DNA of 64,000 nucleotides from Lingula anatina (lineage: Eukaryota > Animalia > Brachiopoda): positions 3,410,001-3,474,000 of the forward strand of contig JBPQGU010000016.1 of the NCBI GenBank assembly GCA_051362555.1, given 5' to 3'. Every line of letters starts with the position of its first letter. Position 1 is the first letter of the stretch. Under the pieces are notes generated by a model that was not told the DNA's origin, searched no databases, and worked only from the letters and a program-made list of their open reading frames with translations. Shown piece by piece: positions 1 through 64,000 of the stretch. The position numbers were made by a program, and so were the translations under genes.

Positions 1-3000
1 GAGTTTTTGCTCTATTTCTTCCTTAATAATGACACAACCACTCTTCCAGCACTTTATTCTGACTACAAATGACCAAACACACCTACCAGACACTATAATG
101 AAGAAAAAAATTTTTCAACCCTACCTGGCCAAAATTGAAGAAAACTGCCATATCCGGACCTTACGAAAATCACTCAAAATCACCCAAAAATGACCCGTCA
201 CCAAATTTTCCAAAAAGTGATGAAAATCAATCTACCACACCTGTCATTCATAAAAAATGTGGAAACGCGCCCGGATCACTTCATTAAAGCCCCCAATTTC
301 AGCTTTAAAGATGGCCAAAAAGCACACCTGAGAACAGGATTTGGAGAGAGGGGGGGTGGAGAGAGTTTTTGCTCTATTTCTTCCTTAATAATGACACAAC
401 CACTCTTCCAGCACTTTATTCTGACTACAAATGACCAAACACACCTACCAGACACTATAATGAAGAAAAAAATTTTTCAACCCTACCTGGCCAAAATTGA
501 AGAAAACTGCCATATCCGGACCTTACGAAAATCACTCAAAATCACCCAAAAATGACCCGTCACCAAATTTTCCAAAAAGTGATGAAAATCAATCTACCAC
601 ACCTGTCATTCATAAAAAATGTGGAAACGCGCCCGGATCACTTCATTAAAGCCCCCAATTTCAGCTTTAAAGATGGCCAAAAAGCACACCTGAGAACAGG
701 ATTTGGAGAGAGGGGGGGTGGAGAGAGTTTTTGCTCTATTTCTTCCTTAATAATGACACAACCACTCTTCCAGCACTTTATTCTGACTACAAATGACCAA
801 ACACACCTACCAGACACTATAATGAAGAAAAAAATTTTTCAACCCTACCTGGCCAAAATTGAAGAAAACTGCCATATCCGGACCTTACGAAAATCACTCA
901 AAATCACCCAAAAATGACCCGTCACCAAATTTTCCAAAAAGTGATGAAAATCAATCTACCACACCTGTCATTCATAAAAAATGTGGAAACGCGCCCGGAT
1001 CACTTCATTAAAGCCCCCAATTTCAGCTTTAAAGATGGCCAAAAAGCACACCTGAGAACAGGATTTGGAGAGAGGGGGGGTGGAGAGAGTTTTTGCTCTA
1101 TTTCTTCCTTAATAATGACACAACCACTCTTCCAGCACTTTATTCTGACTTCAAATGACCAAACACACCTACCAGACACTATAATGAAGAAAAAAATTTT
1201 TCAACCCTACCTGGCCAAAATTGAAGAAAACTGCCATATCCGGACCTTACGAAAATCACTCAAAATCACCCAAAAATGACCCGTCACCAAATTTTCCAAA
1301 AAGTGATGAAAATCAATCTACCACACCTGTCATTCATAAAAAATGTGGAAACGCGCCCGGATCACTTCATTAAAGCCCCCAATTTCAGCTTTAAAGATGG
1401 CCAAAAAGCACACTTGAGAACAGGATTTGGAGAGAGGGGGGGTGGAGAGAGTTTTTGCTCTATTTCTTCCTTAATAATGACACAACCACTCTTCCAGCAC
1501 TTTATTCTGACTACAAATGACCAAACACACCTACCAGACACTATAATGAAGAAAAAAATTTTTCAACCCTACCTGGCCAAAATTGAAGAAAACTGCCATA
1601 TCCGGACCTTACGAAAATCACTCAAAATCACCCAAAAATGACCCGTCACCAAATTTTCCAAAAAGTGATGAAAATCAATCTACCACACCTGTCATTCATA
1701 AAAAATGTGGAAACGCGCCCGGATCACTTCATTAAAGCCCCCAATTTCAGCTTTAAAGATGGCCAAAAAGCACACCTGAGAACAGGATTTGGAGAGAGGG
1801 GGGGTGGAGAGAGTTTTTGCTCTATTTCTTCCTTAATAATGACACAACCACTCTTCCAGCACTTTATTCTGACTACAAATGACCAAACACACCTACCAGA
1901 CACTATAATGAAGAAAAAAATTTTTCAACCCTACCTGGCCAAAATTGAAGACAACTGCCATATCCGGACCTTACGAAAATCACTCAAAATCACCCAAAAA
2001 TGACCCGTCACCAAATTTTCCAAAAAGTGATGAAAATCAATCTACCACACCTGTCATTCATAAAAAATGTGGAAACCGCCCGGATCACTTCATTAAAGCC
2101 CCCAATTTCAGCTTTAAAGATGGCCAAAAAGCACACCTGAGAACAGGATTTGGAGAGAGGGGGGGTGGAGAGAGTTTTTGCTCTATTTCTTCCTTAATAA
2201 TGACACAACCACTCTTCCAGCACTTTATTCTGACTACAAATGACCAAACACACCTACCAGACACTATAATGAAGAAAAAAATTTTTCAACCCTACCTGGC
2301 CAAAATTGAAGAAAACTGCCATATCCGGACCTTACGAAAATCACTCAAAATCACCCAAAAATGACCCGTCACCAAATTTTCCAAAAAGTGATGAAAATCA
2401 ATCTACCACACCTGTCATTCATAAAAAATGTGGAAACCGCCCGGATCACTTCATTAAAGCCCCCAATTTCAGCTTTAAAGATGGCCAAAAAGCACACCTG
2501 AGAACAGGATTTGGAGAGAGGGGGGGGTGGAGAGAGTTTTTGCTCTATTTCTTCCTTAATAATGACACAACCACTCTTCCAGCACTTTATTCTGACTACA
2601 AATGACCAAACACACCTACCAGACACTATAATGAAGAAAAAAATTTTTCAACCCTACCTGGCCAAAATTGAAGAAAACTGCCATATCCGGACCTTACGAA
2701 AATCACTCAAAATCACCCAAAAATGACCCGTCACCAAATTTTCCAAAAAGTGATGAAAATCAATCTACCACACCTGTCATTCATAAAAAATGTGGAAACG
2801 CGCCCGGATCACTTCATTAAAGCCCCCAATTTCAGCTTTAAAGATGGCCAAAAAGCACACCTGAGAACAGGATTTGGAGAGAGGGGGGGTGGAGAGAGTT
2901 TTTGCTCTATTTCTTCCTTAATAATGACACAACCACTCTTCCAGCACTTTATTCTGACTACAAATGACCAAACACACCTACCAGACACTATAATGAAGAA

Positions 3001-6000
3001 AAAAATTTTTCAACCCTACCTGGCCAAAATTGAAGAAAACTGCCATATCCGGACCTTACGAAAATCACTCAAAATCACCCAAAAATGACCCGTCACCAAA
3101 TTTTCCAAAAAGTGATGAAAATCAATCTACCACACCTGTCATTCATAAAAAATGTGGAAACGCGCCCGGATCACTTCATTAAAGCCCCCAATTTCAGCTT
3201 TAAAGATGGCCAAAAAGCACACCTGAGAACAGGATTTGGAGAGAGGGGGGGTGGAGAGAGTTTTTGCTCTATTTCTTCCTTAATAATGACACAACCACTC
3301 TTCCAGCACTTTATTCTGACTACAAATGACCAAACACACCTACCAGACACTATAATGAAGAAAAAAATTTTTCAACCCTACCTGGCCAAAATTGAAGAAA
3401 ACTGCCATTTCCGGACCTTACGAAAATCACTCAAAATCACCCAAAAATGACCCGTCACCAAATTTTCCAAAAAGTGATGAAAATCAATCTACCACACCTG
3501 TCATTCATAAAAAATGTGGAAACGCGCCCGGATCACTTCATTAAAGCCCCCAATTTCAGCTTTAAAGATGGCCAAAAAGCACACCTGAGAACAGGATTTG
3601 GAGAGAGGGGGGGGGTGGAGAGAGTTTTTGCTCTATTTCTTCCTTAATAATGACACAACCACTCTTCCAGCACTTTATTCTGACTACAAATGACCAAACA
3701 CACCTACCAGACACTATAATGAAGAAAAAAATTTTTCAACCCTACCTGGCCAAAATTGAAGAAAACTGCCATATCCGGACCTTACGAAAATCACTCAAAA
3801 TCACCCAAAAATGACCCGTCACCAAGTTTTCCAAAAAGTGATGAAAATCAATCTACCACACCTGTCATTCATAAAAAATGTGGAAACGCGCCCGGATCAC
3901 TTCATTAAAGCCCCCAATTTCAGCTTTAAAGATGGCCAAAAAGCACACCTGAGAACAGGATTTGGAGAGAGGGGGGGTGGAGAGAGTTTTTGCTCTATTT
4001 CTTCCTTAATAATGACACAACCACTCTTCCAGCACTTTATTCTGACTACAAATGACCAAACACACCTACCAGACACTATAATGAAGAAAAAAATTTTTCA
4101 ACCCTACCTGGCCAAAATTGAAGAAAACTGCCATATCCGGACCTTACGAAAATCACTCAAAATCACCCAAAAATGACCCGTCACCAAATTTTCCAAAAAG
4201 TGATGAAAATCAATCTACCACACCTGTCATTCATAAAAAATGTGGAAACGCACCCAGATCACTTCATTAAAGCCCCCAATTTCAGCTTTAAAGATGGCCA
4301 AAAAGCACACCTGAGAACAGGATTTGGAGAGAGGGGGGGGTGGAGAGAGTTTTTGCTCTATTTCTTCCTTAATAATGACACAACCACTCTTCCAGCACTT
4401 TATTCTGACTACAAATGACCAAACACACCTACCAGACACTATAATGAAGAAAAAAATTTTTCAACCCTACCTGGCCAAAATTGAAGAAAACTGCCATATC
4501 CGGACCTTACGAAAATCACTCAAAATCACCCAAAAATGACCCGTCACCAAATTTTCCAAAAAGTGATGAAAATCAATCTACCACACCTGTCATTCATAAA
4601 AAATGTGGAAACGCGCCCGGATCACTTCATTAAAGCCCCCAATTTCAGCTTTAAAGATGGCCAAAAAGCACACCTGAGAACAGGATTTGGAGAGAGGGGG
4701 GGTGGAGAGAGTTTTTGCTCTATTTCTTCCTTAATAATGACACAACCACTCTTCCAGCACTTTATTCTGACTACAAATGACCAAACACACCTACCAGACA
4801 CTATAATGAAGAAAAAAATTTTTCAACCCTACCTGGCCAAAATTGAAGAAAACTGCCATATCCGAACCTTACGAAAATCACTCAAAATCACCCAAAAATG
4901 ACCCGTCACCAAATTTTCCAAAAAGTGATGAAAATCAATCTACCACACCTGTCATTCATAAAAAATGTGGAAACGCGCCCGGATCACTTCATTAAAAATT
5001 TTTCAACCCTACCTGGCCAAAATTGAAGAAAACTGCCATATCCGGACCTTACGAAAATCACTCAAAATCACCCAAAAATGACCCGTCACCAAGTTTTCCA
5101 AAAAGTGATGAAAATCAATCTACCACACCTGTCATTCATAAAAAATGTGGAAACGCGCCCGGATCACTTCATTAAAGCCCCCAATTTCAGCTTTAAAGAT
5201 GGCCAAAAAGCACACCTGAGAACAGGATTTGGAGAGAGGGGGGGTGGAGAGAGTTTTTGCTCTATTTCTTCCTTAATAATGACACAACCACTCTTCCAGC
5301 ACTTTATTCTGACTACAAATGACCAAACACACCTACCAGACACTATAATGAAGAAAAAAATTTTTCAACCCTACCTGGCCAAAATTGAAGAAAACTGCCA
5401 TATCCGGACCTTACGAAAATCACTCAAAATCACCCAAAAATGACCCGTCACCAAATTTTCCAAAAAGTGATGAAAATCAATCTACCACACCTGTCATTCA
5501 TAAAAAATGTGGAAACGCGCCCGGATCACTTCATTAAAGCCCCCAATTTCAGCTTTAAAGATGGCCAAAAAGCACACCTGAGAACAGGATTTGGAGAGAG
5601 GGGGGGGGTGGAGAGAGTTTTTGCTCTATTTCTTCCTTAATAATGACACAACCACTCTTCCAGCACTTTATTCTGACTACAAATGACCAAACACACCTAC
5701 CAGACACTATAATGAAGAAAAAAATTTTTCAACCCTACCTGGCCAAAATTGAAGAAAACTGCCATATCCGGACCTTACGAAAATCACTCAAAATCACCCA
5801 AAAATGACCCATCACCAAGTTTTCCAAAAAGTGATGAAAATCAATCTACCACACCTGTCATTCATAAAAAATGTGGAAACGCGCCCGGATCACTTCATTA
5901 AAGCCCCCAATTTCAGCTTTAAAGATGGCCAAAAAGCACACCTGAGAACAGGATTTGGAGAGAGGGGGGGGTGGAGAGAGTTTTTGCTCTATTTCTTCCT

Positions 6001-9000
6001 TAATAATGACACAACCACTCTTCCAGCACTTTATTCTGACTACAAATGACCAAACACACCTACCAGACACTATAATGAAGAAAAAAATTTTTCAACCCTA
6101 CCTGGCCAAAATTGAAGAAAACTGCCACATCCGGACCTTACGAAAATCACTCAAAATCACCCAAAAATGACCCGTCACCAAATTTTCCAAAAAGTGATGA
6201 AAATCAATCTACCACACCTGTCATTCATAAAAAACGTGGAAACGCGCCCGGATCACTTCATTAAAGCCCCCAATTTCAGCTTTAAAGATGGCCAAAAAGC
6301 ACACCTGAGAACAGGATTTGGAGAGAGGGGGGGTGGAGAGAGTTTTTGCTCTATTTCTTCCTTAATAATGACACAACCACTCTTCCAGCACTTTATTCTG
6401 ACTACAAATGACCAAACACACCTAACAGACACTATAATGAAGAAAAAAATTTTTCAACCCTACCTGGCCAAAATTGAAGAAAACTGCCATATCCGGACCT
6501 TACAAAAATCACTCAAAATCACCCAAAAATGACCCGTCACCAAATTTTCCAAAAAGTGATGAAAATCAATCTACCACACCTGTCATTCATAAAAAACGTG
6601 GAAACGCGCCCGGATCACTTCATTAAAGCCCCCAATTTCAGCTTTAAAGATGGCCAAAAAGCACACCTGAGAACAGGATTTGGAGAGAGGGGGGGTGGAG
6701 AGAGTTTTTGCTCTATTTCTTCCTTAATAATGACACAACCACTCTTCCAGCACTTTATTCTGACTACAAATGACCAAACACACCTAACAGACACTATAAT
6801 GAAGAAAAAAATTTTTCAACCCTACCTGGCCAAAATTGAAGAAAACTGCCATATCCGGACCTTACAAAAATCACTCAAAATCACCCAAAAATGACCCGTC
6901 ACCAAATTTTCCAAAAAGTGATGAAAATCAATCTACCACACCTGTCATTCATAAAAAATGTGGAAACGCGCCCGGATCACTTCATTAAAGCCCCCAATTT
7001 CAGCTTTAAAGATGGCCAAAAAGCACACCTGAGAACAGGATTTGGAGAGAGGGGGGGTGGAGAGAGTTTTTGCTCTATTTCTTCCTTAATAATGACACAA
7101 CCACTCTTCCAGCACTTTATTCTGACTACAAATGACCAAACACACCTACCAGACACTATAATGAAGAAAAAAATTTTTCAACCCTACCTGGCCAAAATTG
7201 AAGAAAACTGCCATATCCGGACCTTACGAAAATCACTCAAAATCACCCAAAAATGACCCGTCACCAAATTTTCCAAAAAGTGATGAAAATCAATCTACCA
7301 CACCTGTCATTCATAAAAAAATGTGGAAACGCGCCCGGATCACTTCATTAAAGCCCCCAATTTCAGCTTTAAAGATGGCCAAAAAGCACACCTGAGAACA
7401 GGATTTGGAGAGAGGGGGGGTGGAGAGAGTTTTTGCTCTATTTCTTCCTTAATAATGACACAACCACTCTTCCAGCACTTTATTCTGACTACAAATGACC
7501 AAACACACCTACCAGACACTATAATGAAGAAAAAAATTTTTCAACCCTACCTGGCCAAAATTGAAGAAAACTGCCATATCCGGACCTTACGAAAATCACT
7601 CAAAATCACCCAAAAATGACCCGTCACCAAATTTTCCAAAAAGTGATGAAAATCAATATACCACACCTGTCATTCATAAAAAATGTGGAAACGCGCCCGG
7701 ATCACTTCATTAAAGCCCCCAATTTCAGCTTTAAAGATGGCCAAAAAGCACACCTGAGAACAGGATTTGGAGAGAGGGGGGGTGGAGAGAGTTTTTGCTC
7801 TATTTCTTCCTTAATAATGACACAACCACTCTTCCAGCACTTTATTCTGACTACAAATGACCAAACACTCCTACCAGACACTATAATGAAGAAAAAAATT
7901 TTTCAACCCTACCTGGCCAAAATTGAAGAAAACTGCCATATCCGGACGTTACGAAAATCACTCAAAATCACCCAAAAATGACCCGTCACCAAATTTTCCA
8001 AAAAGTGATGAAAATCAATCTACCACACCTGTCATTCATAAAAAATGTGGAAACGCGCCCGGATCACTTCATTAAAGCCCCCAATTTCAGCTTTAAAGAT
8101 GGCCAAAAAGCACACCTGAGAACAGGATTTGGAGAGAGGGGGGGTGGAGAGAGTTTTTGCTCTATTTCTTCCTTAATAATGACACAACCACTCTTCCAGC
8201 ACTTTATTCTGACTACAAATGACCAAACACACCTACCAGACACTATAATGAAGAAAAAAATTTTTCAACCCTACCTGGCCAAAATTGAAGAAAACTGCCA
8301 TATCCGGACCTTACGAAAATCACTCAAAATCACCCAAAAATGACCCGTCACCAAATTTTCCAAAAAGTGATGAAAATCAATCTACCACACCTGTCATTCA
8401 TAAAAAATGTGGAAACGCGCCCGGATCACTTCATTAAAGCCCCCAATTTCAGCTTTAAAGATGGCCAAAAAGCACACCTGAGAACAGGATTTGGAGAGAG
8501 GGGGGGTGGAGAGAGTTTTTGCTCTATTTCTTCCTTAATAATGACACAACCACTCTTCCAGCACTTTATTCTGACTACAAATGACCAAACACACCTACCA
8601 GACACTATAATGAAGAAAAAAATTTTTCAACCCTACCTGGCCAAAATTGAAGAAAACTGCCATATCCGGACCTTACGAAAATCACTCAAAATCACCCAAA
8701 AATGACCCGTCACCAAATTTTCCAAAAAGTGATGAAAATCAATCTACCACACCTGTCATTCATAAAAAATGTGGAAACGCGCCCGGATCACTTCATTAAA
8801 GCCCCCAATTTCAGCTTTAAAGATGGCCAAAAAGCACACCTGAGAACAGGATTTGGAGAGAGGGGGGGTGGAGAGAGTTTTTGCTCTATTTCTTCCTTAA
8901 TAATGACACAACCACTCTTCCAGCACTTTATTCTGACTACAAATGACCAAACACACCTACCAGACACTATAATGAAGAAAAAAATTTTTCAACCCTACCT

Positions 9001-12000
9001 GGCCAAAATTGAAGAAAACTGCCATATCCGGACCTTACGAAAATCACTCAAAATCACCCAAAAATGACCCGTCACCAAATTTTCCAAAAAGTGATGAAAA
9101 TCAATCTACCACACCTGTCATTCATAAAAAATGTGGAAACGCGCCCGGATCACTTCATTAAAGCCCCCAATTTCAGCTTTAAAGATGGCCAAAAAGCACA
9201 CCTGAGAACAGGATTTGGAGAGAGGGGGGGTGGAGAGAGTTTTTGCTCTATTTCTTCCTTAATAATGACACAACCACTCTTCCAGCACTTTATTCTGACT
9301 ACAAATGACCAAACACACCTACCAGACACTATAATGAAGAAAAAAATTTTTCAACCCTACCTGGCCAAAATTGAAGAAAACTGCCATATCCGGACCTTAC
9401 GAAAATCACTCAAAATCACCCAAAAATGACCCGTCACCAAATTTTCCAAAAAGTGATGAAAATCAATCTACCACACCTGTCATTCATAAAAAATGTGGAA
9501 ACGCGCCCGGATCACTTCATTAAAGCCCCCAATTTCAGCTTTAAAGATGGCCAAAAAGCACACCTGAGAACAGGATTTGGAGAGAGAGGGGGTGGAGAGA
9601 GTTTTTGCTCTATTTCTTCCTTAATAATGACACAACCACTCTTCCAGCACTTTATTCTGACTACAAATGACCAAACACACCTACCAGACACTATAATGAA
9701 GAAAAAAATTTTTCAACCCTACCTGGCCAAAATTGAAGAAAACTGCCATATCCGGACCTTACGAAAATCACTCAAAATCACCCAAAAATGACCCGTCACC
9801 AAATTTTCCAAAAAGTGATGAAAATCAATCTACCACACCTGTCATTCATAAAAAATGTGGAAACGCGCCCGGATCACTTCATTAAAGCCCCCAATTTCAG
9901 CTTTAAAGATGGCCAAAAAGCACACCTGAGAACAGGATTTGGAGAGAGGGGGGGTGGAGAGAGTTTTTGCTCTATTTCTTCCTTAATAATGACACAACCA
10001 CTCTTCCAGCACTTTATTCTGACTACAAATGACCAAACACACCTACCAGACACTATAATGAAGAAAAAAATTTTTCAACCCTACCTGGCCAAAATTGAAG
10101 ACAACTGCCATATCCGGACCTTACGAAAATCACTCAAAATCACCCAAAAATGACCCGTCACCAAATTTTCCAAAAAGTGATGAAAATCAATCTACCACAC
10201 CTGTCATTCATAAAAAATGTGGAAACCGCCCGGATCACTTCATTAAAGCCCCCAATTTCAGCTTTAAAGATGGCCAAAAAGCACACCTGAGAACAGGATT
10301 TGGAGAGAGGGGGGGGGTGGAGAGAGTTTTTGCTCTATTTCTTCCTTAATAATGACACAACCACTCTTCCAGCACTTTATTCTGACTACAAATGACCAAA
10401 CACACCTACCAGACACTATAATGAAGAAAAAAATTTTTCAACCCTACCTGGCCAAAATTGAAGAAAACTGCCATATCCGGACCTTACGAAAATCACTCAA
10501 AATCACCCAAAAATGACCCGTCACCAAATTTTCCAAAAAGTGATGAAAATCAATCTACCACACCTGTCATTCATAAAAAATGTGGAAACGCGCCCGGATC
10601 ACTTCATTAAAGCCCCCAATTTCAGCTTTAAAGATGGCCAAAAAGCACACCTGAGAACAGGATTTGGAGAGAGGGGGGGTGGAGAGAGTTTTTGCTCTAT
10701 TTCTTCCTTAATAATGACACAACCACTCTTCCAGCACTTTATTCTGACTACAAATGACCAAACACACCTACCAGACACTATAATGAAGAAAAAAATTTTT
10801 CAACCCTACCTGGCCAAAATTGAAGAAAACTGCCATATCCGGACCTTACGAAAATCACTCAAAATCACCCAAAAATGACCCGTCACCAAATTTTCCAAAA
10901 AGTGATGAAAATCAATCTACCACACCTGTCATTCATAAAAAATGTGGAAACGCGCCCGGATCACTTCATTAAAGCCCCCAATTTCAGCTTTAAAGATGGC
11001 CAAAAAGCACACCTGAGAACAGGATTTGGAGAGAGGGGGGGTGGAGAGAGTTTTTGCTCTATTTCTTCCTTTATAATGACACAACCACTCTTCCAGCACT
11101 TTATTCTGACTACAAATGACCAAACACACCTACCAGACACTATAATGAAGAAAAAAATTTTTCAACCCTACCTGGCCAAAATTGAAGAAAACTGCCATAT
11201 CCGGACCTTACGAAAATCACTCAAAATCACCCAAAAATGACCCGTCACCAAATTTTCCAAAAAGTGATGAAAATCAATCTACCACACCTGTCATTCATAA
11301 AAAATGTGGAAACGCGCCCGGATCACTTCATTAAAGCCCCCAATTTCAGCTTTAAAGATGGCCAAAAAGCACACCTGAGAACAGGATTTGGAGAGAGGGG
11401 GGGTGGAGAGAGTTTTTGCTCTATTTCTTCCTTAATAATGACACAACCACTCTTCCAGCACTTTATTCTGACTACAAATGACCAAACACACCTACCAGAC
11501 ACTATAATGAAGAAAAAAATTTTTCAACCCTACCTGGCCAAAATTGAAGAAAACTGCCATATCCGGACCTTACGAAAATCACTCAAAATCACCCAAAAAT
11601 GACCCGTCACCAAATTTTCCAAAAAGTGATGAAAATCAATCTACCACACCTGTCATTCATAAAAAATGTGGAAACGCGCCCGGATCACTTCATTAAAGCC
11701 CCCAATTTCAGCTTTAAAGATGGCCAAAAAGCACACCTGAGAACAGGATTTGGAGAGAGGGGGGGTGGAGAGAGTTTTTGCTCTATTTCTTCCTTAATAA
11801 TGACACAACCACTCTTCCAGCACTTTATTCTGACTACAAATGACCAAACACACCTACCAGACACTATAATGAAGAAAAAAATTTTTCAACCCTACCTGGC
11901 CAAAATTGAAGAAAACTGCCATATCCGGACCTTACGAAAATCACTCAAAATCACCCAAAAATGACCCGTCACCAAATTTTCCAAAAAGTGATGAAAATCA

Positions 12001-15000
12001 ATCTACCACACCTGTCATTCATAAAAAATGTGGAAACGCGCCCGGATCACTTCATTAAAGCCCCCAATTTCAGCTTTAAAGATGGCCAAAAAGCACACCT
12101 GAGAACAGGATTTGGAGAGAGGGGGGGTGGAGAGAGTTTTTGCTCTATTTCTTCCTTAATAATGACACAACCACTCTTCCAGCACTTTATTCTGACTACA
12201 AATGACCAAACACACCTACCAGACACTATAATGAAGAAAAAAATTTTTCAACCCTACCTGGCCAAAATTGAAGACAACTGCCATATCCGGACCTTACGAA
12301 AATCACTCAAAATCACCCAAAAATGACCCGTCACCAAATTTTCCAAAAAGTGATGAAAATCAATCTACCACACCTGTCATTCATAAAAAATGTGGAAACC
12401 GCCCGGATCACTTCATTAAAGCCCCCAATTTCAGCTTTAAAGATGGCCAAAAAGCACACCTGAGAACAGGATTTGGAGAGAGGGGGGGGGTGGAGAGAGT
12501 TTTTGCTCTATTTCTTCCTTAATAATGACACAACCACTCTTCCAGCACTTTATTCTGACTACAAATGACCAAACACACCTACCAGACACTATAATGAAGA
12601 AAAAAATTTTTCAACCCTACCTGGCCAAAATTGAAGAAAACTGCCATATCCGGACCTTACGAAAATCACTCAAAATCACCCAAAAATGACCCGTCACCAA
12701 ATTTTCCAAAAAGTGATGAAAATCAATCTACCACACCTGTCATTCATAAAAAATGTGGAAACGCGCCCGGATCACTTCATTAAAGCCCCCAATTTCAGCT
12801 TTAAAGATGGCCAAAAAGCACACCTGAGAACAGGATTTGGAGAGAGGGGGGGTGGAGAGAGTTTTTGCTCTATTTCTTCCTTTATAATGACACAACCACT
12901 CTTCCAGCACTTTATTCTGACTACAAATGACCAAACACACCTACCAGACACTATAATGAAGAAAAAAATTTTTCAACCCTACCTGGCCAAAATTGAAGAA
13001 AACTGCCATATCCGGACCTTACGAAAATCACTCAAAATCACCCAAAAATGACCCGTCACCAAATTTTCCAAAAAGTGATGAAAATCAATCTACCACACCT
13101 GTCATTCATAAAAAATGTGGAAACGCGCCCGGATCACTTCATTAAAGCCCCCAATTTCAGCTTTAAAGATGGCCAAAAAGCACACCTGAGAACAGGATTT
13201 GGAGAGAGGGGGGGTGGAGAGAGTTTTTGCTCTATTTCTTCCTTAATAATGACACAACCACTCTTCCAGCACTTTATTCTGACTACAAATGACCAAACAC
13301 ACCTACCAGACACTATAATGAAGAAAAAAATTTTTCAACCCTACCTGGCCAAAATTGAAGAAAACTGCCATATCCGGACCTTACGAAAATCACTCAAAAT
13401 CACCCAAAAATGACCCGTCACCAAATTTTCCAAAAAGTGATGAAAATCAATCTACCACACCTGTCATTCATAAAAAATGTGGAAACGCGCCCGGATCACT
13501 TCATTAAAGCCCCCAATTTCAGCTTTAAAGATGGCCAAAAAGCACACCTGAGAACAGGATTTGGAGAGAGGGGGGGTGGAGAGAGTTTTTGCTCTATTTC
13601 TTCCTTAATAATGACACAACCACTCTTCCAGCACTTTATTCTGACTACAAATGACCAAACACACCTACCAGACACTATAATGAAGAAAAAAATTTTTCAA
13701 CCCTACCTGGCCAAAATTGAAGAAAACTGCCATATCCGGACCTTACGAAAATCACTCAAAATCACCCAAAAATGACCCGTCACCAAATTTTCCAAAAAGT
13801 GATGAAAATCAATCTACCACACCTGTCATTCATAAAAAATGTGGAAACGCGCCCGGATCACTTCATTAAAGCCCCCAATTTCAGCTTTAAAGATGGCCAA
13901 AAAGCACACCTGAGAACAGGATTTGGAGAGAGGGGGGGTGGAGAGAGTTTTTGCTCTATTTCTTCCTTAATAATGACACAACCACTCTTCCAGCACTTTA
14001 TTCTGACTACAAATGACCAAACACACCTACCAGACACTATAATGAAGAAAAAAATTTTTCAACCCTACCTGGCCAAAATTGAAGACAACTGCCATATCCG
14101 GACCTTACGAAAATCACTCAAAATCACCCAAAAATGACCCATCACCAAATTTTCCAAAAAGTGATGAAAATCAATCTACCACACCTGTCATTCATAAAAA
14201 ATGTGGAAACGCGCCCGGATCACTTCATTAAAGCCCCCAATTTCAGCTTTAAAGATGGCCAAAAAGCACACCTGAGAACAGAATTTGGAGAGAGGTGGGG
14301 TGGAGAGAGTTTTTGCTCTATTTCTTCCTTAATAATGACACAACCACTCTTCCAGCACTTTATTCTGACTACAAATGACCAAACACACCTACCAGACACT
14401 ATAATGAAGAAAAAAATTTTTCAACCCTACCTGGCCAAAATTGAAGAAAACTGCCATATCCGGACCTTACGAAAATCACTCAAAATCACCCAAAAATGAC
14501 CCGTCACCAAATTTTCCAAAAAGTGATAAAAATCAATCTACCACACCTGTCATTCATAAAAAATGTGGAAACGCGCCCGGATCACTTCATTAAAGCCCCC
14601 AATTTCAGCTTTAAAGATGGCCAAAAAGCACACCTGAGAACAGGATTTGGAGAGAGGGGGGGTGGAGAGAGTTTTTGCTCTATTTCTTCCTTAATAATGA
14701 CACAACCACTCTTCCAGCACTTTATTCTGACTACAAATGACCAAACACACCTACCAGACACTATAATGAAGAAAAAAATTTTTCAACCCTACCTGGCCAA
14801 AATTGAAGAAAACTGCCATATCCGGACCTTACGAAAATCACTCAAAATCACCCAAAAATGACCCGTCACCAAATTTTCCAAAAAGTGATGAAAATCAATC
14901 TACCACACCTGTCATTCATAAAAAATGTGGAAACGCGCCCGGATCACTTCATTAAAGCCCCCAATTTCAGCTTTAAAGATGGCCAAAAAGCACACCTGAG

Positions 15001-18000
15001 AACAGGATTTGGAGAGAGGGGGGGTGGAGAGAGTTTTTGCTCTATTTCTTCCTTAATAATGACACAACCACTCTTCCAGCACTTTATTCTGACTACAAAT
15101 GACCAAACACACCTACCAGACACTATAATGAAGAAAAAAATTTTTCAACCCTACCTGGCCAAAATTGAAGACAACTGCCATATCCGGACCTTACGAAAAT
15201 CACTCAAAATCACCCAAAAATGACCCGTCACCAAATTTTCCAAAAAGTGATGAAAATCAATCTACCACACCTGTCATTCATAAAAAATGTGGAAACGCGC
15301 CCGGATCACTTCATTAAAGCCCCCAATTTCAGCTTTAAAGATGGCCAAAAAGCACACCTGAGAACAGGATTTGGAGAGAGGGGGGGTGGAGAGAGTTTTT
15401 GCTCTATTTCTTCCTTAATAATGACACAACCACTCTTCCAGCACTTTATTCTGACTACAAATGACCAAACACACCTACCAGACACTATAATGAAGAAAAA
15501 AATTTTTCAACCCTACCTGGCCAAAATTGAAGACAACTGCCATATCCGGACCTTACGAAAATCACTCAAAATCACCCAAAAATGACCCGTCACCAAATTT
15601 TCCAAAAAGTGATGAAAATCAATCTACCACACCTGTCATTCATAAAAAATGTGGAAACGCGCCCGGATCACTTCATTAAAGCCCCCAATTTCAGCTTTAA
15701 AGATGGCCAAAAAGCACACCTGAGAACAGGATTTGGAGAGAGGGGGGGTGGAGAGAGTTTTTGCTCTATTTCTTCCTTAATAATGACACAACCACTCTTC
15801 CAGCACTTTATTCTGACTACAAATGACCAAACACACCTACCAGACACTATAATGAAGAAAAAAATTTTTCAACCCTACCTGGCCAAAATTGAAGAAAACT
15901 GCCATATCCGGACCTTACGAAAATCACTCAAAATCACCCAAAAATGACCCGTCACCAAATTTTCCAAAAAGTGATGAAAATCAATCTACCACACCTGTCA
16001 TTCATAAAAAATGTGGAAACGCGCCCGGATCACTTCATTAAAGCCCCCAATTTCAGCTTTAAAGATGGCCAAAAAGCACACCTGAGAACAGGATTTGGAG
16101 AGAGGGGGGGTGGAGAGAGTTTTTGCTCTATTTCTTCCTTAATAATGACACAACCACTCTTCCAGCACTTTATTCTGACTACAAATGACCAAACACACCT
16201 ACCAGACACTATAATGAAGAAAAAAATTTTTCAACCCTACCTGGCCAAAATTGAAGAAAACTGCCATATCCGGACCTTACGAAAATCACTCAAAATCACC
16301 CAAAAATGACCCGTCACCAAATTTTCCAAAAAGTGATGAAAATCAATCTACCACACCTGTCATTCATAAAAAATGTGGAAACGCGCCCGGATCACTTCAT
16401 TAAAGCCCCCAATTTCAGCTTTAAAGATGGCCAAAAAGCACACCTGAGAACAGGATTTGGAGAGAGGGGGGGTGGAGAGAGTTTTTGCTCTATTTCTTCC
16501 TTAATAATGACACAACCACTCTTCCAGCACTTTATTCTGACTACAAATGACCAAACACACCTACCAGACACTATAATGAAGAAAAAAATTTTTCAACCCT
16601 ACCTGGCCAAAATTGAAGAAAACTGCCATATCCGGACCTTACGAAAATCACTCAAAATCACCCAAAAATGACCCGTCACCAAATTTTCCAAAAAGTGATG
16701 AAAATCAATCTACCACACCTGTCATTCATAAAAAATGTGGAAACGCGCCCGGATCACTTCATTAAAGCCCCCAATTTCAGCTTTAAAGATGGCCAAAAAG
16801 CACACCTGAGAACAGGATTTGGAGAGAGGGGGGGTGGAGAGAGTTTTTGCTCTATTTCTTCCTTAATAATGACACAACCACTCTTCCAGCACTTTATTCT
16901 GACTACAAATGACCAAACACACCTACCAGACACTATAATGAAGAAAAAAATTTTTCAACCCTACCTGGCCAAAATTGAAGAAAACTGCCATATCCGGACC
17001 TTACGAAAATCACTCAAAATCACCCAAAAATGACCCGTCATCAAATTTTCCAAAAAGTGATGAAAATCAATCTACCACACCTGTCATTCATAAAAAATGT
17101 GGAAACGCGCCCGGATCACTTCATTAAAGCCCCCAATTTCAGCTTTAAAGATGGCCAAAAAGCACACCTGAGAAAGGATTTGGAGAGAGGGGGGGTGGAG
17201 AGAGTTTTTGCTCTATTTCTTCCTTAATAATGACACAACCACTCTTCCAGCACTTTATTCTGACTACAAATGACCAAACACACCTACCAGACACTATAAT
17301 GAAGAAAAAAATTTTTCAACCCTACCTGGCCAAAATTGAAGAAAACTGCCATATCCGGACCTTACGAAAATCACTCAAAATCACCCAAAAATGACCCGTC
17401 ACCAAATTTTCCAAAAAGTGATGAAAATCAATCTACCACACCTGTCATTCATAAAAAATGTGGAAACGCGCCCGGATCACTTCATTAAAGCCCCCAATTT
17501 CAGCTTTAAAGATGGCCAAAAAGCACACCTGAGAACAGGATTTGGAGAGAGGGGGGGTGGAGAGAGTTTTTGCTCTATTTCTTCCTTAATAATGACACAA
17601 CCACTCTTCCAGCACTTTATTCTGACTACAAATGACCAAACACACCTACCAGACACTATAATGAAGAAAAAAATTTTTCAACCCTACCTGGCCAAAATTG
17701 AAGAAAACTGCCATATCCGGACCTTACGAAAATCACTCAAAATCACCCAAAAATGACCCGTCACCAAATTTTCCAAAAAGTGATGAAAATCAATCTACCA
17801 CACCTGTCATTCATAAAAAATGTGGAAACGCGCCCGGATCACTTCATTAAAGCCCCCAATTTCAGCTTTAAAGATGGCCAAAAAGCACACCTGAGAACAG
17901 GATTTGGAGAGAGGGGGGGTGGAGAGAGTTTTTGCTCTATTTCTTCCTTAATAATGACACAACCACTCTTCCAGCACTTTATTCTGACTACAAATGACCA

Positions 18001-20528
18001 AACACACCTACCAGACACTATAATGAAGAAAAAAATTTTTCAACCCTACCTGGCCAAAATTGAAGAAAACTGCCATATCCGGACCTTACGAAAATCACTC
18101 AAAATCACCCAAAAATGACCCGTCACCAAATTTTCCAAAAAGTGATGAAAATCAATCTACCACACCTGTCATTCATAAAAAATGTGGAAACGCGCCCGGA
18201 TCACTTCATTAAAGCCCCCAATTTCAGCTTTAAAGATGGCCAAAAAGCACACCTGAGAACAGGATTTGGAGAGAGGGGGGGTGGAGAGAGTTTTTGCTCT
18301 ATTTCTTCCTTAATAATGACACAACCACTCTTCCAGCACTTTATTCTGACTACAAATGACCAAACACACCTACCAGACACTATAATGAAGAAAAAAATTT
18401 TTCAACCCTACCTGGCCAAAATTGAAGAAAACTGCCATATCCGGACCTTACGAAAATCACTCAAAATCACCCAAAAATGACCCGTCACCAAATTTTCCAA
18501 AAAGTGATGAAAATCAATCTACCACACCTGTCATTCATAAAAAATGTGGAAACGCGCCCGGATCACTTCATTAAAGCCCCCAATTTCAGCTTTAAAGATG
18601 GCCAAAAAGCACACCTGAGAACAGGATTTGGAGAGAGGGGGGGTGGAGAGAGTTTTTGCTCTATTTCTTCCTTAATAATGACACAACCACTCTTCCAGCA
18701 CTTTATTCTGACTACAAATGACCAAACACACCTACCAGACACTATAATGAAGAAAAAAATTTTTCAACCCTACCTGGCCAAAATTGAAGAAAACTGCCAT
18801 ATCCGGACCTTACGAAAATCACTCAAAATCACCCAAAAATGACCCGTCACCAAATTTTCCAAAAAGTGATGAAAATCAATCTACCACACCTGTCATTCAT
18901 AAAAAATGTGGAAACGCGCCCGGATCACTTCATTAAAGCCCCCAATTTCAGCTTTAAAGATGGCCAAAAAGCACACCTGAGAACAGGATTTGGAGAGAGG
19001 GGGGGTGGAGAGAGTTTTTGCTCTATTTCTTCCTTAATAATGACACAACCACTCTTCCAGCACTTTATTCTGACTACAAATGACCAAACACACCTACCAG
19101 ACACTATAATGAAGAAAAAAATTTTTCAACCCTACCTGGCCAAAATTGAAGAAAACTGCCATATCCGGACCTTACGAAAATCACTCAAAATCACCCAAAA
19201 ATGACCCGTCATCAAATTTTCCAAAAAGTGATGAAAATCAATCTACCACACCTGTCATTCATAAAAAATGTGGAAACGCGCCCGGATCACTTCATTAAAG
19301 CCCCCAATTTCAGCTTTAAAGATGGCCAAAAAGCACACCTGAGAAAGGATTTGGAGAGAGGGGGGGTGGAGAGAGTTTTTGCTCTATTTCTTCCTTAATA
19401 ATGACACAACCACTCTTCCAGCACTTTATTCTGACTACAAATGACCAAACACACCTACCAGACACTATAATGAAGAAAAAAATTTTTCAACCCTACCTGG
19501 CCAAAATTGAAGAAAACTGCCATATCCGGACCTTACGAAAATCACTCAAAATCACCCAAAAATGACCCGTCACCAAATTTTCCAAAAAGTGATGAAAATC
19601 AATCTACCACACCTGTCATTCATAAAAAATGTGGAAACGCGCCCGGATCACTTCATTAAAGCCCCCAATTTCAGCTTTAAAGATGGCCAAAAAGCACACC
19701 TGAGAACAGGATTTGGAGAGAGGGGGGGTGGAGAGAGTTTTTGCTCTATTTCTTCCTTAATAATGACACAACCACTCTTCCAGCACTTTATTCTGACTAC
19801 AAATGACCAAACACACCTACCAGACACTATAATGAAGAAAAAAATTTTTCAACCCTACCTGGCCAAAATTGAAGAAAACTGCCATATCCGGACCTTACGA
19901 AAATCACTCAAAATCACCCAAAAATGACCCGTCACCAAATTTTCCAAAAAGTGATGAAAATCAATCTACCACACCTGTCATTCATAAAAAATGTGGAAAC
20001 GCGCCCGGATCACTTCATTAAAGCCCCCAATTTCAGCTTTAAAGATGGCCAAAAAGCACACCTGAGAACAGGATTTGGAGAGAGGGGGGGTGGAGAGAGT
20101 TTTTGCTCTATTTCTTCCTTAATAATGACACAACCACTCTTCCAGCACTTTATTCTGACTACAAATGACCAAACACACCTACCAGACACTATAATGAAGA
20201 AAAAAATTTTTCAACCCTACCTGGCCAAAATTGAAGAAAACTGCCATATCCGGACCTTACGAAAATCACTCAAAATCACCCAAAAATGACCCGTCACCAA
20301 ATTTTCCAAAAAGTGATGAAAATCAATCTACCACACCTGTCATTCATAAAAAATGTGGAAACGCGCCCGGATCACTTCATTAAAGCCCCCAATTTCAGCT
20401 TTAAAGATGGCCAAAAAGCACACCTGAGAACAGGATTTGGAGAGAGGGGGGGTGGAGAGAGTTTTTGCTCTATTTCTTCCTTAATAATGACACAACCACT
20501 CTTCCAGCACTTTATTCTGACTACAAAA
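1..20528 (+). repeat. Satellite array, subfamily A, 362-bp monomer (~57 copies; runs off the left edge)
   Basis: Near-identical sequence recurs every 362 bp (ATGACCCGTC at 190, 552, 914...). Variants are sparse SNPs, G7-G9 tract lengths and one 180-bp partial unit at 4898-5077. Confidence 0.99.
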
Positions 20529-20641
20529 TGTAGTGTATTAGCCTATGTATCGTTTACGCGTCACGCCAGGTGTCGCATGACACCTGGTACCATGTGACTT
20601 GACGCGGGAATCTTGAATGTAATAAAGCAGAACTCACAACA
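20529..20641 (+). repeat. 5' LTR (113 bp)
   Basis: TGTAGTG...CACAACA terminal inverted repeat (6/7 match); AATAAA at 20621-20626; 112/113 identical to 26816-26928. Confidence 0.97.
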
Positions 20642-20642
20642 A

Positions 20643-20657
20643 TGGCGACAAGGATGG
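20643..20657 (+). promoter_or_regulatory. Primer binding site, tRNA-Ser(GCU)-like
   Basis: TGGCGACAAGGATGG lies 1 nt after the 5' LTR. It matches 14/15 to the complement of the metazoan tRNA-Ser(GCU) 3' end (TGGCGACGAGGATGG, recalled, not searched). Confidence 0.8.
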
Positions 20658-20702
20658 TCACATTTTATTACGTTGAATGATAATTTTACGATTTTAAACA
20701 AA

Positions 20703-22196
20703 ATGGAGCCTCTATGCTCAAATAAAATTGACAATAGTGGTGAGGAAACACGGATTACACGAATGGAAAACGAAATTAGACACTTAAACTCAAAATTTGA
20801 AGGACTATGTGAAAATGTTTATAAAATGACAGAAGGATTGCAGAAATTTCAAACAGAATTTATCTCATATATGCGACGTGACAATCCATCCTTATTGGAA
20901 AATTCAGCTTCACCCTTGACTCATGCTCAGCAAGGACACATTGAGATAAATGATCCTCATGATGGCCATGCTCCTCCCGGCTCTGATACTTCAACGGAGT
21001 CTTCAACTCATGGTTTAGCTGAGCGAATAAGTTCAAATGCTGATTTTGTACCAGTCCCGGGGCAGCCAGTTGTCAGTGACCCAACCGTGCCAGTGTACCG
21101 TTATGGACGTCAGAATTCTGATCCGAGAGGGCCACATCGACAATTCCGTGAGGATGTACCCACATTCACTCCCACGCAAAGATCGCAGCCAGTGGACACT
21201 CCCCTGTATACTGACGAAAACCGACAACCACCTCCAACAGGTAGGTCATTTCCCATATACAATGAGTCACACATTACCTGCCCCCAGCCGCCCACCCGTT
21301 TTCAATCATATGATGGAAGTACTAACTTCTATTCATATTACGTAAAATTATGTTGCGTTGCTGAGAGCAAGGGATGGGGAGTCAAAGAAATCTACGAAAT
21401 TGTGATCAATTCACTAGAAGGTAAAGCCCTTGACGAGTTTGTAAAACTACCACCTAACGAAAGGATGCACCTGTACAGTGTTGTAGATACCCTCATGAAA
21501 TGTTTCGGAAAAACCGAAAATTCATCCTTGGCGCGAACAGAACTGGCCGCTATAAAACAAAAAGAAAACGAAAGCTATGAGGAATTTGGCTCACGTGTGA
21601 GAATTTTAGCGTTGTCTGCCTACCGTGGTACTGGCCTATTTAATCAAATGGCCACTGAATCGTTTTTACGTGGGTGTTCAGACAAAGATTTAGTGGAAAA
21701 AGTGATGTGCATGAGACCTAGAACATTAGAAGAGGCGGTCGAAAATGCCCGTACGTGTGGCGCAAATATGCAAATTCTGGGGCTACGCAATGAAAATTGT
21801 AGTAAACAACTGCGCAAAGTTACTTTTAAGGAACCCCAGTCTCCATGTACAGATCATATTGAGCGTCAAAATCCACCTAATGTGAGTCGCGTTCAATTTT
21901 CACCTCGTAGCTTGAGTCCTAATCGGAGAAAATCATTTCAGTCAAATGATGCAGAGCAGAGGTTGCAAAAAATTGAATCCTCGTTGTTAGAATTGATTCA
22001 GTTATTCCGTCAGTCCGTGAACCAAACACAAAAGGGCAATGACACTCAGTTCAGTACACCCCCCAGGGGCATCACAAGGTGCTATAATTGCCATGAAATG
22101 GGTCACATAAGCACCAATTGTCCCCAGAAAAACAGTGATTCGTTAAACCGCAACAGGTCGCCTGTGCGGTCCAACAATCGACCTCAGCTGCAGTAG
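20703..22196 (+). CDS. gag: Gag (capsid-like region plus one CCHC zinc knuckle)
   Basis: First in-frame ATG is at 20703 (the track's 20613 start is a TTG inside the LTR). CYNCHEMGHISTNC = CX2CX4HX4C; the LAAIKQKENESYEEFGSRV segment resembles a major homology region. Confidence 0.93.
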   Translation: MEPLCSNKIDNSGEETRITRMENEIRHLNSKFEGLCENVYKMTEGLQKFQTEFISYMRRDNPSLLENSASPLTHAQQGHIEINDPHDGHAPPGSDTSTESSTHGLAERISSNADFVPVPGQPVVSDPTVPVYRYGRQNSDPRGPHRQFREDVPTFTPTQRSQPVDTPLYTDENRQPPPTGRSFPIYNESHITCPQPPTRFQSYDGSTNFYSYYVKLCCVAESKGWGVKEIYEIVINSLEGKALDEFVKLPPNERMHLYSVVDTLMKCFGKTENSSLARTELAAIKQKENESYEEFGSRVRILALSAYRGTGLFNQMATESFLRGCSDKDLVEKVMCMRPRTLEEAVENARTCGANMQILGLRNENCSKQLRKVTFKEPQSPCTDHIERQNPPNVSRVQFSPRSLSPNRRKSFQSNDAEQRLQKIESSLLELIQLFRQSVNQTQKGNDTQFSTPPRGITRCYNCHEMGHISTNCPQKNSDSLNRNRSPVRSNNRPQLQ

Positions 22197-25100
22197 GACC
22201 AAATCTGATCCCACACACTGTTTATTGTAATGGCATGGCCAAAGGTGAAAGTTTAGTGGTCCCCATACATGTCAATGGAATCAAAACTAACGCTGTTATC
22301 GACACAGCAGCGCAAGTGACCATAGTTAGTGACAAGTTGTTATCAGAAATTACTGGAGAAATTACTTACGGCGGGTACCATGACATAAAAGGTATACTGC
22401 AGATTAACTTACGAGCAAGAGAAATAAAAGGCCTAAAATTAGCAATTGGTTCAGAAGTGTATGAATGGACAGTACTTGCTGCTCCTATCCCAGACAATGT
22501 TTTATTGGGTTTAGATTTCTTAAAAATGTTTCAGTGTAACATCTGTCTGGAAAACAATTTCATATCGTTGGCCAGACCAGATCCTTCAAATAGAAGACGA
22601 AACAAAGTTCATGCCTCTATAAGAAAAGGTAGTGACAATTATTTAGTGGCGAATCGTGTCATTTTATCAAAGAAAGTTGCCGTTCCACCGCATTCTGAGA
22701 AGTTTGTTCAAGTCCCCTTTGTTGCGGAAAGGAACAAAACATTTTTACTCAACGCCCCTAAATATGATCAGAAGGGTCTTTCGGTGCCTTATGGGTTGAT
22801 AAGCACCGATTATACGGATGATTGCCTCAGTTGTTCACTCACTCTAAGGAATGAGACTGATAAGTCAATTACCTTAAAAGCAGGTCATGTGATGGGTGAT
22901 TTGGAAGAGATTGAGCGTGTACTGGGATATCCTGAGAGTTTTGATAGTTCAAATGTGCACCAGACTTTCTCGGTGTTGAAAGTTGATGTGAACTCTAACG
23001 ATGTGAAGAATAATATTCCTGAACACGTGATTGATTTGTGGAAACGATCTAGTGAGGATTTGTCTGATGAGCAGTCTCTCAAATTAGGCAATCTTTTGAC
23101 AAAATACGCCGATGTTTTTTCCAAATCTGAATTTGATATCGGCCATTTTACCAAAATTAAACATAGAATTGATACAAACGAAGCAAAGCCTATTAAACAA
23201 AGACTGAGACGCACACCTCTGGGTTTTGAACAAGAGGAAAAAGCTACATTAGATAAATTGTTAGCCGCTGATATTGTGCAACCCTCTTGTTCTGAATGGA
23301 CTTCCCCTCCTGTTTTAGTGAGAAAGAAAGACGGCACTTTGAGATATTGCATAGATTTTCGTGCTTTAAATAAAGTGACCGTCAAGGATGTGTATCCACT
23401 ACCACAGATAGACGAATGCTTAGATGTTTTAGCGGGCACTCGATATTTCAGCACTCTTGATATGAACTGTGCTTATTATCAGGTTGAAGTTGAGGAAAGC
23501 TCCCGGCCTAAAACCGCTTTTATGACCAAGTACGGTTTGTTTGAGTTTAAACGACTACCGTTTGGTTTGACTAACAGCCCTGCTACTTTCATGCGAGCAG
23601 TCAATTCCGTTCTGCATGGTTTGACGTGGAGACAAGTACTCGCTTACTTGGATGATGTTGTTGTGCTTGGGAACAATTTTGATGATTCTATAGCCAATAT
23701 TGCACTGGTGTTGGATAGATTCAAAGAAAATGGATTGAAATTAAAACCATCCAAGTGTTCATTACTCAAAAGGAGTGTTCTCTATTTGGGTAAATTGGTA
23801 GATGAGAATGGCATTGCTCCAAATCCTGACAGTATAAAAGCAGTTCAACGTTGGCCACGTCCAAAATGTAAGAAAGACGTGGAAAGATTTCTTGGTCTAG
23901 TTAATTACCATAGAAGTCACATAAAATGTTTTGCTGCTATGTCTGGTGTACTGTATGATTTGACCAAAAACAAAAGTGTTTTTAATTGGACTAATGAACA
24001 CGAAGTTGCATTCAATGACTTGAAACAGGCTTTGGTCCATAGTCCCGTGCTGAGCTTTCCAGACAGTGATGGTTTATTTATTTTAGACACGGACGCCAGT
24101 GATACTTGTATTGGAGCTGAGCTCATACAGGTGCAAAATGACGCTGAAAAGGTCATTAGTTATGGCAGTTTTGCTCTCACTCCTAGTCAACGTCGTTATT
24201 GCACGACTAAAAAGGAGCTTTTAGCAGTAGTCCGATTTACTCGGCAGTACAGGCACTATCTACTTGGTAGAAAGTTTGTAATACGGACAGATCATTGCAG
24301 TTTGACTTGGATCATGAGTTTTAAATTGCTCAATGGTGTTTTAGCAAGGTGGATGGAGGAATTGGCCCAGTATGATTTCGAAATTCAGCACCGATCGGGT
24401 AAAAACCACAGTAATGCTGATTCGTTGTCACGCATTCCTCTTCAGCACCAAGACTGTAATTACTATGAAGCTGGTTGTGATGTGACAGAGTTACCTTGTG
24501 GAGGCTGTCATCACTGTACCAGGCTTCATGAAGAGTGGGACAGATTTAACAAAGATGTCGATTACATAGGGCCCCTGTCTCTAAGAAGCGTGAAAACTGT
24601 TACACCTGTCGTAGACCCACCCAAGGAAAATACTGGGAATGTTGAATTGTTTGCAAAGTATACAGCAAGTCAACTCAGAGAAGCGCAATTAAAAGATCCT
24701 CACTTATTAAAGGTGATAGGTTGGATTGAGGAAAATGTAAGTCCTTCTCAAGAGGAGTTGCAACTATGCTCGACAGCTGTGAAATTTTTATGGACAAACT
24801 TCAATTTGCTGTCCATGAAAAATGGTGTTTTATATTACAGCAGGTTTGATAAAGGCTCTTTTAACCCTCTTTTGGTATTACCCAAAGAATTTCAACAGGA
24901 AGCCTTATCATTGTGTCATGACCCTGTTATTTCAGGTCATCAGGGGATTGCTCGGACTCTTTCTAAGTTGAGACAAAGTGTTTTTTGGTATGGAATGACT
25001 ACCGACTGCAAACTGTATGTCAGTTCGTGTGTTGCTTGTGAAAAAAATAAAAAGGCAAACAGGAAATTCAGAGCTGAATTGCAAAATTTCCATGCCGGTG

Positions 25101-26080
25101 CACCTTTAGAGAGAGTTCACATAGATATTTTAGGACCACTTACTCCCAGTAAATCAGGGAATAAGTACATTTTAGTTGTCGTGTGTCAGTTCACTAAATG
25201 GGTGGAAGCGTATCCATTACCGGACCAAACTGCAGATACGGTTAGCAAAACATTGGTAAACAATTTCATTGCTAGGTTTGGTTGTCCAACTATCATACAT
25301 TCCGACATGGGTGCCAATTTTACAAGTGAATTGTTTAGTAATGTTTGCAGTTTACTGTCCATTAATAAAACTCAAACCAGTCCGTACAGGCCGAGTTCGA
25401 ATGGCGCCGTCGAGCGTCAGAATAGGACTATCATGCAGTGCATACGGTGTTATTTGGAAGGACAGGACAGTAATTGGGATGAACATTTATCTTTAATTAC
25501 AAGAGCAATCAGGGCGGTCCCTAACAGACAAACAGGTCTGACCCCAAACATGTTGATGTTTGGAAGGGAAACTAGACAGCCCATTGATTTTACGTTTGGT
25601 TTAAAATCTATTAAAGGGGATGTTGAACCAAATAGCTATGTCATGCAATTAAAAGAAAAGCTAGAGAGCGTTCACGAGTTGGCCAGAAAATGTCTCGGCG
25701 AAAATTTAAAGACACAAAAAGCGTACTATGACGCAAATGCCAGACAGACACAATATTGTAAAGGTGACCTAGTGTATAGATATAATAACATGTCAAAACC
25801 CGGTCGTTCAAAGAAATTACAGCCTGTATGGCTCGGTCCCTTCAAAATTATTGAGGTGCTTTCTCCAATTTTGTATAAGATAAAAACAAAAAGAAAAGTT
25901 GTGGTGGTGCATCATGATCACTTAAAACCCTGTAAGGGAAGGGGGGCCCTAAAACCCTCCAAAGCTAAATGTGTGACTCCTAATGTGGGTGATGACCAAC
26001 CACAAGGTGATAGAACTGTCAAAGATGCTGTTGTTACGAGAAGTGGCAGAACAGTTATACCTCCAATACATTATTGTTGA
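22139..26080 (+). CDS. pol: Pol: aspartic protease, reverse transcriptase, RNase H, integrase; -1 frame relative to gag
   Basis: Motifs AVIDTAA (PR), LPFGL and YLDD (RT), TDASD/ELLAVV/RTDH (RH), H-H...CxxC, HIDI, HSDMG, VER and WLGPF (IN). Frame is open from 22139 (after TGA at 22136-22138), overlapping the gag end; first ATG at 22235. Confidence 0.97.
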   Translation, partial: FVKPQQVACAVQQSTSAAVGPNLIPHTVYCNGMAKGESLVVPIHVNGIKTNAVIDTAAQVTIVSDKLLSEITGEITYGGYHDIKGILQINLRAREIKGLKLAIGSEVYEWTVLAAPIPDNVLLGLDFLKMFQCNICLENNFISLARPDPSNRRRNKVHASIRKGSDNYLVANRVILSKKVAVPPHSEKFVQVPFVAERNKTFLLNAPKYDQKGLSVPYGLISTDYTDDCLSCSLTLRNETDKSITLKAGHVMGDLEEIERVLGYPESFDSSNVHQTFSVLKVDVNSNDVKNNIPEHVIDLWKRSSEDLSDEQSLKLGNLLTKYADVFSKSEFDIGHFTKIKHRIDTNEAKPIKQRLRRTPLGFEQEEKATLDKLLAADIVQPSCSEWTSPPVLVRKKDGTLRYCIDFRALNKVTVKDVYPLPQIDECLDVLAGTRYFSTLDMNCAYYQVEVEESSRPKTAFMTKYGLFEFKRLPFGLTNSPATFMRAVNSVLHGLTWRQVLAYLDDVVVLGNNFDDSIANIALVLDRFKENGLKLKPSKCSLLKRSVLYLGKLVDENGIAPNPDSIKAVQRWPRPKCKKDVERFLGLVNYHRSHIKCFAAMSGVLYDLTKNKSVFNWTNEHEVAFNDLKQALVHSPVLSFPDSDGLFILDTDASDTCIGAELIQVQNDAEKVISYGSFALTPSQRRYCTTKKELLAVVRFTRQYRHYLLGRKFVIRTDHCSLTWIMSFKLLNGVLARWMEELAQYDFEIQHRSGKNHSNADSLSRIPLQHQDCNYYEAGCDVTELPCGGCHHCTRLHEEWDRFNKDVDYIGPLSLRSVKTVTPVVDPPKENTGNVELFAKYTASQLREAQLKDPHLLKVIGWIEENVSPSQEELQLCSTAVKFLWTNFNLLSMKNGVLYYSRFDKGSFNPLLVLPKEFQQEALSLCHDPVISGHQGIARTLSKLRQSVFWYGMTTDCKLYVSSCVACEKNKKANRKFRAELQNFHAGAPLERVHIDILGPLTPSKSGNKYILVVVCQFTKWVEAYPLPDQTADTVSKTLVNNFIARFGCPTIIHSDMGANFTSELFSNVCSLLSINKTQTSPYRPSSNGAVERQNRTIMQCIRCYLEGQDSNWDEHLSLITRAIRAVPNRQTGLTPNMLMFGRETRQPIDFTFGLKSIKGDVEPNSYVMQLKEKLESVHELARKCLGENLKTQKAYYDANARQTQYCKGDLVYRYNNMSKPGRSKKLQPVWLGPFKIIEVLSPILYKIKTKRKVVVVHHDHLKPCKGRGALKPSKAKCVTPNVGDDQPQGDRTVKDAVVTRSGRTVIPPIHYC
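22142..22200 (+). promoter_or_regulatory. Predicted -1 ribosomal frameshift signal
   Basis: G_TTA_AAC heptamer in gag phase, 6-nt spacer, stem AGGTCG/CGACCT, and loop GGTCC complementary to downstream GGACC. Confidence 0.75.
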
Positions 26081-26806
26081 GAGGAAGACTCAGAACTAAT
26101 GAGGTTATTATTAACAGATGTGACAGCGATATCCACTACAATACGTTATGCCAAGGACAATTTACTGAGATAATGGGACATTTTCTGTGAACTCTATTGA
26201 CTTTGAACCGAACATTGACTATGTTTTACATACATATATTGGCTACATTATACTGAGCCTGTATTTGCATTCAATATTCTATTCATACAAGTGACACAAT
26301 TATATGTCGTTCACTTTATCAAGGCATTTGTAAAAGTTGTTTGTATTCTGAAGCTGTTTGGATGCACAGTACAGTCTTGTGAGTAAAGTGCATGTGTCAT
26401 GTTGATAATGCAGATTTAGCATAATTAGTAAAGTTCATATGTGCCGTTTATGCAGTAATGTATGCACATTTATATATAAAAAATATGGGACTTGAAAGTA
26501 TGCACTGTTTAACACAACATGTTACCTTAGTTATAAGGAAATAATGTATTTATATGTGCCGTTAATATGTAATGTATATGCACAATTATTATTTACTATG
26601 CACAAAAATAGATCTCATTATCATTAACTGTGCTGATGTAAGGCATACAATACATATAACATTGTCATTTAAAGCAAGGGTTGACTAAGATGCTGTTGAT
26701 AAAGTGTAATCCGTATGTATGTTAAAGTTATGTCAACAATTGTAATTAATTCACACTTATCTTAATTATCAGTGGTTTATATATAAGCATGTATTGAAAA
26801 TATGAT

Positions 26807-26815
26807 GGGGAGGAA
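26807..26815 (+). promoter_or_regulatory. Polypurine tract
   Basis: GGGGAGGAA immediately precedes the TG of the 3' LTR. Confidence 0.9.
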
Positions 26816-26928
26816 TGTAGTGTATTAGCCTATGTATCGTTTACGCGTCACGCCAGGTGTCGCATGACACCTGGTACCATGTGACTTGATGCGGGAATCT
26901 TGAATGTAATAAAGCAGAACTCACAACA
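26816..26928 (+). repeat. 3' LTR (113 bp)
   Basis: Copy of the 5' LTR with one C/T difference (20603 vs 26890) at a CpG. Confidence 0.97.
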
Positions 26929-29900
26929 AAAGGACCAAACACACCAACCAGACACTATAATGAAGAAAAAAATTTTTCAACCCTACCTGGCCAAAATTGA
27001 AGAAAACTGCCATATCCGGACCTTACGAAAATCACTCAAAATCACCCAAAAATGACCCGTCACCAAATTTTCCAAAAAAGTGATGAAAATCAATCTACCA
27101 CACCTGTCATTCATAAAAAATGTGGAAACGCGCCCGGATCACTTCATTAAAGCCCCCAATTTCAGCTTTAAAGATGGCCAAAAAGCACACCTGAGAACAG
27201 GATTTGGAGAGAGGGGGGGTGGAGAGAGTTTTTGCTCTATTTCTTCCTTAATAATGACACAACCACTCTTCCAGCACTTTATTCTGACTACAAATGACCA
27301 AACACACCTACCAGACACTATAATGAAGAAAAAAATTTTTCAACCCTACCTGGCCAAAATTGAAGAAAACTGCCATATCCGGACCTTACGAAAATCACTC
27401 AAAATCACCCAAAAATGACCCGTCACCAAATTTTCCAAAAAGTGATGAAAATCAATCTACCACACCTGTCATTCATAAAAAATGTGGAAACGCGCCCGGA
27501 TCACTTCATTAAAGCCCCCAATTTCAGCTTTAAAGATGGCCAAAAAGCACACCTGAGAACAGGATTTGGAGAGAGGGGGGGTGGAGAGAGTTTTTGCTCT
27601 ATTTCTTCCTTAATAATGACACAACCACTCTTCCAGCACTTTATTCTGACTACAAATGACCAAACACACCTACCAGACACTATAATGAAGAAAAAAATTT
27701 TTCAACCCTACCTGGCCAAAATTGAAGAAAACTGCCATATCCGGACCTTACGAAAATCACTCAAAATCACCCAAAAATGACCCGTCACCAAATTTTCCAA
27801 AAAGTGATGAAAATCAATCTACCACACCTGTCATTCATAAAAAATGTGGAAACGCGCCCGGATCACTTCATTAAAGCCCCCAATTTCAGCTTTAAAGATG
27901 GCCAAAAAGCACACCTGAGAACAGGATTTGGAGAGAGGGGGGGTGGAGAGAGTTTTTGCTCTATTTCTTCCTTAATAATGACACAACCACTCTTCCAGCA
28001 CTTTATTCTGACTACAAATGACCAAACACACCTACCAGACACTATAATGAAGAAAAAAATTTTTCAACCCTACCTGGCCAAAATTGAAGAAAACTGCCAT
28101 ATCCGGACCTTACGAAAATCACTCAAAATCACCCAAAAATGACCCGTCACCAAATTTTCCAAAAAGTGATGAAAATCAATCTACCACACCTGTCATTCAT
28201 AAAAAATGTGGAAACGCGCCCGGATCACTTCATTAAAGCCCCCAATTTCAGCTTTAAAGATGGCCAAAAAGCACACCTGAGAACAGGATTTGGAGAGAGG
28301 GGGGGGTGGAGAGAGTTTTTGCTCTATTTCTTCCTTAATAATGACACAACCACTCTTCCAGCACTTTATTCTGACTACAAATGACCAAACACACCTACCA
28401 GACACTATAATGAAGAAAAAAATTTTTCAACCCTACCTGGCCAAAATTGAAGAAAACTGCCATATCCGGACCTTACGAAAATCACTCAAAATCACCCAAA
28501 AATGACCCGTCACCAAATTTTCCAAAAAGTGATGAAAATCAATCTACCACACCTGTCATTCATAAAAAATGTGGAAACGCGCCCGGATCACTTCATTAAA
28601 GCCCCCAATTTCAGCTTTAAAGATGGCCAAAAAGCACACCTGAGAACAGGATTTGGAGAGAGGGGGGGTGGAGAGAGTTTTTGCTCTATTTCTTCCTTAA
28701 TAATGACACAACCACTCTTCCAGCACTTTATTCTGACTACAAATGACCAAACACACCTACCAGACACTATAATGAAGAAAAAAATTTTTCAACCCTACCT
28801 GGCCAAAATTGAAGAAAACTGCCATATCCGGACCTTACGAAAATCACTCAAAATCACCCAAAAATGACCCGTCACCAAATTTTCCAAAAAGTGATGAAAA
28901 TCAATCTACCACACCTGTCATTCATAAAAAATGTGGAAACGCGCCCGGATCACTTCATTAAAGCCCCCAATTTCAGCTTTAAAGATGGCCAAAAAGCACA
29001 CCTGAGAACAGGATTTGGAGAGAGGGGGGGTGGAGAGAGTTTTTGCTCTATTTCTTCCTTAATAATGACACAACCACTCTTCCAGAACTTTATTCTGACT
29101 ACAAATGACCAAACACACCTACCAGACACTATAATGAAGAAAAAAATTTTTCAACCCTACCTGGCCAAAATTGAAGAAAACTGCCATATCCGGACCTTAC
29201 GAAAATCACTCAAAATCACCCAAAAATGACCCGTCACCAAATTTTCCAAAAAGTGATGAAAATCAATCTACCACACCTGTCATTCATAAAAAATGTGGAA
29301 ACGCGCCCGGATCACTTCATTAAAGCCCCCAATTTCAGCTTTAAAGATGGCCAAAAAGCACACCTGAGAACAGGATTTGGAGAGAGGGGGGGTGGAGAGA
29401 GTTTTTGCTCTATTTCTTCCTTAATAATGACACAACTACTCTTCCAGCACTTTATTCTGACTACAAATGACCAAACACACCTACCAGACCCTATAATGAA
29501 GAAAAAAATTTTTCAACCCTACCTGGCCAAAATTGAAGAAAACTGCCATATCCGGACCTTACGAAAATCACTCAAAATCACCCAAAAATGACCCGTCACC
29601 AAATTTTCCAAAAAGTGATGAAAATCAATCTACCACACCTGTCATTCATAAAAAATGTGGAAACGCGCCCGGATCACTTCATTAAAGCCCCCAATTTCAG
29701 CTTTAAAGATGGCCAAAAAGCACACCTGAGAACAGGATTTGGAGAGAGGGGGGGTGGAGAGAGTTTTTGCTCTATTTCTTCCTTAATAATGACACAACCA
29801 CTCTTCCAGCACTTTATTCTGACTACAAATGACCAAACACACCTACCAGACACTATAATGAAGAAAAAAATTTTTCAACCCTACCTGGCCAAAATTGAAG

Positions 29901-30409
29901 AAAACTGCCATATCCGGACCTTACGAAAATCACTCAAAATCACCCAAAAATGACCCGTCACCAAATTTTCCAAAAAGTGATGAAAATCAATCTACCACAC
30001 CTGTCATTCATAAAAAATGTGGAAACGCGCCCGGATCACTTCATTAAAGCCCCCAATTTCAGCTTTAAAGATGGCCAAAAAGCACACCTGAGAACAGGAT
30101 TTGGAGAGAGGGGGGGTGGAGAGAGTTTTTGCTCTATTTCTTCCTTAATAATGACACAACCACTCTTCCAGCACTTTATTCTGACTACAAATGACCAAAC
30201 ACACCTACCAGACACTATAATGAAGAAAAAAATTTTTCAACCCTACCTGGCCAAAATTGAAGAAAACTGCCATATCCGGACCTTACGAAAATCACTCAAA
30301 ATCACCCAAAAATGACCCGTCACCAAATTTTCCAAAAAGTGATGAAAATCAATCTACCACACCTGTCATTCATAAAAAATGTGGAAACGCGCCCGGATCA
30401 CTTCATTAA
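26929..30409 (+). repeat. Satellite array, subfamily A continued (~9.6 copies)
   Basis: Same 362-bp unit and orientation as 1-20528. Confidence 0.99.
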
Positions 30410-33400
30410 CAGGTGTGGTAGATTGATTTTCGTCACTTTTTGGAAAAATCGGAGACGGGTCGATTTTTGGTGATTTTGAGTGATTTTGAACAGTGCCGGC
30501 ACTGTGAGATTTCTTCAATTTTGGCCAGGTAGGGATGAAAATTTTTTTTCTTCATTATATATAGTGTCAGGTAGGTGTGTTCGGTCATTTGTAGTAAGAA
30601 TAAAGTGCTGGAAGAGTGGTGGTGTCAACATTAAGGAAGAAATAGAGCAAAAACTCTGTCTCTCCCCCCCCCTCTCAGATTCTGTTCTCAGAGCTTATTT
30701 TTGGATCATCTTTAAAGCTAGAATTGGGGGCCTTGATGAAGTGACCCGGGCGCGTTTCCACATTTTTTATGAATGACAGGTGTGGTAGATTGATTTTCGT
30801 CACTTTTTGGAAAAATTGGAGACGGGTCGATTTTTGGTGATTTTGAGTGATTTTGAACAGTGCCGGCACTGTGAGATTTCTTCAATTTTGGCCAGGTAGG
30901 GATGAAAATTTTTTTTCTTCATTATAGTGTCAGGTAGGTGTGTTCGGTCATTTGTAGTAAGAATAAAGTGCTGGAAGAGTGGTGGTGTCAACATTAAGGA
31001 AGAAATAGAGCAAAAACTCTGTCTCTCCCCCCCCTCTCAGATTCTGTTCTCAGAGCTTATTTTTGGATCATCTTTAAAGCTAGAATTGGGGGCCTTGATG
31101 AAGTGACCCGGGCGCGTTTCCACATTTTTTATGAATGACAGGTGTGGTAGATTGATTTTCGTCACTTTTTGGAAAAATCGGAGACGGGTCGATTTTTGGT
31201 GATTTTGAGTGATTTTGAACAGTGCCGGCACTGTGAGATTTCTTCAATTTTGGCCAGGTAGGGATGAAAATTTTTTTTCTTCATTATATATAGTGTCAGG
31301 TAGGTGTGTTCGGTCATTTGTAGTAAGAATAAAGTGCTGGAAGAGTGGTGGTGTCAACATTAAGGAAGAAATAGAGCAAAAACTCTGTCTCTCCCCCCCC
31401 CTCTCAGATTCTGTTCTCAGAGCTTATTTTTGGATCATCTTTAAAGCTAGAATTGGGGGCCTTGATGAAGTGACCCGGGCGCGTTTCCACATTTTTTATG
31501 AATGACAGGTGTGGTAGATTGATTTTCGTCACTTTTTGGAAAAATCGGAGACGGGTCGATTTTTGGTGATTTTGAGTGATTTTGAACAGTGCCGGCACTG
31601 TGAGATTTCTTCAATTTTGGCCAGGTAGGGATGAAAATTTTTTTTCTTCATTATATATAGTGTCAGGTAGGTGTGTTCGGTCATTTGTAGTAAGAATAAA
31701 GTGCTGGAAGAGTGGTGGTGTCAACATTAAGGAAGAAATAGAGCAAAAACTCTGTCTCTCCCCCCCCCTCTCAGATTCTGTTCTCAGAGCTTATTTTTGG
31801 ATCATCTTTAAAGCTAGAATTGGGGGCCTTGATGAAGTGACCCGGGCGCGTTTCCACATTTTTTATGAATGACAGGTGTGGTAGATTGATTTTCGTCACT
31901 TTTTGGAAAAATCGGAGACGGGTCGATTTTTGGTGATTTTGAGTGATTTTGAACAGTGCCGGCACTGTGAGATTTCTTCAATTTTGGCCAGGTAGGGATG
32001 AAAATTTTTTTTCTTCATTATATATAGTGTCAGGTAGGTGTGTTCGGTCATTTGTAGTAAGAATAAAGTGCTGGAAGAGTGGTGGTGTCAACATTAAGGA
32101 AGAAATAGAGCAAAAACTCTGTCTCTCCCCCCCCCTCTCAGATTCTGTTCTCAGAGCTTATTTTTGGATCATCTTTAAAGCTAGAATTGGGGGCCTTGAT
32201 GAAGTGACCCGGGCGCGTTTCCACATTTTTTATGAATGACAGGTGTGGTAGATTGATTTTCGTCACTTTTTGGAAAAATTGGAGACGGGTCGATTTTTGG
32301 TGATTTTGAGTGATTTTGAACAGTGCCGGCACTATGAGATTTCTTCAATTTTGGCCAGGTAGGGATGAAAATTTTTTTTCTTCATTATAGTGTCAGGTAG
32401 GTGTGTTCGGTCATTTGTAGTAAGAATAAAGTGCTGGAAGAGTGGTGGTGTCAACATTAAGGAAGAAATAGAGCAAAAACTCTGTCTCTCCCCCCCCTCT
32501 CAGATTCTGTTCTCAGAGCTTATTTTTGGATCATCTTTAAAGCTAGAATTGGGGGCCTTGATGAAGTGACCCGGGCGCGTTTCCACATTTTTTATGAATG
32601 ACAGGTGTGGTAGATTGATTTTCGTCACTTTTTGGAAAAATCGGAGACGGGTCGATTTTTGGTGATTTTGAGTGATTTTGAACAGTGCCGGCACTGTGAG
32701 ATTTCTTCAATTTTGGCCAGGTAGGGATGAAAATTTTTTTTCTTCATTATATATAGTGTCAGGTAGGTGTGTTCGGTCATTTGTAGTAAGAATAAAGTGC
32801 TGGAAGAGTGGTGGTGTCAACATTAAGGAAGAAATAGAGCAAAAACTCTGTCTCTCCCCCCCCCTCTCAGATTCTGTTCTCAGAGCTTATTTTTGGATCA
32901 TCTTTAAAGCTAGAATTGGGGGCCTTGATGAAGTGACCCGGGCGCGTTTCCACATTTTTTATGAATGACAGGTGTGGTAGATTGATTTTCGTCACTTTTT
33001 GGAAAAATCGGAGACGGGTCGATTTTTGGTGATTTTGAGTGATTTTGAACAGTGCCGGCACTGTGAGATTTCTTCAATTTTGGCCAGGTAGGGATGAAAA
33101 TTTTTTTTCTTCATTATATATAGTGTCAGGTAGGTGTGTTCGGTCATTTGTAGTAAGAATAAAGTGCTGGAAGAGTGGTGGTGTCAACATTAAGGAAGAA
33201 ATAGAGCAAAAACTCTGTCTCTCCCCCCCCCTCTCAGATTCTGTTCTCAGAGCTTATTTTTGGATCATCTTTAAAGCTAGAATTGGGGGCCTTGATGAAG
33301 TGACCCGGGCGCGTTTCCACATTTTTTATGAATGACAGGTGTGGTAGATTGATTTTCGTCACTTTTTGGAAAAATTGGAGACGGGTCGATTTTTGGTGAT

Positions 33401-36400
33401 TTTGAGTGATTTTGAACAGTGCCGGCACTGTGAGATTTCTTCAATTTTGGCCAGGTAGGGATGAAAATTTTTTTTCTTCATTATATATAGTGTCAGGTAG
33501 GTGTGTTCGGTCATTTGTAGTAAGAATAAAGTGCTGGAAGAGTGGTGGTGTCAACATTAAGGAAGAAATAGAGCAAAAACTCTGTCTCTCCCCCCCCCTC
33601 TCAGATTCTGTTCTCAGAGCTTATTTTTGGATCATCTTTAAAGCTAGAATTGGGGGCCTTGATGAAGTGACCCGGGCGCGTTTCCACATTTTTTATGAAT
33701 GACAGGTGTGGTAGATTGATTTTCGTCACTTTTTGGAAAAATCGGAGACGGGTCGATTTTTGGTGATTTTGAGTGATTTTGAACAGTGCCGGCACTGTGA
33801 GATTTCTTCAATTTTGGCCAGGTAGGGATGAAAATTTTTTTTCTTCATTATATATAGTGTCAGGTAGGTGTGTTCGGTCATTTGTAGTAAGAATAAAGTG
33901 CTGGAAGAGTGGTGGTGTCAACATTAAGGAAGAAATAGAGCAAAAACTCTGTCTCTCCCCCCCCCTCTCAGATTCTGTTCTCAGAGCTTATTTTTGGATC
34001 ATCTTTAAAGCTAGAATTGGGGGCCTTGATGAAGTGACCCGGGCGCGTTTCCACATTTTTTATGAATGACAGGTGTGGTAGATTGATTTTCGTCACTTTT
34101 TGGAAAAATCGGAGACGGGTCGATTTTTGGTGATTTTGAGTGATTTTGAACAGTGCCGGCACTGTGAGATTTCTTCAATTTTGGCCAGGTAGGGATGAAA
34201 ATTTTTTTTCTTCATTATATATAGTGTCAGGTAGGTGTGTTCGGTCATTTGTAGTAAGAATAAAGTGCTGGAAGAGTGGTGGTGTCAACATTAAGGAAGA
34301 AATAGAGCAAAAACTCTGTCTCTCCCCCCCCCTCTCAGATTCTGTTCTCAGAGCTTATTTTTGGATCATCTTTAAAGCTAGAATTGGGGGCCTTGATGAA
34401 GTGACCCGGGCGCGTTTCCACATTTTTTATGAATGACAGGTGTGGTAGATTGATTTTCGTCACTTTTTGGAAAAATCGGAGACGGGTCGATTTTTGGTGA
34501 TTTTGAGTGATTTTGAACAGTGCCGGCACTGTGAGATTTCTTCAATTTTGGCCAGGTAGGGATGAAAATTTTTTTTCTTCATTATATATAGTGTCAGGTA
34601 GGTGTGTTCGGTCATTTGTAGTAAGAATAAAGTGCTGGAAGAGTGGTGGTGTCAACATTAAGGAAGAAATAGAGCAAAAACTCTGTCTCTCCCCCCCCTC
34701 TCAGATTCTGTTCTCAGAGCTTATTTTTGGATCATCTTTAAAGCTAGAATTGGGGGCCTTGATGAAGTGACCCGGGCGCGTTTCCACATTTTTTATGAAT
34801 GACAGGTGTGGTAGATTGATTTTCGTCACTTTTTGGAAAAATTGGAGACGGGTCGATTTTTGGTGATTTTGAGTGATTTTGAACAGTGCCGGCACTGTGA
34901 GATTTCTTCAATTTTGGCCAGGTAGGGATGAAAATTTTTTTTCTTCATTATAGTGTCAGGTAGGTGTGTTCGGTCATTTGTAGTAAGAATAAAGTGCTGG
35001 AAGAGTGGTGGTGTCAACATTAAGGAAGAAATAGAGCAAAAACTCTGTCTCTCCCCCCCCCTCTCAGATTCTGTTCTCAGAGCTTATTTTTGGATCATCT
35101 TTAAAGCTAGAATTGGGGGCCTTGATGAAGTGACCCGGGCGCGTTTCCACATTTTTTATGAATGACAGGTGTGGTAGATTGATTTTCGTCACTTTTTGGA
35201 AAAATCGGAGACGGGTCGATTTTTGGTGATTTTGAGTGATTTTGAACAGTGCCGGCACTGTGAGATTTCTTCAATTTTGGCCAGGTAGGGATGAAAATTT
35301 TTTTTCTTCATTATATATAGTGTCAGGTAGGTGTGTTCGGTCATTTGTAGTAAGAATAAAGTGCTGGAAGAGTGGTGGTGTCAACATTAAGGAAGAAATA
35401 GAGCAAAAACTCTGTCTCTCCCCCCCCCTCTCAGATTCTGTTCTCAGAGCTTATTTTTGGATCATCTTTAAAGCTAGAATTGGGGGCCTTGATGAAGTGA
35501 CCCGGGCGCGTTTCCACATTTTTTATGAATGACAGGTGTGGTAGATTGATTTTCGTCACTTTTTGGAAAAATCGGAGACGGGTCGATTTTTGGTGATTTT
35601 GAGTGATTTTGAACAGTGCCGGCACTGTGAGATTTCTTCAATTTTGGCCAGGTAGGGATGAAAATTTTTTTTCTTCATTATATATAGTGTCAGGTAGGTG
35701 TGTTCGGTCATTTGTAGTAAGAATAAAGTGCTGGAAGAGTGGTGGTGTCAACATTAAGGAAGAAATAGAGCAAAAACTCTGTCTCTCCCCCCCCCTCTCA
35801 GATTCTGTTCTCAGAGCTTATTTTTGGATCATCTTTAAAGCTAGAATTGGGGGCCTTGATGAAGTGACCCGGGCGCGTTTCCACATTTTTTATGAATGAC
35901 AGGTGTGGTAGATTGATTTTCGTCACTTTTTGGAAAAATCGGAGACGGGTCGATTTTTGGTGATTTTGAGTGATTTTGAACAGTGCCGGCACTGTGAGAT
36001 TTCTTCAATTTTGGCCAGGTAGGGATGAAAATTTTTTTTCTTCATTATATATAGTGTCAGGTAGGTGTGTTCGGTCATTTGTAGTAAGAATAAAGTGCTG
36101 GAAGAGTGGTGGTGTCAACATTAAGGAAGAAATAGAGCAAAAACTCTGTCTCTCCCCCCCCCTCTCAGATTCTGTTCTCAGAGCTTATTTTTGGATCATC
36201 TTTAAAGCTAGAATTGGGGGCCTTGATGAAGTGACCCGGGCGCGTTTCCACATTTTTTATGAATGACAGGTGTGGTAGATTGATTTTCGTCACTTTTTGG
36301 AAAAATCGGAGACGGGTCGATTTTTGGTGATTTTGAGTGATTTTGAACAGTGCCGGCACTGTGAGATTTCTTCAATTTTGGCCAGGTAGGGATGAAAATT

Positions 36401-39400
36401 TTTTTTCTTCATTATAGTGTCAGGTAGGTGTGTTCGGTCATTTGTAGTAAGAATAAAGTGCTGGAAGAGTGGTGGTGTCAACATTAAGGAAGAAATAGAG
36501 CAAAAACTCTGTCTCTCCCCCCCCCTCTCAGATTCTGTTCTCAGAGCTTATTTTTGGATCATCTTTAAAGCTAGAATTGGGGGCCTTGATGAAGTGACCC
36601 GGGCGCGTTTCCACATTTTTTATGAATGACAGGTGTGGTAGATTGATTTTCGTCACTTTTTGGAAAAATCGGAGACGGGTCGATTTTTGGTGATTTTGAG
36701 TGATTTTGAACAGTGCCGGCACTGTGAGATTTCTTCAATTTTGGCCAGGTAGGGATGAAAATTTTTTTTCTTCATTATATATAGTGTCAGGTAGGTGTGT
36801 TCGGTCATTTGTAGTAAGAATAAAGTGCTGGAAGAGTGGTGGTGTCAACATTAAGGAAGAAATAGAGCAAAAACTCTGTCTCTCCCCCCCCCTCTCAGAT
36901 TCTGTTCTCAGAGCTTATTTTTGGATCATCTTTAAAGCTAGAATTGGGGGCCTTGATGAAGTGACCCGGGCGCGTTTCCACATTTTTTATGAATGACAGG
37001 TGTGGTAGATTGATTTTCGTCACTTTTTGGAAAAATCGGAGACGGGTCGATTTTTGGTGATTTTGAGTGATTTTGAACAGTGCCGGCACTGTGAGATTTC
37101 TTCAATTTTGGCCAGGTAGGGATGAAAATTTTTTTTCTTCATTATAGTGTCAGGTAGGTGTGTTCGGTCATTTGTAGTAAGAATAAAGTGCTGGAAGAGT
37201 GGTGGTGTCAACATTAAGGAAGAAATAGAGCAAAAACTCTGTCTCTCCCCCCCCCTCTCAGATTCTGTTCTCAGAGCTTATTTTTGGATCATCTTTAAAG
37301 CTAGAATTGGGGGCCTTGATGAAGTGACCCGGGCGCGTTTCCACATTTTTTATGAATGACAGGTGTGGTAGATTGATTTTCGTCACTTTTTGGAAAAATC
37401 GGAGACGGGTCGATTTTTGGTGATTTTGAGTGATTTTGAACAGTGCCGGCACTGTGAGATTTCTTCAATTTTGGCCAGGTAGGGATGAAAATTTTTTTTC
37501 TTCATTATATATAGTGTCAGGTAGGTGTGTTCGGTCATTTGTAGTAAGAATAAAGTGCTGGAAGAGTGGTGGTGTCAACATTAAGGAAGAAATAGAGCAA
37601 AAACTCTGTCTCTCCCCCCCCCTCTCAGATTCTGTTCTCAGAGCTTATTTTTGGATCATCTTTAAAGCTAGAATTGGAAAGCTAGAATTGGGGGCCTTGA
37701 TGAAGTGACCCGGGCGCGTTTCCACATTTTTTATGAATGACAGGTGTGGTAGATTGATTTTCGTCACTTTTTGGAAAAATCGGAGACGGGTCGATTTTTG
37801 GTGATTTTGAGTGATTTTGAACAGTGCCGGCACTGTGAGATTTCTTCAATTTTGGCCAGGTAGGGATGAAAATTTTTTTTCTTCATTATAGTGTCAGGTA
37901 GGTGTGTTCGGTCATTTGTAGTAAGAATAAAGTGCTGGAAGAGTGGTGGTGTCAACATTAAGGAAGAAATAGAGCAAAAACTCTGTCTCCCCCCCCCCCT
38001 CTCAGATTCTGTTCTCAGAGCTTATTTTTGGATCATCTTTAAAGCTAGAATTGGGGGCCTTGATGAAGTGACCCGGGCGCGTTTCCACATTTTTTATGAA
38101 TGACAGGTGTGGTAGATTGATTTTCGTCACTTTTTGGAAAAATCGGAGACGGGTCGATTTTTGGTGATTTTGAGTGATTTTGAACAGTGCCGGCACTGTG
38201 AGATTTCTTCAATTTTGGCCAGGTAGGGATGAAAATTTTTTTTCTTCATTATAGTGTCAGGTAGGTGTGTTCGGTCATTTGTAGTAAGAATAAAGTGCTG
38301 GAAGAGTGGTGGTGTCAACATTAAGGAAGAAATAGAGCAAAAACTCTGTCTCCTCCCCCCCCCTCTCAGATTCTGTTCTCAGAGCTTATTTTTGGATCAT
38401 CTTTAAAGCTAGAATTGGGGGCCTTGATGAAGTGACCCGGGCGCGTTTCCACATTTTTTATGAATGACAGGTGTGGTAGATTGATTTTCGTCACTTTTTG
38501 GAAAAATCGGAGACGGGTCGATTTTTGGTGATTTTGAGTGATTTTGAACAGTGCCGGCACTGTGAGATTTCTTCAATTTTGGCCAGGTAGGGATGAAAAT
38601 TTTTTTTCTTCATTATAGTGTCAGGTAGGTGTGTTCGGTCATTTGTAGTAAGAATAAAGTGCTGGAAGAGTGGTGGTGTCAACATTAAGGAAGAAATAGA
38701 GCAAAAACTCTGTCTCCCCCCCCCCCTCTCAGATTCTGTTCTCAGAGCTTATTTTTGGATCATCTTTAAAGCTAGAATTGGGGGCCTTGATGAAGTGACC
38801 CGGGCGCGTTTCCACATTTTTTATGAATGACAGGTGTGGTAGATTGATTTTCGTCACTTTTTGGAAAAATCGGAGACGGGTCGATTTTTGGTGATTTTGA
38901 GTGATTTTGAACAGTGCCGGCACTGTGAGATTTCTTCAATTTTGGCCAGGTAGGGATGAAAATTTTTTTTCTTCATTATAGTGTCAGGTAGGTGTGTTCG
39001 GTCATTTGTAGTAAGAATAAAGTGCTGGAAGAGTGGTGGTGTCAACATTAAGGAAGAAATAGAGCAAAAACTCTGTCTCTCCCCCCCCCTCTCAGATTCT
39101 GTTCTCAGAGCTTATTTTTGGATCATCTTTAAAGCTAGAATTGGGGGCCTTGATGAAGTGACCCGGGCGCGTTTCCACATTTTTTATGAATGACAGGTGT
39201 GGTAGATTGATTTTCGTCACTTTTTGGAAAAATCGGAGACGGGTCGATTTTTGGTGATTTTGAGTGATTTTGAACAGTGCCGGCACTGTGAGATTTCTTC
39301 AATTTTGGCCAGGTAGGGATGAAAATTTTTTTTCTTCATTATAGTGTCAGGTAGGTGTGTTCGGTCATTTGTAGTAAGAATAAAGTGCTGGAAGAGTGGT

Positions 39401-42400
39401 GGTGTCAACATTAAGGAAGAAATAGAGCAAAAACTCTGTCTCTCCCCCCCCCTCTCAGATTCTGTTCTCAGAGCTTATTTTTGGATCATCTTTAAAGCTA
39501 GAATTGGGGGCCTTGATGAAGTGACCCGGGCGCGTTTCCACATTTTTTATGAATGACAGGTGTGGTAGATTGATTTTCGTCACTTTTTGGAAAAATCGGA
39601 GACGGGTCGATTTTTGGTGATTTTGAGTGATTTTGAACAGTGCCGGCACTGTGAGATTTCTTCAATTTTGGCCAGGTAGGGATGAAAATTTTTTTTCTTC
39701 ATTATAGTGTCAGGTAGGTGTGTTCGGTCATTTGTAGTAAGAATAAAGTGCTGGAAGAGTGGTGGTGTCAACATTAAGGAAGAAATAGAGCAAAAACTCT
39801 GTCTCTCCCCCCCCCTCTCAGATTCTGTTCTCAGAGCTTATTTTTGGATCATCTTTAAAGCTAGAATTGGGGGCCTTGATGAAGTGACCCGGGCGCGTTT
39901 CCACATTTTTTATGAATGACAGGTGTGGTAGATTGATTTTCGTCACTTTTTGGAAAAATCGGAGACGGGTCGATTTTTGGTGATTTTGAGTGATTTTGAA
40001 CAGTGCCGGCACTGTGAGATTTCTTCAATTTTGGCCAGGTAGGGATGAAAATTTTTTTTCTTCATTATATAGTGTCAGGTAGGTGTGTTCGGTCATTTGT
40101 AGTAAGAATAAAGTGCTGGAAGAGTGGTGGTGTCAACATTAAGGAAGAAATAGAGCAAAAACTCTGTCTCTCCCCCCCCCTCTCAGATTCTGTTCTCAGA
40201 GCTTATTTTTGGATCATCTTTAAAGCTAGAATTGGGGGCCTTGATGAAGTGACCCGGGCGCGTTTCCACATTTTTTATGAATGACAGGTGTGGTAGATTG
40301 ATTTTCGTCACTTTTTGGAAAAATCGGAGACGGGTCGATTTTTGGTGATTTTGAGTGATTTTGAACAGTGCCGGCACTGTGAGATTTCTTCAATTTTGGC
40401 CAGGTAGGGATGAAAATTTTTTTTCTTCATTATAGTGTCAGGTAGGTGTGTTCGGTCATTTGTAGTAAGAATAAAGTGCTGGAAGAGTGGTGGTGTCAAC
40501 ATTAAGGAAGAAATAGAGCAAAAACTCTGTCTCTCCCCCCCCCTCTCAGATTCTGTTCTCAGAGCTTATTTTTGGATCATCTTTAAAGCTAGAATTGGGG
40601 GCCTTGATGAAGTGACCCGGGCGCGTTTCCACATTTTTTATGAATGACAGGTGTGGTAGATTGATTTTCGTCACTTTTTGGAAAAATCGGAGACGGGTCG
40701 ATTTTTGGTGATTTTGAGTGATTTTGAACAGTGCCGGCACTGTGAGATTTCTTCAATTTTGGCCAGGTAGGGATGAAAATTTTTTTTCTTCATTATAGTG
40801 TCAGGTAGGTGTGTTCGGTCATTTGTAGTAAGAATAAAGTGCTGGAAGAGTGGTGGTGTCAACATTAAGGAAGAAATAGAGCAAAAACTCTGTCTCTCCC
40901 CCCCCCTCTCAGATTCTGTTCTCAGAGCTTATTTTTGGATCATCTTTAAAGCTAGAATTGGGGGCCTTGATGAAGTGACCCGGGCGCGTTTCCACATTTT
41001 TTATGAATGACAGGTGTGGTAGATTGATTTTCGTCACTTTTTGGAAAAATCGGAGACGGGTCGATTTTTGGTGATTTTGAGTGATTTTGAACAGTGCCGG
41101 CACTGTGAGATTTCTTCAATTTTGGCCAGGTAGGGATGAAAATTTTTTTTCTTCATTATAGTGTCAGGTAGGTGTGTTCGGTCATTTGTAGTAAGAATAA
41201 AGTGCTGGAAGAGTGGTGGTGTCAACATTAAGGAAGAAATAGAGCAAAAACTCTGTCTCTCCCCCCCCCTCTCAGATTCTGTTCTCAGAGCTTATTTTTG
41301 GATCATCTTTAAAGCTAGAATTGGGGGCCTTGATGAAGTGACCCGGGCGCGTTTCCACATTTTTTATGAATGACAGGTGTGGTAGATTGATTTTCGTCAC
41401 TTTTTGGAAAAATCGGAGACGGGTCGATTTTTGGTGATTTTGAGTGATTTTGAACAGTGCCGGCACTGTGAGATTTCTTCAATTTTGGCCAGGTAGGGAT
41501 GAAAATTTTTTTTCTTCATTATAGTGTCAGGTAGGTGTGTTCGGTCATTTGTAGTAAGAATAAAGTGCTGGAAGAGTGGTGGTGTCAACATTAAGGAAGA
41601 AATAGAGCAAAAACTCTGTCTCTCCCCCCCCCTCTCAGATTCTGTTCTCAGAGCTTATTTTTGGATCATCTTTAAAGCTAGAATTGGGGGCCTTGATGAA
41701 GTGACCCGGGCGCGTTTCCACATTTTTTATGAATGACAGGTGTGGTAGATTGATTTTCGTCACTTTTTGGAAAAATCGGAGACGGGTCGATTTTTGGTGA
41801 TTTTGAGTGATTTTGAACAGTGCCGGCACTGTGAGATTTCTTCAATTTTGGCCAGGTAGGGATGAAAATTTTTTTTCTTCATTATAGTGTCAGGTAGGTG
41901 TGTTCGGTCATTTGTAGTAAGAATAAAGTGCTGGAAGAGTGGTGGTGTCAACATTAAGGAAGAAATAGAGCAAAAACTCTGTCTCTCCCCCCCCCTCTCA
42001 GATTCTGTTCTCAGAGCTTATTTTTGGATCATCTTTAAAGCTAGAATTGGGGGCCTTGATGAAGTGACCCGGGCGCGTTTCCACATTTTTTATGAATGAC
42101 AGGTGTGGTAGATTGATTTTCGTCACTTTTTGGAAAAATCGGAGACGGGTCGATTTTTGGTGATTTTGAGTGATTTTGAACAGTGCCGGCACTGTGAGAT
42201 TTCTTCAATTTTGGCCAGGTAGGGATGAAAATTTTTTTTCTTCATTATAGTGTCAGGTAGGTGTGTTCGGTCATTTGTAGTAAGAATAAAGTGCTGGAAG
42301 AGTGGTGGTGTCAACATTAAGGAAGAAATAGAGCAAAAACTCTGTCTCTCCCCCCCCCTCTCAGATTCTGTTCTCAGAGCTTATTTTTGGATCATCTTTA

Positions 42401-45400
42401 AAGCTAGAATTGGGGGCCTTGATGAAGTGACCCGGGCGCGTTTCCACATTTTTTATGAATGACAGGTGTGGTAGATTGATTTTCGTCACTTTTTGGAAAA
42501 ATCGGAGACGGGTCGATTTTTGGTGATTTTGAGTGATTTTGAACAGTGCCGGCACTGTGAGATTTCTTCAATTTTGGCCAGGTAGGGATGAAAATTTTTT
42601 TTCTTCATTATAGTGTCAGGTAGGTGTGTTCGGTCATTTGTAGTAAGAATAAAGTGCTGGAAGAGTGGTGGTGTCAACATTAAGGAAGAAATAGAGCAAA
42701 AACTCTGTCTCTCCCCCCCCCTCTCAGATTCTGTTCTCAGAGCTTATTTTTGGATCATCTTTAAAGCTAGAATTGGGGGCCTTGATGAAGTGACCCGGGC
42801 GCGTTTCCACATTTTTTATGAATGACAGGTGTGGTAGATTGATTTTCGTCACTTTTTGGAAAAATCGGAGACGGGTCGATTTTTGGTGATTTTGAGTGAT
42901 TTTGAACAGTGCCGGCACTGTGAGATTTCTTCAATTTTGGCCAGGTAGGGATGAAAATTTTTTTTCTTCATTATAGTGTCAGGTAGGTGTGTTCGGTCAT
43001 TTGTAGTAAGAATAAAGTGCTGGAAGAGTGGTGGTGTCAACATTAAGGAAGAAATAGAGCAAAAACTCTGTCTCTCCCCCCCCCTCTCAGATTCTGTTCT
43101 CAGAGCTTATTTTTGGATCATCTTTAAAGCTAGAATTGGGGGCCTTGATGAAGTGACCCGGGCGCGTTTCCACATTTTTTATGAATGACAGGTGTGGTAG
43201 ATTGATTTTCGTCACTTTTTGGAAAAATCGGAGACGGGTCGATTTTTGGTGATTTTGAGTGATTTTGAACAGTGCCGGCACTGTGAGATTTCTTCAATTT
43301 TGGCCAGGTAGGGATGAAAATTTTTTTTCTTCATTATAGTGTCAGGTAGGTGTGTTCGGTCATTTGTAGTAAGAATAAAGTGCTGGAAGAGTGGTGGTGT
43401 CAACATTAAGGAAGAAATAGAGCAAAAACTCTGTCTCTCCCCCCCCCTCTCAGATTCTGTTCTCAGAGCTTATTTTTGGATCATCTTTAAAGCTAGAATT
43501 GGGGGCCTTGATGAAGTGACCCGGGCGCGTTTCCACATTTTTTATGAATGACAGGTGTGGTAGATTGATTTTCGTCACTTTTTGGAAAAATCGGAGACGG
43601 GTCGATTTTTGGTGATTTTGAGTGATTTTGAACAGTGCCGGCACTGTGAGATTTCTTCAATTTTGGCCAGGTAGGGATGAAAATTTTTTTTCTTCATTAT
43701 AGTGTCAGGTAGGTGTGTTCGGTCATTTGTAGTAAGAATAAAGTGCTGGAAGAGTGGTGGTGTCAACATTAAGGAAGAAATAGAGCAAAAACTCTGTCTC
43801 TCCCCCCCCCTCTCAGATTCTGTTCTCAGAGCTTATTTTTGGATCATCTTTAAAGCTAGAATTGGGGGCCTTGATGAAGTGACCCGGGCGCGTTTCCACA
43901 TTTTTTATGAATGACAGGTGTGGTAGATTGATTTTCGTCACTTTTTGGAAAAATCGGAGACGGGTCGATTTTTGGTGATTTTGAGTGATTTTGAACAGTG
44001 CCGGCACTGTGAGATTTCTTCAATTTTGGCCAGGTAGGGATGAAAATTTTTTTTCTTCATTATAGTGTCAGGTAGGTGTGTTCGGTCATTTGTAGTAAGA
44101 ATAAAGTGCTGGAAGAGTGGTGGTGTCAACATTAAGGAAGAAATAGAGCAAAAACTCTGTCTCTCCCCCCCCCTCTCAGATTCTGTTCTCAGAGCTTATT
44201 TTTGGATCATCTTTAAAGCTAGAATTGGGGGCCTTGATGAAGTGACCCGGGCGCGTTTCCACATTTTTTATGAATGACAGGTGTGGTAGATTGATTTTCG
44301 TCACTTTTTGGAAAAATCGGAGACGGGTCGATTTTTGGTGATTTTGAGTGATTTTGAACAGTGCCGGCACTGTGAGATTTCTTCAATTTTGGCCAGGTAG
44401 GGATGAAAATTTTTTTTCTTCATTATAGTGTCAGGTAGGTGTGTTCGGTCATTTGTAGTAAGAATAAAGTGCTGGAAGAGTGGTGGTGTCAACATTAAGG
44501 AAGAAATAGAGCAAAAACTCTGTCTCTCCCCCCCCCTCTCAGATTCTGTTCTCAGAGCTTATTTTTGGATCATCTTTAAAGCTAGAATTGGGGGCCTTGA
44601 TGAAGTGACCCGGGCGCGTTTCCACATTTTTTATGAATGACAGGTGTGGTAGATTGATTTTCGTCACTTTTTGGAAAAATCGGAGACGGGTCGATTTTTG
44701 GTGATTTTGAGTGATTTTGAACAGTGCCGGCACTGTGAGATTTCTTCAATTTTGGCCAGGTAGGGATGAAAATTTTTTTTCTTCATTATAGTGTCAGGTA
44801 GGTGTGTTCGGTCATTTGTAGTAAGAATAAAGTGCTGGAAGAGTGGTGGTGTCAACATTAAGGAAGAAATAGAGCAAAAACTCTGTCTCTCCCCCCCCCT
44901 CTCAGATTCTGTTCTCAGAGCTTATTTTTGGATCATCTTTAAAGCTAGAATTGGGGGCCTTGATGAAGTGACCCGGGCGCGTTTCCACATTTTTTATGAA
45001 TGACAGGTGTGGTAGATTGATTTTCGTCACTTTTTGGAAAAATCGGAGACGGGTCGATTTTTGGTGATTTTGAGTGATTTTGAACAGTGCCGGCACTGTG
45101 AGATTTCTTCAATTTTGGCCAGGTAGGGATGAAAATTTTTTTTCTTCATTATAGTGTCAGGTAGGTGTGTTCGGTCATTTGTAGTAAGAATAAAGTGCTG
45201 GAAGAGTGGTGGTGTCAACATTAAGGAAGAAATAGAGCAAAAACTCTGTCTCTCCCCCCCCCTCTCAGATTCTGTTCTCAGAGCTTATTTTTGGATCATC
45301 TTTAAAGCTAGAATTGGGGGCCTTGATGAAGTGACCCGGGCGCGTTTCCACATTTTTTATGAATGACAGGTGTGGTAGATTGATTTTCGTCACTTTTTGG

Positions 45401-48400
45401 AAAAATCGGAGACGGGTCGATTTTTGGTGATTTTGAGTGATTTTGAACAGTGCCGGCACTGTGAGATTTCTTCAATTTTGGCCAGGTAGGGATGAAAATT
45501 TTTTTTCTTCATTATAGTGTCAGGTAGGTGTGTTCGGTCATTTGTAGTAAGAATAAAGTGCTGGAAGAGTGGTGGTGTCAACATTAAGGAAGAAATAGAG
45601 CAAAAACTCTGTCTCTCCCCCCCCCTCTCAGATTCTGTTCTCAGAGCTTATTTTTGGATCATCTTTAAAGCTAGAATTGGGGGCCTTGATGAAGTGACCC
45701 GGGCGCGTTTCCACATTTTTTATGAATGACAGGTGTGGTAGATTGATTTTCGTCACTTTTTGGAAAAATCGGAGACGGGTCGATTTTTGGTGATTTTGAG
45801 TGATTTTGAACAGTGCCGGCACTGTGAGATTTCTTCAATTTTGGCCAGGTAGGGATGAAAATTTTTTTTCTTCATTATAGTGTCAGGTAGGTGTGTTCGG
45901 TCATTTGTAGTAAGAATAAAGTGCTGGAAGAGTGGTGGTGTCAACATTAAGGAAGAAATAGAGCAAAAACTCTGTCTCTCCCCCCCCCTCTCAGATTCTG
46001 TTCTCAGAGCTTATTTTTGGATCATCTTTAAAGCTAGAATTGGGGGCCTTGATGAAGTGACCCGGGCGCGTTTCCACATTTTTTATGAATGACAGGTGTG
46101 GTAGATTGATTTTCGTCACTTTTTGGAAAAATCGGAGACGGGTCGATTTTTGGTGATTTTGAGTGATTTTGAACAGTGCCGGCACTGTGAGATTTCTTCA
46201 ATTTTGGCCAGGTAGGGATGAAAATTTTTTTTCTTCATTATAGTGTCAGGTAGGTGTGTTCGGTCATTTGTAGTAAGAATAAAGTGCTGGAAGAGTGGTG
46301 GTGTCAACATTAAGGAAGAAATAGAGCAAAAACTCTGTCTCTCCCCCCCCCTCTCAGATTCTGTTCTCAGAGCTTATTTTTGGATCATCTTTAAAGCTAG
46401 AATTGGGGGCCTTGATGAAGTGACCCGGGCGCGTTTCCACATTTTTTATGAATGACAGGTGTGGTAGATTGATTTTCGTCACTTTTTGGAAAAATCGGAG
46501 ACGGGTCGATTTTTGGTGATTTTGAGTGATTTTGAACAGTGCCGGCACTGTGAGATTTCTTCAATTTTGGCCAGGTAGGGATGAAAATTTTTTTTCTTCA
46601 TTATAGTGTCAGGTAGGTGTGTTCGGTCATTTGTAGTAAGAATAAAGTGCTGGAAGAGTGGTGGTGTCAACATTAAGGAAGAAATAGAGCAAAAACTCTG
46701 TCTCTCCCCCCCCCCTCTCAGATTCTGTTCTCAGAGCTTATTTTTGGATCATCTTTAAAGCTAGAATTGGGGGCCTTGATGAAGTGACCCGGGCGCGTTT
46801 CCACATTTTTTATGAATGACAGGTGTGGTAGATTGATTTTCGTCACTTTTTGGAAAAATCGGAGACGGGTCGATTTTTGGTGATTTTGAGTGATTTTGAA
46901 CAGTGCCGGCACTGTGAGATTTCTTCAATTTTGGCCAGGTAGGGATGAAAATTTTTTTTCTTCATTATAGTGTCAGGTAGGTGTGTTCGGTCATTTGTAG
47001 TAAGAATAAAGTGCTGGAAGAGTGGTGGTGTCAACATTAAGGAAGAAATAGAGCAAAAACTCTGTCTCTCCCCCCCCCTCTCAGATTCTGTTCTCAGAGC
47101 TTATTTTTGGATCATCTTTAAAGCTAGAATTGGGGGCCTTGATGAAGTGACCCGGGCGCGTTTCCACATTTTTTATGAATGACAGGTGTGGTAGATTGAT
47201 TTTCGTCACTTTTTGGAAAAATCGGAGACGGGTCGATTTTTGGTGATTTTGAGTGATTTTGAACAGTGCCGGCACTGTGAGATTTCTTCAATTTTGGCCA
47301 GGTAGGGATGAAAATTTTTTTTCTTCATTATAGTGTCAGGTAGGTGTGTTCGGTCATTTGTAGTAAGAATAAAGTGCTGGAAGAGTGGTGGTGTCAACAT
47401 TAAGGAAGAAATAGAGCAAAAACTCTGTCTCTCCCCCCCCCTCTCAGATTCTGTTCTCAGAGCTTATTTTTGGATCATCTTTAAAGCTAGAATTGGGGGC
47501 CTTGATGAAGTGACCCGGGCGCGTTTCCACATTTTTTATGAATGACAGGTGTGGTAGATTGATTTTCGTCACTTTTTGGAAAAATCGGAGACGGGTCGAT
47601 TTTTGGTGATTTTGAGTGATTTTGAACAGTGCCGGCACTGTGAGATTTCTTCAATTTTGGCCAGGTAGGGATGAAAATTTTTTTTCTTCATTATAGTGTC
47701 AGGTAGGTGTGTTCGGTCATTTGTAGTAAGAATAAAGTGCTGGAAGAGTGGTGGTGTCAACATTAAGGAAGAAATAGAGCAAAAACTCTGTCTCTCCCCC
47801 CCCTCTCAGATTCTGTTCTCAGAGCTTATTTTTGGATCATCTTTAAAGCTAGAATTGGGGGCCTTGATGAAGTGACCCGGGCGCGTTTCCACATTTTTTA
47901 TGAATGACAGGTGTGGTAGATTGATTTTCGTCACTTTTTGGAAAAATCGGAGACGGGTCGATTTTTGGTGATTTTGAGTGATTTTGAACAGTGCCGGCAC
48001 TGTGAGATTTCTTCAATTTTGGCCAGGTAGGGATGAAAATTTTTTTTCTTCATTATAGTGTCAGGTAGGTGTGTTCGGTCATTTGTAGTAAGAATAAAGT
48101 GCTGGAAGAGTGGTGGTGTCAACATTAAGGAAGAAATAGAGCAAAAACTCTGTCTCTCCCCCCCCCTCTCAGATTCTGTTCTCAGAGCTTATTTTTGGAT
48201 CATCTTTAAAGCTAGAATTGGGGGCCTTGATGAAGTGACCCGGGCGCGTTTCCACATTTTTTATGAATGACAGGTGTGGTAGATTGATTTTCGTCACTTT
48301 TTGGAAAAATCGGAGACGGGTCGATTTTTGGTGATTTTGAGTGATTTTGAACAGTGCCGGCACTGTGAGATTTCTTCAATTTTGGCCAGGTAGGGATGAA

Positions 48401-51400
48401 AATTTTTTTTCTTCATTATAGTGTCAGGTAGGTGTGTTCGGTCATTTGTAGTAAGAATAAAGTGCTGGAAGAGTGGTGGTGTCAACATTAAGGAAGAAAT
48501 AGAGCAAAAACTCTGTCTCTCCCCCCCCCTCTCAGATTCTGTTCTCAGAGCTTATTTTTGGATCATCTTTAAAGCTAGAATTGGGGGCCTTGATGAAGTG
48601 ACCCGGGCGCGTTTCCACATTTTTTATGAATGACAGGTGTGGTAGATTGATTTTCGTCACTTTTTGGAAAAATCGGAGACGGGTCGATTTTTGGTGATTT
48701 TGAGTGATTTTGAACAGTGCCGGCACTGTGAGATTTCTTCAATTTTGGCCAGGTAGGGATGAAAATTTTTTTTCTTCATTATAGTGTCAGGTAGGTGTGT
48801 TCGGTCATTTGTAGTAAGAATAAAGTGCTGGAAGAGTGGTGGTGTCAACATTAAGGAAGAAATAGAGCAAAAACTCTGTCTCTCCCCCCCCCTCTCAGAT
48901 TCTGTTCTCAGAGCTTATTTTTGGATCATCTTTAAAGCTAGAATTGGGGGCCTTGATGAAGTGACCCGGGCGCGTTTCCACATTTTTTATGAATGACAGG
49001 ATTGATTTTCGTCACTTTTTGGAAAAATCGGAGACGGGTCGATTTTTGGTGATTTTGAGTGATTTTGAACAGTGCCGGCACTGTGAGATTTCTTCAATTT
49101 TGGCCAGGTAGGGATGAAAATTTTTTTTCTTCATTATAGTGTCAGGTAGGTGTGTTCGGTCATTTGTAGTAAGAATAAAGTGCTGGAAGAGTGGTGGTGT
49201 CAACATTAAGGAAGAAATAGAGCAAAAACTCTGTCTCCCCCCCCCCCTCTCAGATTCTGTTCTCAGAGCTTATTTTTGGATCATCTTTAAAGCTAGAATT
49301 GGGGGCCTTGATGAAGTGACCCGGGCGCGTTTCCACATTTTTTATGAATGACAGGTGTGGTAGATTGATTTTCGTCACTTTTTGGAAAAATCGGAGACGG
49401 GTCGATTTTTGGTGATTTTGAGTGATTTTGAACAGTGCCGGCACTGTGAGATTTCTTCAATTTTGGCCAGGTAGGGATGAAAATTTTTTTTCTTCATTAT
49501 AGTGTCAGGTAGGTGTGTTCGGTCATTTGTAGTAAGAATAAAGTGCTGGAAGAGTGGTGGTGTCAACATTAAGGAAGAAATAGAGCAAAAACTCTGTCTC
49601 TCCCCCCCCCCCTCTCAGATTCTGTTCTCAGAGCTTATTTTTGGATCATCTTTAAAGCTAGAATTGGGGGCCTTGATGAAGTGACCCGGGCGCGTTTCCA
49701 CATTTTTTATGAATGACAGGTGTGGTAGATTGATTTTCGTCACTTTTTGGAAAAATCGGAGACGGGTCGATTTTTGGTGATTTTGAGTGATTTTGAACAG
49801 TGCCGGCACTGTGAGATTTCTTCAATTTTGGCCAGGTAGGGATGAAAATTTTTTTTCTTCATTATAGTGTCAGGTAGGTGTGTTCGGTCATTTGTAGTAA
49901 GAATAAAGTGCTGGAAGAGTGGTGGTGTCAACATTAAGGAAGAAATAGAGCAAAAACTCTGTCTCCCCCCCCCCCTCTCAGATTCTGTTCTCAGAGCTTA
50001 TTTTTGGATCATCTTTAAAGCTAGAATTGGGGGCCTTGATGAAGTGACCCGGGCGCGTTTCCACATTTTTTATGAATGACAGGTGTGGTAGATTGATTTT
50101 CGTCACTTTTTGGAAAAATCGGAGACGGGTCGATTTTTGGTGATTTTGAGTGATTTTGAACAGTGCCGGCACTGTGAGATTTCTTCAATTTTGGCCAGGT
50201 AGGGATGAAAATTTTTTTTCTTCATTATAGTGTCAGGTAGGTGTGTTCGGTCATTTGTAGTAAGAATAAAGTGCTGGAAGAGTGGTGGTGTCAACATTAA
50301 GGAAGAAATAGAGCAAAAACTCTGTCTCCCCCCCCCCCTCTCAGATTCTGTTCTCAGAGCTTATTTTTGGATCATCTTTAAAGCTAGAATTGGGGGCCTT
50401 GATGAAGTGACCCGGGCGCGTTTCCACATTTTTTATGAATGACAGGTGTGGTAGATTGATTTTCGTCACTTTTTGGAAAAATCGGAGACGGGTCGATTTT
50501 TGGTGATTTTGAGTGATTTTGAACAGTGCCGGCACTGTGAGATTTCTTCAATTTTGGCCAGGTAGGGATGAAAATTTTTTTTCTTCATTATAGTGTCAGG
50601 TAGGTGTGTTCGGTCATTTGTAGTAAGAATAAAGTGCTGGAAGAGTGGTGGTGTCAACATTAAGGAAGAAATAGAGCAAAAACTCTGTCTCCCCCCCCCC
50701 CTCTCAGATTCTGTTCTCAGAGCTTATTTTTGGATCATCTTTAAAGCTAGAATTGGGGGCCTTGATGAAGTGACCCGGGCGCGTTTCCACATTTTTTATG
50801 AATGACAGGTGTGGTAGATTGATTTTCGTCACTTTTTGGAAAAATCGGAGACGGGTCGATTTTTGGTGATTTTGAGTGATTTTGAACAGTGCCGGCATTG
50901 TGAGATTTCTTCAATTTTGGCCAGGTAGGGATGAAAATTTTTTTTCTTCATTATAGTGTCAGGTAGGTGTGTTCGGTCATTTGTAGTAAGAATAAAGTGC
51001 TGGAAGAGTGGTGGTGTCAACATTAAGGAAGAAATAGAGCAAAAACTCTGTCTCCCCCCCCCCCCTCTCAGATTCTGTTCTCAGAGCTTATTTTTGGATC
51101 ATCTTTAAAGCTAGAATTGGGGGCCTTGATGAAGTGACCCGGGCGCGTTTCCACATTTTTTATGAATGACAGGTGTGGTAGATTGATTTTCGTCACTTTT
51201 TGGAAAAATCGGAGACGGGTCGATTTTTGGTGATTTTGAGTGATTTTGAACAGTGCCGGCACTGTGAGATTTCTTCAATTTTGGCCAGGTAGGGATGAAA
51301 ATTTTTTTTCTTCATTATAGTGTCAGGTAGGTGTGTTCGGTCATTTGTAGTAAGAATAAAGTGCTGGAAGAGTGGTGGTGTCAACATTAAGGAAGAAATA

Positions 51401-54400
51401 GAGCAAAAACTCTGTCTCCCCCCCCCCTCTCAGATTCTGTTCTCAGAGCTTATTTTTGGATCATCTTTAAAGCTAGAATTGGGGGCCTTGATGAAGTGAC
51501 CCGGGCGCGTTTCCACATTTTTTATGAATGACAGGTGTGGTAGATTGATTTTCGTCACTTTTTGGAAAAATCGGAGACGGGTCGATTTTTGGTGATTTTG
51601 AGTGATTTTGAACAGTGCCGGCACTGTGAGATTTCTTCAATTTTGGCCAGGTAGGGATGAAAATTTTTTTTCTTCATTATAGTGTCAGGTAGGTGTGTTC
51701 GGTCATTTGTAGTAAGAATAAAGTGCTGGAAGAGTGGTGGTGTCAACATTAAGGAAGAAATAGAGCAAAAACTCTGTCTCCCCCCCCCCCCTCTCAGATT
51801 CTGTTCTCAGAGCTTATTTTTGGATCATCTTTAAAGCTAGAATTGGGGGCCTTGATGAAGTGACCCGGGCGCGTTTCCACATTTTTTATGAATGACAGGT
51901 GTGGTAGATTGATTTTCGTCACTTTTTGGAAAAATCGGAGACGGGTCGATTTTTGGTGATTTTGAGTGATTTTGAACAGTGCCGGCACTGTGAGATTTCT
52001 TCAATTTTGGCCAGGTAGGGATGAAAATTTTTTTTCTTCATTATAGTGTCAGGTAGGTGTGTTCGGTCATTTGTAGTAAGAATAAAGTGCTGGAAGAGTG
52101 GTGGTGTCAACATTAAGGAAGAAATAGAGCAAAAACTCTGTCTCCCCCCCCCCCTCTCAGATTCTGTTCTCAGAGCTTATTTTTGGATCATCTTTAAAGC
52201 TAGAATTGGGGGCCTTGATGAAGTGACCCGGGCGCGTTTCCACATTTTTTATGAATGACAGGTGTGGTAGATTGATTTTCGTCACTTTTTGGAAAAATCG
52301 GAGACGGGTCGATTTTTGGTGATTTTGAGTGATTTTGAACAGTGCCGGCACTGTGAGATTTCTTCAATTTTGGCCAGGTAGGGATGAAAATTTTTTTTCT
52401 TCATTATAGTGTCAGGTAGGTGTGTTCGGTCATTTGTAGTAAGAATAAAGTGCTGGAAGAGTGGTGGTGTCAACATTAAGGAAGAAATAGAGCAAAAACT
52501 CTGTCTCCTCCCCCCCCTCTCAGATTCTGTTCTCAGAGCTTATTTTTGGATCATCTTTAAAGCTAGAATTGGGGGCCTTGATGAAGTGACCCGGGCGCGT
52601 TTCCACATTTTTTATGAATGACAGGTGTGGTAGATTGATTTTCGTCACTTTTTGGAAAAATCGGAGACGGGTCGATTTTTGGTGATTTTGAGTGATTTTG
52701 AACAGTGCCGGCACTGTGAGATTTCTTCAATTTTGGCCAGGTAGGGATGAAAATTTTTTTTCTTCATTATAGTGTCAGGTAGGTGTGTTCGGTCATTTGT
52801 AGTAAGAATAAAGTGCTGGAAGAGTGGTGGTGTCAACATTAAGGAAGAAATAGAGCAAAAACTCTGTCTCTCCCCCCCCTCTCAGATTCTGTTCTCAGAG
52901 CTTATTTTTGGATCATCTTTAAAGCTAGAATTGGGGGCCTTGATGAAGTGACCCGGGCGCGTTTCCACATTTTTTATGAATGACAGGTGTGGTAGATTGA
53001 TTTTCGTCACTTTTTGGAAAAATCGGAGACGGGTCGATTTTTGGTGATTTTGAGTGATTTTGAACAGTGCCGGCACTGTGAGATTTCTTCAATTTTGGCC
53101 AGGTAGGGATGAAAATTTTTTTTCTTCATTATAGTGTCAGGTAGGTGTGTTCGGTCATTTGTAGTAAGAATAAAGTGCTGGAAGAGTGGTGGTGTCAACA
53201 TTAAGGAAGAAATAGAGCAAAAACTCTGTCTCTCCCCCCCCTCTCAGATTCTGTTCTCAGAGCTTATTTTTGGATCATCTTTAAAGCTAGAATTGGGGGC
53301 CTTGATGAAGTGACCCGGGCGCGTTTCCACATTTTTTATGAATGACAGAAATGACAGGTGTGGTAGATTGATTTTCGTCACTTTTTGGAAAAATCGGAGA
53401 CGGGTCGATTTTTGGTGATTTTGAGTGATTTTGAACAGTGACGGCACTGTGAGATTTCTTCAATTTTGGCCAGGTAGGGATGAAAATTTTTTTTTCTTCA
53501 TTATAGTGTCAGGTAGGTGTGTTCGGTCATTTGTAGTAAGAATAAAGTGCTGGAAGAGTGGTGGTGTCACATTAAGGAAGAAATAGAGCAAAAACTCTGT
53601 CTCTCCCCCCCCTCTCAGATTCTGTTCTCAGAGCTTATTTTTGGATCATCTTTAAAGCTAGAATTGGGGGCCTTGATGAAGTGACCCGGGCGCGTTTCCA
53701 CATTTTTTATGAATGACAGGTGTGGTAGATTGATTTTCGTCACTTTTTGGAAAAATCGGAGACGGGTCGATTTTTGGTGATTTTGAGTGATTTTGAACAG
53801 TGCCGGCACTGTGAGATTTCTTCAATTTTGGCCAGGTAGGGATGAAAATTTTTTTTCTTCATTATAGTGTCAGGTAGGTGTGTTCGGTCATTTGTAGTAA
53901 GAATAAAGTGCTGGAAGAGTGGTGGTGTCAACATTAAGGAAGAAATAGAGCAAAAACTCTGTCTCTCCCCCCCTCTCAGATTCTGTTCTCAGAGCTTATT
54001 TTTGGATCATCTTTAAAGCTAGAATTGGGGGCCTTGATGAAGTGACCCGGGCGCGTTTCCACATTTTTTATGAATGACAGGTGTGGTAGATTGATTTTCG
54101 TCACTTTTTGGAAAAATCGGAGACGGGTCGATTTTTGGTGATTTTGAGTGATTTTGAACAGTGCCGGCACTGTGAGATTTCTTCAATTTTGGCCAGGTAG
54201 GGATGAAAATTTTTTTTCTTCATTATAGTGTCAGGTAGGTGTGTTCGGTCATTTGTAGTAAGAATAAAGTGCTGGAAGAGTGGTGGTGTCAACATTAAGG
54301 AAGAAATAGAGCAAAAACTCTGTCTCTCCCCCCCTCTCAGATTCTGTTCTCAGAGCTTATTTTTGGATCATCTTTAAAGCTAGAATTGGGGGCCTTGATG

Positions 54401-57400
54401 AAGTGACCCGGGCGCGTTTCCACATTTTTTATGAATGACAGGTGTGGTAGATTGATTTCGTCACTTTTTGGAAAAATCGGAGACGGGTCGATTTTTGGTG
54501 ATTTGAGTGATTTTGAACAGTGCCGGCACTGTGAGATTTCTTCAATTTTGGCCAGGTAGTGATGAAAATTTTTTTTCTTCATTATAGTGTCAGGTAGGTG
54601 TGTTCGGTCATTTGTAGTAAGAATAAAGTGCTGGAAGAGTGGTGGTGTCAACATTAAGGAAGAAATAGAGCAAAAACTCTGTCTCTCCCCCCCCCTCTCA
54701 GATTCTGTTCTCAGAGCTTATTTTTGGATCATCTTTAAAGCTAGAATTGGGGGCCTTGATGAAGTGACCGGGCGCGTTTCCACATTTTTTATGAATGACA
54801 GGTGTGGTAGATTGATTTTCGTCACTTTTTGGAAAAATCGGAGACGGGTCGATTTTTGGTGATTTTGAGTGATTTTGAACAGTGCCGGCACTGTGAGATT
54901 TCTTCAATTTTGGCCAGGTAGGGATGAAAATTTTTTTTCTTCATTATAGTGTCAGGTAGGTGTGTTCGGTCATTTGTAGTAAGAATAAAGTGCTGGAAGA
55001 GTGGTGGTGTCAACATTAAGGAAGAAATAGAGCAAAAACTCTGTCTCTCCCCCCCCTCTCAGATTCTGTTCTCAGAGCTTATTTTTGGATCATCTTTAAA
55101 GCTAGAATTGGGGGCCTTGATGAAGTGACCCGGGCGCGTTTCCACATTTTTATGAATGACAGGTGTGGTAGATTGATTTTTGTCACTTTTTGGAAAAATC
55201 GGAGACGGGTCGATTTTTGGTGATTTTGAGTGATTTTGAACAGTGCCGGCACTGTGAGATTTCTTCAATTTTGGCCAGGTAGGGATGAAAATTTTTTTTC
55301 TTCATTATAGTGTCAGGTAGGTGTGTTCGGTCATTTGTAGTAAGAATAAAGTGCTGGAAGAGTGGTGGTGTCAACATTAAGGAAGAAATAGAGCAAAAAC
55401 TCTGTCTCTCCCCCCCCTCTCAGATTCTGTTCTCAGAGCTTATTTTTGGATCATCTTTAAAGCTAGAATTGGGGGCCTTGATGAAGTGACCCGGGCGCGT
55501 TTCCACATTTTTTATGAATGACAGGTGTGGTAGATTGATTTTCGTCACTTTTTGGAAAAATCGGAGACGGGTCGATTTTTGGTGATTTTGAGTGATTTTG
55601 AACAGTGCCGGCACTGTGAGATTTCTTCAATTTTGGCCAGGTAGGGATGAAAATTTTTTTTCTTCATTATAGTGTCAGGTAGGTGTGTTCGGTCATTTGT
55701 AGTAAGAATAAAGTGCTGGAAGAGTGGTGGTGTCAACATTAAGGAAGAAATAGAGCAAAAACTCTGTCTCTCCCCCCCCCTCTCAGATTCTGTTCTCAGA
55801 GCTTATTTTTGGATCATCTTTAAAGCTAGAATTGGGGGCCTTGATGAAGTGACCCGGGCGCGTTTCCACATTTTTTATGAATGACAGGTGTGGTAGATTG
55901 ATTTTCGTCACTTTTTGGAAAAATCGGAGACGGGTCGATTTTTGGTGATTTTGAGTGATTTTGAACAGTGCCGGCACTGTGAGATTTCTTCAATTTTGGC
56001 CAGGTAGGGATGAAAATTTTTTTTCTTCATTATAGTGTCAGGTAGGTGTGTTCGGTCATTTGTAGTAAGAATAAAGTGCTGGAAGAGTGGTGGTGTCAAC
56101 ATTAAGGAAGAAATAGAGCAAAAACTCTGTCTCTCCCCCCCCTCTCAGATTCTGTTCTCAGAGCTTATTTTTGGATCATCTTTAAAGCTAGAATTGGGGG
56201 CCTTGATGAAGTGACCCGGGCGCGTTTCCACATTTTTTATGAATGACAGGTGTGGTAGATTGATTTTCGTCACTTTTTGGAAAAATCGGAGACGGGTCGA
56301 TTTTTTGGTGATTTTGAGTGATTTTGAACAGTGCCGGCACTGTGAGATTTCTTCAATTTTGGCCAGGTAGGGATGAAAATTGTTTTTCTTCATTATAGTG
56401 TCAGGTAGGTGTGTTCGGTCATTTGTAGTAAGAATAAAGTGCTGGAAGAGTGGTGGTGTCAACATTAAGGAAGAAATAGAGCAAAAACTCTGTCTCTCCC
56501 CCCCCTCTCAGATTCTGTTCTCAGAGCTTATTTTTGGATCATCTTTAAAGCTAGAATTGGGGGCCTTGATGAAGTGACCCGGGCGCGTTTCCACATTTTT
56601 ATGAATGACAGGTGTGGTAGATTGATTTTCGTCACTTTTTGGAAAAATCGGAGACGGGTCGATTTTTGGTGATTTTGAGTGATTTTGAACAGTGCCGGCA
56701 CTGTGAGATTTCTTCAATTTTGGCCAGGTAGGGATGAAAATTTTTTTTCTTCATTATAGTGTCAGGTAGGTGTGTTCGGTCATTTGTAGTAAGAATAAAG
56801 TGCTGGAAGAGTGGTGGTGTCAACATTAAGGAAGAAATAGAGCAAAAACTCTGTCTCTCCCCCCCCCCCCTCTCAGATTCTGTTCTCAGAGCTTATTTTT
56901 GGATCATCTTTAAAGCTAGAATTGGGGGCCTTGATGAAGTGACCCGGGCGCGTTTCCACATTTTTTATGAATGACAGGTGTGGTAGATTGATTTTCATCA
57001 CTTTTTGGAAAAATCGGAGACGGGTCGATTTTTGGTGATTTTGAGTGATTTGAACAGTGCCGGCACTGTGAGATTTCTTCAATTTTGGCCAGGTAGGGAT
57101 GAAAATTTTTTTTCTTCATTATAGTGTCAGGTAGGTGTGTTCGGTCATTTGTAGTAAGAATAAAGTGCTGGAAGAGTGGTGGTGTCAACATTAAGAAGAA
57201 ATAGAGCAAAAACTCTGTCTCTCCCCCCCCCCCCTCTCAGATTCTGTTCTCAGAGCTTATTTTTGGATCATCTTTAAAGCTAGAATTGGGGGCCTTGATG
57301 AAGTGACCCGGGCGCGTTTCCACATTTTTTATGAATGACAGGTGTGGTAGATTGATTTTCGTCACTTTTTGGAAAAATCGGAGACGGGTCGATTTTTGGT

Positions 57401-58516
57401 GATTTTGAGTGATTTTGAACAGTGCCGGCACTGTGAGATTTCTTCAATTTTGGCCAGGTAGGGATGAAAATTTTTTTTCTTCATTATAGTGTCAGGTAGG
57501 TGTGTTCGGTCATTTGTAGTAAGAATAAAGTGCTGGAAGAGTGGTGGTGTCAACATTAAGGAAGAAATAGAGCAAAAACTCTGTCTCTCCCCCCCCCTCT
57601 CAGATTCTGTTCTCAGAGCTTATTTTTGGATCATCTTTAAAGCTAGAATTGGGGGCCTTGATGAAGTGACCCGGGCGCGTTTCCACATTTTTTATGAATG
57701 ACAGGTGTGGTAGATTGATTTTCGTCACTTTTTGGAAAAATCGGAGACGGGTCGATTTTTGGTGATTTTGAGTGATTTTGAACAGTGCCGGCACTGTGAG
57801 ATTTCTTCAATTTTGGCCAGGTAGGGATGAAAATTTTTTTTCTTCATTATAGTGTCAGGTAGGTGTGTTCGGTCATTTGTAGTAAGAATAAAGTGCTGGA
57901 AGAGTGGTGGTGTCAACATTAAGGAAGAAATAGAGCAAAAACTCTGTCTCTCCCCCCCCCTCTCAGATTCTGTTCTCAGAGCTTATTTTTGGATCATCTT
58001 TAAAGCTAGAATTGGGGGCCTTGATGAAGTGACCCGGGCGCGTTTCCACATTTTTTATGAATGACAGGTGTGGTAGATTGATTTTCGTCACTTTTTGGAA
58101 AAATCGGAGACGGGTCGATTTTTGGTGATTTTGAGTGATTTTGAACAGTGCCGGCACTGTGAGATTTCTTCAATTTTGGCCAGGTAGGGATGAAAATTTT
58201 TTTTCTTCATTATAGTGTCAGGTAGGTGTGTTCGGTCATTTGTAGTAAGAATAAAGTGCTGGAAGAGTGGTGGTGTCAACATTAAGGAAGAAATAGAGCA
58301 AAAACTCTGTCTCTCCCCCCCCTCTCAGATTCTGTTCTCAGAGCTTATTTTTGGATCATCTTTAAAGCTAGAATTGGGGGCCTTGATGAAGTGACCCGGG
58401 CGCGTTTCCACATTTTTTATGAATGACAGGTGTGGTAGATTGATTTTCGTCACTTTTTGGAAAAATCGGAGACGGGTCGATTTTTGGTGATTTTGAGTGA
58501 TTTTGAACAGTGCCGG
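30409..58516 (-). repeat. Satellite array, subfamily B, inverted relative to A; mostly 363-bp and 367-bp monomers (~77 copies)
   Basis: The reverse complement aligns along the whole A monomer with fixed diagnostic differences (roughly 85-90% identity by eye, not computed). Confidence 0.98.
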
Positions 58517-58599
58517 TGTACCATGAAAATTTGACTCCCCTAAAATGTGACTCCCCAGTCAGATTTTCATTATGAAAATCTGACTCCCCAGTCAGATTT

Positions 58600-59340
58600 T
58601 CATAATGAAAATCTGACTCCCCCTATGAAATTTTGACTCCCCCCCAAAAAAACATTCATTAATCTCATTTTATTTGAGTAAATGACTTTGATTTTGTAGT
58701 ATGCATAATGGATGATACATTGGCACTTTTTTGTAGTTTGCAGGTGAAAATTTTCATAAAAAAAAGAAAAATTAAAGATGTGCACATAATGAAAATGTGG
58801 TTCCCCTATGAAAATTTGACTCCCCTACAAAAAAACATTCATTAATCTCTAATTAATTTAGCATATGACTGTGATCTTATAGTATGTAAAATGGTTGATA
58901 CATTGGCACATTTTTTGTAGTTTGCAGTGAGAATTTTAATGAACAAATAAGAAAATTAAAAATGAGCACATAATGAAAATCTGACTCCCCCCTGAAAATT
59001 TGACTCCCCCTCCACAAAACTTCATACATCTTATTTTATTTTGAGTATATGACTGTGATCTTGTAGCATGTAAAATGGTTGATACATTGGCACATTTTTT
59101 GTAGTTTGCAGTGAAAATTTTAATGAAAAAATGAAAAAATTAAAAATGTGCACAAAATGAAAATCTGACTCCCCCATGAAAATATGACTCCCCCTCCACA
59201 AAACTTCATAAATCTTATTTTATTTTGAGTATATGACTGTGATCTTGTAGTATGGAAAATGGGTGATGCATTGGCACATTTTTTGTAGTTTGCAGTGAAA
59301 ATTTTAATGAAAAAATAAGAAAATTGAAAATGTGCACATG
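58600..59340 (+). repeat. Left-arm internal tandem repeat, ~4 x 184 bp
   Basis: GCAC anchor at 58782, 58966, 59150 and 59334; each unit carries ATGAAAATNTGACTCCCC-type motifs. Confidence 0.92.
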
Positions 59341-60369
59341 GTTAAAAAATTGAGGGAAAAAAGTAATAAAACACGTGAAAATAAAAATTAAGGATTTGTT
59401 TTCTAACACCCAATGGCTCCCCTATAAAAAGCTATTTATTTGATGTTTGATGATCATTCTGACAACTTTTCTTTTATGATACTTTATGAAAAAATTTATT
59501 GGAAATATTAAAAAGTTTTATGGTAAAATACTGCGTGAAAATAAATGAAAAATGGAGAATAAATTTGTATTCTTGTACTGCCACAGGTAGGACCAGGAGC
59601 ACTGAAATTTTCTAATGCTAAAAATGAAATATGAAACATTTTGACAAGGTAATCCTACAGGTAGTAAGATGAACTCCTTTCGAAAACATTCTCAATTTTG
59701 ACAAAAGTTTTCACCAAACTTTCAAATGTGATAGGACTGTGACATGCTTGGTGGTAGCTTATTCATATGTCGTAGCATTAAAGGAAAAAATATTAAATAT
59801 GAAACATTTGATTTGTAAGATGGGTCGTCAAAGTCCTATGGGCGCAAGAATGCATACTTATCCTTTTTGCTTAATTAAGCCCATCTTTCATCCAGCTTTG
59901 GGGAAAATAATGGGAAAACAAAAGGAAGTGTTTTGTTGGGTATGCTTTATAAGAAGAATTAAATAAAAAGGCGATGGGGCCAATTTCTTGTGTTAAAAAT
60001 GTAGTGTTTTGACATGGGAGTGCAAAACCTACAAGAATAAAGATGGATACTTGTTTTAAAAATATTGACCAAAATTTTCATCATCAAACTTTCAAATAAT
60101 GACAAAATATCCATCTCTATGCAAACTATGTGGAAAACAGTGGTATGGTGACTGAATATAAAATAGGTCCTTTTCTCCATGGGAGTCCAAATCTCATGGG
60201 TGTAAAAATAAAGATCTTCATGATTTCTTTTTCATGCTTTCACTATTTTATCATCAAACCTTTAAATATTTCCAATATATTTTTCATAAAGTATCCTAAA
60301 AGAAAAGGTGTTGAAATGATCATCAAATATTAAATAACTTTTTCATAGGGGAGACAATAGGCGATTAAG

Positions 60370-61300
60370 TGGGCATTTTTAATTTTGTTATTTTTTCATG
60401 AAAATTTTCACCTGCAAATTACAAAAAAGCGCCAATGTATCCTCCATTTCACATACTACAAGATCACAGTCACATACTCAAAATAAAATAAGATTTATGA
60501 AGTTTTGTGGAGGGGCAGTCATATTTTCATGGGGGAGTCAGATTTTCATTATTTGCTCATTTTTAATTTTCTTACTTTTTTCACATAATTTTTCACCTGC
60601 AAACTACAAAAAATTGTGCCAATCTATCCTCCTTTTTACATACTACAAGATCACAGTCATATACTCAAAATAAAATAAGATTAATGAAGTTTTGTGGAGG
60701 GGGAGTCAAATTTTCATGGAGGAGTCAGATTTTCATTATGTTCACATTTTTATTTTTCTTATTTTTTCATTAATATTTCCACTGCAAGCTACAAAAAATG
60801 TGCCAACGTATCATCCATTTTACATACTACAAGATCACAGTCATATACTCAAATGAAATAAGATGTATGAAGTTTTGTGGAGGGGGAGTCAAATTTTCAT
60901 GGGGGAGTCAGATTTTCATTATGTGCTCATTTTTACTTTTCATTTTTACTTTTTTATTTTTTCATTAAAATGTTCACTGCAAACTACAAAAAATTGTGCC
61001 AATCTATCCTCCTTTTTACATACTACAAGATTACAGTCATATACCCAAAATAAAATAAGATTTATGAAGTTTTATGATGGGGGAGTCAAATTTTCATGGG
61101 GGAGTCAGATTTTCATTATGTTCACATTTTTATTTTTCTTATTTTTTCATTTGAATTTTCACTGCAAACTACAAAAAATGTGCCAACGTATCATCCATTT
61201 TACATACTACAAGATCACAGTCATATACTCAAATGAAATAAGATGTATGAAGTTTTGTGGAGGGGGAGTCAAATTTTCATGGGGGGAGTCAGATTTTCAT
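60370..61300 (-). repeat. Right-arm internal tandem repeat, ~5 x 184 bp, inverted relative to the left arm
   Basis: CAGTCATATACTC-like anchor near 60466, 60652, 60836, 61033 and 61216. Confidence 0.92.
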
Positions 61301-61389
61301 TATGAAAATCTGACTGGGGAGTCACATTTTCATAATGAAAATCTGACTGGGGAGTCACATTTTCATGGGAGTCATATTTTCATGTTACA

Positions 61390-64000
61390 CCGGCACTGTG
61401 AGATTTCTTCAATTTTGGCCAGGTAGGGATGAAAATTTTTTTTCTTCATTATAGTGTCAGGTAGGTGTGTTCGGTCATTTGTAGTAAGAATAAAGTGCTG
61501 GAAGAGTGGTGGTGTCAACATTAAGGAAGAAATAGAGCAAAAACTCTGTCTCTCCCCCCCCTCTCAGATTCTGTTCTCAGAGCTTATTTTTGGATCATCT
61601 TTAAAGCTAGAATTGGGGGCCTTGATGAAGTGACCCGGGCGCGTTTCCACATTTTTTATGAATGACAGGTGTGGTAGATTGATTTTCGTCACTTTTTGGA
61701 AAAATCGGAGACGGGTCGATTTTTGGTGATTTTGAGTGATTTTGAACAGTGCCGGCACTGTGAGATTTCTTCAATTTTGGCCAGGTAGGGATGAAAATTT
61801 TTTTTCTTCATTATAGTGTCAGGTAGGTGTGTTCGGTCATTTGTAGTAAGAATAAAGTGCTGGAAGAGTGGTGGTGTCAACATTAAGGAAGAAATAGAGC
61901 AAAAACTCTGTCTCTCCCCCCCCTCTCAGATTCTGTTCTCAGAGCTTATTTTTGGATCATCTTTAAAGCTAGAATTGGGGGCCTTGATGAAGTGACCCGG
62001 GCGCGTTTCCACATTTTTTATGAATGACAGGTGTGGTAGATTAATTTTCGTCACTTTTTGGAAAAATCGGAGACGGGTCGATTTTTGGTGATTTTGAGTG
62101 ATTTTGAACAGTGCCGGCACTGTGAGATTTCTTCAATTTTGGCCAGGTAGGGATGAAAATTTTTTTTCTTCATTATAGTGTCAGGTAGGTGTGTTCGGTC
62201 ATTTGTAGTAAGAATAAAGTGCTGGAAGAGTGGTGGTGTCAACATTAAGGAAGAAATAGAGCAAAAACTCTGTCTCTCCCCCCCCTCTCAGATTCTGTTC
62301 TCAGAGCTTATTTTTGGATCATCTTTAAAGCTAGAATTGGGGGCCTTGATGAAGTGACCGGGGCGCGTTTCCACATTTTTTATGAATGACAGGTGTGGTA
62401 GATTGATTTTCGTCACTTTTTGGAAAAATCGGAGACGGGTCGATTTTTGGTGATTTTGAGTGATTTTGAACAGTGCCGGCACTGTGAGATTTCTTCAATT
62501 TTGGCCAGGTAGGGATGAAAATTTTTTTTCTTCATTATAGTGTCAGGTAGGTGTGTTCGGTCATTTGTAGTAAGAATAAAGTGCTGGAAGAGTGGTGGTG
62601 TCAACATTAAGGAAGAAATAGAGCAAAAACTCTGTCTCTCCCCCCCCTCTCAGATTCTGTTCTCAGAGCTTATTTTTGGATCATCTTTAAAGCTAGAATT
62701 GGGGGCCTTGATGAAGTGACCCGGGCGCGTTTCCACATTTTTTATGAATGACAGGTGTGGTAGATTGATTTTCGTCACTTTTTGGAAAAATCGGAGACGG
62801 GTCGATTTTTGGTGATTTTGAGTGATTTTGAACAGTGCCGGCACTGTGAGATTTCTTCAATTTTGGCCAGGTAGGGATGAAAATTTTTTTTCTTCATTAT
62901 AGTGTCAGGTAGGTGTGTTCGGTCATTTGTAGTAAGAATAAAGTGCTGGAAGAGTGGTGGTGTCAACATTAAGGAAGAAATAGAGCAAAAACTCTGTCTC
63001 TCCCCCCCCTCTCAGATTCTGTTCTCAGAGCTTATTTTTGGATCATCTTTAAAGCTAGAATTGGGGGCCTTGATGAAGTGACCCGGGCGCGTTTCCACAT
63101 TTTTTATGAATGACAGGTGTGGTAGATTGATTTTCGTCACTTTTTGGAAAAATCGGAGACGGGTCGATTTTTGGTGATTTTGAGTGATTTTGAACAGTGC
63201 CGGCACTGTGAGATTTCTTCAATTTTGGCCAGGTAGGGATGAAAATTTTTTTTCTTCATTATAGTGTCAGGTAGGTGTGTTCGGTCATTTGTAGTAAGAA
63301 TAAAGTGCTGGAAGAGTGGTGGTGTCAACATTAAGGAAGAAATAGAGCAAAAACTCTGTCTCTCCCCCCCCTCTCAGATTCTGTTCTCAGAGCTTATTTT
63401 TGGATCATCTTTAAAGCTAGAATTGGGGGCCTTGATGAAGTGACCCGGGCGCGTTTCCACATTTTTTATGAATGACAGGTGTGGTAGATTGATTTTCGTC
63501 ACTTTTTGGAAAAATCGGAGACGGGTCGATTTTTGGTGATTTTGAGTGATTTTGAACAGTGCCGGCACTGTGAGATTTCTTCAATTTTGGCCAGGTAGGG
63601 ATGAAAATTTTTTTTCTTCATTATAGTGTCAGGTAGGTGTGTTCGGTCATTTGTAGTAAGAATAAAGTGCTGGAAGAGTGGTGGTGTCAACATTAAGGAA
63701 GAAATAGAGCAAAAACTCTTTCTCTCCCCCCCTCTCAGATTCTGTTCTCAGAGCTTATTTTTGGATCATCTTTAAAGCTAGAATTGGGGGCCTTGATGAA
63801 GTGACCCGGGCGCGTTTCCACATTTTTTATGAATGACAGGTGTGGTAGATTGATTTTCGTCACTTTTTGGAAAAATCGGAGACGGGTCGATTTTTGGTGA
63901 TTTTGAGTGATTTTGAACAGTGCCGGCACTGTGAGATTTCTTCAATTTTGGCCAGGTAGGGATGAAAATTTTTTTTCTTCATTATAGTGTCAGGTAGGTG
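61390..64000 (-). repeat. Satellite array, subfamily B continued (~7 copies, mostly 362 bp; runs off the right edge)
   Basis: Resumes in register after the TSD (CCGGCACTGTGAG...). Confidence 0.98.

What the first reader, a model, noticed from the sequence alone, without database searches (positions are those of the whole stretch)
26030..26080. Integrase C-terminal peptide has CENP-C-motif spacing: candidate centromere-targeting retrotransposon
Seen: Pol lacks a recognisable chromodomain and ends, after a ~30-aa linker, in VVTRSGRTVIPPIHYC. Known (recalled): CENP-C binds CENP-A nucleosomes through an arginine anchor with P at +5 and aromatics at +8/+9 (human central region TVTKSRRISRRPSDWW; CENP-C motif VRRTKRTRLKPLEYW), and KSHV LANA uses LRSGR on the H2A-H2B acidic patch. 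Here the second R has P at +5 and Y at +8 with no gaps. Inference: the tail tethers the intasome to nucleosomes, perhaps CENP-A nucleosomes, which would explain a fresh insertion deep in a homogeneous satellite. Caveats: the second aromatic is C, TRSGR..PP tails are common among Gypsy integrases, and there is only one insertion here.
Basis: partly seen in the sequence, partly recalled or inferred. Interest (0 to 1): 0.8.

Follow-up and report, generated by a model that had tools for sequence, protein, structure and literature searches.

The report
Gypsy integrase's arginine-rich docking tail

Summary
The peptide is real: Pol of an intact Ty3/Gypsy element (20529-26928; 113-bp LTRs, 1 mismatch) ends in VVTRSGRTVIPPIHYC, with no chromodomain, inside a 99.7%-homogeneous 362-bp satellite. 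But the tail is a clade trait, not a special CENP-C mimic. RxxRxxxxP occurs in 96 of 185 distinct relative tails (shuffled mean 11), mostly at the very end. The half of CENP-C that reads CENP-A is missing: no aromatic pair at +8/+9 here or in any relative (0 of 185), and this protein stops at +9, before residues that human CENP-C needs. In public runs the five LTR flanks that could be seen were non-satellite, and no LTR-satellite joint was listed (lists cut, method biased against satellite junctions). The nearest relatives put a zf-CW reader before the same motif; 19 others end in a PHD-like finger and lack it. Best reading (about 0.5): a generic arginine-anchor nucleosome tether, perhaps doubling as a nuclear localisation signal. 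CENP-A-specific targeting: about 0.07. Binding is untested, and whether the satellite is centromeric is unknown.

The parts
20529..20641 (+). 5' LTR, 113 bp, TG...CA
   Evidence: 1 mismatch against the 3' LTR
20643..20657 (+). primer binding site, one base after the 5' LTR (tRNA type not tested; resembles tRNA-Ser from recall)
20703..22196 (+). gag ORF (first in-frame ATG; frame open from 20598); Retrotrans_gag-like region below cut-off, zinc knuckle above cut-off
22139..26080 (+). pol ORF, 1313 codons, uninterrupted, overlapping gag in the -1 frame: protease, RT, RNase H, integrase
25763..25930 (+). integrase GPF / SH3-like C-terminal domain (residues 1209-1264)
   Evidence: PF22938 E 9.7e-09, PF24626 E 3.9e-06 (below its cut-off)
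25931..26029 (+). linker of about 33 residues, no Pfam match, not conserved among relatives
26030..26080 (+). terminal arginine-rich motif VVTRSGRTVIPPIHYC-stop; R1301 at 26039, R1304 at 26048, P1309 at 26063, Y1312 at 26072
26807..26815 (+). polypurine tract
26816..26928 (+). 3' LTR, 113 bp
1..20528 (+). 362-bp satellite, variant A, left of the element; its last 4 bases are the left copy of an in-register but imperfect 4-bp target duplication
26929..30409 (+). 362-bp satellite, variant A, right of the element, ending at a head-to-head junction with variant B

Best explanation
This is an intact Ty3/Gypsy retrotransposon whose integrase ends in a clade-wide RxxRxxxxP tail, and that tail likely works as a general nucleosome tether rather than a CENP-A reader. 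Shown: the element's anatomy, the motif's conservation and terminal position, and its neighbours in the tree. Inferred: the unstructured linker lets the tail reach out from the integration complex; one of its two arginines (R1301 in the LANA-like register, R1304 in the CENP-C-like register) would insert into the H2A-H2B acidic patch while the proline and the H/Y pair pack on the histone surface; this would hold the complex on chromatin of any kind, and site choice would be sharpened in relatives by a zf-CW reader placed just before the motif or replaced by a PHD finger. The same basic stretch may also serve nuclear import. The insertion in this satellite would then be a tolerated landing in a very large target, not proof of centromere aiming.
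For: Motif in 96 of 185 distinct relative tails of 35-450 aa (85 within the last 30 residues), shuffled mean 11.0, maximum 19 of 200 shuffles; stricter RxxRxxxxP-x-[basic/aromatic]-[L/aromatic] in 76 of 185, shuffled 0.2, while the linker before it is variable in length and sequence. Whole-protein alignment of 38 motif-bearing Pols (chosen for the motif) puts R1301, R1304, P1309 of this protein in register with them. The vertebrate CENP-C motif also begins RxxRxxxxP (PMC4830207, passages), and its arginines bind the acidic patch, a feature shared with other nucleosome binders (PMC6776904, passages). Viral tethers of genomes and pre-integration complexes (LANA, IE1, foamy Gag, probably MLV p12) use short arginine-anchor peptides on the same patch (PMC9040877 and PMC6021111, passages). 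In an integrase-core tree of 233 proteins this one groups (local support 0.91) with 4 proteins that carry zf-CW plus the motif and one without either; 19 PHD-like tails all lack the motif (zf-CW confirmed by Pfam in 4 of 4, PHD in 4 of 4 tested). Other LTR copies seen in public runs have non-satellite flanks, as a general tether would give.
Against: No binding measurement exists. Arginine-rich tails are also what nuclear localisation signals and DNA-gripping tails look like, and the Tal1/EVD targeting residue lies in a predicted NLS (PMC11735389 supplement 1). 89 of 185 long tails lack the pattern and 51 more tails are shorter than 35 residues, so the motif is dispensable in many lineages (some may be cut gene models). 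The PHD tails form about two groups on the tree (4 parsimony changes), so their exclusion of the motif rests on few independent events. This copy lacks the K/R at +3 (71 of 96 relatives) and the D/E-Y ending at +10/+11 (53 and 48 of 96), so it is a shortened member and could be weakened. LANA's and foamy Gag's hydrophobic residue just before the anchor is a threonine here.
Confidence: 0.5

Rival explanations
1. The tail is a nuclear localisation signal or a non-specific basic DNA-gripping tail; the resemblance to nucleosome binders reflects shared arginine richness.
For: Family consensus is rich in R/K at -3, 0, +2, +3, +7. The critical K/R of Tal1/EVD lies in a predicted NLS, and the Ty1 targeting region overlaps its NLS (PMC11735389 supplement 1).
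Against: The fixed proline at +5, glycine at -1 (61 of 96), L/aromatic at +8 (80 of 96) and aromatic at +11 (48 of 96) point to a shaped binding site; this copy has only two arginines in the motif, thin for a classical NLS (from established knowledge of NLS patterns, not tested). The two roles are not exclusive.
Confidence: 0.27
2. The tail binds some other host protein (a chromatin or transcription factor), as Ty1, Ty5 and MLV integrase tails do, or is a decaying remnant in this copy after loss of the zf-CW reader.
For: Integrase tails are known short protein-binding modules (PMC12159745, passages). This copy has lost the conserved stretch after the C-terminal domain and the CW domain that its nearest relatives have, and stops two residues short of the family ending.
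Against: A motif kept across a clade with named members in molluscs and a fish suits a very conserved partner such as histones. Contigs of three other samples cover the tail with 1-2 differences in 337-488 bases, and the frame is intact.
Confidence: 0.16
3. One reading: the tail mimics the CENP-C motif, reads CENP-A nucleosomes and aims the element at centromeres.
For: R-3, R0, P+5 and Y+8 match the published pattern RxxRxxxxPLxYWxGERxxY. The copy is young (LTRs 112 of 113 alike) and sits in a very homogeneous, very abundant satellite. Integrase C-termini do aim Tal1 and CRM elements at centromeres (PMC11735389, PMC3059260, passages), and young LTR elements invade satellite centromeres across animals (bioRxiv 10.64898/2026.09.17.752431, passages). 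The host's CENP-A tail is unknown and could suit a different peptide.
Against: W/aromatic at +9 is C; mutating R, Y or W of the core lowers CENP-C binding; human W530-W531 plus V532-V533 give the CENP-A contact and V533D abolishes it, whereas this protein ends at +9. Aromatic pair in 0 of 185 relatives (shuffled 0.3), W at +9 in 0 of 96, acid at +7 in 0 of 96, Y/W/F at +8 in 34 of 96: Y+8 is a common family state. Five LTR flanks seen in four samples were non-satellite; none of 11 joints listed joins an LTR end to the satellite. Tal1's switch arginine, read by eye from the paper's primers, is not followed by proline at +5. The satellite is not shown to be centromeric.
Confidence: 0.07

Closest known systems
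Non-chromovirus Ty3/Gypsy LTR retrotransposons of aquatic animals (named hits: Mytilus edulis, Nucella lapillus, Brachyhypopomus gauderio 'transposon 412-like' Pol)
   Same: gag then -1 pol with PR-RT-RH-IN order, GPF module, TG...CA LTRs, PBS, PPT; integrase 38-55% identical; same terminal RxxRxxxxP tail in about half of long tails.
   Different: Very short LTRs (113 bp); tail shortened: no P-x-W-rich stretch after the C-terminal domain, no zf-CW, no D-Y ending. Clade name not assigned here.
CENP-C motif and CENP-C central region (also M18BP1/KNL2)
   Same: RxxRxxxxP frame and an aromatic at +8 (PMC4830207).
   Different: No W at +9, no L/acid at +6/+7, no GERxxY or V-V extension; protein ends at +9; G at -1 is typical of the Gypsy family and not part of the published CENP-C pattern.
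Viral acidic-patch tethers: KSHV LANA, HCMV IE1, foamy virus Gag CBS, MLV p12
   Same: Short, probably unstructured arginine peptide on a protein that must hold a viral genome or integration complex on chromatin (PMC9040877, PMC6021111).
   Different: Here it is on the integrase C-terminus of an LTR retrotransposon; the review's main text does not mention retrotransposons (0 occurrences). Binding untested.
Centrophilic retrotransposons: Tal1 (Copia ALE4) and CRM chromoviruses with the CR motif
   Same: Integrase C-terminus as the likely targeting part; a young copy inside a satellite array.
   Different: Those have copy-level or de novo evidence of centromere enrichment; this has one copy, and the other flanks seen are non-satellite. 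Tal1's R892 context differs.
Reader-tipped retrotransposons (chromodomain, PHD, MBD)
   Same: Relatives in the same clade carry PHD or zf-CW after the integrase; retrotransposon PHD fingers are described as widespread (PMC6673714, passages).
   Different: This element has no folded reader; zf-CW on Gypsy integrases was not found in my two searches.

Membership tests
Ty3/Gypsy LTR retrotransposon | pol order protease-RT-RNase H-integrase | tested here: met
Ty3/Gypsy LTR retrotransposon | paired TG...CA LTRs, PBS, PPT | tested here: met
Ty3/Gypsy LTR retrotransposon | target-site duplication | tested here: inconclusive
   4 satellite positions are duplicated in register, but the copies read AAAA and AAAG where the satellite has AAAT
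Chromovirus | chromodomain or CR motif after the GPY/F module | tested here: not met
   no chromodomain by Pfam; tail only about 50 residues. CR motif not scanned with a profile.
CENP-C motif | RxxR with anchor arginine and proline at +5 | tested here: met
   R1301, R1304, P1309 against RxxRxxxxP
CENP-C motif | aromatic at +8 | tested here: met
   Y1312; also in 34 of 96 motif-bearing relatives
CENP-C motif | tryptophan at +9 (YW or WW pair) | tested here: not met
   C1313; pair in 0 of 185 relatives
CENP-C motif | downstream GERxxY, or hydrophobic +10/+11 extension of the central region | tested here: not met
   protein ends at +9
CENP-C motif | match to a CENP-C family profile or solved CENP-C chain | tested here: inconclusive
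   no Pfam match and no PDB match for the last 30 residues at E up to 10; such short queries have little power
CENP-C motif | binds CENP-A nucleosomes better than H3 nucleosomes | not testable with these tools
   needs the host's CENP-A and biochemistry
Acidic-patch arginine-anchor tether (LANA, foamy Gag type) | arginine anchor with hydrophobic residues at -1 and -3 | tested here: inconclusive
   for R1301: V at -3, T at -1; LANA has M6/L8, foamy Gag Y537/L539
Acidic-patch arginine-anchor tether (LANA, foamy Gag type) | binding lost on acidic-patch-mutant nucleosomes | not testable with these tools
   bench assay needed
Centrophilic retrotransposon (Tal1, CRM group A) | copies enriched in the centromeric satellite or CENP-A chromatin | tested here: inconclusive
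   5 of 5 other flanks seen are non-satellite, no LTR-satellite joint listed, but lists were cut and short-read contigs lose satellite junctions
Centrophilic retrotransposon (Tal1, CRM group A) | host satellite is the centromere | not testable with these tools
   no genome held; literature search for a 362-bp satellite gave nothing matching by listing

The most novel reading that the evidence does not exclude
A large clade of animal Gypsy integrases carries the acidic-patch half of the CENP-C motif as a swappable docking module (alone, behind a zf-CW reader, or replaced by a PHD finger), and this shortened, reader-less variant has been tuned to the host's CENP-A tail so that new copies go to centromeres: an animal centrophilic retrotransposon working by CENP-C mimicry.
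Probability: 0.07. Interest if true: 0.8.

Novelty: new variant of a known kind. Interest (0 to 1): 0.36.

Why it matters
How LTR elements without a chromodomain find chromatin is largely open, and the partner of centromere-aiming integrase tails is unknown even for Tal1. If the RxxRxxxxP tail is an acidic-patch anchor, about half of a big animal Gypsy clade would have a defined, cheaply testable docking mechanism, parallel to LANA and foamy Gag but on the integrase, with zf-CW and PHD variants as natural comparisons. I found no paper stating this in the held library (searches; zf-CW/PHD), which lacks most subscription journals. The element itself is an ordinary member of its clade, and the centromere claim is weak.

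Tried and rejected
Complex prediction of the last 32 residues with an animal H2A-H2B pair taken from a metagenome locus: no verdict (scores 0.30 and 0.23, mark 0.34; alignments not used, controls not folded, peptides are outside the tool's calibration); it is no evidence either way. No whole genome is held, so copies could not be mapped. Pfam and PDB searches with the tail alone found nothing. tblastn of relative tails on 25921-26815 found only the motif itself, no CW or PHD remnant in the 3' untranslated part (best 15 rows shown). The 362-bp unit has no internal 181-bp halves (best self-identity 33%). One chimaeric protein with a Copia-type RT start showed no motif upstream (1 of 1), so the idea that Copia tails share the motif stays recall only. 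Cluster look-up of 10 relatives gave no names. Earlier-findings searches gave nothing on this sequence. Summed contig depths were not used as copy numbers. No profile of the family motif was run against solved peptides, so which solved binder it most resembles stays open.

Full report
What is there. The window is almost all one 362-bp satellite family. An LTR retrotransposon interrupts it at 20529-26928: two 113-bp TG...CA repeats differing at one base, a primer binding site one base after the first, a polypurine tract before the second, a gag frame and an uninterrupted 1313-codon pol frame overlapping it in -1. Pfam gives protease, RT, RNase H, H2C2, integrase core and a GPF/SH3-type C-terminal domain, the Gypsy order, with no chromodomain. 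The satellite units either side are 99.7-99.8% alike (55 and 9 units). Four satellite positions are duplicated in register at the insertion, but both copies differ from the satellite at the fourth base; I cannot say whether that is repair or assembly error. The flagged 17 codons read VVTRSGRTVIPPIHYC-stop.

Is the tail special? I collected relatives with two searches: the best 120 of 177 hits for the integrase region and the best 150 representatives, 270 proteins with the query. Of these 253 aligned through the C-terminal domain (17 dropped), 242 tails were distinct, and after removing the query, 5 tails over 450 residues and 51 under 35 residues, 185 were counted. RxxRxxxxP is in 96 of 185 (85 in the last 30 residues; shuffled mean 11.0, maximum 19); [TS]RxGRxxxxP in 60 (shuffled 0.1). 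Among the 96: G at -1 in 61, K/R at +3 in 71, basic or aromatic at +7 in 81, L at +8 in 46, Y/W/F at +8 in 34, D/E at +10 in 53, aromatic at +11 in 48; acid at +7 in 0, W at +9 in 0. This element's H-Y at +7/+8 is a normal family state ([RHK]Y in 20 of 96). It is a shortened member: no K/R at +3 and no D-Y ending.

Against CENP-C. Kral gives the vertebrate motif as RxxRxxxxPLxYWxGERxxY and reports that mutating R, Y or W lowers binding (PMC4830207, passages). In the human central-region structure R521/R522 bind the acidic patch, a contact shared with other nucleosome binders, while W530-W531 and V532-V533 make the CENP-A contact; V533D abolishes binding (PMC6776904, passages; review PMC7475651 and PMC13021935, passages, agree on the two-part scheme). 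The caveat is that the host's CENP-A tail is unknown.

What sits in the same place in relatives. In a FastTree of the integrase core of 233 proteins this one groups, local support 0.91, with four proteins that carry a zf-CW domain followed by the same motif, and one with neither; 19 tails hold a PHD-like finger and none of them has the motif; 50 tails are short. Pfam confirms zf-CW in 4 of 4 and PHD in 4 of 4 tested. The PHD tails fall into about two groups, so this is few independent events. Still, the tail position behaves as a slot for chromatin-binding parts, which fits integrase C-termini as targeting regions in Tal1 (PMC11735389, passages and supplement 1 part 1) and CRM elements (PMC3059260, passages) and retrotransposon-borne chromodomain, PHD and MBD readers (PMC6673714, passages).

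Where other copies sit. No genome is held. Ten public DNA runs of one organism hold the element or part of it. I laid 6 of them as contigs in two calls. With a full satellite unit and the LTR as target (4 runs, 85% likeness), none of the 11 joints listed links an LTR end to the satellite; one X4 contig leaves the LTR end into 255 or more letters that lie on nothing in the target, and one X1 contig carries a whole LTR with 534 further letters on its 3' side (tables 5, 7, 8; the reading of that record is my inference). In the first call, which held only 49 bases of satellite, X2 and X3 show three more LTR flanks that by eye do not resemble the satellite. That is 5 non-satellite flanks in 4 samples and none in satellite. 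It is weak: 83 and 219 loose-end rows were not shown, short-read contigs tend to lose junctions inside a very high-copy repeat (this window's own junction is not among the listed pieces), and the flanks may belong to solo LTRs or older subfamilies. Contigs of three samples cover the tail region with 1-2 differences in 337-488 bases, so the tail is the family's normal form. Young LTR elements inside satellite arrays are common across animals (bioRxiv 10.64898/2026.09.17.752431, passages; its supplements were not seen). Whether this satellite is centromeric is untested; a search for a 362-bp satellite gave no fitting paper by its listing.

Mechanism. Rivals: import signal or DNA-gripping tail (0.27), another host partner or a decaying remnant (0.16), CENP-A-specific mimic (0.07). 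Tal1 is the best precedent for the last, but its switch arginine, read by eye from the mutagenesis primers (supplement 5), is followed by V-Y-F-N-Q with no proline at +5; the figure with the full Tal1 sequence is an image that I could not see, so a similar motif further upstream is not excluded.

Novelty. The element is an ordinary Gypsy. The reading of the clade-wide tail as a nucleosome anchor was not found in the held library: (arginine anchor + integrase + LTR retrotransposon) and one search gave 0 papers; two searches listed 8 and 2 papers, none on this by title and abstract start (one, PMC12159745, read in passages has 'acidic patch' only in a reference title). PMC12859917 and PMC5408684 were read in passages and add nothing on the motif. 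An integrase-borne anchor would be a new variant of a known kind; it remains a hypothesis. Interest 0.36.

Noticed in passing
relatives P0002, P0003, P0005, P0007 (and P0004); PHD group e.g. P0142, P0147, P0175, P0182: Gypsy integrases ending in a zf-CW histone reader followed by the arginine motif, and others ending in a PHD finger instead; zf-CW on LTR integrases was not found in two paper searches. Possibly more interesting than the flagged copy.
   Followed up: partly
window 30409/30410: Head-to-head junction between two satellite variants, each 99.5-99.8% homogeneous but only 87% alike, 3.5 kb from the element.
   Followed up: partly
window 58517-61389: A 2.9-kb foldback-type insertion with TG...CA ends, about 860-bp inverted arms 87% alike built of 184-bp repeats, flanked by a perfect CCGG duplication at the centre of a palindrome in satellite variant B.
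   Followed up: partly
window 20525-20528 and 26929-26932, 26940-26951: Both copies of the target duplication differ from the satellite at the same base, and a second change lies about 20 bases into the right flank; neither variant occurs in other units of the window.
   Followed up: partly
window 20800-23200 versus 23300-26700: Contigs of other samples differ from this copy by about 3-4% in gag and protease but about 0.5% in RT, integrase and the 3' part, which suggests a mosaic of subfamilies (table 8, longest pieces only).
   Followed up: no
window 4777-5319: A roughly 183-bp partial duplication inside one satellite unit.
   Followed up: no
relatives P0059-P0064, P0069-P0072, P0075, P0077, P0081, P0084, P0099, P0106, P0109, P0114: A subgroup in which the motif is followed in frame by 150-350 further residues with Cys/His zinc-finger-like patterns.
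   Followed up: no
window 24470-24560 (Pol residues about 775-805): A cysteine-rich stretch between RNase H and integrase (C-x2-Y...LPCGGC-x2-C) with no Pfam match.
   Followed up: no
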